Below are positions 1-64,000 of a stretch of 64,000 nt of DNA, one piece after another. This DNA is from Balanoglossus misakiensis (lineage: Eukaryota; Animalia; Hemichordata): positions 11,139,995-11,203,994 of the forward strand of contig CM082585.2 of assembly GCA_040954595.2 (NCBI GenBank), given 5' to 3'. The notes beneath the pieces are model-generated. The model was not told where the DNA came from and ran no database searches. It saw only the letters and a program-made list of their open reading frames with translations. The translations under genes were made by a program, and so were the position numbers. Every line of letters begins with the position of its first letter. Within the stretch, counting starts at the first letter, position 1.

Positions 1-1221
1 TATGCAGATCTATAAGGATGAGAAACTTGTCATTATAAAAGACAAATATCCCAAGGTGAGCAGTGAATTATCTTGGTCAAGTTAATTGTTGACTCTTCAG
101 ATCTATATTAGACTTTCTCACAAGACTTTTCATGTGTTATTCAACTGGTGTGAAATGTTGAATAAATTTAATTTCTATAATTCTTGTATTTCTTTTCTTC
201 CTGTTTCTTTTCAGGCAAAATTCCATTATTTAATTATGCCAAGGGTTAGTATACCCAGTTTAAAGAGTTTGAAGCCCGAACACTTGGATCTGTTGAAACA
301 CATTCACAAGAAGGGAAAAGAGGTTACAGAAAAGTGGGTACAACTTTTTCTTGTTGAAGCAATGTAAATTATTAACACATTTTTTCACATGAGGATCAGA
401 ATGTTAAAATAATTGCATTAAAGAAATCCCTCTTTTCAGGCACAGGTCAACAGGATTAGAGTTTCACCTTGGATATCACTGTGTGCCAAGTATGAGGTAA
501 GCCTACATACTATCAACACTATTCCGTCATATCTGTAATTTTCACACTTCTGAGACAAATGACAGACTTTCCAAGGATTCTGTAATGTTACAGCAGTGAT
601 ATTGATCACAGCAGAAGCACAAAACTACAAAGACCTCATTCAGATTTCTTCTATTTTTAGGGGAAAGCTTAACTTTTGTCTCTTATTTTAACCGTTCAGC
701 CATTTACACATGCATGCTATCAGCCAGGATTTCAACTCGCCATGTTTGAAAACTAAGAAGCATTGGAACTCCTTCACAACTCAGTATTTTGTCAATTCAA
801 AGGGTGAGTACAAGCTAGTGCTAATAACAGAACCAGCAGCTTGCACAGGAAAACTTCATTTTTTACTGTTTTGAGCACCTAAGTAGTATTGTTATTCTTT
901 TTTCTCAGATGTAATTGAACAACTTGAGGCAACAGGGAAAGTCAATCCACCTTCAGCAAGTAAACATGCTGAACTGTTAAAAATGCCCCTCAGGTAATGT
1001 TGACACAATCTATTCTTGATTGGTAGTACGGTAATTTAGATGTTGAGGAAGACTGCAAATACATTCTATTGGCATTACACTATTCTTCTTGTAACATATT
1101 ACACTTGAGGACAATCATGTGTGATTATTTCTTTTTCTTTTTCAGATGTCATGTGTGTCATCAACCCCAGACGAATATGCCTAAACTGAAGCAACATATT
1201 CTTCAGCATATCAAATCATAA
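1..1221 (+). CDS. APTX: Aprataxin, 3' part (HIT domain + C2H2 zinc finger); 5' end outside window
   Basis: Exons ~1-55, 215-333, 440-496, 700-803, 909-993, 1146-1221 splice to ...[25 protein letters not shown]...[34 protein letters not shown]...LKMPLRCHVCHQ...[11 protein letters not shown]. Matches the aprataxin HxHxH motif and zinc finger. Confidence 0.93.
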
Positions 1222-2014
1222 CATATACAGGACACCATTAAGAGACATTGCCAAGTCATTCTGTGCTGAGGATTATAGTTCTGCAAATACAAAGACTTGC
1301 ACTTCAATAAAATTTATGTCAATAATCTTGCAAGATTGTATGTGATTGGTCTGTTTCTTGATTTTTCTTTCATTATACCCGAGAGCTACAGGATTTATTT
1401 TGATATGACATTGTGCCAAGAACTTTGAAAAAAATGTTAAAACAGAGTACCACCATATTAAAGATAAGAGTTTTACACTCTGAAACAAAAGCTTTATGGT
1501 GAGAAAGTAGCCTTATTTTGAAGATGAAAGTTTGATAGAAGATGAAAGTTTGATCAATGTATGTGTCACAAGCGAGTTCTCTATAAAGGGGAATCATTTG
1601 ATTTCTGATTTGGATGGAGGAAGTGGTTTATAGCAGCATTTTTCACGTTGATTTGCCTGTGGATCAGCCATTCGGGCCAGCCCGTCGGCTCATGACCTCT
1701 GTGGCAGGTCACGCTGGTGACCTCTGTCTCAGGTCACTCTGGCGATCACCTGACAAGAGCACGTGACATATCAAAAAACTTTGTTTCACTCAGTACGTGG
1801 TCGCATATGCTGTTTTGTGTTAGGCACACTGCTATAAATTTGGCTTGTGGAAAGTTATATGATTATCCTGTTTGCAAGAACCGTGTAGCAGGCACTACTG
1901 GTAGCACTGAATCCGAAAGTGAAAGGCGAAGACAGATCGCAACGTGGCATCACTGCTGCCACCGGTACCTCACGATCACGGTCACCTTCACAAGGGTCTG
2001 GCGGTCGTGACAAA

Positions 2015-5000
2015 ATGGTTTATTTTGTATCGTCTTTCGTAGTCGTTAGCCTTGCTGTTGTAACATTACCTGGTAAGTATGGAACAGAGACTTTCTCTGG
2101 ATTATTGCGAAGTGCATTAGTTAGCGCACGGTGTACACGAGCTGTTTGGAATCCAGCTGGTGGTACATGTCTTTCAGCTTGGTTCAAGATTGGTCATGAC
2201 TTTTCCATTGTAGGACAATAAACTACAGAAGTATCTATGAACATTTCACTGCATCCATAAAATGATGCAATCATCTCAACTGTACTATGCCCGTACGACA
2301 ATATTCAATTGCTATTGTTTACCGTCGGTAACACTTTACATGTTCAATTGCTAAGCAACGCACAACTGTATATTGTTAGGTTTACATTAATAAACAAAGA
2401 TGGAACTTTTTATTGCGAAACAGAACGTCAGGTGTGCGTACCGTACACCACTTTCACTGCAGGCATATCCAATGGAGAATGTTGTTAAAAAAGATATTAA
2501 TGAAAATGAAACCGAAACTTGTGAATTGGTGAGGTGCCAAACATGTACTTAGACTCTCCTCGCCTTTCAGTCCCAAACAATAGGCTATTTTTATTTCTTG
2601 ACAGTTTCCAGTTACCCAACTCTCAGCCAAAAAGTTGTTAATGAAATTGCAGGCTACAAAGGTAAGCAGTTACTGTTATAAATACTAGACATTTCTGCAT
2701 GAGGAGACCTAAAGTCAAAGTGCCTCAGTTCTGAAATAAACATGTTCCATTATTCATTAAAGTGAGTTGTCTGCTCAAACTTGTCACCTTTTTTCTCTAG
2801 GTGTTGCTGATGACATCATCAAATTGGCAGTGTATGGTGCTGCTCAAAACCAATCCTACAATAGACTTGCCAAATTCACTGACACCATTGGTAACCGTAT
2901 AGCTGGCTCTCAGAACTTTGAAAAGGCTGTGGGTAAGTCAAGTTATGTTGTATTTAAAAAATTATGCGTCATTTCTGACTATGTCAAACTTGGCAAAATA
3001 CCAACACTTACATATCGACTGCTGATACCATACAACCATTGAAATAAAAGACATAAATTTACTCTTCAATTATTTTAATTGTAGACTACATGCTTAAAGA
3101 GTTATCAAATGATGGATTGGACAATGTCCATAGTGAACCAGCAATGGTAAGTTGACAAGATAGCTGTCGTTGCTCTGTTTTTGCCAGAATCTTTACAGCT
3201 TAGTCTTGTAATTGTGTTAAACTGTGACCTGTGAGACATTTTATTACTTGACCGACTACTCCTCCCCTTTGAGTAAACAACTTGTTACTTACACAGTGCA
3301 TGTATGTATTGATTGGCACTTTCTCATTGTTGCTAGGTAACACATTGGGTGAGAGGAAATGAGTCGGCCACCATGTTGGAACCACGAAGGTATGATATTG
3401 CCATGTTAGGATTGGGTGGAAGTATAGCCACCCCTCCTGAAGGTAAGCACATTTAATCTACCCCTCTCCTGTAACAAAAAGAACCAGCCTTGCAAGTGTA
3501 CTTACACAAATGTATTTCTAAGCTGTATGATTTCCAGTTCTTATGCATGGGTGCTGTCACAATAACAGTTTGGTTGTGATTTCTTGCAGGAATCACCGCA
3601 GAGGTTCTTGTTGTCAATTCTTTTGATGAACTTCACAACAGGTCACAAGAGGCATGTAATTATCTTTCAAACATCAGACTACAATCAAGAGTTTTGAAGG
3701 AGAGGCAAAAAGGAAAAATACCCAAAGAAAGCTCTCGCCTTGCTCTATACACAGAATAGTCAGTCATTCATTTCACATGTCAAATGTTTAGTGTCACACC
3801 TTGGTAGTGAAATAAGTGACATGTATTTTTATTTAATCTATCTGCACAGGCCAAAGGTAAAATTGTTGTCTTCAATGAAGACTATGAGAGCTATGGTGTC
3901 TCAGTGGCTTACAGAGATTATGGCGCCAAGGAGGCTGCCCTTGTTGGTGGAGTGGCTTCCCTGATAAGATCCATTGCACCATTTTCAATACACAGTCCTC
4001 ATACAGGTTGGCAGGTACGTGAGAATGGAAACAATGTATGGAGAGATCTGTGAGGTGGTAGTGGTTACTGTGTGTGTCAACATCAGGTTTTGCCACAGGA
4101 ATTCTCCCATCCCTCTTTCATTTTTCTGTCTTTATATCTGACTGCTTGATTGCCCCACATTTGTCTGCCTTTGGCCCTATAGTCTGTTCAGTGCAGGTCT
4201 ATTGTTGCTGCCACAGACAGATCCTAATTAGCATTTATTTCTGTCAACAGGACTATGATCCCAAAGTCAAGCCAGTTCCCACTGCTTGCATCACAATTGA
4301 AGATGCCCAGATGATGGCAAGGATGGCTGCAAGAGGCAAGTGAGGCTAAAAACAATCTCTTTTGACAACACTAGGTGTTTTTGACCCTGGCTTGTGGGGG
4401 AACACATATTATTTCCCACATTCCTGGACATGATCAATATTACTAGTAACACAAAAAATATGTCTTTTCTACAGGAACAAAAATTGTCATCAATCTGAAA
4501 ATGGAAGCCAAGACTTTACCTCCTGTGCAGTCAAGAAACACTGTGGCAGAAATCATTGGCAGCAAATATCCTGAACAGGTATATGCATGTACTGATACGT
4601 TTGTTAAATTGTTGCGACCCAAGATTTTGACTATTCGTCATTACCCCAGTCTCTTGACATTATTCTATTGACTTCACTCTCAGAGTTCAATTTATTCATT
4701 CCTTGTTTCGTGTTATCTAGGTTGTATTGGTCAGCGGTCACTTGGACAGCTGGGATGTTGGCCAGGGTGCAATGGATGATGGTGGTGGTGCTTTCATTTC
4801 GTGGCAGGTAATTTGAACAGATTGATTAATATTAAATTTTGGTACTCCTAGAAGAGGCTTTGATCATGATCTTCTTTTGTCACAAAAATCAGTGTCAAGA
4901 AATGTAACAATTAACTTAATCAGTGCTCTCCATTTTGTTTTCTGCTGCATACAGGCCCTGTCACTGGTCAGGCAACTTGGCCTGAGACCTAAGAGAACTC

Positions 5001-5957
5001 TTAGAATGGTTTTATGGACTGCAGAGGAAGAAGGTGGTCTTGGAGGAGATGCTTATTTTGAAGCGCACAAAGTGAGTGATGCTGATAATGATGTTTTCCA
5101 TCAAGACTTTGATTGTTGATCCACAAAGTCTGAAACCATGACTAGCTGTGTTCATTGAATTTTTGTTTTGTCATGTGACTCCATTTCAATTTTTTGAGTC
5201 ATATTTTAAATTGCTTACACAGGCCAACATGAATAATTTCAGTATTGTAATGGAAGCAGATACAGGAACATTCACCCCTCTGGGAATGCATTTTACAGGT
5301 AGGCATAGTTATCACATCACACACTTTTCATCCATTCTTTTCAAGTATAGTTGATCAAATGCCTGTATAAAATCCACTGAAACTATTTTTTTAAAATGAT
5401 AACCAAATGCCCTCATTTTTCATGGCAACAGGTTCAGACGCAGCCCATGCGATCATGGAGGGAATCATGAAACTACTTGCACCAATCAATGCAACACAGT
5501 TGAGTAACAACGCAGAAGGTACAGACATAACTCTCTGGCTTCGAGCTGGTGTTCCAGGTGGTTCTCTCATTGATGACATGGGAACGTATTTCTGGTACCA
5601 CCATTCGGATGGTGAGTATTTCCTTTTGCACAGGATATGTTATAGTTTAATATATCAGTTATTAACCAGTGTTTGTTTTGACAAAAAGACCTCTTCTTTA
5701 CGTCACACAAGATTAATGTCCTCTCACAAATATTGGATGTGAGGCCTGACATGAAAACGAAGCTGTGGACTAGAATGGGATTGCTTTTATAATTTTTCTA
5801 TGGAGATTAATTTATGCCAGTGTTGTTGTTTGTTTGTTTGTTTTTGACAGGTGACACCATGACAGTGCAGAATCCGCACATGATGGATTTATGTGCAGCA
5901 ACATGGACAGTTGTGGCATACGTCTTGGCTGATATGGACGAGATGCTGCCGAGATAA
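2015..5957 (+). CDS. CPQ: Carboxypeptidase Q / plasma glutamate carboxypeptidase (M28 peptidase), multi-exon
   Basis: Signal peptide [16 protein letters not shown]; motifs [61 protein letters not shown]; ends EMLPR* (TAA 5955-5957). Confidence 0.93.
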
Positions 5958-6865
5958 CATCATATTCCACTAATGGATATGTGCATCTCACCTAGATGAT
6001 TGAGACATCTCACGAGACTTAGTTATTTGCTGTAGCAACAGGTTGCTTGCTAAGTAATGCAAATCAAGCTTTGAACGAAACTAGGATAGCTGCAGGGTTT
6101 ATCACCAATTGAAATATTGTAAAAATATTTTGTCATGTGTGAATTTGCCTCTTTAACAATAAACTATGTATATTTGTGCTCTCAAAGAAATGTTGTACAT
6201 TTTAAATTTAAAAATTGACAGCACAAAAAAGAGAACAAAAACCTAACACCATGATTTATATCATGAAAGATTAAAATACGCACATTGTGGCTGAAGGATT
6301 TCCAGGTATATTTGTTTTGATAATTTAAAAGGCAAACTAATGTAAAACATTAGACCAGCTATGACCTTTTCATTAGTATTTTGTTTATTTTTATTAAAAT
6401 AACCAAGAAAATGTTTTTCTTGTCTTTCAAAGTCTGTAAACTGAACTGTCAGCTTGATTTCTCTCCAAATAAAAAAAAACAGCATTTTTCCTGGAGTGTC
6501 AGTGTTTTGTATGTCTTTCTTAAGAAGTTTCTCAGAAACTTGCGAGAAGCGTATAAGAACCGTATAAGTTTCCAGAATGAAGGGAAAACAAATCATCCTG
6601 TACTACTAGTAAATATACTTATAAAAACTCATGAGATCTTATAACAGGAAACCGTATGGGTAGGTCTTGTTCTGGGCTATTAAATGTCGCCGCCATCGGC
6701 GGGTATGACAACTGTTTTTGGGCAACGTTTTCATTTACGACTTGCCATAAAACGGTACGTCACGCGCAGACTCTGTTCGGTCGCCGGTAAGAGTTTACGA
6801 AACGTGCGACGGGAAGAAGATCACGACGTGCCCGGAGACGATCGCTGGATAGTGTAACTCTCAAA

Positions 6866-12112
<5,247 letters not shown>

Positions 12113-12825
12113 TGTAGTGCACAAATTTAGAATTGTAGAATTTTTTTAAAGAAAGAAATCAAAGATGAATTTTAAAGGTGTTGCTGCAAGGGAGTTGTAT
12201 ATAGATGTACATTTCACTTTCAACACCAAAATCAAGTTTAAAATGGGATTTGAGTTGTTTTTGTTGAGGAAACTGATGTGATTTCTTTTATGTCAAACCA
12301 CACAGTGGTCGAGGTTACATTGTCTCTGGTCTTCTACCCTGATTTAAAAAGTGAAGTTGGTAAATTAGGCGAATATTTAATAAAATATCACAAGCCATCT
12401 CAGTGAATTATCTTATATTTATTGGACACTCTAATGTTTTTAGTTTATTAAATCAGTGTGTGTCTCCTAAATCTTGTGCGTGTGTCTATTTTTGGACGTG
12501 AAGTTGCTGTTTCTTGTGTGAATTTTTCAGAGGTCGCAGCTTCAATGTCACAGGTCGTGACTAGTTTTCATTATGAAAATGTAATTGTGCCAAGGTGAAC
12601 ATCCACCCACCCTAACCACGACATCCAAAATCTCTCATGAGATTGGCCACTGCATCGTTATGTTTATGTCAATCATAATAATTGCCGTATGAATTTTCAT
12701 ATATCTGGTGGGCGTGAAGGGATGGCCACGAATGACACGGTATGTAACGGGAATCGAGTCAAACTCGCAACAGTACCCACAGATTGGTAGCATCAAAATT
12801 TCACTGGGAGACCAGCAGTTACAAT

Positions 12826-14076
12826 ATGGTAAAAGGAGACCTCAAGTTTGCCTTCATCATGGTGATGTCGCTTAGTTTGTTTCTCTGTTGGTCATCTACG
12901 ATAAGTTTCAATCATCTGGGAGACTTATTTCGATTCCAAAAGTGGAAATTACACGCAGGACAGACTTATAACAGTGGTAGTGACCCTAAGGACGTTGTTG
13001 GTGACGTCATTATCAAGGAGGAACACGATTGGCCCGTTGGAGCTGAGGGGAGACAAGGAAACAGGCGTCCCAAGACAGAAGAAATGCATCTGACAGTTGC
13101 GGATGAGTCTACTACTGAAACTCATCAAAATACAACAAAAGATAAATACCTTGAACAAGCACTGATCGGTACTGTCCAGCCGAATGTCCACATAAAAACT
13201 CATCAACCAGGTGGCTCAACATCATCGGTTGCCATTGGTAACTCGACCGTATCCACCGACTCGCGACGTCCAGAGTCCGACTTGAGATCAACGGCTGCAA
13301 AAATAAAAGCGCGAAAAGGTTTCGTCATAATTCATCTCCTAAATCTTGGCTACGTCAACATGACAAAAAGTTGGATTTGTAACGTGGAGTGTATGGACCT
13401 GTTACCGTTAACACTATTCATCACCAGTGATGTCGAGTCTTACTGGGCCTTGAAAAAATGGAAACCAGATTTAAATGTCGTTTTGCAGAAGTTTGGGGTT
13501 TCAAGGCGCATGTCCAGTAAAAAAGATGTTGCGTACCACGAATATATGTGCTATCGAACTAGAATATTAGATCTGATTCTACGGGACAATGTTTCAATAT
13601 TCTTGGTTGAGGCAGACTCGGTTTGGTTGAAGAATCCAATGGATGTAATCACGCGGTTCTCCAACTCCGATATCCTCTGCACCGCAAACAAACCCGGAAC
13701 CAAGCAGGCGATGGCCGGTTTCGTCTTCCTCAACGCAACAGAGGCGACGCAGCAGATGTGGACAAAATTAAGAGATACCCTGGAATCTAACATGGCGGCC
13801 ATTCACAAAGGCACAGGCCATGCTATATCTGACATGGGCGTCTTTAACCGTCTGATTAACAGCGAAAAACTCAACATACAGTGGCTTCCAGAAGATCAGT
13901 TTCTCGGCGGTCGTTGGTACAAAGATCAAGGGCAGCGTAACACCACCAAAACTCCAATTGTTATACAAAATAATTTTATTGTAGGCAACGAAAATAAGGA
14001 AAACCGAGCAAAAAGTTTTGGACACTGGTTTCTCTCCGATACTGCCGATGAATGCATTGGAAACCCATGTGGTTAA
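12826..14076 (+). CDS. Intronless type II membrane nucleotide-diphospho-sugar transferase (GT77-like fold)
   Basis: Single ORF with N-terminal TM helix (FAFIMVMSLSLFLCW), low-complexity stem and catalytic region with NLGYVNMTKSWICN, LVEADSVWLKNP (DxD-like), QNNFIVGNENK. Confidence 0.8.
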   Translation: MVKGDLKFAFIMVMSLSLFLCWSSTISFNHLGDLFRFQKWKLHAGQTYNSGSDPKDVVGDVIIKEEHDWPVGAEGRQGNRRPKTEEMHLTVADESTTETHQNTTKDKYLEQALIGTVQPNVHIKTHQPGGSTSSVAIGNSTVSTDSRRPESDLRSTAAKIKARKGFVIIHLLNLGYVNMTKSWICNVECMDLLPLTLFITSDVESYWALKKWKPDLNVVLQKFGVSRRMSSKKDVAYHEYMCYRTRILDLILRDNVSIFLVEADSVWLKNPMDVITRFSNSDILCTANKPGTKQAMAGFVFLNATEATQQMWTKLRDTLESNMAAIHKGTGHAISDMGVFNRLINSEKLNIQWLPEDQFLGGRWYKDQGQRNTTKTPIVIQNNFIVGNENKENRAKSFGHWFLSDTADECIGNPCG

Positions 14077-14649
14077 AACGTCGCTCGTCTGTAGACTCTC
14101 TAAAGGGACAAAGTCGTTATTAACTTTAAACATTATTTTTGATACTTTAGTTTCATTTGATGGGCTACTGAAGTTGTTCTACTCACTGGAACCTAACCCA
14201 CAACTCAGTCCAATGCGTTTAGGAAAAATCTCGGATCGTCGCATCATTTAAATCACCACAATGTGATTCCGACGGAAGTTCACTAACATGATCTCCTGCG
14301 ATTTTTTTTTTCATTGATTGATTCTTTGCCGCAATATCTAACTGAACTGTACCACTTAGAAAAAAAGTATCCCAGAAAACATCCACTCGCTTTCCATATT
14401 CACCAAAAACAAATCTCCCGACCACATCTGCTCGGCGCTTTGTGTGGGACCGAAAGCGATCAGTGACACGACCGGTGTTGTTTGATCTTGTCTTGTAGAA
14501 TGACAGCTGTTGACGGCTTACTGAGTAGATATTGCCGATTTCGGTTGTCATGGTAAAATAAGATGAACAATTATCCTTTATTAATTTCCCTGACGGTCTT
14601 GTCCTCGGCAACAGGACCATGTGTTCCTGTGGTTGTCAACCCATTGATA

Positions 14650-15013
14650 GGGCGTTTCTGGGACCGCTTTATTCTTGACCCTTTTTTCGATGTTTTTTTC
14701 TTCTCGATAACTGATACCAAATGCTATTTATGTTAACTCCAATATATAAGTTAATAGGCAACTATATCGAAAATGAACGTTCTATTTACTTTTGCAGAAA
14801 TCGGTCATTTGCATCATGGAGTGACCGTGGTTTGATTTACACTGAAACAAACACATTGTGCGGGCGTTTCTGGGACCACTTTATTGTTGACCCTTTTTTC
14901 GATGTTTTTTTTTTCGATAAAATTTACCAAAAGCTATGTATGTTATCTCCAATATATAAGGTGTTAGGCAACTATATCGAAAATGGACGTTCTATTATAC
15001 TTGTGCAGAAATC
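14650..15013. repeat. Diverged direct duplication, ~150 bp unit at ~212 bp spacing
   Basis: gggcgtttctgggacc.ctttatt.ttgacccttttttcgatgtttttt...tccaatatataag...taggcaactatatcgaaaatg.acgttctatt occurs at 14650 and again at 14862. Confidence 0.8.
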
Positions 15014-16504
15014 GTTGCTTTTTGAGCTGCACAGTGATGGCCGTCGAACAGAAAGGAAGCCCTACAAATGCGCTGTCTTCGATCACTCACTCAACGACAT
15101 GGGTCACTTTCCAGTACGTGTTCCTGGGTCGCGTTCTGATCGACAAGGTCAGGGTTAGAATAAGAGTCACAAATCGACGTGTTGGTGGAGGGACTGTATC
15201 TTAAACGACATTTCTACAACAACAATAACAGCAATTATGATGCATTCAGGGGAAAATGACATCACCGCATATGCTAATCTGATGCAAATGACTTTGACGT
15301 CTCTTCCTAACTTCGGATATGTTTCCGATCGGGGGAGTTAATTGGATTAACCGAATAAACATCCAATAAACATTTCAGCAAACCATAATGAGCATCATAA
15401 CAATAGGGGCCCGAGAGTTTCCCGACCGTCATTCTTGAGAGACTGTGATTTTGTTGAATAGCTTATGTTCCGCTCATTGCGAGATCTCGCGAAACATGGC
15501 TAATTACCAAAGCAGTGGGTTACGAGACAATTTTAACCAAATTTGTAACCCATATAAACTATATCTCGCCGAGTCTTTTGGAGTGTGGGCTTACCTTCAG
15601 CTTGATTTCCAGAGAAAGTATTTCTCTCGTCCATCCGTGGTGGCGCTGAAACGAGTCACTTTGGCAGCTCTGGTAACGTTCAATCGTTTCATGACCAACG
15701 TGGCAAAGGAAACGAAGCCCATTCGGTGGTTTGATGCGTTTGAAGTCTTCCTTGGGATAAGAAATAACCCGAGTGTCAACGTCAATCAAGTCAATGAGAG
15801 TTTTGGTCGTATTTAACCACATAAATCGAGCCCAAGACGATGTTCATGCTTCATGCATGTCCTCCGAAACAAATAAAACGAGGCGCGCATGTCCTGACGG
15901 AGACCTGCCAACACCTGTTCACTTTCTTTCAACCAATCAGAAATACCTTTTAAAGTTAAAATTAGCATGGCGACGAGTCACCCCTAATTATAATCTTACA
16001 CTTATAACATCTGTCAAGTTTGGGCCAGTTATATGCAAATTAAATGACACAGGAAAAATTATGTATGGAGAGTTTTAATGACACTTCGGCATAAGAATTA
16101 TTGAAATATTTTTATACAACAGCATATTTGAAGTTCATTGCCTTAGCAGTCATGAAATAGACTCAATGGAATGTATAACTTGCAATATATCAGTCCTGCT
16201 GTCTCCATAAAGTTGATACAAAATCTCAAAGATTGCATTTTACTATATAAATCTACGCAAAACCTCCAATTGAACTGCCAAACTGCATACATATAAGATA
16301 GTTATGAAAAATGCCAAATGAAGAACTTTGTAGGACCAAAGTCAGATAGAAGTGTTTCCCCATTTTGGCCAGTGACAATACAAATGTGCAAATACAGAAC
16401 ACATTTCCGCTTCTACTATATGTACAAGATATCAACGTTTGAACTTAGCCATTGCTAAGGTGTATGATAGACGCAAAATGCAGCTTGCTAATGTTCAGTT
16501 GCAT

Positions 16505-19500
16505 TCACATAAAAGCACTGCTGCCATGCTCAAATTTGCTGCCAAGACCAGCAGCTTTCTTCATCATTCGTTTCTTCATTGCATCATCAAATTGATTGAC
16601 TTGCAGGTCCACTTCTCGATCAAATGGTCGCCGCTCATTGGGTTTGTGTCCTTCTTCCTTCTATGGTGAAGAAAATGAGACAGAAACAATATACATTTCC
16701 CTTTTGCAATGCCACATATGCATGCAGTATGGTACGAGAAAACTCCACTGTAATATTTGAGCCCAGAAGGGAAATTATAAGAATTTGTCTTTGAATACCA
16801 ACGTTTACTGAGCATTTAAGCATGTTTTGAAGGTGATTTAAGTTGTTCTGCAGATCACTTACAAGTTTTCTTTTCCTTGCTTTTGTGTGTATATCGACCA
16901 ATGTCTCTGATCGTTTGTCTTGATTGTGTTTCGCAATCTGTTCAGCAATCTGTCTGTCTCTCTCCGACATAATTTTCTCTTCTGATTCTTTCTTCACTTT
17001 ATCCGGATGGCTCTTTTCCCGCCGTTCCTGGAAAAGTAAAATACAGAACGATGGCAACTGTATGATTTCAACTGGGAGTGTGTCAAAATCTGCGCCTGAA
17101 GAACCATACTGAGCCAAATTCACATACCATTGCCTTTCTTGCCTTATCTGCTGGAGTGTCTGTCCAGCCAGATCGATCTTCCATGTCTGGAGCTGCTTTC
17201 TTTCTGAACGTTCTTGTCCCGAGCCCAAATGCCTTGGAATATTCCGGTAGTTCTGTCATCCAGGATTCTCTTTGTGGAACTTTGGATTCATCCTGAAAAA
17301 TGGAGATGAGGATGGAAGAAAAGGAAGACAATTATCAGTGTTGCTTTTGGTATCATGGATCCGGGTAACAAAGGGTTCAGATCTTGCTTTTGATTTTAGT
17401 CATGTCAAGTGGGAGTTGACCTACTAAGCAGGATTGTTAAAATAAAGAGCACAGGATCTTACTTTTCCAGTAAGTCTATTTTTCATGGCTTGCGCACGTT
17501 CTTCAATATCCCTAGCAACAGAGGATTCTGGTGCTGCTCCTGTTGACGGCATTGGGCCAATCACATCCTCTTCTTCCTCCTCATCACTTTCTGGGCTGCC
17601 ATGGTACCCACCACCCCAATCATCATCATGTTCTGTCTTCTGCCTATATCCCGGTGGCAGTGCGGGACCCCATGATGGAGCTGATTTCGTCTTGTGGTCG
17701 TCATCTCCACCTTCCTTTTTGTATCCAGGTGGCAATGCAGGTCCAAACAAATGTTGGGAAGCCACTCCCGTACTTTTGTCTTCTTCATCTTCATCATAGT
17801 CTTTCTTTTTATATCCTGGGGGAAGGGCGGGTCCAAAGCGATTCTGGGAAACTGTGGATTCAATTGTTACCCCTCGATCATTCTCATCTTTCTTATAACC
17901 TGGCGGTAGTGCAGGGGCATAATTATTTCCTGAAAGTCTCGATGCAGCTGTGACATCACTGTCCTCCTCCCCCTCCCCCTTCTTTTTATACCCTGGTGGC
18001 AAAGCTGGTCCATATGCACTGGGTGACACAACGGCAGTTCTTATGTTGTCTGGATCACGACCGCTTCCAGATGACTGACCAAGGTGAGGTGGAAGAGATG
18101 GGCCGGCCACAGCTGAACCTGCGAGAATGATACAACACATTCATTATAGAATGATAATGTTGTTATGACAAACAGAAGACAGAAATTAGAAAACACAACT
18201 ATTTGAGATTGGCGTTGGTTTGATGATAAAAAAATCTAATTAATGTACAACTTGCCCTTCTTAAATTTAGCATCTGTCCTCTCTTTCTGAGTGGCGTCCA
18301 TGACTGACATTGCTAACTTTTTCCTCCTTTCAAAATCTTTCCTTGGAATGGTGTTTACAATGAATATGTTCTTTCCGTTCAGATTTTCTCCTGCATTAAT
18401 GAGACTGCTGTACTTGCTGGGTTTGTTACGAAGACAGACTTTGATATCACCAGGTTTGTTCCTTTCATTGCAATTGGTTCTGTAGGCATTGACTATTTCC
18501 TCAGGAGGCAAGTCAAAATCAGCCAAGACATTTTGTGCGATGGCAGTAACATCTTCATCTTGATTTTCCTCAACACCGACTATCCTGATGTCAAAACACT
18601 TTGAGTGTCTGTCTCCTTGGAATACGTCTTTCTTTCCATCATTTGATTTCTGCTTATCTACCATGTCAAACTTATTTTTCAAGTCAAGAAACTGCTTTCT
18701 CAAGTTGGCTGTTTCTGTTTTCATTCGAGCAATTTCTTCCACTGCATGATTCATTGCCTTTTCGATTTCTTTTTGAGCTGACAAAATATGGTCAAGTCTG
18801 TTTAAAGCCTGAATTTGGATGTTTTTGTTTTCATTCACGTCAGCTTGAATTTTAGTGATTGCTGCACATACGAACTTGCGGAATTCTGAACTGTTTTCAA
18901 GAATATGCTTGTTAATTGTGAAGTTGTTGCTTCCATGACCTGTCGTGAGTCTTGCTGTACCAGATGTGGGTGTCTCCCTTGTTACATCAGGTTTGCTCAA
19001 ATTTTCCATTTTTTGGCTGTTAAACTGCATGGTTTGAAGTCCACCTTCCCTTGTGGTCAATCTTAGTGGTTTTGGTGATGGAGACTCCTGATTTTTAGGT
19101 GGGAAACCACATGCAGAGACTTTGTTGAAAATTGAGGCACCTCTCAAAAACACATCCTCACCATCACGGAAGCACCCATCAAGCTGTGAATGTGTTGTTG
19201 AATAATGTCATTTGACCTCAACAAAGAAATAATGTCATTTAATCTAAACACAATCGGCAATAATATTACATGTCATTCACTCCAGATCAGAATTATCCAC
19301 GCCAAAGTGGCACACATGGCCATATCACGCGGCGCTTGTACTGTATGTGGCCGTGTAATGTGTAGGGCTGGGGCTGGACTTCGTCACGGACACTAAAGAC
19401 TGCGACAAAACAAAGAAAAGGTTGGGTCAAATCGTCTAATAACATACCTGAAGGTAAACTTGGTCCACAGGTATCATCTCTTTCTTCGCACGCGTCATCT

Positions 19501-19571
19501 TCTCCGTCGCTACTAATATTTTTCTGTATTTTGAATCCAGGAGGAAGAGTTGGTCCGAAATAAGAAGCCAT
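16505..19571 (-). CDS. GPALPP1: GPALPP motifs-containing protein 1
   Basis: Exon 19571-19448 (MASYFGPTLPPG), exon 18118-17463 (repeated GPALPPGY, DVIGPMP), then PQRESWMTELP..RTF..DRSGWTDTPADK, RSETLVDIH and RRPFDREVDLQVNQFDDA...FM* (TGA 16507-16505). Confidence 0.9.
18236..19153 (-). mobile_element. LINE ORF1 / L1-transposase-like ORF (coiled coil + RRM-like), nested in GPALPP1 intron 1
   Basis: Open ~300-codon frame (first ATG 19030): heptad-rich segment, then IRIVGVEENQDED..IVNAYR..KPGDIKVCL..LNGKNIFI..RRKKL..AKFKKGKLYIN, typical of invertebrate non-LTR ORF1-like proteins. No ORF2 seen nearby. Confidence 0.6.
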
Positions 19572-19769
19572 ATTGGGGTCAAACTTCAGGTCAACATATA
19601 ACGAGACATTTCATTGGCCGCCTTCTAATCCACACACTCTTAACCAATAACATCACGCGTTATATTGTGCGTATGTTTATCTGTGTTCACACACCAGCTA
19701 TCCCATTCAAACACCAGTGAAATATACCGATCTGCTATTAGAGACAGTTCTTTCGCTCTCTGGAATAAT
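19572..19769. promoter_or_regulatory. Bidirectional promoter between GPALPP1 and PIN4
   Basis: Head-to-head start codons only ~200 bp apart; opposed CCAAT boxes (attgg ~19613, ccaat ~19644). Confidence 0.6.
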
Positions 19770-20571
19770 ATGCCGAAAAACAAAGGTGGTGGAGGAAAAG
19801 GGAAAGGTGGAGGCGCCAAAGGTGAGAAATTCCGAACAGCAGATTGGCCAGAGGCGTGATATTTTGTGAATAGCCTTTGTTGGTTACAATTTTATGTGTA
19901 TATGCAAAATTACTGCTATTAAACATGGCTTTATGTTTCTTTACAGGGGGTGCCGCTGCCGAAGGGGACGACTCTAAAGGCAAGGGAAAGCAAGCAAAAG
20001 GTGGAACAGCCGTCAAGGTTAATGTGGTTTTGTGTGATCAACAATAGTGACACATGAGCTTTGATCATCCTTCATACAGTTGCAAAAGATACACTTAAAT
20101 TCTTGTTACATATTTATGATGCTTTCGTCATATTTCAGGTCAGGCACATTTTGTGTGAAAAACATTCTAAAGTCATGGAAGCTATGGAAAAGATCAAAGC
20201 GGGTCAGAGGTTTAATGAAGTAGCTGCGCAGTACAGTGAAGACAAGGCAAGACAAGGGGTGAGATGTGTGGATATTAATATTTAATAGTAAATAGCAACA
20301 GAATCCTTGCAGCATAGACCAGTCACTGGTGTTTTATACAATGTGAGAATCAGATTATGCAATTCCGATGCTGGGTCCAGCTATTTAACATTACAATCTT
20401 TTTATTTTCCAGGGTGATCTTGGATGGATGACCAGAGGATCCATGGTCGGCCCATTCCAGGACGCTGCATTTGCTCTGCCCATCAGCACACTAGCAAATC
20501 CAAACTACACAGACCCCCCAGTGAAGACAAAGTTTGGATATCACATAATCATGGTTGAAGGGAGAAAATAA
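19770..20571 (+). CDS. PIN4: Parvulin-14 peptidyl-prolyl isomerase
   Basis: [14 protein letters not shown]...[18 protein letters not shown]...[36 protein letters not shown]...[18 protein letters not shown]; 4 exons. Confidence 0.95.
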
Positions 20572-20969
20572 CATTCAGCAAATAACAACTACGTCTTTAA
20601 TCTAGTCCTTTGATATCTTTATTCTGCATGATGTATTTTATTAAAATTATTATCAAGTAAAAAAAAACAATACATTTTGTAATACCGGTGTGTTGTCTTA
20701 ATGTGTCATTTACATAAATAAACTTGGAGAAGTTATTTCTTACTGCAGTATTTTGAATATTTTGCAATGATAAATATTGGCTCAAAGGACAGCAATCCAC
20801 AATACTTAGTTCACATCTGTTAGTTCACCTTTTGTGTCTTCAAAAGTAAAATTGTAAAAGTCCATGACTGAATGTGTACTAGTAGGTTTTTAGAGCAGTC
20901 TGTCATTTCATGGTTTAATGCAAGTTGCATTTCACCATGGCAACGGTTCAACATCAGATCCAAAAAAGC

Positions 20970-22605
20970 TCACTTTTTGTCTTCGTCATCTTCATGCTTT
21001 CTCTTGATGCCAGTTGTGACTATCTGTGGTTGTGGAGTGGTTGTCACGGCAGCAGTGGTGCTGGGAATAATTCTGACAGTGAATGGTGTTGCAGAAAGCC
21101 CAGCAGGTGCTGTCTTTGGTGTTGGCGTACTCATCACTGATGTAGGCTGTAGCATTGTGTTGGGCGTGGCTGCAATGTACAAGATCCAGAAATGAAACAT
21201 TGCATGCACTAGAAGTCTAGAACTTTCCAGGAATTTAATTCAAATGAGATGTATCACGGTAATATGCAAATGCAGACATACCAGGTGTGCCCCTGACTTG
21301 GGTGCCAATTTGTGTTGCTCCAACAGACAGTGAAGAGGCTGGTTTTGTTACTATGGAGACTCCAGTAGGTGTGGTCACTCTTGAGGCAGACATGGACATT
21401 GGTGCCGATGATTTGGTTAGACTAAGTGTGTGGATGGGTTTGTTCAGCGTTGTTGTACCTATGGCAGAAACAAATGTAAAGTCAAGATTGTAATAATTTA
21501 GAATTTATATCATCTCGTGAAAAGCTCTGAGTGCAACTTGGATGTAGAAAACATGAAATACAGGTTTAGGGTATGTGTGACACTTACCATGTGACAGATT
21601 TATTCTTGGAATGGTCAGAGTTGGCTGGAAGACACAAAATGAATAATTCAAGGATCCTATATAAACGTGTACACACTAAAAATATTTCTGTCATTGGCCA
21701 ATATGTTGATAAACTTTACAAAAAAAACATTTGAGGACACACTGAGAATGCCATTTACCTTTTTGTGAAGATTTTTCAGCTTATAATTGACAGCAGATAA
21801 GCAGTATCTGTCAGGAGGTAGTCTGGGACCATTATGTGGTTTGATTAGTGGCAGGGGTATACTGTTCTTTTGTCTCGCTATTTCCATCAGCAGCTGTAGG
21901 AGGAAAGAGGAACAGGGAGAATATATGTCATGTGCAATCTTTTCACTACAACCAGCTCTGGTATGACAACACTGTTCCATGTCTCTTGCTTCGGCTTAGC
22001 AGGATTGATCACACATCACTTTGCTTAGAAACAAGATTACATGTATAATAATCCACTTACTTCTCTTGGGGGTGGGGTTGTAAAAGAACGGTCCATCTGA
22101 TGCTGAACAGACAACTTGACATCATCTGCATCCACAGACTTTTTACCACTATGCTGAGAATACACTTTAGCGTCATCCAGGATATTGGTAACATATCCTA
22201 GAATTTATAAACATACATTGGACGTGTTAGTGCTATTCAAGATACACCACCGACTTGATATACTGTATTTAATTCCAACTGATTTCATGCAAATACTCGT
22301 GCAGTGACAGGTATACAATCAAACAACGGTCGTTATAGAAGCTCCCAGTCTCAATCTCTTGACTTGACGTTGTACATGTTGTACGAAGGCTCAACAATAA
22401 CAGTGGAGAAGAGAACCACGGTTACTTTACCCTGTCTCTCCCGATTTAAATGTAACTTACTGTATGTGAATTCTAGCATTTGGTTAATGACCCTTGGCTC
22501 ATAGTCAGTAATTCCCATATCTTTCAGTATAGCCGCCATAACTTGAGCATCTCGCGGAGAGCTTTTTGCTGGCTGGCTTGGAGCTGTTGATGTGGGCGCC
22601 GCCAT
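20970..22605 (-). CDS. TAF9: TFIID subunit 9
   Basis: [32 protein letters not shown] / [15 protein letters not shown] / SFTTPPPR / [27 protein letters not shown]; low-complexity tail ending [11 protein letters not shown]. The exact 3' end could involve one more small exon. Confidence 0.93.
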
Positions 22606-22628
22606 TTTGATTGTAGTGCGCCTTCTTG

Positions 22629-22642
22629 CCAGTAGAGGGCGG
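22629..22642 (+). promoter_or_regulatory. CTCF-like motif in TAF9 promoter; YY1-like AAAATGGCG overlaps the TAF9 ATG
   Basis: CCAGTAGAGGGCGG fits the CCASYAGRKGGCRS consensus. Confidence 0.45.
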
Positions 22643-23376
22643 TCTGTTTGTACCTTTCGTTTTTTTCTCTCACATATTCTGAGTCACGACTGCTTCAATT
22701 TTCTCAGTCTGAGATGGCGACAAGCAAGGTTACGAATATACAGGCCCTTAAGGCATCGACTTTACTGTCGAAGCTTCAAAAGAAGAGGCGAATCCCCTAA
22801 AAAGCCTACGTATATTCTTTTTATGCCTAGGTCGGCCTACATCTTCGTTTCGTAGAAAACTAATCATATAATGAAAGTTTTCGTTTCCTCAGTTCCGAGT
22901 CACGATTTCCAGCTCTGAGATAACCCACAATAAAACCCCTTCGAGAAATTGTAAAGGGGTTTAGTCCATAAATGCAAACACCCGATAATATTATGACAAC
23001 GCTTAGACAATTCTTACTAGGTTTATTTCATATGTTCAAAACCTTAATTACACCAATGTTGCTTGCGATAGCTATAAATCATGAACATTTTGTAAGACCA
23101 TAATTTTCAGATTTTTCAATGTTTCACTGATTGTAGTTTTTTGTATCTCGATATCTTGATATTAAACAGACATTTGCATATATAAGTTTGCCTCGTTCGG
23201 ATTGATTACAATTCGTTAGTGCGTGCTTTCATAATATCTTGCGATAAACCACTGCCTCGCTTGTAGGATGCTAGTCGGCTATGAGCTTTCATTTGCGATA
23301 TAAAACAACATGAAGAAGAGTACATATGAGAATAGATGAGTCCACGTCTTAAATAGCCAGTCTGCGGACATCGTAA

Positions 23377-23422
23377 GTCAGTCACCAGTCAGTCAGTCAG
23401 TCAGTCAGTCAATGAGTCAGTC
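23377..23422. repeat. (CAGT)n microsatellite
   Basis: gtcagtcaccagtcagtcagtcagtcagtcagtcaatgagtcagtca. Confidence 0.8.
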
Positions 23423-26400
23423 ATTCTGGTATTGTACGAACTAGCTGCAAATATTCTTCGCTCTACACGCTACACAGGAACACGCCAAGATCTGCCTATA
23501 CTTCACAACTACATCAGGCTTGTTCAAAGACCGTGATTTCACCCACTTCTGAAAGAAAAATGTCAAGTTTCACGATTTCTGAAAACGTCAATATAAATTA
23601 TGGATATTCTGTCAATAACGGTAATTTATTGTGCTGGAAGGGAATTTACCTGAATATGTCAGTCAATCAATATATCGATCGGATCATTCCAAGAATCATA
23701 CTTCAAAAACCTTTATCCTCGTAATGTCAAGCAAACATTTTTAAACGCCCATCAATATGTGTTTATTATGAACACGACAAAGTAAAGTGCGACACGGAAT
23801 CTGATTGACATGCATCTATCTCAGTCTACAAAATACCTGCTGAATTCGCCAGTTCGATATGTGGCAACAGCAGTCGTCATCCAAAGACGTTCCGATAAAC
23901 TGCAAGTTCTCTTCGTACACGGAATATGTTGAAGCAATCCAGTGGCTACTGTTCTGGCTGCAGGCGAACGTTAACAGATTCACGCGGCTGTACCCAGGTC
24001 CCATGTTAACAGTTTCCCAGTGGGGGTGACGTTGACAGAGGGAACAACAGGTGGACATTAACACGCTTATCAGCGCCACTCGGCATAGGAAATGGATTGG
24101 CACTCTGCAATCTGACTTCTGAAATATACAATTCATGGAAGTCAGTGATCCAGACGCCCTGGGTCTAAGGAGTTAAATACACGACATAAGTAATAGCGAC
24201 CCATTTTTATCAACCATGAGTGTCGCACCAAACTTCGATTGTGGGCTTCCACTATTAATCTACCGATGATATACCATAAAACGCATTCAGTGCTTATTCA
24301 TTTATCGCGTATTTCATGGGGAATGCCCGCTGCATGAGCAAAAGCCCTGCATGCACAAAGTTATTACCGTAAATGTCATCTTTTCACTGGACTCTGACAG
24401 AAAAGGGACTTTTCCCGGAAGGACGTGATCCACCTGTTGGCAATTCCAAGGATTTCTTGGAAATTGTAGATGTTTTTCTCCATGCTTCTTAGAAAATATC
24501 GTTAACTTTTCAGTCGCAACTTCTACGGATAAACCTATGAGTGTTTAACACTTACCAACGCACCAACCCACCCAAAATCAAACGACCGTAGTAAACAGTT
24601 TGCTAAATTTGAGTATTGTGATACAACTTTATCAAAATCTACACATATGTGTAACGTAAAATTGAAGTGAATGTATCGCAAAGGTAATGTGAAAGACTGA
24701 TCCATGCATCCACTACACGACTCGATCACCCTCGACCACTGCAGCCATATATTGTTTTAGGAAATGTTTATGTAAAAAGGACACTGGAGGCTTTCGCGAA
24801 AAGGCATTTGGAATGGTAGTTAAAGGGTTTATATACTTAATTGACTGGTAAAAAATGAGGATATGCCAGGACCAAAACTGGACGGAGTGACGGTGAAATT
24901 GGACAATATATTGGAAAGAAAAGAACGATAAAGCGGTATGCGTTTCTCCTCGTTACATTTGCGCATAACATTTGGAAATTTTTATAACTAGGATCGGAAA
25001 GCGACAGAAAACAGATGCTCTTTTGTCGAAACTTACCTTCATCTTATAGGCCTCTGCGATGATGTTTCTGCAAAATAACGATATTTGATGAACACAACAA
25101 CTGACGACGTTGAATCGAAGAACTCAAAAGTATGACCTGTTCAAGCTGTGCGTTTGCAGTTTTGTACTTTTCTAGACATGCGCATAATTTCTAGAAGTTA
25201 CAAATGGGTGTGGCTGATGCACGTATGATGCGCAAGGTGTCACTTAGCATGTCATATCATGTATGACAGTCGGATACTGCAGCTGTATCTGAAAGGCCAA
25301 CACTGCCCTAATGTGGAATCGAAATGCCAAAGAGTGTTTGAGAAGTTTGTGTGTAGACTGCTAAGCCCATGGCCTACCTGTGATATTATCAAAAACGAGA
25401 AGAGAAATACGAAAAATGATTGTAGTCGTCTGTAGCAATATTATACACATCACAAGTTTTATCACATAAGGCATTAGCTAACTGACTGCTGAGGGCGCTG
25501 CAACACGCGCCATGTTGGATTTCCCAGAAAGATTTGTTTATTTCCTCCTTAGTTGCCACAGCAGACAAACAGTATATACCATAATAGGAGACGGCCATAC
25601 GTACACAAAGAATGTCATCAGACATGTACAAAAAGTCTTGCGAAATGACGAATACCTTTTAATTTTATTCAATGATGAAATATATTTTCTACTGATATCT
25701 CAATAAATGAAGTATATTATGCAGGTATCTCAGAAACAAATGACATTTTTTACGTGTTAGTTTTCACGTGCGGCAGTCATGTTGCGCATTTAAGTGGCTC
25801 TATGATACGTAAATATTTGCGTGTGAAACCATAAACGACGAAGAAGGTCTTGGCTATAGGGCGGCCAGTTTGACCTTCAGGCAACCCTGTGTCACGTGAT
25901 CTTTACATACTAGTAGGCCTACACAGCACAATAAGGTTTCAACATTCGGAGAGTTAAAGTCGCTTAATGGAGGTTATGTTTCATTGACGCAGCTCTATGT
26001 CTAACCCCCACCCCTCACTTTTTCTATTTAACGATACATTTTGATTAAAATGAGTACAGCAGCGCGACTAAACAATGCGCTTCGCTAAAGTAAGCAATTA
26101 CGTAGGCATGTCCATAACGAGTGACATTTACATTTAATACTGAAATTGACGGGCAATCTAAGGATGTTAGCAAATTGCGTTTACATATGATTCGCTTACA
26201 GAGATTAATTGTGGTTTTCTTGCGAAATCTACGCATAATTGCACCTTTTTGATCGGCCATTGTACAACATTACACCGCCCACACGGTTTTGATGTTTGTG
26301 AGATCAACCTTTCCCAGATAAAGTAAACTGAAGTACGTTTACATGTATTACAAAAACCTGACACAAGAGAATTTATTTTCGAGCCCATATTGTATGCATG

Positions 26401-29150
26401 TTATCATTTGACGTCATTAACTCATCCGGTGACGTCACAGAACGTAAAACACGTCAAAATCGATGACAGTACTTAACTTCTCGCCAAGCCTTAAATATCT
26501 GTATTATACTTTGCTCAAAGATTTGGTCAAATCAATATTAAAACAAGGGTTTGATTTCTGTTGAAGCGTGTAACGAACATGGTTAATTAAGTGCGTTATA
26601 AAGGTAGACTGTATTTTGGGACAGTTTTTTCAGGAAGATGAAAGTTCTTCGAAAATGTCAACACTTTGTGAAAAAAATCATAGCACAACTGGCCGGATGC
26701 CATAGCTCCATTGCACGTCTTGTGCCAAGTTTAAACGAAATCAGTTCAGGAATGCCTGAACAGAGTCCCCAGCAGCTATACTGGATCATATTGCCACGAA
26801 ATTGACGTTCGCAAATATGTCATAATACAATGCCCATGTGCAAAGTTGACTGAAATTAGTTCAAGTATGCCTAAGTTACACAGCAAGACAGGCAATTCAT
26901 GTTCAGCATCGATATGACATCATCTCCCCTGTGTGCGAACACAGGAGCTAAAATTGAAACACATCGCACACCCCATACACCAGTCAGGTTCATCTAACCT
27001 TGCAGATCCGCTCAAAAAACGTACTTCGAATGAAGTTGCTGTAATCTTCTCGGCAGACGCGAGTGGGCGTCGATGTCGACGGAGAGAGAAAATTACTTTT
27101 CCCCATAGCTATGGTAACACGGTCACGTCTCCTGCAGGCCGAGACGGGCGGCTGCGTTCATTCGTCACAGCGCGGGCCAAGTTAAACAAACAACCAGAGA
27201 TCTCGGTTTTCTATATGTCTTGAGTGTTCAATTCAAACGGCAATTGAAGCACAGCACTCATAAATGGAACGCGTAGAAACGGACCCATTTGCCCCGCTCT
27301 TCTGTGACGAGAGTTGTACTTACATGGGCAAGGAGAAAGCTGAAAAACAAAGACACGAGGCATTCAACTCATCTCGTGAGGGATAGTACACCTGTAGCTG
27401 AAGGTAGGTTAATCTTCTCCATACTCTATACGAACGATACATCTTTGCTGTAAACACTTACTGGTATACGTCGTCCGGAAGCGATAGTCACATATTAAAG
27501 GAAATGTTCACACCCGTAAGAAAGGCTTGTAAGAACCATTCCTTTAAGATCAAAGAATAATCGACTTTTCCCCTTTCATTACTGAAAATTGTTTTTTGGA
27601 CTCCTCTGCTTTTGTAAGACACCGTTGCCATGGGGTTTCTGTAACTGTCCCCATGTGCTACTCTCAGATTAACGCGCGAGACAATTTCTTACATGGAAAA
27701 TGATTTTTGCACCGGAGGAAAACTACGCACACTGCAAAATGTCAAACGAGTTGCAACATGAAGCGGGCGGTCAGGGAGAGTGCAGCGCAGCTGGTGTCAT
27801 ACAACGCGTGTGATTTTAGAACTTCTTATGTCCCTGTGGAAGAAACATGTAAGGCTTTAATGCTTCCGATAATCGCAGCCAGTTTTAAGATATAGTAAAC
27901 AACATCGGTATGCAATTCGAACAGGTTTTAGATTTCGGTCAGCAAGCATATCGCATGTAATTACATCTGAGTACAAGATGAACACGTCTTACGATAAAAT
28001 ATAACGTTCTCTTGCGTTATCGATCAATTATAGTTATGATGAAAACTTTGTAAGCAAGCAGAGAAAGTAATTATTTTTTTTAGTCATAATACATGATTAT
28101 GTACTAGGAAACTGAAACATAGGCCTACTTCGCAATGTATTAGAAGTGGCACACTGCTTAAATGTTGCTAAAATATCTGCCTGAAGCAAGTGGATAAATA
28201 TATTTAAAACAAACGTGAAAAGCGATATTAAAGAGGGTCTGTTCACTGGAACATACATGCAGGTGTTTACAATACAAGCGCACTTTTTGCTATTGTGGAA
28301 GCTGTATTCACATACCATACGCGAAACAGGGATCATAATTATTAGCTTAAAAAGTCACGATTCGCAAGAAAAAAACAGACAACAAGACAGATATGCGAAA
28401 AGGTGAAAGTTCAAACCATTGAGAATTTAACAAATAGCGGGGGACGGGGCGAGGGGAAAACGATTTCCGACGTCGGATGTCTAAGATTGACGTCAGAAGA
28501 TCAGCAGTAGATGCAAAACAGACAACGAACGCGGGAAGTGGCGTGTAGTGTAGGTAATTTCTGGCATCCTTGGGCGGTAAGAATGACAGCTGGAAAGTAT
28601 ATGTCAAATAACCCTTACTAGAATGCCCATGCCAGGCTGTATACAGTTGATACTAATTCAAAGTCTCACGCGAACACAGAGATGACCTTTGACCCCTTTG
28701 CGCAGCTCCCAGTCACGTTCAAATGCATCAAGCATGCTGTTGCTGAATGATAGAAAACTAACAAGTTCTGAATGTTTCCTAATTCAAACGCGGCAGTCAT
28801 GACTAGCACGTCGAGAAATGTCTAATTTCCCAAATTCCTTGGGGTCGCCATCTTTCCCGCATCTTTCAGATCTAGAATGACCTCCAAGTACAAGTCAATG
28901 CACTGTGCGAACAAATGATTTTTGGGTAGGCTCAGAACACCCGGGGGAATTAATATTTTGGTGGGATATTATAAGTAATGTAACAAAGCATGAACGCTGG
29001 GCTTTGGGCCAATTTTCTGGCCTTTTGTGACCGACTGACTTGTATCGTGTGTCGCTGACGTCTAACTCCCAAAGACCAGCTGCGAAAATTGTTGAGATTT
29101 CATTCCTTCAAATCTACAAACTACTTTAATTTTTTTTTACTTCAGGCAAT

Positions 29151-29729
29151 ATGACACGATGCACGACAAAACACACAGAAAATGTATATTATGTGATTAT
29201 CCTCTTCCTCTGCATACTGCCAATGGAATATGTTGCCATGGAGACACAGCTCGATACACCATGTATGCGATATTATTATACTGAAAGTATTACGCACCCT
29301 AAAAAGAGATGCAACTCAAAGGTATGTATATTTGTATTACAACGTATTTATGTATGTATGTTTAGTCTCCTGATGAGTGAGTCCAGTGACTCACGAAACA
29401 ACGTTGTACAGATTATATGTAAATATGTAAATGTGTGTGTGTACTCACTATTATATCTGAGCCAATATAATCTAAGCCATTCATGTAATATTTTCATCTA
29501 GGTTGTACTCATGTCTCGATGCAGTGGTCAATGTGAAGACACATCTGCCACCGATCCCGTCATCTCTTTCAAAACTGTTCTACGTCACCCGTTCAAATAC
29601 AAGTGCACGAGCTGCCAAGACCAGACATCGAACATGAAAGCAGTGCGCCTGCGCTGCAGAAATAACCAATTTGCATACGCTTCATATCGCTACATTCTCT
29701 CCTGTGGATGTGCAGCTTGCAAACCATGA
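29151..29729 (+). CDS. NDP: Norrin-like secreted cystine-knot protein (2 coding exons: 29151-29321, 29502-29729)
   Basis: Hydrophobic leader, then PCMRYYYTESITHPKKRCNSK|VVLMSRCSGQCEDTSATDPVISFKTVLRHPFKYKCTSCQDQTSNMKAVRLRCRNNQFAYASYRYILSCGCAACKP. This is colinear with human Norrin as recalled (CMRHHYVDSISHP..CSSK|MVLLARCEGHC...VSFSTVLKQPF...LRLRC...YRYILSCHCEEC). Confidence 0.9.
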
Positions 29730-30904
29730 CGTCATTTCCTGGAGTAACAGTATGCCCGGCAGCAATCCGGGTATTTTTTCGTAAAGGTCATGATAATGCT
29801 TATTGTGCTACCCCGGCTCCAGGATATATCTCACAGACAAAAAAATACGACATATAAAACCGTGCGTTAATGAGTATCAGAGTTTCTCTATAATGACAAA
29901 ACTGATGGTGACTGAACTGAGTTACACGGTATACTGAGTATACTGTTAATATACAAAACAACAGGCTGCTTATGACGTCATCGATGGCCAATTGCCCTGT
30001 GACATTGCCTCAAGTTTAGAAAGTTGCGTTTTAATTATGCTATAGTGATAGCATAAGCCATCATAGGGAATTCCATTATGATGGTATGGCGGTTTTTAAT
30101 ATTGAACGAGAAGGTAGCAGATGTCGACAAAAGGATTTAATACAATAAATTATAATAATTGTATTACTAATTAAGGGGGAAATGACGCCATCAAAAAGTG
30201 AAATTGTCAAATGAAGCAGCCATCTGATATCACCGTGAGGGCAACTTTTCGCCACTTCAGATTTTGAGATTTCACAGCAAACTAGTTCTCTGGGTTTGAA
30301 CAAATGTCATTGCATGTTGTTCTTAATAAAATCCTACTATTAGCCTAATCATCGTATAATTAATATGTGTGCCCATGCTTTCTGTTTGTGTATACACAAT
30401 ACCAGATAAACATGCGTAAATGAGTTGGTTAACTCTCGGCAAATATGGGATGCGAACATCTATAATTGTTTGAAACTTGAATGTTTTTGAATCGTTGTCA
30501 AAACGCTGGGCAAATCATTTTGCGCAAAAGCAAGAACGCTGAACTTGAACAGACAACGCCGCCAACGGTGATTGTGAAAGGCATGATAGTATCACGCTTC
30601 TGGAACGCATTGCCACGACTACCAGGTCAGACAGGACACTGGTTCATTAAAGACCATTGTCTTAACTCCATGATATCCTGCGAGATCTTGCGTGGCTTGG
30701 CAGTTATTATGAGAGCTCAGGATATAAACTGCACAACTTGACAAACCAGACATGGCCCATCTTGTAAAACGGCACAAAAGTTACATCTTCTGTTAAACTT
30801 CGCACCTATTCTAGTTTCATACAAATCTTGACTTGTATAACTTGGGTGCAACACGTTGTTTCACGAGATCTCGCAATGAGCGGGAAATCACGTATTCACC
30901 CGTT

Positions 30905-33900
30905 CTAGATCGTGTTTCTGCCGTCAATACCCGAAACCATGAATGCCCCAAAATAGGTCTGTTGTGGGGCAGAGGCAAACTCTTCTCCTCCTGTGTTGGC
31001 CTCAACATATAATCTGTCGTCTTTCTGAAGAAAGAAAACTCCGCCATGATATGCCGAATCAGACGGCCGTAGGCCAGTCTCATGACTGCGTTGTCTGTTA
31101 CAGATAAGAGAGAAAAAAACGGCTTGTATTACTATTGAAAAACATGCTCGTCCTTTCTGGTTAATGCTATGTCGTCAACAAAATGATAATAATACGCGTG
31201 AGCAACAATGTCTTGTACAGGTCAGTTACACAAGTACAAGTACTTGAGCCTCATGGGCCAAAAATTGTGGTTCCAATACCTTCCCCTTTCTTTGACAAAG
31301 CAATCCTTTCTACGCGTCACGGAGAGAAGCCCGGTTTCGTAACAGACTCACCCATCTGGACTGACTTCCGTGGAACCACTTCTCATCAGCTTCACAGTCG
31401 CGTTTCCTCTTTTCATTAAAGTCGTGTGACCGATGTTTGGTGACCTTCCGTCGCTGTACATAATCTGGCAGTAAACGTAATAATATCCAGATACTTGGAT
31501 AGATATGTGATCGTTGCCACTTTCCATCCCACGCTTGTGAGCTAGAGCAACGCCGGATTCTTGACAGTGGTAATGCCAACGGAAGTACTTCCCTGTTGGA
31601 CAATGTGACATTGACGTACATCAGTACAAAATAACGCACAACCTTCCTAATGTGAGTTGTGCAACCTATAGCCCTTTCACTACATGAATCTGCCACAAAG
31701 AATGTTCATGAAGGATCATAGAATACAGTTCATTTGTACGACATATCTGGATATCTTATAATCACAAATGAAATTCAATTTGTGCCAGAGGCAATATACT
31801 AACCCTCTCCCATTTGAAGTCGACCGTTCAGACCTGTCAGATGAACAGAGGGTGAATCTACTCCAATCTGGGGACGACCTGAAAACATGACAATAATTCC
31901 AGCAAGTAAGAAGCGACGTGAGATATTTTCCTCATGTGGAACATCAAATTTCATGAGTTGATCTACGAGAAATTAATTTAAAAGTTACAAAAGGCACGTA
32001 CCACGTCCCTCTAAATCCGTCATGCATTGGTCGATTATGTCATTCACGTTGCAAGTACAACTTCCCGGTGGACCTTCGTTTAGATTTAGAAAGGATCAAT
32101 GTTAGAAATTAAGAACAACCACAGCGAATAGTTACATCAGGATTTGATGGTGCAATGCTCCAAACAGATAGGCAGGGGGCAGGTATTCTATGACTATGAA
32201 ACGTGAATTAGTTCTTTAGTCCAGCAAGCTATGAGTAAAGTAAATGCAGAAGTTAATTGTTACCATCACCGCAAACAAATCATTCAGTTGTGAACTTTGT
32301 GAATTATGAATGGGACAAAACTTCTGGTCACAGAGGAAGAAGAGCATAGACGCAAAAAGACCAGAACATCACATGACCCAGGTAAGTTGGTGAAGAAAAA
32401 TCCACATGGCCCACGTATGTTGGCGTTGCAAATACAACTAGCCCACGTATGTAACATCTTTAAGCAATATTTACCTCTTGGCCCTGGTACCGGTAAATAT
32501 TTGTACTTCCCTGTCACAAAACAGAAAACATAATGATCCAAATACTGAAGAGAAATCTTGGATTTTTGTTGAAGATAGATCAATTTAAATAGTATGATTT
32601 CCCTTTTAGCGACAATACTTTATTGCGTGAAAGTTTCTCATATCACGCACCAGTAATATAATGTATGCAAAAGAAGTAGCAGTCAATGCGAATACCACTC
32701 TCCACTCCACGGTTTTGAAGTACGCCACCCAGAGGCAAAAGTGGATTTCAAGTGACGAACAAATCTTGCCAGCAATGCGATACAGCGTTCAGATTTTGCT
32801 TAGTGTGTCAAAGCGACTCGAGTGCCTAATATTTTCACTTTGCCCAAAGGTGCGGTTAGAGCTCGTGGGGGGGGGGGGGGGTTAAGGTGGTGACGGTTCA
32901 CAGAAACTGCTGTTCTGGCTGTTCAACCAATCGCATTACCTTTCTTCTGTTTCTTTCTCCGTGTTGCTTCAACTACAGGAGGATTGCCAATTCTACTTCT
33001 TCCTATACGTTGAGACAGAAGGGGAACAAAAAATACATCCGCGATTATTTCCAGGAATATATGAATAGCATATTAAGCGAAGAATACCGCAAAGTCGCCA
33101 AACCCAGAGAAATAAAAGTACTGAAAATTGCCAAGATGAAAGAAGAAAAACAATCATTCAATTTTGATTGACGGATTGTTTTGTCTTACCTGTGTGACTT
33201 CCACGCTTGTGGCGGACTTCTGTGACATCTCGTAATTCATTGTCAACTAACAACTCAGTGTCAGCCTGTAAGAAAGGGTTGGACTTACTGTACAACCATG
33301 TGTGTATGTATTTGCAAAGGGATTAATCGGTTGTATAATTATGTGCATGTAATGCTGGGTATTCAAGTCGCATAAGTAGTTTCCATGTGGCACCTGTCAA
33401 TTAATTTCAATGTGCCATATTTTTGCAGGTGCAGACGTACCACCGAGTTATGACACCCCTGTCAGTGTGAGGAACTAAGAACGAAAATGTTCCGGTCTTG
33501 GTGCGTCCAAATTTGTCAACACCATGAAGCATTGAGCTTTGTTAAATATTGACTGTGGTGTGACAGTTCCTTTAAAACATTGGCACTCTGCTCAGGTGAA
33601 GGTCGACGGTTCTGTATATTAAAAACACGACACATCCGACGATAGCTATTGAAGATCATCCTGAATTTCGACACTTCCTCAAAGACGGAAGATTCCCTTT
33701 TCCTTTGGACAACCAGTATTGTTTTGTTAATGGTCCGTTTTTATGCCTTCAGTATCGAAACCAAAATTGCGTTCTTGTCAATAAGGAAGGGGATCGCGCC
33801 ATGATGGATTTTTAAATACTAGGGAAGTATCAGAAGTGGTGCAAATTGTAGGATTTAGCTAAAATACTTGTGTTGGCATGGCAATGGTGATGGTTTGAGA

Positions 33901-34340
33901 GTGACGTTTTGAATTGTTGGCCTATGTATCGTTTCCCTGCAAAGTGTGTACTACTGTTTTGCCTGAACCATCCACGTTTACATGCTGTAGGGTGACTTTA
34001 GTCGTCCTACCTGATTCGTTCGAGCCCAGTGGGCCAGGTGGCGTTGCAATCGATATGAACGGCGACTGTCTGTCAGCGTGACAAGTTGAGACAGCTGCTT
34101 GTCAAATTGCGCTTGTCTACTTTCCAGTGCGTTGCACCGAACATAGAGGTAGCAACAAGTTGCCGAAATCCCGGCAAAGAAAACCGCACACAGGAATAAC
34201 AACATCGCAGAAATAACTTCTCCCTTTAATATATTGGGTATGGATTTCTCTGCACACTTTTCCCGAAAATGTCCTGGTGGCGTACAGTTTTGCAGGTCCA
34301 CAGACGCCACGGAAATAGTCGTTTGCTTGGATTTGGACAT
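30905..34340 (-). CDS. TNF superfamily ligand A (type II TM, furin site, TNF domain)
   Basis: Exon 34340-34011 with TM; exon 33265-33190 with RHKR; short PGPRGPPG; SVHLTG exon; ISIQVSGYYYVYCQIMY exon; last exon SAYHGGVFFLQKDDRLYV...TYFGAFMV..* (TAG 30907-30905). Confidence 0.85.
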
Positions 34341-36642
34341 TTTGTTGTATATACACAGCACAATGGTGGCTGTAGTGTAGTTGTGTTCAGGATAGTATTT
34401 TGCGCGTCTCGTGTTGTAACACATGGGCGAACCCGCCTGTATACATGCACGAATGAACGATTTACTGGGCCTTGTTTTTTTTCCTTTGGTCGCCAGGGCA
34501 GCAGGATATTTTTGGGACCATAGATACATATAGGTTGCAACTTGCAAAACTAGGCCGTCCAGGACGCATTAGTTATAGGCTGGCGTCTTTGATTGGCCAA
34601 GTTTATTTTTGTCTTTTCTGGCTACCCGTACTTAGGTTCTGAGAAGCAGATGAAAGACACGCCCCTTGAAATCCCCGGGGAAGATATCCAATGACCACCG
34701 CTGCACACAAGCTGTCACTAATGCAGGTCACCCTCGCAGTTATCAACATGAATGTCTTTTTGGGGCGAGAACGGCTGACTTCAGCTCTGGCACAGATACG
34801 TTGTCTGTGGCGGCCATTTTGGTCCAATGTGTGTCGCTAAAGCCTCTCACGTGAACAGCTGTGATCATAATAAATATATGTCCCGCTTTCTCAGGGTAAT
34901 CAAAGTTGAATTTAGGGTACGTGGTGTCCGGGTTCTAGATTAAGGTAACAGAGATCGTAAATATGTACCAAGTTCTTTTATCGGAATCTAAGATACATTT
35001 AGGGCAGGGGTGTCCAGGTTGTTGACCACAGAAAAGATCACAGCTAAATAATTGCATAATCATGGGACGGATTGTTGCTTTGAAACCTGGGAATTGTATT
35101 AACAAAGCCTGGTTTTGGTTTCGATCGCATTTATCTTGTCACAATCGCTTTCTGCTCCGTACCCACTCAGATAAACCGTTTCACTGATAACAACGATCCA
35201 GTAAAGTACATAACGCATTCTGGCCAACCAGCCAGCATACAGAAACTGATGAGGAAATTCGATCAAACATTATTGGCCTTTCGTGGACTTTTGAAACATT
35301 CCTTATGTGCATTGCATATATCTCTTGTGACCCCTTTCATAAATTATTTTTGCAAATCAATTGAAAAGCTCTGCGTTACTTCAAAGCATGAGACTTATAT
35401 CATGATCTTGTCGCCCTTTGTAAAAATAATTTTATTTAATAAAAATACACGAAAAACACTTCTATAAAACAAATATAACTGTTAACACTAATATTACAGT
35501 TTTTGACTATATAAATTTTCATCTTCTCCATCAACTTTTGACAAAGTCAATGCAAAGTAAACGTATCATAATTTTATTTTATGATAACCCAGGTTACGTA
35601 TTTGTGCCATCTGACTTGTTTGAAAATATCACAGAATGTACCAAACGTGTTCGAGAAAGACATTCTGTTTCTTATATTGGAAAATTGGAAGACAGCACGA
35701 GGTCAACATTAATCAAAGTGCTGCAGTTAAGGGGCTTCGCGGTGTCTACTGGACCCTCCCTAAAGGGTCTTATTTACACCAGTGAACTTTTTTTTCTGAG
35801 ATTGTTGTTACGAGCTGGATTAGTTGGCAAATTGTCAAAATTTTCACGCAGTAGTTTTCCAACGTTCATGTTAGTGTTATGTGCTATTGCTCAGGTTTGA
35901 AGGAATACAATCTTTCATTACCACAAAGGGCCCGACTAGAGATTTCAGGCCAACACCCCACCCCACCCCCACCCCCACCGGTTACAGGCTAGGCTCGTTC
36001 TAGTAGACTTGGAGTCCGGCAACTACCGCACGGGGATGCTTCTATGTTGTCTAGGAAGCTTGGGGCATTTTTGTCGTGCCCTGCACGAACTGTCGTCTGC
36101 CGCTCATTAATTTCCATTGACCTTGCCATTATGACAGAGATTAATCGAAGCCTATCGTTACCAACGTGAACACTTCTGATTCTAAGTGCCATATGAGGGC
36201 ATGTCTAGTCTAGACGTTTATTATGTACTTGGCGGCTAGGAGCCTGAAATGTGTACAAAAATCTATATTTCCTGAAGTCCTATTTGACTTGTATCGCTCG
36301 CTCATCTGGTGTTTTTTAAAAGTTCATGAACCGGATACTCACTTTAAGAACACGAAATACAAGCGTTCGTTACTATTTACAAAGGGTGTTGACGGTTTTA
36401 TTGAGATAATACTTTAACTGTACTTAAATATAAACACTCGAATGGGACGGAGACTATTACCTGTCGATACAATGATACAGCCAAATTATGGAGCCCTCAC
36501 TTTTATGACTACCTTAATTGCAATACGTGGAAAAGGGATCATTTTATTGTTATATATTACTTCCTAACGATCACCGTCGTCCCAACAGGTATAGTTTTAC
36601 TTGAAACAACATTCAGGATTCAAATGGGCATATATTTTGTGT

Positions 36643-39574
36643 TTATTGCATGTAACACGTATCATGGACTTTAACTCTTTCCTTCAAAAACTTTGTCCCC
36701 TTCCTCTTTCCCAAACGTTTGATCTTCCTCAGTCGTTTGTCGAGGCTTTCGCCCGAGATCTCCAACCTCCACAATAGAGAGTCCATTTTGCTTTCCTTCA
36801 GACAATGTAGTGTAACATTCATGTATGTGTTCTTGTCATTCGGATGACAGGACTCTGGACACTGATGCACAGATTCGATTGAAATACACATTTTACCATG
36901 TGTTTTTTTCATTATGTGATGTAGCTCTGGTTGGCAGCTGACAGCAGTGTGCTGGGTAGTTGCCACAATGTGCCTTGTCTCTGGATTCTCATTGGCACTG
37001 TTCTCTTTGTAGAGTTCATCCAAGAAATCCTGCGGAACCGGCTGCTTTCCGTCGAAGTACACCAAGCCGAAGAAGGTCCCCTCCTTCTCATAGTGGATGT
37101 GAGTGCCTTGTTCTGGCACGACGATACACACAGTGTCATTGGCATTCAGAAGAAACATGCCAGCGCTGTGAGACGTTTGTTGGTCGGCTCCGTTCAACGA
37201 CACTAGGCTCTTCATGACGGCCTTGTTGCTGATATTTATGAAGTGACCAACAGTAAGGAGGTGATCATCATGGTAATGGATCTGACTGTAGATGTAATAT
37301 CGACCAGGAATCAATACTTTGATTTTGCCAGTTCTCCCATCGTACTTTAGAGACTCAGATGTGACTACCTGAGAATCTTGCCATGTTTTCAGAACTTCGT
37401 TTTTCTCTGTATGAGATAGAATGAGTGGATTTGCAAATCGTTAATTATTAGAAGTAATCTGGAAGAAGTTTGTTGTTGGAAAAGATAATTTCATTTCCTG
37501 TGTGAACATGGATGACTTAGCAAAATTTGAAAATCCAAAAATAAATGATTGCTATTTGTTTTGTTTTACTTACCACGCGTGGGACGAATCCCCAGATTTT
37601 TAGACTCAAGGTGAGCTGCTGGACGGGAAATTCTGTGTGTTACCTAAGATTACAAGTTAAAGGAACGGGTCAATATTTTGAGACACTATATTTGATATTT
37701 TTGTTCTTATGCAAAAACTACAAACTAAACCATGGTTGTGTTAACACTGTTAAGCCACACGTTTTCTGGACATAAACTATATAGTTTCTTCCTCCAAATA
37801 TTATGTACATACCGATGGTATAAGAAGCACTATTACTTCAAATCCGAGTGTTAGCAATAACTTACCAAATCTCGATTTACTTGACCGTCATGATACAACC
37901 AGGCAAGATATTCTTGAAACTGATCGAATCTACAATGGGTGGACGATCCACCTTAAAATAACAAATCGTGACGTCAAAACCTTGCTTATATGAAAATGTA
38001 CGGTTGGGCCTGGTGACGTCATCACAATTGGTGAATCCTGTTTTTTTTTTTGGGTACCCTTTAAAGGGATACAATCACCCTGAGTTTACATTTACTTGAT
38101 GGCGCATCTGTGACTGAATTAAATGAAAGTTATTCTGGCTGGTTTTCTAGGTTAAACTTTTCAGGTTATTAGGTCATTTATTTTGCAAGGTCACTGTAAC
38201 ATCTAGCCGCCATCCACTGATGCGCGTACGCGTTTTATTATGGCCAGTTTACAGTACTTCAGGTAAACCGAAATACTGATTTCAATGTACATGTAGTTCC
38301 AAAGAAACGCATTGAACGGAGACGCATAATGCCATAAGCCTTGACCAATCAGCGGACGTATGGCAGAATATGGAAATTTTCTCGCCGGAAGGGACGGCCC
38401 CTTATGACGCCATTCATAGAAAGGGAAATCCCCCTAGCATGTCAAAGTTCAAACTCTCTGTCAACGTGTGCGTATTGTGCGTAGCTGCAAAAAGTAATAT
38501 CCTACATATTCCTCATTTATTATGTCTGCCTTATAGAATTTATTATTGTTATTATTGCTGTTGTTGTTGTTGTTCGAATGGAGATATCGCTTGTACACCT
38601 GGTGTTTGCTGACCAACACAAAAGATAGAACCTGACCTGACTTGAACTTTGCCATTTTTCTAGACTGTACATTAGATATATGATTGTACAATGCACTCGG
38701 CATTTACGAGTATGTCAAGTGCATTGCGTAACCACATGTCGGCTGTGGCAATTTAAATGATATCATAAAGCTATCGCTTCCATTAGAAACACCTTCCACA
38801 TCAAATAAACAACCCCAGCTCCATTAGGTCACTCGGGTCAACGATGTTGTTTACAATCATGCTCAATAGTTGTGGCACGTCTTGTACAAAGCGTGATGTT
38901 TTAAAATTTAGACAGACGGCCATTTTTATACCCCTGGTCTGTTTTGCTCAAATGAACACAACTTTAAGATGAACTTAGCAAATAAAGCGACCTACCAGGC
39001 GAAAATAAGTCCCTATCGACACTTCTTTCAACGAGATGAATAGAGCGACCCTATTAAGACAAAAACACCAATAAAGAATTGTTTGAGTCACAGAAAGTGA
39101 TAACAATACTTGGCAGTTGCATAACATACACCATGCAGTTGGTCATCTTTAGGCGCACAAGGTGTTTTACGAATCTTCAGATTGAAAACAAATTCCTAAG
39201 CCATGCAGTGGAAATGAATGTGGTAGTTGGACAGTGCACGGGCACCTGTACGATTAAATTCGTTGTCCTGAAAACTTGAAACTTGAACTCACCTCATCCA
39301 CTTCCGGAAAGCCACCATCTTGTGCCTGATCTCGTTCATCGCGAGACTGGAAACCGACGTTCACATCTCTGTCGACCGTGTTCTCCATCATGTTTTCTAT
39401 TTTAACAACACGCATGAATACTGCAACAATGATCGTGGTCAGAGCGACAAACGCAATCGCATTCAGGATGGAAATGATGACCAACACATTCAATAGCTTT
39501 TGGCTCCCCATGTCTTGAGGTTGAGCAGAGTTTCCTTCAGTGTCAAACAAAGAGGTTGCATCCTTCGGTTTCAT
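36643..39574 (-). CDS. TNF superfamily ligand B with C-terminal vitellogenin-type Cys-rich extension
   Basis: Exon 39574-39293 with TM; small linker exons; RPAAHL exon (~37643-37574); last exon GKIKVLIPGRYYIYSQIHY...SHSAGMFLLNANDTV...TFFGLVYF, followed in frame by ~130 aa containing 6 Cys. Confidence 0.85.
38423..38432 (+). promoter_or_regulatory. NF-kB-like site in an intron of TNF gene B
   Basis: GGGAAATCCC matches GGGRNWYYCC. Confidence 0.4.
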
Positions 39575-40899
39575 TATCGAAATGCAAAGGAAAGTGACGT
39601 TTTTCAATATCTGATTTTTTGTAAACAGTGCCTCAACGTAAACAACGCTGAGCCCTGATGAACTCTTCCAGAGGTTAAAGTTCGATCAATGCAAACGACC
39701 TACATCTATCGGACCGCCTTCTTCTATGACTGACATATCGAACCACTATACATCTAATTCCAAGTACTACTTGGGGCGGTATTTATCAGTTTGCAACTTC
39801 AAAGAATCATAGTCATGCTTTTTAAAAAGAATTAGTTTTCCTTGAAATAGTCAGATATGCATTGCCTTATCCACAAACCAAATTGCGTGCACACTTTATT
39901 CAATCCCAAAGCAGCCTGTCTTGCAGACACAGTGGGTTTACTTCTCTGTCTCCTGCAAACGTCTGTGGATTTAGACTTACATTACTAAGAGTGGAGTGAC
40001 ACATCTGGAGTTATCCGGCTCTTGTGTGGCCAATGAGATTTGAGGATTTTTTTCATGACAAGATGTCAGCTCATCACGATGACAACTGTTGATTTGTAAA
40101 CAAGACTACTGAGGTAGGTGATCAGAGTATAAACTTGAGGACAAAGAGATATTCAAGCCAAAAATACCGGTTAAGATGAGGACCATCCTGTATTTACTGA
40201 AATAGATGGTCCTTGAAATGTCCAGAACAAGTGTGAGAATGCACATCGCAATCGAAGCTGTCCTTACCCTCTTGTGGGATTTTACTGCTTTTAGTTTCGA
40301 CCACACCACTGACAACAACAGGACGAAACCATTTTCATTTTGATAAAGGGCGTGTTGAGAACTTCGCCAGTTTCTGAATCGCTGGCCATTGTTAAATGTT
40401 ACAGCCAAACTGTTAAACAGTGATTATGTACTTCAAGGGATAAACGAGGTTGTCGTTTACCCAATCGACATGACCAGACTACACCAAACAAGAAAACAAA
40501 AATATGTCCCTTTGTATTCTAGCTTTCGTGGACCTTTCTTTATACCTGTACTTGATGTAAATTTCGAAAGTATATCGACTACAAAACCCTCATGCATGAA
40601 CTTTAGGCGGCAAAGTGAGAAAGAAACGACACACAGACGCAGTGAACAGAGAATGAAACTTGTTGATGAGTAACCTAACCTGTTCAAAGTTAAAGCCGCC
40701 ATATTGGATTTACTCAGAAATAATAATATTATCTAAACGGGTCTTCTGAGAAGACGCTTTGCAATGGGCGTTTAGCTCGCATGGAGATAAACTCAAAATC
40801 ATTGAGTTCACAGAATCTACTGATTCATGACATCAGGAAAACACAACACCGATAAAATATTTTAACCACTAATCGCCAAAAGAGGACAGCGAAGTATGC

Positions 40900-42803
40900 A
40901 TGAAACCCCTTTCCGTGTCGCAATGTTGATACGAACAACAACCTTCACTTCAGAAACAGTATAAACAGACTTGGTTATTCTGTAAATTGTAGAAAACGAC
41001 GGTTATGGACCACTCCAGCCCTTCTCCGTCAAACAAATGAAGCGATTTGTTTATTCTGGAGCATTACACCTGTTGTTCATTTATATGTAAATGTCTTTTC
41101 ACAGAATGAAAACCAATTCAAATGATTATATAATCGCACAGAAACCGAAAATGGGCACTCATATCGATCGAATGTAATGGGCGTCAGGGCATGGATTATG
41201 AATTGACAGATTGCACTGCCGAGAGGTCAAATGATAATCTGGCACGCTTTCACGACTGTCATGCAATCAATTCCCTCTATAAAGAATGGATTGATTTCAG
41301 CCTTCCAAATGCCTATTACTGAAAGGCCGCAGTTTGTGTAATCGAATGGGCGTGTGCATGCAGTTGTGGTGGACGGGTAAAGAATGAAAGAAGCCAAAAT
41401 CACAAACCATCTACCCACCTTCTTTGCATTATTACTCTTGTGCAGACATATGTCTTCAAGTAAACGGAACCAGTGTGGGCATTAAGTCTGGTGTCGCAGT
41501 GTTTTCCGTCTTCATCCTAGATCAACTGATTCTACATGTTTTGCCATGTATCGCTTACCTTCAGTCAACATTCTTCTTTTCTCAAAATTATCTCCACTTT
41601 TGGTGTGACTGTATACTTTCTTTGTGATGAGATCTTCATGAAATGAGGTAGAATCCGTGGAGTTTCGATTCAAAAACCTTCTTCTAAACACATGTCTTCT
41701 TATGAAATCCGTCAGCATTTTGATCCCATCTTCATAACAACTCCGTGAAGCTTGCTGCTCTTTATTTCTGTAACCAACGCAATAAGAAAATTCCCCAGTT
41801 ACAATCTTTGTTAAACTCTTCACAATACCAGAACCTTTATTGTAGTTTACAACACTACATGTGACCAGACTCTTTGTTCTCTTGGGACATTATCTATGAT
41901 AATGCACTGGTACCAGTGCAATATCTGGATATTGCACTGCACCTGGCATAATAAGATTCACTACAACAAACAAGATAGCTTTGACAGGAGGTGCTGCCTC
42001 CGGCGGGAAGAACTGCTTCCAGGTGCACACACTTGGTTCGTCCATCTTTCTTTGTCGTGATCTCTGCGCTGCAGGGCTCAACCTTTGGTTGGGGGTTCGT
42101 TTCTACCTCACACACGGATTCACCTGAAAGCTTGATTTTTTTCGACGTACCAAAACTTCCCTGAAGTGCCTACGCTGACGTACAATCGAACATTCCTGAT
42201 CAATATAAAACTACAAATTTACAAGTTCCGAGGAAAATGACAGAAAAATGGTACTTACAGACTGAGGATGTGCGCAATGGCGGCTGCAGGCCAGGAGAAA
42301 GGCACCCTTGATTTTCTGCAGGACACTTTCCATGACCGATGGTTTATGTACATTCTCTTCAATGAAGCTACCAAAATCTTGGAAAATCCAGTCCATATCG
42401 TAAAAGCTACGCCCTTCGCTTTCGCTTGGGTGTCGGAACGTGCTCCATGGGTAATGAAAAGCTCGTGCTCGTCGCTACTTTCGGCCATGGTGTTTGTCTG
42501 TCGAAGGTTGAGTTCCGAATGATGATGGAAACGTGGCACCTCAATGACCACGTGACAAATGCCCTGGTTGACAAGTATCCAATCGAAATGAGTCATACAC
42601 CAGGTGTATTTTGCGACGCTTGTGATTGGTTGATGTGGTTGAGAAGTTGTTTAGCATATATCAAGATCACAGATGTTGCGACGTATTGTAAGCCGGATAA
42701 TGTACTCGTGTCGTGCAATCGTTCAGATATTGAACGACACTCGGGCCTGCGGCCCTCGTGTCGTTCAATATCTGAACGATTGCACTCCACTCGTACATTA
42801 TCC
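40900..42803 (-). mobile_element. Degraded transposon-like element ending in a long palindrome (possibly Crypton/DUF3504-type)
   Basis: Fragmented minus-strand frames (MAESSDEHELFIT..., ..EKRRMLTEGK..) next to a 109-bp hairpin. Family assignment is a recollection-level guess and the left boundary is approximate. Confidence 0.3.
42695..42803. repeat. Long near-perfect inverted repeat (hairpin)
   Basis: ggataatgtac..gtgcaatcgttcagatattgaacgacac [tc gggcc tgc ggccc tc] gtgtcgttcaatatctgaacgattgcac..gtacattatcc. Confidence 0.92.
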
Positions 42804-44517
42804 TTTACTTACATACCCATAACTCCCAACCACTTTCCCCCACATTTGGTTTAGCACCAAAATACCATTCGTCTTTCCTCATCAGAAACAATTCTGCATC
42901 GTGTATACCTACTTCAGTAAGTGCACACATATTCGTGTAGGACATGTCTTGTCACGAGTCCCCCAATGTTATGAAATAAATACAAAGACGTAAGCAAATC
43001 AGTTGATGTAAAAAAAATCTTTATTTATTGCCTTCAGGAACATAAAACATGGTGACAGCTGAGTAAAGTTTATCTTGAATATAAAAAATTCACAAGGGTA
43101 AAATGGTTTAATAGGAAATCTGTAAGGATTTACTCTCATTGAGTTCCTTGCTTTATTATTGTCATTTTACATGAAAATATTCGACTTGAATACTAAATAT
43201 GTACAAAAATGATATTACAATCATCAAATTATATTGTTTTTCTAATGACAAACACTCATAATATTTTCACGGCGATGTCGAACGTTTGGCACACTGCGCT
43301 GAGATTCCAGGCAAACATTATTTGCCTGGTTACAGTTGCCACCCACTGACACGCTTGTGTCTGAAGTTATCAGCCAGCACGAACAATTGGAAGCGTCCTT
43401 GAACTGGCGGACGATGTGGCTGAACTGACAGACTTCAGACGTCGGGGATATAAAACACTGAGTTGGCCACTACTATGCCGGAAACAACTTTTAAAACCCC
43501 GGTACAGAAACTTTCCACACAGTTTTCATGATATTAGTTTCACAAGAAAGTAAAGTCGGGCCAATTGACTGTCCTACCCAATAGATGTGTACTATCTCGT
43601 TGATTCTAATTACACTCCCACATGAAATAATATGCAAATCATTTCTTGGTGTGCAGCTAAATATGACCTCCTTTGTGTACACCTTCATAGAAATCTAGCC
43701 ACTATATGTACCCAGCTACTTCAATGCTGCTTTACAAAGCGCTCAAGCTTATGTACAACAATGGCAATGTCAGATCAAAACAGAACAAAATTTTTGAATG
43801 GCAGCTATTTGATTTAGTATCATGTTTACTGCAGTGGCAGGTAAAGGCCGACATAGATTGCCATAGATATGCAATGTTAGAGGCAGTGAGAAAGTAAAAC
43901 TGGGCGATATTTTGCAAAGAAAAAATGCCACTAATATCATGATCATCAAACGCCTTCGAAATTTAAGAGTCTAATCTTCGCAATTTATGTAAAGACCAGT
44001 GGAACACAAGCCTTTACACTTTGTCTGTTAAAGGTAACTTTCATATAAAATGTATTTGAAAAGGCGAAATACAAGCTAAGTGACAGAAATGCTATTTACA
44101 ACGGCGTGTACAGACAGAAAGTGAAAGAGTGCGCAGAAGTGATTAAAACCACAACATGGTCTGATGATGAGATACAGAGGCTGAAAGGGGTAATATTGAT
44201 AAAAGAATATTTCCCAAAAAAAACAGATATTTTAAATTTTCTTAATTATAAGACAAGATCAATCTATTGTTTCAATTTGGTATAAATAATACACGACTAA
44301 TTTTATATGTAAATGTCGCTCTTGACCTTGCAGGATGGTAAGTCCTCGAGAGCGTGTTAATTGTGCTAAAGTCAGGCCACAGAACATTATGGAATGACAA
44401 TGCAGAAATGTAAATGTTTAAGACAATTTTGTGAGATTGTAATCCGTGTAAAATCACGTCTGTGGACAGATGGCATCAAAAGCAAATCAGGGCTGGTTAA
44501 GACATATGTACAAAATC

Positions 44518-44760
44518 TTATAATTTTAAAAGTCCCAAAAAATTGGCACCCTCTTCCCTTGATATTCCATTTGGGTTGCCTTGCTCGTCCACGGGTAGAA
44601 CGACAGATACAGTTTGGTGTGGTTGTATTAGTGTAATCCCGGCCGTGTAACATGAGTGGTACGGGTATTTCGACTCAAAGTACTTGCATGACAAGAATTT
44701 CTTTTTTCCAACATTCACCGAGTAGCCAACAAAGAGATTGTTGTCATCTTTAAAGGTCAC
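44518..44760 (-). CDS. TNF-C terminal exon T3
   Basis: acag|VTFKDDNNLFVGYSV...FLSC...YHSCYTAGI...ANFLGLLKL*. Confidence 0.85.
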   Translation of the reverse strand: MTFKDDNNLFVGYSVNVGKKKFLSCKYFESKYPYHSCYTAGITLIQPHQTVSVVLPVDEQGNPNGISREEGANFLGLLKL

Positions 44761-47700
44761 CTGTAAGTAAGGCACAACCAGAAGTAGGAGTCAGGTGGCG
44801 AGGCCCTTTATTTGTTGTTTAACCGTGGGGGCGGGAAAGATGATCGTCAGGAGAGTTTGACCAGCCCGACGAACGTACTGTCGGGGCTCATGTTGATCAC
44901 GCGATCGGGATACCGAATGTGAACTTTGAGCTTGCTTCCCTGCTGAAATCTGGCTATCCCGCCCGTAAAACAGGTATTATACTTCGCCCCAGAATAAGCA
45001 GTGTGGGTACAGGACAGGATTGCGTCATCATCGACAGACACAGCGTGGCTCATGTTCTTGTCATCATAATATAACACCTGGAAGCAGATAAAACACGTTG
45101 TCATGTTGTGGACTCCTGACTTCAATTGGAAAATTTAGGGTCTAATATGATCACATCTGTGTACTCTTTCACTTTGTTCTGTACATATTTTCTGGAATAA
45201 TTTTCACAGCCCTTTAAAACTGTTGAGATGAGCTCAACAACGGTTATCGTTCACCCTGTATAAAATAACCTTTAAACTGGCGGCCATAGTCAGAACTAGA
45301 CCCGCCATTAAAAACAATGCCTTTGTGCTCACTGTGTACAATACAACACTGTCCTTGTGTCAAATGTGAATAGAATCGGCCTGAGTGATGGCTCCGGACA
45401 TGGAAACATTGTAACAAAATAGTCGTCTGGTCGCCATATTGGATCGTGTCACCGAACAAGTTGACGTGTACATGTACAACATCACAGTGTATTTTCCTTG
45501 TGCCAAATGTGAACCAATTTGGTTCTCACAGCCCAAGAAACGACAGCGGACGCGTGAACGGATGGAGCTTAGTCTATGTAGCTTAAGCTAACTAAACATC
45601 TGTTCACTTAAATTTGATTATTCCTACAAAGGTTGTCACTGGGGTCAGTTGAACTTCCGCTTCATACTGTATTTTCACTGTTACTGTTGACTGTGCGGGC
45701 ACATGAACAAGACCTCCGGTATAACATGAGCTGAGTTCCGGGGCTCTGCTATATATATAATTAATACATCTGAAAAAGAGGTCTCCGCCAATGTCAATAT
45801 AGTGACCAACAAATGGATTGCCTTTATACGTTACCTAAAAATCAAGACAGAAAATAAGCAATGATTAACTCATAATACATTTATGTTGAACTCTGCACAC
45901 ATACTAGTTTCAAACAAAGCTTGAATTGTGTTACTTGGCTACAAACCCATTGCTACGGTAATTTATCAAGTCTCGCAAGATCTCGTGATGAGCAGAATAT
46001 GGTCTATTGAGATCACATTTACCTGGCTATATACATAGTACAGGCCAGCCTCTTCCACGATAATCTCCCCGTCTATGTTCTTTCGAAATTTACTCTTGTC
46101 ATCGTTCGTCATCCAGTCTGCGTACTTCCAGAAATTAATGGTTCCATCTGTAATTAAAACCAAATGTTTCAATTTTTGAAATCAAAAAAGAAAACATAAT
46201 GTTCACCGTCTTATTTTCATTTTAAAAACACAACACTTCTTTGTATTTTCGCCATAGAGTTAACACACAGAGGGTGGCCATTTTGATTTTCAAATCTGAG
46301 GCAATTTTGTTCGCCCATTCAAAACTTTGCACGGTGACCCCATTTTTTATTCTCAATCATAGTACTGTACAAAATAGCAGAGTTTCAAACTATTCATTTG
46401 ACACAAGGAAATTAAAATCCCAAATCAACTACCTTACCTTTAATCTCAACAACGCCTCCATTTTGGCGATCGCCCACAAAATGAGCCGCAATGACACTCG
46501 ACTAAAACAGATTTTAAGAAGAAATGAACAAAGTGTCAATCGTCTGACAGAACGAAAGTGAAAGCGAAAACTCACGTGGGCCAGTGTGTACAGCCGCTTC
46601 GTTATCCCCTTCTAAATGGGCAGCGATTAACTCAGGCTGGTAAAAACGAACATACACAACCAATATTTAGAAGTAATTTTCACGACTGATTGTAACGTCA
46701 AATGTATTGGTTTTCACAAACCATTATAACAATGATGATTTGGAATTTATAATTTCTTAATTTATGCCAATCTGATGGAGATCTCTGGATTTATTTTGTG
46801 CCTAGCTCGGGCAATGAAAATACACACAGCACCACACGTTGGTTTTGCGCTTTAGCGTATAACAGCGGCAACAACAACAAAACAGCAGCAACAACAACAA
46901 CAACAACAGCAACAAATTGCAACAAAACACAAGCAAAATATCCCCAAATACTGTTATGCTTAGTGAAGAATTAGAGGAAGGGGAAAGTTGAACTAGACCT
47001 TAATTAATTCCCACTATATTTCCTATTAGACAAAAAAGTATGCTTACCGCTTGGCCAGGTTCACCTGCAAGGCAAAACACAAAGGGATAAGTTTAATATG
47101 AGAAAAAAATACTTTTCGGTCGTTGTTAGAGAATTCTGACTCGAATAGTCCATATAGGATAATTTTAGTCTAGGTTTTCCTAAAACTTCTTACACATAAA
47201 AGAACTTAATGATGCCAGCCAGAATTAAATTTAATATATTTGAACACAGTTTTGTTGATGAAGTTAAACATATTAAATCATACACATTCACGTACCTGGT
47301 TCTCCCTTTTCGCCTTTTTCTGAAATATAACGGATAAAAATGGAAAACAGTCAGTTCAACTTAGCTGTTATTGAGCTTGGCTAGAAATTTAAGTGTACAG
47401 CAACCATCTCAAATCTCCTTCACAAAGTCCTGTCATGTTCCGGGACTGTATAGCTACTTCAAATAAGCAAAGGTTCAAAGGTACTTATACTTACCCCCCT
47501 TCCGCTTTTTGCCCTTTTTCTCTCCTTTTTTCTTTCCTCTTTTAACGCGATCTGTGGAAAAAATCAACATAATAAAAACATTACACTTCAAAGCAACAAG
47601 AATTTCATAATTTGCCTCTTTCCTGTCCTCAAAAGAACTTCAGTGACAAGAACAAACGTTAACGCTTTAAGTACCCTGATGAAACTCACCCTTTCCGATA

Positions 47701-48396
47701 TCTTCGATATCATCCTCCAGGCCATATTCACCCAGGTCTCCCTTGGACTTTGAATTTTCGTAAGGAAAAGAACTCTCCATGTCAGCGTCGAAGTCAACTT
47801 CAACTAGATTACCCTTCTCGTTCGAATTTCGCGACATAACGCCTCTCTCTTCATTTTCACTGTATTCATGACCCCTGATAATACTTGCCATGATTTTCTA
47901 CGGAGATAAAAAAACAATCGCAATTAAACTACAGTCTCAATCGTTTGCCAATGGTTAGAATGTCAAAAGCATGGACTAGATACATAACGATAAAACTAGG
48001 GCGGTGAGCTACTGGTCTTATGTGAAATATCAGTAGTTTTGAGTGTTGTTTGCGAACACTCACCTGCATAAGAGGTCCGGTTTCATACGCTTGGCCCGTG
48101 TTCATGTTTGTGCCAACTTCCGTCTTGTCGGGCTTAGCCTCGTTGTGCACAACGGGGCCAACATTGTTAGCCCTCGGACGGCTGCACTCTTCTGGTAGAG
48201 CTTCAAGCGCCTCCTGCAATTGGCCGACTATACACTCCAGCTGGTCGATCCTCCTGCTTTGACCAACTTCGTGCCAAACGAACACCGGAACTAACACCAA
48301 AACAATTAACACAGCGCTACCATTCGCCCACGAATTCCGCGAAGGCTTCGTAGCGCTAGCAGGCTCTGCGGTGATTAGACCCTGGTGGTCAACCAT
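44518..48396 (-). CDS. TNF superfamily ligand C, ectodysplasin/Eiger-like, with alternative exon arrays
   Basis: Exons 48396-48064 (TM), 47897-47690, ~47551-47495 (RVKR furin site + KKKGEKKGKK), collagen micro-exons 47319-47296 and 47064-47048, alternative A exons, constant exon 46147-46023 (..EEAGLYYVYSQ), three terminal exons. Confidence 0.88.
44847..45077 (-). CDS. TNF-C terminal exon T2
   Basis: ccag|VLYYDDKNMSHAV...SCT...KYNTCFTGGIA...YPDRVINMSPDSTFVGLVKLS*. Confidence 0.85.
   Translation of the reverse strand: MLYYDDKNMSHAVSVDDDAILSCTHTAYSGAKYNTCFTGGIARFQQGSKLKVHIRYPDRVINMSPDSTFVGLVKLS
45604..45834 (-). CDS. TNF-C terminal exon T1 (absent from the ORF track)
   Basis: ttttag|VTYKGNPFVGHYIDIGGDLFFRCINYIYSRAPELSSCYTGGLVHVPAQSTVTVKIQYEAEVQLTPVTTFVGIIKFK*. 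Confidence 0.82.
   Translation of the reverse strand, partial: VTYKGNPFVGHYIDIGGDLFFRCINYIYSRAPELSSCYTGGLVHVPAQSTVTVKIQYEAEVQLTPVTTFVGIIKFK
46438..46501 (-). CDS. TNF-C alternative A-strand exon b
   Basis: ttttag|SSVIAAHFVGDRQNGGVVEIK|gtaag; 64 nt, phase 0 to 1. Confidence 0.8.
46576..46636 (-). CDS. TNF-C alternative A-strand exon a
   Basis: ccag|PELIAAHLEGDNEAAVHTGP|gtgag; 61 nt, phase 0 to 1. Confidence 0.8.
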
Positions 48397-49052
48397 GTCT
48401 GTGTTGTTCGCGCTGTTGGTGCATGCTGTATGGACTTTGCAGTCCTCGCTCTACGCCTTCTAAACTTCATTATACGGGGACCAAAGTGGTTCCAGGAATC
48501 GCGGACATGCGCAATCGAGCCTTCTCGGCGGATAGCTAGTTTACTTCACCTGACCTGGGCCTTGCTGGGCTCTGGTGGTCATGTGTGTAAGAGCTCTTTG
48601 GCACCATGCCAGTGTATGGTCGCCGCCAATAAGTATATCTTGTCTGCAGCTGGCGAGACGTCCTTTTGAACTCATAAAAGCACAGGTGACTTGTACAAAA
48701 ACGCAACGTTTACAAGTGAAAGAAATACAATTTGGTGACATAAACTAAACTGCTCGTATATCATAAACTTATAGTAACCCCATAACGCAATTATTATACA
48801 GACTAACACTTATGATATTATTAAAAGAATAACAGATTAAACTTAAATTTGCTATAGCAACTGTCGGTGAGGGCGTCTGTAATAAAACATATCAATTTCT
48901 TCGACGTGTGTTATGGAGTAACCTCATATCATTAATTGGCCGCGGTTGCAAGCAATTCTCGAAAATGATATCAAGTACAGTATTTAACAATGTCGACTTT
49001 GAAATTGTCGCATACACAGAACATTTTTCGATGCGTTATAAACCACTACAAT

Positions 49053-49623
49053 GGGGAATCCCCACAGCTACTTAACCATACTGGGAGTATATGGTATTCG
49101 AAATTGTAGATGGTTGGTTTAGGAGAGGTGAGTTTGGCAGAGCGAGAGAAGGGGGCTCAAAAGTACGATGGACAACTTACAGACAGCTCACACAAAGTAA
49201 ACTTACCTGTGTTCATACTAAGCTTAAATGATCGACACAAACCATACGAGTTCCAACTCTGCTAAAATATGCTCTGTCTGTGTACTGTTACCTCAATATA
49301 ATGACAGTATACCATTGCAGTTGCATAGCAACATGCATTCCCAGGCTGGCAGGCCTTCCCTCCCATTCTACAGATGGAAATACCTGATTCCAGAGTGATC
49401 TCCATCTCGGGAATCAAAAGTGGTATGTCGCATGCAAGTTCGAGCTGTGCTAAGCCAAATGGTGCTGCTCTAGACGCAGACACCTTATCGCAACAAGCAC
49501 AAGCCAGGACTGGCGGGTGGGACTACAGCGTAGAAAGTATAATCGCGTTGACAAAATCCCCGTCTAAAAAAAGACTGGAAACCCCCTATTTGGGCTGTTT
49601 GTGACGTCACCTGGGGAAACCCC
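49053..49623. promoter_or_regulatory. NF-kB-like sites upstream of TNF gene C
   Basis: GGGGAATCCCC at 49053-49063, GGGGAAACCCC at 49613-49623 and GGAAACCCCC at ~49577. Confidence 0.5.
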
Positions 49624-52261
49624 AGCCGCACCTCAAATGAGACCAAAATGCGTGGGCTACCCAGTAGGCTTATACCTTATCCAGTTATGGGTAGGCCTCT
49701 ATAGACGATGAAGCAGTGTACACATGGACCATGTATTCATCGGCCATTTGATATTCCGCCACCGATTCCAACATAACCGTAAGTACAACACACCTGATTC
49801 ATAGAGGTCAAGTCAAGCGCATTGTCTGTGATTTAAATTTGGCCAAGCTCACTGTCTTACCCGCCTAGACAGAAGCTTGGGTCTGGCAAAGAACACCAAA
49901 TGCTCCCAGTTCATAACAAACTGGTAGTTGTGGACACAAAACAAATAACCCTAGCTCTACATGATGCACTGGCACAGGTAATCATCAACTAGACTGAGTG
50001 GGTTTGTGTTAAAATTAAGCTGTTTACAGTCCTTGAAGGGGGCCGTGAAGTTTTGACATGTGTCGCAGGGAATGACAGATAGAATCAGGACAGTTGCTTG
50101 TCTGAAAGCCTTGGATGGAGTCAAGGTCATGCAGAAATAGGTGCATAACATTTACTCCGTGGTTTCACAAAGACAGGGAACAGAATGTCAGGGATTCCAC
50201 ATCAGAAGTTAACAAGACTGCATTTTCGTGCAAAGGGTTTACACTCTGAAACTCTCAATGTGAACGCCCAGTCAGTCTCGTCTATACGACAAGCAGGAAA
50301 CCATACCCTATTCAGACAAGTTGAGGTTAAATAGGCATCCCATATTTCAAAACAGTCGAATTTTTTTAACGTGGTCTCTTGACCTAAATCGAAGGGGCAA
50401 ACTGATTTAAGGTAACTATGGTAATTAATCCAAGGGAAGATATCACTATCTAATCACAATCTATTTTCCGCGCAGTATCTGTCACTGTCACGACGGTTTA
50501 TCGGAAGAGAACTTTATATGACTAGGTATCACACCAACCTGGTTAAAACTTGAAAAGCATTTATCTGGTGCTTGATTATTAAAGTACACTTGAGTGTAAA
50601 TCAACCAGCAAATTGCCCGCAATAAACGGGCGTTCAGCAGTACATTCAAGTCTCTCGCCATAAAAAGAAAGTTTCATCATGAAACACAGATCCCCAACAC
50701 AGCAGAAGTCTGTTCATAAAAGTCTCCAGACTACCAGACGAGAAAATGTGGTTTCAACACGATGTTGAACAGAATGAAACAGCATGACTGTAACCCGGTT
50801 GCCATGCGCAAACTGCCGGCTACCTATAGACCCACCACAATGAACTTTTAAGCCGGACAATGACACACTTCAGCTAGGGCTTTATTCAAGATCTTTGCTG
50901 AAAATTTCGGAGCCCCCTTCAATTTTGTCAACTTTGAACTCTGGGTGGGTCATGTGAGGTCACCGCTTCATCATTTTGGCGCTCATCAAACAGAATTTGG
51001 CTGTTCTAATAAACAGTCTGGTTCTATCTGACCTTGGGAGCTTAGGACAATATACATGTCGATGCCAACTTCGGCCCCCATTTTCAAATAGTGAATAATG
51101 GGAAGGTGTTGTTGACAACAGAAACGTCAAAAGCTCAAAGGTCATGATAAATAATGGACATGGCATGGGCTATTTCTGTTGATAAGCGCGATGTTGTAGT
51201 CCCGGACCTTATTGTACGCCTGTTAGTTTACGCAGGCTTGGCTCACATCCAAATAATATAACAATGGTCAGGACTTTGATACCTCCTGAACTCAAACAAC
51301 GCACGCAAGGACAAGATTTTAGCATGCGTCACAACAATGCGGCGACTACAGTTCTAGATTACTTGGCCCAGGTGCCAAAGTGAAAGTAAACTCACATTTC
51401 CTAAACTGCAGATTTACCTTCATGGATTTTGCCAAATCCGATTTAATTCAAGAATTTGATGTCAAGAATGTCTATGTGTTGTAATATCTTTATGTCACAA
51501 GGAGATTTAGCTAAATAGACGCACTGACTGTGTCGACTAATAGAGTCACATTTCCATGTCGGCTCTACAGTCATATGTCAACACGCTCGTCCTCGGAGTA
51601 CGAAAGGCTCCACGGACGTTCTAAATATAGTCTTGAGAATCATGTGAAAATGAAATAAACAAAAACGCAAACGAAAATTAAAATCAGACATTTATTAAGT
51701 CAAAACTGAATAATGTCTTACAACGGAACAGGTTACAACTTGAAGACAAAGTAAGAAACTAAGGAATTCAAGTTAGGATGATGTCAACGTAAATTTATTG
51801 ATAACACTGATTATCTCGAGTTGCTGAACGATAAATGTTCTGATATGCAAGTATACACTAAAGAGGAAAGCATAGTAAACTTGGACATGTTTGTAAATTA
51901 CAAAACGTGAAAAGTAATTAAGATCATGCAATATGCCTTGTCCAAGGCGAATATTGTATGTTTCTAGAAATAGCAGTGTAACTGCCGGAAGTGAAAACTG
52001 TCAGTTTATACACATGGAAACTGTGTGACCTGCCGGAAGTGAAAGAGTACACAGCCTGGACTACTTTTAGGAAAGAAAACTGCGGAAAGAAATTCCAACG
52101 TACAATGGATTACAATGTCACCTGTTGGTTTCTTTGTTGTAAAATCAATTGTAAATGGAGTTCTGCATAAATATTCTCATTGATACACTGAGGTATACAA
52201 TGTTGTGTCTCCACAGACCTGATCATGCTATAGTATATCCCACCTACTGGTACTTGTGTGA

Positions 52262-59106
<6,845 letters not shown>

Positions 59107-60003
59107 GATCAACAATAGAAACGACCTATGGTGTAGTATTTACGACGGATCTTGTCAGCCCGAGTGTGCGGTGCATTGGATTGCCGGGACCAGGTCGTCG
59201 CGACTTCGATGTTAGCGCCAGGATTCGCGCAGTGGGCCGTTTCTGTTTGCGAGTTGTCGCACACGCATTAAAAACACTTCTGAGAACCAGACTCCCCCAT
59301 TCGTTGCAATCGACCCCGGCGTGCTGACTCTGGACCTAAATATTACGTCACGTGACCGCAATGCCCAGCCAAAGTTTGCCATTAACTAAACTGTCTTTGA
59401 CAGACGGTTGTGAGCCAACAGGCGGGAAACATTTACTTCAAAGATGGGCGTGGTTTATAAAACAACCACTGAGTACATGTATAAGCATATCAATGCCTAC
59501 TTTTACATGCAAGGTAGCTCAAAGAAGCTGCCGCACCCCCTAGGCCATGCAGCACGCTTAGCTTTGTGGGTCAAACACGCCTCCGTCCTAGTGCCATGTT
59601 TGGCTTCACAGAGCGTGAATATCGCAGACATGTGTGGAGAAGGGGCTGGGGGAAAAGTAGTTCGCCGGATGTTATCAGGTGTTCTTTGACTGTTAAGAAT
59701 ATCAAGGTGAACTTTAAAATCAATCCGCACTGTCAATGAAGACTTTTTGACGAGTCTTGTCTAAAGTTACTGTTATCCACAAAACATGGAACGAGGAAGC
59801 ACAATTGGTTGCATGTAGCAACCAAGCAATGTGGCAATGTTGTCCCTCAGTGCACAGGTCGGTTTGTCCTTCAGCTGACCTGACGGTGACACTTTGACAT
59901 AGTTTGAGGGCGCAGTACCGTGAAACTTTTCAATCATGGCACTAGTATCACTTTACAGTACGACCCACGCCTGGGCATGACCATCACAAGAAGACTGTAT
60001 CAC

Positions 60004-60065
60004 CCCAATATGTAATACTAACCCAATATGTAATAACACTTAACCCAATATGTAACACTAACCCA
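60004..60065. repeat. Short tandem repeat, ~3 copies of cccaatatgtaa(n)actaa
   Basis: Directly visible 18-22 bp unit. Confidence 0.75.
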
Positions 60066-62442
60066 TTAACAATGAACTTTCCTACTTACAGGTATGACGA
60101 GACGTGGTGCCTTTGTAGCTTCTTGGACGAGAGAAGTAAACTTGTTCAACGAGGCCGAGTGGACGGACGATATCCATGTGATGCAATAGAGTGCTCTGAG
60201 AAGCAGTTTCTTTCCTGATGGTCTAAAACAGAACACAGAGATTTTGTGTACAGAATATTAGGAATGAATAATATAAGTGAAAGTCAAACGAATAGATCAA
60301 TAAAAAAGCAATGATGACGCCCAATGCAACACTGATACACCAGATATACATTACGTGACACCTAGACAATTATGACTACCGCGAAACCATTGCACATTTA
60401 CTATACATTTTCGACATGTTAGATGTTTTGATTTATTTCACATGATCACACAAGACGAATGACACTCATGGCCAGAACAATGTTCATGTATGCCACGTGC
60501 GTCGGGTTGTAAACAGCGCCATCGTGTGGTGAATAAATGCATCACGTTCATCTCCAAGCATCACCAAGCCCATGTATACGTATTAGGCTGGTTCGTTGAA
60601 GTATAACACATTCTTGAACAAGCAAACTGCCCTGTGCCATCTGCCCTTTTCTCTTATCCTGTTATCGTTGGCACACCGGCTGACAGTACACTGATGATGT
60701 ACACACTCTCCCATTCTCATCTACCTTGGACATGCGCAGCAGTAGAACCATTAACTTCAACAAAACTAAATAACTATGCTGACCAGTTACTAGACACGTG
60801 TTGTCTGGCTGTCGCAAAGGTTATGATTTGACCTACTTAACGGAACCCAAAATATCCCGGCCGCCATTCAAGTTTCAGGAAAGTGGCAAGATAGATTGAA
60901 ATATCGTAGAGACACAACAGAAAATGTTCTCAACAAATAAACGCGCCTGCAGGTATCACTCACCTAAAATTTTCCACCTGTGAGGCTGTCTCACAGAATG
61001 AGAATTATGAAACAGGCAGTCTGCAATCTTGTCTCGTACCACGTGCGGGCCCATTCTGCGGAGTTTTATCCAGTTCATCATATATTCAGCACTCTGGAGA
61101 CACATAATTCTTTCAAGCTTCTGATGACACTAACGGCGGCGGTGTGTCACTTCATTTGCCGGCCCTCACGAATGACTTCATACTCTACAAAGAGAAAAAC
61201 TTCAACCGTCAATTTTTCATGCATGCAAGACTCGTTCGTCTCTTGTCGTTCACAGACAAATCTCTCCCAATCATACCGTCTAATATTCTGACGTCAAGAT
61301 CGACTGTCAGGACAGGGGCACGTGCTGCCACAGGTGTTCTTGTTCAATGCCATCTGCAGGTAATGTGGCGCGTGGTGGTAAAACGGAGCAGCAGCACGAG
61401 AATGTTCCTTCAAGGGAGTACATCACATGGATGTTTTGTCTCCGGAAATTCCCATCATCAGAAACAATAGCTGCGCACTTCAAATTGGAAATCCCCCGTT
61501 CTTACTGTATTTGATTGGGCGAGAAACGTCACGTGACCCATTAACTTGCGAACTTCTTATATGTAAAGCATGTTATTCGTAATCTTAACCTGCCACGCCA
61601 GGCTAGCTGAGATCAATGTCATCATACGTGGGCATATATCTATACATGCGCGAGGGAGTTATTCTCCACTCTGAATGAAGGCAAGATTGCGCCCTCAGCA
61701 ACGGGTTATCGTGATCAAATTTTCGATTTTATTCATAGAAGCAAGTATTAAAACATTTTTCTGAATTTTACATTGACATACATTTAAAAGTTTCTCTTTA
61801 AAAGTATCAGAATCTGAAGTGTAAATGCAAAGATAATGTTCGAATGATTTGATATATAAATCTGAATGCTATACAGTTACATCTATCAAAAGCTGTACAA
61901 AATAAGATGTAATGTTGCTAAATTTTCTGATTTCAAAGTTGTCTTCTGGTGCAAACTCTACTGATATTGAAAAGCTGTTTCTTGTTTTTGATTCAACAAA
62001 ATGTTCTGATTTCATAATGGTCATTGTTTTCTACTATTAAACACTGCGTGACTGAAAAAACTACATGCAATCACGCTACACCAGTTACATGAATAGCAGA
62101 GCGCCCCCTATGGTCACTGTACTCAGAAAATCAACATACACTAGCAACTTTTCAGATACTGTTTGACTGTGGTATCTGTGTTCAACACGGTTTTCCATAC
62201 CAAAGCTGGAAAGTTGGAACTAACAACTACAAATGGGTTCTGTGTGTTCAGACTGGATTTCCATTCTTGATAGTATAAGGTGAGCATTTCCATTTCCAAT
62301 CTCACAGATAGATTCACTGTTGCTGTATACAAGTGAACTCCTATATCTTCAAAAGTTTTCTTCTTCAGGAACAGACACTATACGCATGTGTATGAGGCAT
62401 AAATAATAATATAAACTGCCAATGTGTAAGTATACAAATGTC

Positions 62443-63860
62443 TTAGAACAACAACGGACCCCATAGCAATGGTCCCATTATCATTGCTCCAGCAGCAACC
62501 CCAACAACTGCCCCTGTGGTAAAATCTCTGTCTCGGTTTGATTGCCTGTCATTAAGTATGATTGTCTCATGATTGGCTGGATTGGTATCTACAAGGAAAA
62601 AGATCATAATGTGATTATTAAAAGTAGCTGTGAGGTGCACAGATGGCATAGTTAACCTTTTCATTGTCTTTCATCGAACAACAATACATGTACATGTGAT
62701 GAATCTTGCCACCCTTCCCTACAAAATGTGGACAACTTAACACATTCATACCATCAACTCATTACTACAAGGTATTGTGTGTTTTGAAGAAAAATAACAC
62801 AAATTAACAAATAAACTACGGGATCAGGTGGTGAGCAGGCAATCTGGAGTTTGGATATCACAGTAAATAATAAATTAAAAGAAGACTAAAAACAGAAAGC
62901 AAACATGTGTGAGGTATACCTTGTCAGTCTTCATGCTTTTGTTAGTAATAGTAGTAACGGGTGCATCTTGTTGGTCCTGCTGGCATTGAGGAAACAGAAA
63001 TACATCTCACATGTATATCAATTTGAACAACAAGCACGGTACTGTATAACTGACAAACAGGATGTTAGATGAGCTGACAATTTGTGATACAAGCATTATG
63101 TGTGCTGATGAACATAAAAAAAAATGTTTACAGATGATTAACATTACATCTCTGGTGTTGGCTGGGATCAAGGAGTTGATGGTGTGAAATATGGCAATCA
63201 GATTTCAACATGAACACAATCGTCCTGTCAACTGTAACAAAATTTAAGCTTCTGTCCGCTTTACGCATTAAACAAGTGTACTTTTTCTCACACTACTTAC
63301 TGTAATCATAGTACACAGCTTGTCCAGGTGCGCTCTGAACCATGTACGTTGTGTTCGTAGACTGTGGATAGATCACAGTCTGGTGGCTGCCAGGTGTCAC
63401 CACAGTCTGTCCATTGGGGTAGGTAGTCGTGGTAACAGTATTGGCTCTGTAGGTTGGCATTGGCTGTCGATGGTGTATGACTGTTACGTTTTGATGTGGC
63501 ACCTGGACTGGCACTGGCTGGGGCTGCAGGAGACAAGTGTTAATACGATGAGTGGACATTCTTACAACAGGCCAGGAAAGCAAGTGTAGCTCTACATTAC
63601 TACGGCATAGAGATTTGCTAAAAGACACTGCAAAAACACAGTACTGTCAAGTAAAGTACGTAGCAAAGTTAAGACAGCAGCCACAGAGACAAACTCACCG
63701 GAGCTATAGCTTTCATCTGCTCCAATGCTATGACCCAGGCTTTGCAGTCATCAGAGTTTTCGGCACAAAGCACGACGGTGTTATCGTAAGTCTTGATGGA
63801 GATCAAGCTATCGTAATGTCGACCTTCTGGTGGCCTGGCATCACGTACTGAATACGCAGA
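62443..63860 (-). CDS. PLEKHB: Evectin / PLEKHB-like PH-domain tail-anchored protein, 3' part (5' end beyond window)
   Basis: Exon 63860-63699 VRDARPPEGRHYDSLISIKTYDNTVVLCAENSDDCKAWVIALE (end of PH domain; cf. evectin LCAESTDDCLAW); Pro/Gln/Tyr-rich exon; C-terminal ETIILNDR...GAVVGVAAGAMIMGPLLWGPLLF* tail anchor. Confidence 0.8.
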
Positions 63861-64000
63861 CTATGGATAGAGAGAGAAAAGGGCAAAATCGTTCTTAATT
63901 CAGTGAGTTGTCAACATGCTTACCCACAAAAAAATTATAGTGACTGATCTGACCCCCCCCCCCTCCAGTGCATGTATGTCCAATATGTTTACGGCAGGAT

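Follow-up and report, generated by a model that had tools for sequence, protein, structure and literature searches.

Pairing between distant parts of a transcript is known to steer the choice among duplicated exons in Drosophila. In serpent (srp) exon 4 and in Dscam1 clusters 4 and 9, the two sites of a stem follow the proximal and the distal exon, respectively, so that the distal exon(s) lie in the loop; such stems were shown there to promote use of the proximal exon and to suppress the looped one. In srp, the downstream pairing is needed for the proximal exon 4.1 (PMC4691838). In the immune gene PGRP-LC, one upstream docking site is contested by selectors located upstream of each cassette, and pairing activates the cassette that follows the stem (PMC6191721). 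In Nmnat, boxes around the acceptor of a terminal exon shift its usage (PMC2724269), and human exons that are looped out show lower inclusion (PMC8052449). At the protein level, vertebrate EDA-A1 and EDA-A2 differ by two residues, and this difference decides the receptor (bioRxiv 10.1101/2022.09.08.507158).

The window analysed here (the whole stretch of 64,000 nucleotides) is acorn worm DNA with a pair of neighbouring TNF/ectodysplasin-like genes, TNF-C and TNF-D, whose sense strand is the minus strand; all features given below lie on that strand unless indicated. A TNF homology domain, a collagen-like repeat and an N-terminal hydrophobic segment place them in the TNF superfamily as EDA/Eiger-like members, the collagen and N-terminal exons mapping to TNF-D. 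Among the closest solved relatives in structure matches is EDA (PDB 1rj7, 1rj8; E 4.5e-13), ranked after an APRIL/BAFF construct. Each gene contains three interchangeable last exons (T1, T2 and T3), each encoding the C-terminal half of the TNF domain. In both genes these are tandem homologous exons, all on one strand, with their own acceptor in the same phase and their own stop. The TNF-C common exon (46023..46147) ends with YVYSQ at a phase-0 donor and is followed by T1 (45604..45834; 76 aa plus stop), T2 (44847..45077; 76 aa plus stop; 75% identity with P. flava XP_070537479.1) and T3 (44518..44760; 80 aa plus stop; 48% identity with the last exon of Glandiceps XP_077987598.1). The TNF-D common exon (54425..54561) ends with YIYSQ, also at a phase-0 donor, and is followed by T1 (53847..54083; 78 aa plus stop; 86% identity with P. 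flava XP_070538527.1), T2 (52632..52868; 78 aa plus stop; 74%, XP_070538529.1) and T3 (52262..52510; 82 aa plus stop; 69%, XP_070538524.1), the last two matches also being from P. flava. Five of the six T exons match PF00229, four of them above the curated cut-off, and TNF-C T3 taken alone has no Pfam match. Identity of the T exons to TNF-C T2 ranges from 26 to 50%, and about 77 residues are exchanged per swap. As in EDA-A1/A2, the difference sits at the YSQ|V point, which is where TNF-C and TNF-D switch last exons, but EDA changes two residues there and the acorn worm genes about 77. The first strand of the TNF domain likewise has two alternative exons, A1 and A2, in TNF-C (46437..46636) and in TNF-D (55645..55820), with approximate ends.

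Alternative use of such last exons is predicted in relatives: in RefSeq gene models from Ptychodera, Glandiceps, a crinoid and amphioxus, a single common exon is spliced to one or another last exon. In P. flava, 31 isoform models (RefSeq predictions) end with T1 (7), T2 (9) or T3 (15) after one common exon. No model with a TNF-C-type T1 was seen in the relatives (0/4 Glandiceps isoforms and 0/1 P. flava C model). In a weak tree of 26 last exons (79 columns), T2 of TNF-C and T2 of TNF-D group together at 76/43; topology tests on this same weak tree marginally reject a clade of D exons (AU p 0.046) and do not reject a clade of C exons (p 0.29).

The sequence-only reading had claimed that an inverted repeat in TNF-C places one arm between T1 and T2 and the other downstream of T3, at the same positions as in TNF-D. 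The repeat is real and the placement is true of both genes. In TNF-C, the 5' arm (45150..45185) precedes the T2 acceptor by 73-108 nt, and the 3' arm (44107..44143) lies in the 3' UTR, 375-411 nt past the T3 stop. In TNF-D, the 5' arm (53160..53180) is 292-312 nt upstream of the T2 acceptor and the 3' arm (52036..52056), also in the 3' UTR, is 206-226 nt past the T3 stop, so that the intervals are the same while the offsets differ. On the sense strand, the 36/37 nt of the TNF-C arms give 31 pairs at -39.3 kcal/mol; the helix is broken by a 2x3 internal loop, by a U•U mismatch and by two A•C mismatches (at 45162 and 45160), and it has its own 8-bp and 5-bp extensions beyond the core common to TNF-D. 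The A•C mismatches result from two U-to-C differences that set the TNF-C 3' arm apart from the other three arm copies. Only on the antisense strand do these two changes give G•U pairs, and there the stem is stronger (-48.9 kcal/mol, against -39.3 for sense). The TNF-D outer stem consists of 21 bp (53180-53160 / 52056-52036).

TNF-D also carries an inner stem of 17 bp, two of which are G•U on the sense strand; its 5' arm (52622..52638) spans the T2 stop codon and its 3' arm (52216..52232) lies 30-46 nt past the T3 stop. It encloses T3 only, is supported by whole-region shuffles (1/500 reach it) and has a pair probability of 0.95. The outer and inner stems of TNF-D are nested and co-fold, and the three G•U pairs of this gene fit the sense strand. 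In TNF-C, a weak candidate inner stem pairs the T2 3' end (5' arm 44860..44867) with 44490-44497; it is reached by 24/2000 shuffles and lacks folding support in the regional fold (pair probability 5e-5). A 10-bp continuation of the TNF-C stem near the T2 branch region (45111-45102 x 44158-44149) was discarded as it is missing from the sense fold, as was an alternative upstream partner of arm 1 (46564-46547), which at -30.0 barely exceeds the background of -27.7.

Pairing was compared with chance by dinucleotide shuffles and strict helix scoring of 21 segment pairs per gene. The score of the T1-T2 intron against the 3' UTR was reached by 0/2000 shuffles in TNF-C and 0/2000 in TNF-D; it is the only one of the 21 pairs per gene that shuffles do not reach, the next best being reached by 14/300. 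Support is weaker with a gap-permissive score (14/1000 and 17/1000). The outer stems of both genes are present in regional folds with probabilities of 0.93-1.0, and when the entire minus strand of the window is considered, each of the four arms pairs best with the other arm of its own gene, by a margin of just 1 kcal/mol for the TNF-D 3' arm. Thus both paralogues keep complementary non-coding boxes beyond chance, as is characteristic of long-range pairing in exon choice. A third stem around T2 (45123-45111 x 44792-44781 in TNF-C; 53076-53067 x 52542-52533 in TNF-D) was rejected as not significant (326 and 90 of 2000 shuffles); in TNF-C as in TNF-D, this candidate ends close to the branch region of T3. 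No pair that involves the first intron beats shuffles (best 18/300), and no significant upstream stem was found. Neither was a docking site-selector arrangement of the Dscam1 or PGRP-LC type, each arm having one clear partner and the TNF-D stems being nested. An Rfam scan of 42500-56000 gave no family at gathering score and one chance match (E 0.47), and a metagenome scan gave 83 pattern matches and one locus, an unrelated GC-rich bacterial contig.

The predicted outer stems enclose distal exons as in serpent exon 4 and Dscam1 clusters 4 and 9. There, however, internal exons are concerned and the stem draws splice sites closer to each other, whereas T1-T3 are last exons (PMC4691838). TNF-C and TNF-D further differ in that their 3' arm is located in the 3' UTR, with no acceptor known downstream, and in that no competing upstream stem was found. 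With Drosophila PGRP-LC, CG42235 and Pip they share tandem 3' cassettes on a common exon and long-range pairing (PMC6191721), but unlike PGRP-LC as described there, they show no upstream docking site and their stems are nested and compatible. With Nmnat box 1/box 2, the predicted stems share an enclosed terminal-exon acceptor, a 3' arm within the same exon ahead of its poly(A) signal, and an altered C-terminus (PMC2724269); in Nmnat the favoured acceptor is distal, downstream of the stem, while here the sole acceptor outside the loop is that of T1, on the upstream side, and the stem encloses two duplicated exons.

To what extent the arms are conserved as a pair was the main point of the sequence-only reading. 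An 18-mer core occurs four times in the window at up to 3 mismatches, versus 0.09 expected, and is the longest non-coding word common to TNF-C and TNF-D (maximum of 16 in 1000 shuffles). The core had been described as identical to that of TNF-D, which holds for the intronic arm (18/18) and not for the TNF-C 3' arm, different at 2/18 positions; the UTR-to-UTR match alone is 12 nt, not above shuffles (112/1000 reach at least 12). The next pair is, as announced, A-U in TNF-C (45175/44118) and G-C in TNF-D (53180/52036), and on the opposite side of the core A-U in TNF-C corresponds to U•G in TNF-D. The A-U/G-C swap called compensatory is thus present, but it lies at the edge of the alignable block and is weak evidence on its own. 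Arms pair better within a gene (-40.6 and -46.9 kcal/mol) than across genes (-32.5 and -30.2). Judged on sequence, the paired conservation is best read as selection acting on an RNA duplex: the within-gene pairing, the TNF-C extensions and the nested TNF-D stem argue for it, and the A•C mismatches of TNF-C and the nature of the core, considered below, argue against it. The arms could instead be neutral relics, such as terminal inverted repeats of an old transposon or a local inverted duplication, with gene conversion keeping the copies alike, or the ends of a DNA inversion. The TNF-C-specific extensions could stem from one local copying event and its sense-strand mismatches resemble decay, but we consider such an origin very unlikely since only the four copies occur in the window, the three exons all keep one strand, and arm 1 is identical over all 18 core positions with unalignable flanks, while fourfold sites agree at 16/44 (14/38 in T exons plus 2/6 in the common exon).

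The core had also been likened to IRF/Blimp-1 motifs, and indeed all four arms carry AANNGAAA and AAGTGAAAG, the cores of IRF-E and PRDM1 sites. The TNF-D 3' arm (52036..52056) reads GGAAGTGAAA on the plus strand, which we take to be ETS-IRF-like. AANNGAAA and AAGTGAAAG have been described as IRF and BLIMP1 cores (PMC2938208). Because of this, a DNA role of the core, alone or additional, is possible, and it may act as an extra IRF/PRDM1 site. A stronger version would make the arms DNA sites in opposite orientation (IRF/PRDM1, with an ETS-IRF composite in TNF-D) belonging to enhancers of an immune cluster, complementarity being a by-product. It would account for the clustering of AAGTGAAA sites, 8 of 13 in the window falling within 9.2 kb of the cluster, namely the four arms and four further copies of this IRF/PRDM1-type motif (4 of 9 without the arms, post hoc p ~0.03). 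It would also fit a second TNF-D copy, 48 nt off, which keeps the motif and the ETS-like flank and not the pairing flank, as well as the changes in the TNF-C 3' arm, which spare the motif and alter the flank. What it leaves unexplained are the 9 further bases common to the arms, the 8-bp and 5-bp extensions and the better within-gene pairing: among the 78 pairs of the 13 AAGTGAAA sites, at least 6/9 bases past the motif are shared by the 6 arm-arm pairs only, and by none of the 72 others. In addition, the TNF-D inner stem has no such motif. We regard this version as rather unlikely, and selection on the duplex as the better reading.

The TNF-D 3' arm also forms a pyrimidine tract that runs up to a CAG at 52030. 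The stem might then mainly hide a cryptic fourth acceptor, which could capture the common exon and yield a truncated domain. In TNF-D, the arm ends 6 nt ahead of CAG|G and 13/17 positions are pyrimidines, versus 10-12/17 at the real acceptors of this gene; however, in TNF-C the next AG is about 14 nt beyond the arm end with a poorer tract, and an isoform of this type is absent among the 31 P. flava models, making this explanation highly improbable.

We favour, by a modest degree, a role of the predicted duplex in splice choice: it would loop out T2 and T3 and favour T1 when the common distal poly(A) site is used. This proposal builds on exons with their own acceptors and stops, on complementary arms in both paralogues and on alternative use in the relatives' models. 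Candidate distal poly(A) signals are found at 43020..43157 in TNF-C (AATAAA starting at 43157, 43029 and 43025) and at 51691..51799 in TNF-D (51799 and 51696). The TNF-C T1-T2 interval has no canonical poly(A) hexamer, and each gene has one internal AATAAA, at 44812 between T2 and T3 in TNF-C and at 52961 within the outer loop in TNF-D. Isoforms would mostly share the distal site, and the last intron would probably be resolved late, once the three acceptors and the 3' arm exist. By default, T3 would then be preferred as the exon closest to the poly(A) site. Pairing of the arms in the pre-mRNA would form a loop over T2 and T3 in which acceptors and internal poly(A) signals are repressed, place T1 some 1.1 kb closer to the 3' end and likely shift splicing of the common exon to T1, thereby also determining the half-domain and the ligand produced. 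The TNF-D inner stem, which encloses T3 alone, would do likewise for T2, so that a ladder can be proposed in this gene: outer stem to T1, inner stem only to T2, no stem to T3. Read-through of the T2 stop into T3 was ruled out because the frames of T2 and T3 differ in both genes, and since a simple pattern detects no strong donor in the stretch from the T3 stop to the 3' arm, back-splicing or the use of T exons as internal exons is not favoured. Some observations speak against the mechanism. The TNF-D AATAAA at 52961 could end T1 transcripts ahead of the 3' arm; in TNF-C, the 3' arm has A•C on the sense strand, the inner stem lacks support from folding and the C-type T1 is absent from relatives' models.

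The A•C mismatches of the TNF-C stem are, given the preference of ADAR, possible editing sites. Alternatively, then, the duplex would act after splicing and in T1 mRNA only, by shortening the 2-2.6 kb 3' UTR, by affecting stability or localisation, or as an ADAR substrate. The pairing evidence counts equally for such a role, and T1 mRNA is the sole isoform with both arms, arm 1 being spliced out of the T2 and T3 isoforms; moreover, editing sites are enriched in stable long-range pairs of human genes (PMC8052449). The helices are nevertheless short (12-21 uninterrupted pairs), and in each gene the arms lie precisely on either side of the two competing acceptors, the TNF-D inner stem bracketing T3. 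This arrangement fits splice choice better, and we hold a post-splicing role to be unlikely.

If splice choice is indeed set in this way, TNF-C and TNF-D would provide a deuterostome case, the pairings that steer duplicated 3' cassettes in the papers cited being from Drosophila. The geometry would be new, with a 3' UTR anchor, nested stems and no downstream splice site, and it would have been kept through a gene duplication old enough for near-saturated synonymous sites. In this compact 1.1-kb region one could test if an RNA structure is able to govern the choice of last exon by way of poly(A) distance. A wider scenario is more doubtful, although conceivable: EDA-like genes of invertebrate deuterostomes would build TNF ligand repertoires by half-domain exon swaps (two first-strand by three last exons, up to 6 domains per gene here), with separate expansions in hemichordates, crinoid and amphioxus; in acorn worms, the choice would depend on a ladder of nested RNA clamps with their anchor in the 3' UTR, acting via poly(A) distance, and the clamp sequence would also be an IRF-type DNA element that couples induction to isoform choice, vertebrate EDA-A1/A2 being a two-residue counterpart at the same junction. 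Independently of the stem, exon swapping of the TNF half-domain in hemichordates, a crinoid and amphioxus implies that gene counts understate TNF ligand diversity. Our literature search, of partial coverage, returned no description of such swapping. The last-exon isoforms themselves are already in RefSeq as automatic models.

The minus strand of the window carries four TNF-like genes, whose exons share 69-86% identity with Ptychodera flava proteins and 48-68% with those of Glandiceps talaboti, values that most likely place this animal DNA in an acorn worm close to Ptychodera. In two neighbouring paralogues, TNF-C and TNF-D, homologous exons T1, T2 and T3, each encoding the C-terminal half of the TNF domain, lie downstream of a common exon ending in YSQ (TNF-C: common exon 46147-46023, T1 45834-45604, T2 45077-44847, T3 44760-44518; TNF-D: 54561-54425, 54083-53847, 52868-52632 and 52510-52262; all minus strand). 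Each T exon has a phase 0 AG acceptor, 76-82 codons and its own stop, and Pfam TNF matches, all to the model's second half, are obtained for five of the six. TNF-C T1, a long branch in a 26-row last-exon tree, has an intact frame and acceptor. T1-T3 are probably alternative last exons. Isoform models of relatives join one common exon to different last exons. Among these automatic gene models, the 31 fetched for the P. flava TNF-D orthologue end in T1 (7), T2 (9) or T3 (15) after the same common exon, and the Glandiceps C-like gene uses a T3-type last exon in three of four isoforms and a T2-type in the other; no C-type T1 isoform was seen among the relatives' models. Antedon has two isoforms with two different last exons; in a Branchiostoma hybrid, six isoforms use three last exons that are complete, besides one form that is truncated, and a fourth type occurs in a B. 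belcheri prediction. Named isoforms of two sea stars share one common last exon in 21 of 22 cases, the remaining one ending before the domain.

The tree unites the amphioxus exons in a clade of their own (95/84) and the two crinoid exons with each other (88/80), which suggests, from these sequences, separate expansions. Tree support for hemichordate T exons older than the C/D duplication is weak; exon order and the stem common to both genes point that way. Two closely spaced alternative exons likewise serve the domain's first strand in both TNF-C (46437-46636) and TNF-D (55645-55820), an arrangement also present in models from P. flava, Glandiceps and sea stars; their short spacers in the two genes (about 50-75 nt) may by themselves block joint inclusion.

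The sequence-only reading had proposed an inverted repeat around these last exons, and its arm coordinates are correct. The intronic arm between T1 and T2 (arm 1) pairs with an arm in the 3' UTR after T3, forming an outer stem that encloses T2 and T3 (TNF-C 45185-45150 with 44143-44107; TNF-D 53180-53160 with 52056-52036). On the sense strand, this stem has 31 pairs in TNF-C (-39.3 kcal/mol) and 21 in TNF-D (-34.6 kcal/mol). With strict helix scoring of all 21 segment pairs per gene, pairing of the T1-T2 intron with the 3' UTR was reached by 0/2000 shuffles in either gene, and that of the next-best segment pair by 14/300; a looser score gave 14/1000 and 17/1000 for the same intron-UTR pair. 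An 18-mer is the longest non-coding word common to both genes (18 nt; maximum 16 nt in 1000 shuffles), while fourfold-degenerate sites are alike at only 14/38 positions in the T exons and 2/6 in the common exon. The claimed identity of the core holds for arm 1, while the TNF-C 3' arm carries two changes; the arms do not lie at the same positions, their offsets differing by about 200 nt, and the base pair called compensatory lies where the alignable block ends. A scan of metagenomes brought up no related locus.

The inverted repeat is real, and it probably functions as a long-range duplex. That the arms serve as DNA sites only is unlikely. In favour of a DNA role, the core fits the IRF and BLIMP1 motifs in the available text of PMC2938208, four further copies occur within the cluster, and one copy, at a distance of 48 nt from the TNF-D arm, retains the motif without the pairing flank. 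IRF-like sites outside the arms lie at 46547-46573, 51370-51395, 51981-52003 and 48714, all on the + strand. In favour of RNA, within-gene duplexes (-40.6 and -46.9) are stronger than cross-gene ones (-32.5 and -30.2), the TNF-C stem carries extensions of 8 bp and 5 bp that are peculiar to it, and the outer stems have probabilities of 0.93-1.0 in regional folds. Moreover, among 78 pairs of AAGTGAAA sites, the 9-nt flank is alike at at least 6 positions in only 6, all among the four arms. Counting against RNA, the two TNF-C changes produce A•C mismatches in the sense RNA but G•U pairs in the antisense RNA, in which the TNF-C stem folds better (-48.9). A dual RNA and DNA role is plausible.

Also counted for RNA is a second, 17-bp stem in TNF-D (52638-52622 with 52232-52216, minus strand), which encloses T3 alone, is nested within the outer stem and, read on the sense strand, includes two G•U pairs; 1/500 shuffles reached it. 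The corresponding TNF-C regions yield an 8-bp helix (24/2000 shuffles) that is not adopted in the fold (probability 5e-5), so conservation of this inner stem is not shown.

The geometry and complementarity of the arms are direct observations, and we somewhat favour a role in splicing. Splicing of the last intron is coupled to 3' processing. Canonical poly(A) hexamers are found at distal positions in TNF-C (43157, 43029, 43025) and TNF-D (51799, 51696), none occurs between TNF-C T1 and T2, and internal ones (TNF-C 44812, TNF-D 52961) fall inside the outer loop. With a common distal end, the three acceptors would compete, with T3 at an advantage. In that setting the outer stem would suppress T2 and T3 and shorten T1's path to the 3' end by about 1.1 kb, and the TNF-D inner stem would have the same effect in favour of T2. 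Action of the duplex after splicing, in the T1 mRNA, is unlikely, a neutral relic quite improbable, and masking of a cryptic acceptor by the stem very improbable.

This proposed splicing role resembles known systems, as far as the accessible parts of the articles describe them: the downstream pairing of srp (PMC4691838), the Nmnat stem (PMC2724269), and PGRP-LC, CG42235 and Pip with their 3' variable regions (PMC6191721). Human looped-out exons have lower inclusion, according to the available text of PMC8052449. Since no shared competing site was detected for the TNF-C and TNF-D stems, they do not qualify as a docking-site/selector system. The T-exon switch point aligns with the position of the two-residue difference separating EDA-A1 from EDA-A2, which determines receptor binding according to the accessible part of bioRxiv 10.1101/2022.09.08.507158, and T1-T3 ligands may differ in receptor specificity. 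The cassette of swappable TNF half-domains is apparently undescribed, neither it nor the stem being mentioned in the literature listings consulted or in keyword-matched passages of PMC12843592 and PMC7674686.

Other features of the window were recorded. The IRF-like site at 46556, with three GAAA repeats, immediately follows a splice donor. Between the TNF-C end and the 5' part of TNF-B, a single-copy, near-perfect hairpin (42695-42803; 53-nt arms, 89% complementary, about -80 to -87 kcal/mol) has no Rfam match and is possibly a small mobile element or small-RNA precursor. Copies of a dispersed palindromic repeat occur at 45940-46015, 54870-54924 and 15457-15521, among them intronic ones in TNF-C and TNF-D, and a stretch near 30860 looks similar by eye. 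A 570-aa predicted protein (P0111) contains two TNF domains, one TNF-B-like and one TNF-D-like with another last-exon type, and could represent a gene-model fusion in a related cluster. In TNF-B (36643-37440, minus strand), a single exon holds most of the TNF domain; after the domain comes a C-terminal extension of about 135 aa that contains cysteine, has no Pfam match above cut-off and may resemble a vitellogenin C-terminal region. In the 1-23000 neighbourhood, ORF 8273-11608 presumably resembles mitochondrial elongation factor G; likewise, we assume that ORFs 12748-14076, 16635-19610 and 21657-22683 resemble a nucleotide-diphospho-sugar transferase-like protein, a GPALPP-motif protein and TAF9, respectively.

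Follow-up and report, generated by a model that had tools for sequence, protein, structure and literature searches.

In the acorn worm Balanoglossus misakiensis, a TNF-family gene that we call TNF-C carries two neighbouring exons, A1 and A2, which we read, at a probability of about 0.7, as a tandem duplication of the exon that encodes strand A and the loop after it in an EDA-like TNF ligand, one copy being spliced into each mRNA and its loop lying on the predicted receptor surface. The window, that is, the whole stretch of 64,000 nt of contig CM082585.2 that was analysed, holds a tandem array of four TNF-family genes on the minus strand, at about 34340-30900, 39577-36640, 48396-44518 and 59070-52262. 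TNF-C is the third of them and TNF-D, its upstream paralogue, the fourth. The closest named proteins come from the acorn worms Ptychodera flava, Glandiceps talaboti and Saccoglossus kowalevskii, none being identical to the window. The other two genes of the array have, as far as they were read, a single strand-A exon each, and the one at 39577-36640 encodes a long C-terminal extension beyond the TNF domain. From their translations, we take the neighbours to be an elongation factor G-like gene (8273-11608, plus strand), a TAF9-like gene (22683-21657, minus strand) and a PH-domain gene (63880-62443, minus strand).

Architecture of TNF-C and of its exon pair

In the TNF-C protein, a type II anchor is followed by a stalk, which carries a furin-type motif and five Gly-X-Y triplets, and then by a TNF domain; the protein thereby combines the type II anchor and the C-terminal TNF homology domain (PF00229) of a TNF superfamily ligand. 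All exons lie on the minus strand. Coding exon 1 (48064-48396), an open frame from the ATG at 48396 to a GT donor, contains the start codon and the hydrophobic anchor segment, and exon 2 (47690-47897, 208 nt, AG/GT borders) encodes an acidic stalk. Exon 3 (47495-47551) encodes a basic stretch and what we take, from its pattern, to be a furin-type site, both features recurring in the G. talaboti orthologue, and exon 4 (47296-47319) a short Gly-X-Y stretch. The common donor to A1 or A2 is that of exon E5 (47048-47064), which ends in phase 0 at 47048. The TNF domain is split across an A exon, the constitutive exon E7 and a terminal exon. A1 (46576-46636, 61 nt) and A2 (46438-46501, 64 nt) each encode strand A followed by a loop of their own, and are separated by an intron of 74 nt (46502-46575). 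E7 (46023-46147, 125 nt, phase 1 to 0; Pfam PF00229, E 9e-5) starts in phase 1 at 46147 and encodes the middle of the domain. It is followed by the alternative terminal exons T1 (45604-45834), which groups with P. flava T1 in the tree, T2 (44847-45077), which groups with P. flava and G. talaboti T2 (98/90), and T3 (44518-44760), which groups with G. talaboti T3 (100/90); T3 alone gave no Pfam match.

The first-pass annotation had given A1 and A2 these coordinates and lengths, the 74-nt spacing and an entry in phase 0 with an exit in phase 1, all of which we confirmed, together with canonical AG/GT borders. It had also claimed that including both exons, or neither, shifts the frame, and this proved correct: the A1+A2 form runs into a stop at 46448 and the form without an A exon into one at 46111. 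When a single A exon, either A1 or A2, was combined with T1, T2 or T3, all six models had full frames of 351-356 aa; the six models with both A exons or none all stopped early. The premature stops lie 133 nt (A1+A2) and 86 nt (no A) upstream of the last junction. Since nonsense-mediated decay acts on stops more than 50-55 nt before that junction, both are far enough from it, and rare both-or-neither transcripts, with their early stop, would be removed by this route. Two other ways around the frame were rejected, namely retention of the intron (A1, intron and A2 add up to 199 nt, which keeps the frame count), which brings in two stops, and use of a cryptic AG at 46543 in place of the A2 acceptor, which leads into an in-frame stop.

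Splice sites were scored with a weight matrix that is rough, built from this window on 22 donors and 26 acceptors of our own gene models, some of them approximate. On this rough scale the donors of A1 and A2 are the best two of the 72 GT sites between E5 and E7, and A1 has the best donor of the 72 and the second-best of the 36 acceptors in that interval. The A2 acceptor has a low score (1.8, with lower values in just 3 of the 26 training acceptors), which may reflect either a regulated site or a poor matrix. The same scale bears on the proposal that other splice sites join A1 and A2 in frame, so as to yield a constitutive protein with two strand-A segments. Although 20 two-exon paths are open for such joining, the best via a cryptic donor at 46592 within A1, each needs a site scoring -2.0 or less, that is, under all 22 training donors (the lowest being 0.5 with this rough matrix). 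In addition, two strand-A segments occur in none of 33 P. flava TNF-D models and none of four G. talaboti models, even though an in-frame joined form would have been open to annotation, and we regard this route as extremely improbable.

As had been noted in the first pass, A1 and A2 differ mainly in the loop. Their strand cores share 6 of 8 residues, while the loops show no relationship (local score 8, p 0.72 against shuffles); the codon at the junction encodes His following A1 and Asp following A2. Compared with G. talaboti, the A1 loop matches that of A1 (p 5e-5) and the A2 loop that of A2 (p 3e-4), and neither matches the other type (p 0.39 and 1.0), so that the loop identities are not due to chance. 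A1 and A2 are thus neighbouring exons of similar sequence and like length, in the same frame, free of stops and bordered by canonical sites, as is characteristic of clusters of mutually exclusive exons. They also conform to the use of one copy per functional transcript, with an early stop when both or neither are included and very weak sites needed for in-frame joining.

Probable use of both exons and proposed mechanism of exclusion

The G. talaboti gene LOC144442193 is the orthologue of TNF-C: its stalk matched best (66 of 172 aligned residues), and the TNF-domain tree places it in the TNF-C group (support 91/85, not starred). Among its four clustered RefSeq models, X2 and X3 carry the A1-type exon and X1 and X4 the A2-type exon. 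RefSeq models are automatic and their exon combinations may be computationally chained; their junctions rest on RNA-seq. Both-or-neither transcripts are absent from these protein models because such models, by construction, cannot show them. A1 retains 7 of the 10 loop residues of its G. talaboti counterpart. Compared with A1 of TNF-D, it shares 12 of 18 residues, 10 of these 12 being encoded by different codons (pS 0.78, pN 0.15, Fisher p 6e-5 over the whole period since the duplication). For E7 and T1-T3 the same TNF-C to TNF-D comparison gave pN values of 0.30-0.45, a weaker constraint than that on A1. By this codon comparison, A1 is under purifying selection.

The TNF-C-like genes of P. 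flava present a different picture, with A2 only in all five models (four of four for one gene, plus the single model of a second), and therefore A1 can be lost or silent. By analogy, A2 could be the working exon in B. misakiensis and A1 silent or very minor, the more so as the selection test averages over the time since duplication and is blind to a very recent loss. Against this, A1 has an open frame and the strong splice sites described above, is present in the G. talaboti models and keeps most of the loop residues found there, and we consider its silence improbable. The annotated use of A1 and A2 in the orthologue and the selection on A1 instead support well the earlier claim that the exons are mutually exclusive and both in use, and on these sequence data A1 and A2 are very probably both employed, one at a time. 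As separate observations on P. flava, E7 and T1 in the TNF-C-like model X3 come from a second copy, which suggests a duplicated block, and in X4 a T3-type exon stops early in unrelated sequence. A further protein, XP_070553352.1 (570 aa, on another contig), apparently has two consecutive TNF domains, of which the second has a strand resembling that of A2 and a long loop; it may be a fused model.

TNF-D has the same exon pair in collinear DNA (55647-55814, minus strand), made up of A1 (55814-55760), a 52-nt intron and A2 (55707-55647). Besides A1/A2, it contains an optional loop exon X (55137-55175, minus strand, 39 nt, phase 1 to 1), three terminal exons and optional stalk exons, and it has a long collagen exon where TNF-C shows just its five Gly-X-Y triplets and furin-type motif. 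For the P. flava orthologue of TNF-D we counted 33 models (labels up to X34, with X22 excluded, from at least 34 RefSeq isoforms). A1 is found in 16 and A2 in 17 of the 33, exon X in 21, and all 12 combinations of A, X and terminal exon occur. A loose motif is common to TNF-D exon X, the A2 loop of TNF-C and an optional amphioxus exon. Direct similarity of exon X to A2 was not significant (p 0.20); exon X may be what is left of a third A exon.

The introns between A1 and A2, 74 nt in TNF-C and 52 nt in TNF-D, are the two shortest of 13 modelled introns, all others measuring at least 138 nt. By match to the branch-point consensus, the best candidate in the 74-nt intron is the A at 46536, at a distance of 40 nt from the A1 donor; it lies just past the cryptic AG, and the AG that follows it is that of the A2 acceptor. 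A second candidate lies 51 nt from the same donor. In TNF-D the intron is 52 nt in total, and no usual branch point can sit 50 nt from the donor. The available text of PMC5740500 gives a distance of less than 50 nt between donor and branch point as the criterion for steric interference in mutually exclusive splicing. In the 74-nt intron the predicted branch point, some 40 nt away from the donor of A1, would be too close for A1-to-A2 splicing, and the short intron is, from its sequence, probably the primary block to the joining of the two exons. Local RNA structure over A1-A2 was not more stable than in shuffled sequences (z 0.49), and a search for docking-selector pairing near the A exons yielded none convincing that was common to TNF-C and TNF-D.

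The pair had been described in the first pass as frame-locked. This is true in that both or neither are out of frame, but it is a generic property, because 377 of 629 human clusters of mutually exclusive exons likewise have lengths not divisible by three (PMC5740500, available text); moreover, the frame removes mistakes only afterwards. Joining reads are reported there for just 83 of those 377 clusters, and therefore other mechanisms usually act before the frame. In the present case the short intron is the likelier primary block.

Predicted receptor surface and the choice of terminal exon

AlphaFold2 models of G. talaboti X2 (A1) and X1 (A2) display the same strand order, with strand A provided by either exon (residues 202-207 from the A1 exon and 203-208 from the A2 exon); the A exon thus encodes a structural element of the folded domain in both predicted orthologue structures. 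The loop after strand A is the less confident part of the two models (pLDDT 75 and 68). With the A1 model (X2), Foldseek returned EDA-A1 as the top match (E 6.7e-12); by sequence against PDB chains, an APRIL-BAFF fusion came first and EDA next.

According to the accessible text on the EDA-EDAR crystal structure (PMC9918506), EDA binds EDAR in an unusual 1:1 mode and contacts the receptor through three patches. Patch II makes the most electrostatic contacts and includes Gln256, Ser258, Ala259, Gln261 and Asp265, and patch III includes Tyr310, Tyr311, Lys340, Thr341 and Tyr343; the changes A259E and D265G abolish EDAR binding. We aligned the acorn worm domains with EDA-like vertebrate sequences, the EDA rows being recognised by likeness to PDB chains. 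EDA positions 256-264 were covered by the A exon and patch III by the terminal exon, with position 265 at the junction of the A-exon segment. Therefore, the A and T exons swap the equivalents of two of the three patches, and that of patch I stays in E7. The first-pass suggestion that the pair is a specificity cassette appears well founded in this respect, the A segment aligning to the EDAR-binding residues Gln256, Ser258, Ala259 and Gln261, and we lean towards the view that the choice of A exon would change receptor preference or affinity.

We give some credence, short of even odds, to another reading, in which the exons are mutually exclusive but bind the same receptor and the swap tunes stability, trimer packing, glycan or matrix binding, or affinity only. 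The two predicted folds are nearly identical, and mutually exclusive exons are described in the text seen of PMC5740500 as mostly modulating, not altering, function. However, the loops are unrelated to each other and yet each is conserved across species, and A259E and D265G, which fall in the aligned EDA segment, each suffice to abolish EDAR binding (PMC9918506, accessible text). If the preferred reading of a change at the receptor surface holds, each mRNA would carry one of two loops forming part of the predicted receptor-binding surface. With three terminal exons, up to six TNF domains would be possible in TNF-C and twelve in TNF-D, and these would differ in two of the three patches by which human EDA contacts EDAR.

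The count of six presumes that A and T exons are chosen freely, as in the first-pass description of an independent cassette. Were the A choice coupled to the choice of terminal exon, there would be fewer than six forms and the cassette would not be independent. Consistent with coupling, the four models of G. talaboti LOC144442193 contain just three of the six A-T combinations (A1+T3, A2+T3 and A2+T2), gene models of this kind not phasing the A and T junctions. Moreover, a 15-nt intron element just after A2 (46395-46409) is complementary to 45352-45366 and 45495-45509, both between T1 and T2, these being its only three copies in the window, and a possible pairing of this element could link the two choices. 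The longest perfect inverted repeat is 15 nt against at most 14 in 300 shuffles; yet two of the 23 real tiles contain longer ones, of 19 and 28. We noticed the pairing post hoc, and other intron pairs have like duplex energies. A third point in favour of coupling is that no AATAAA or ATTAAA follows T1 of TNF-C (45603-45078, 526 nt) before the next terminal exon. The same two signals are also absent after T2 of TNF-D (52631-52511) up to the next terminal exon; at these two ends a variant signal may be used, or transcription may read through. On the other side, all twelve combinations occur among the P. flava TNF-D models, though these are possibly computationally chained. On balance, we think coupling unlikely.

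Comparison with known systems

Our literature search, with most subscription papers outside its reach, found no description of these exons. The term splicing is absent from the accessible text of three papers on TNF evolution (PMC7674686, PMC12843592 and PMC11762692), and the term TNF from the main text of PMC5740500 and PMC9741552. Already known are the isoforms, as unlabelled automatic models in two relatives, and the splicing mechanism, which is of a known kind. The RefSeq entries of G. talaboti LOC144442193 (X1-X4) and the P. flava XP_070538496-532 series contain the same exon choices as annotated isoforms, named only "uncharacterized", "ectodysplasin-A-like" or "eiger-like" and given no interpretation. 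What appears to be new is the proposed combinatorial use of tandem-duplicated exclusive exons inside the TNF domain. The evolution of the TNF family outside vertebrates was called very poorly understood in a 2026 paper (PMC12843592, in the text available), and non-vertebrate TNF diversity has been counted in genes. The two genes described here could yield up to 18 TNF domains by splicing, and gene counts would therefore understate the ligand repertoire. As the swapped pieces match two of the three EDA receptor patches, they would also represent natural module swaps for TNF receptor choice and bear on the origin of the EDA-A1/A2 switch.

Exclusive exons born by tandem duplication, as described in the available text of PMC5740500 and PMC9741552, resemble A1/A2 in being adjacent and homologous, of the same phase and similar length, and part of a folded domain. 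Their lengths not divisible by three and the short intervening intron are further points in common. Unlike those sets, TNF-C has an internal cluster and a terminal cluster inside one domain of 150 residues.

Dscam is a case in which several exon clusters diversify an interaction surface, yielding thousands of forms of a receptor. In contrast, TNF-C and TNF-D would have six to twelve forms and encode ligands, and no conserved docking-selector pairing was seen in them.

Similar arrangements were found in other deuterostomes. Among named matches, one amphioxus gene combines at least three terminal exons with an optional loop exon that is similar to the A2 loop (uncorrected p 0.007), two terminal exons occur in the crinoid Antedon, and Branchiostoma lanceolatum shows alternative segments in the loop. 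A loop segment also distinguishes two Diadema records, which may be separate loci. The alternative terminal exons of amphioxus and crinoid, and the optional loop exons of amphioxus, sit at the same junctions as those of the acorn worm. Homologues came from a search with the terminal-exon profile; a search with E7 alone gave no matches. The terminal-exon tree recovered no shared ancestry of the duplications across phyla, the amphioxus and crinoid copies tending to group within their own lineage. Neither this tree nor that of the TNF domain placed the gene relative to vertebrate EDA, the deep branches being unsupported either way. It is tempting, if doubtful, to suppose that combinatorial splicing at receptor-contact patches served early deuterostomes to diversify an EDA-like ligand, that the acorn worm codes select receptors, and that EDA-A1/A2 is a reduced or re-invented form at the same junction.

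Vertebrate EDA is a close parallel to TNF-C in that both are TNF ligands with a Gly-X-Y stalk, and EDA has the closest solved fold. Splicing very probably alters the TNF domain of TNF-C as it does that of EDA, where it decides between EDAR and XEDAR (PMC9918506 and PMC12971886, accessible text). The last intron of EDA is placed at c.924 in the available text of PMC5015951, and in our alignment the EDA-A1/A2 switch sits at the same last junction where T1-T3 join. In EDA, however, two residues are added or dropped via a shifted splice site, whereas in the acorn worm whole duplicated exons would be swapped at two places, with a code of 2 x 3 in TNF-C and 2 x 2 x 3 in TNF-D.
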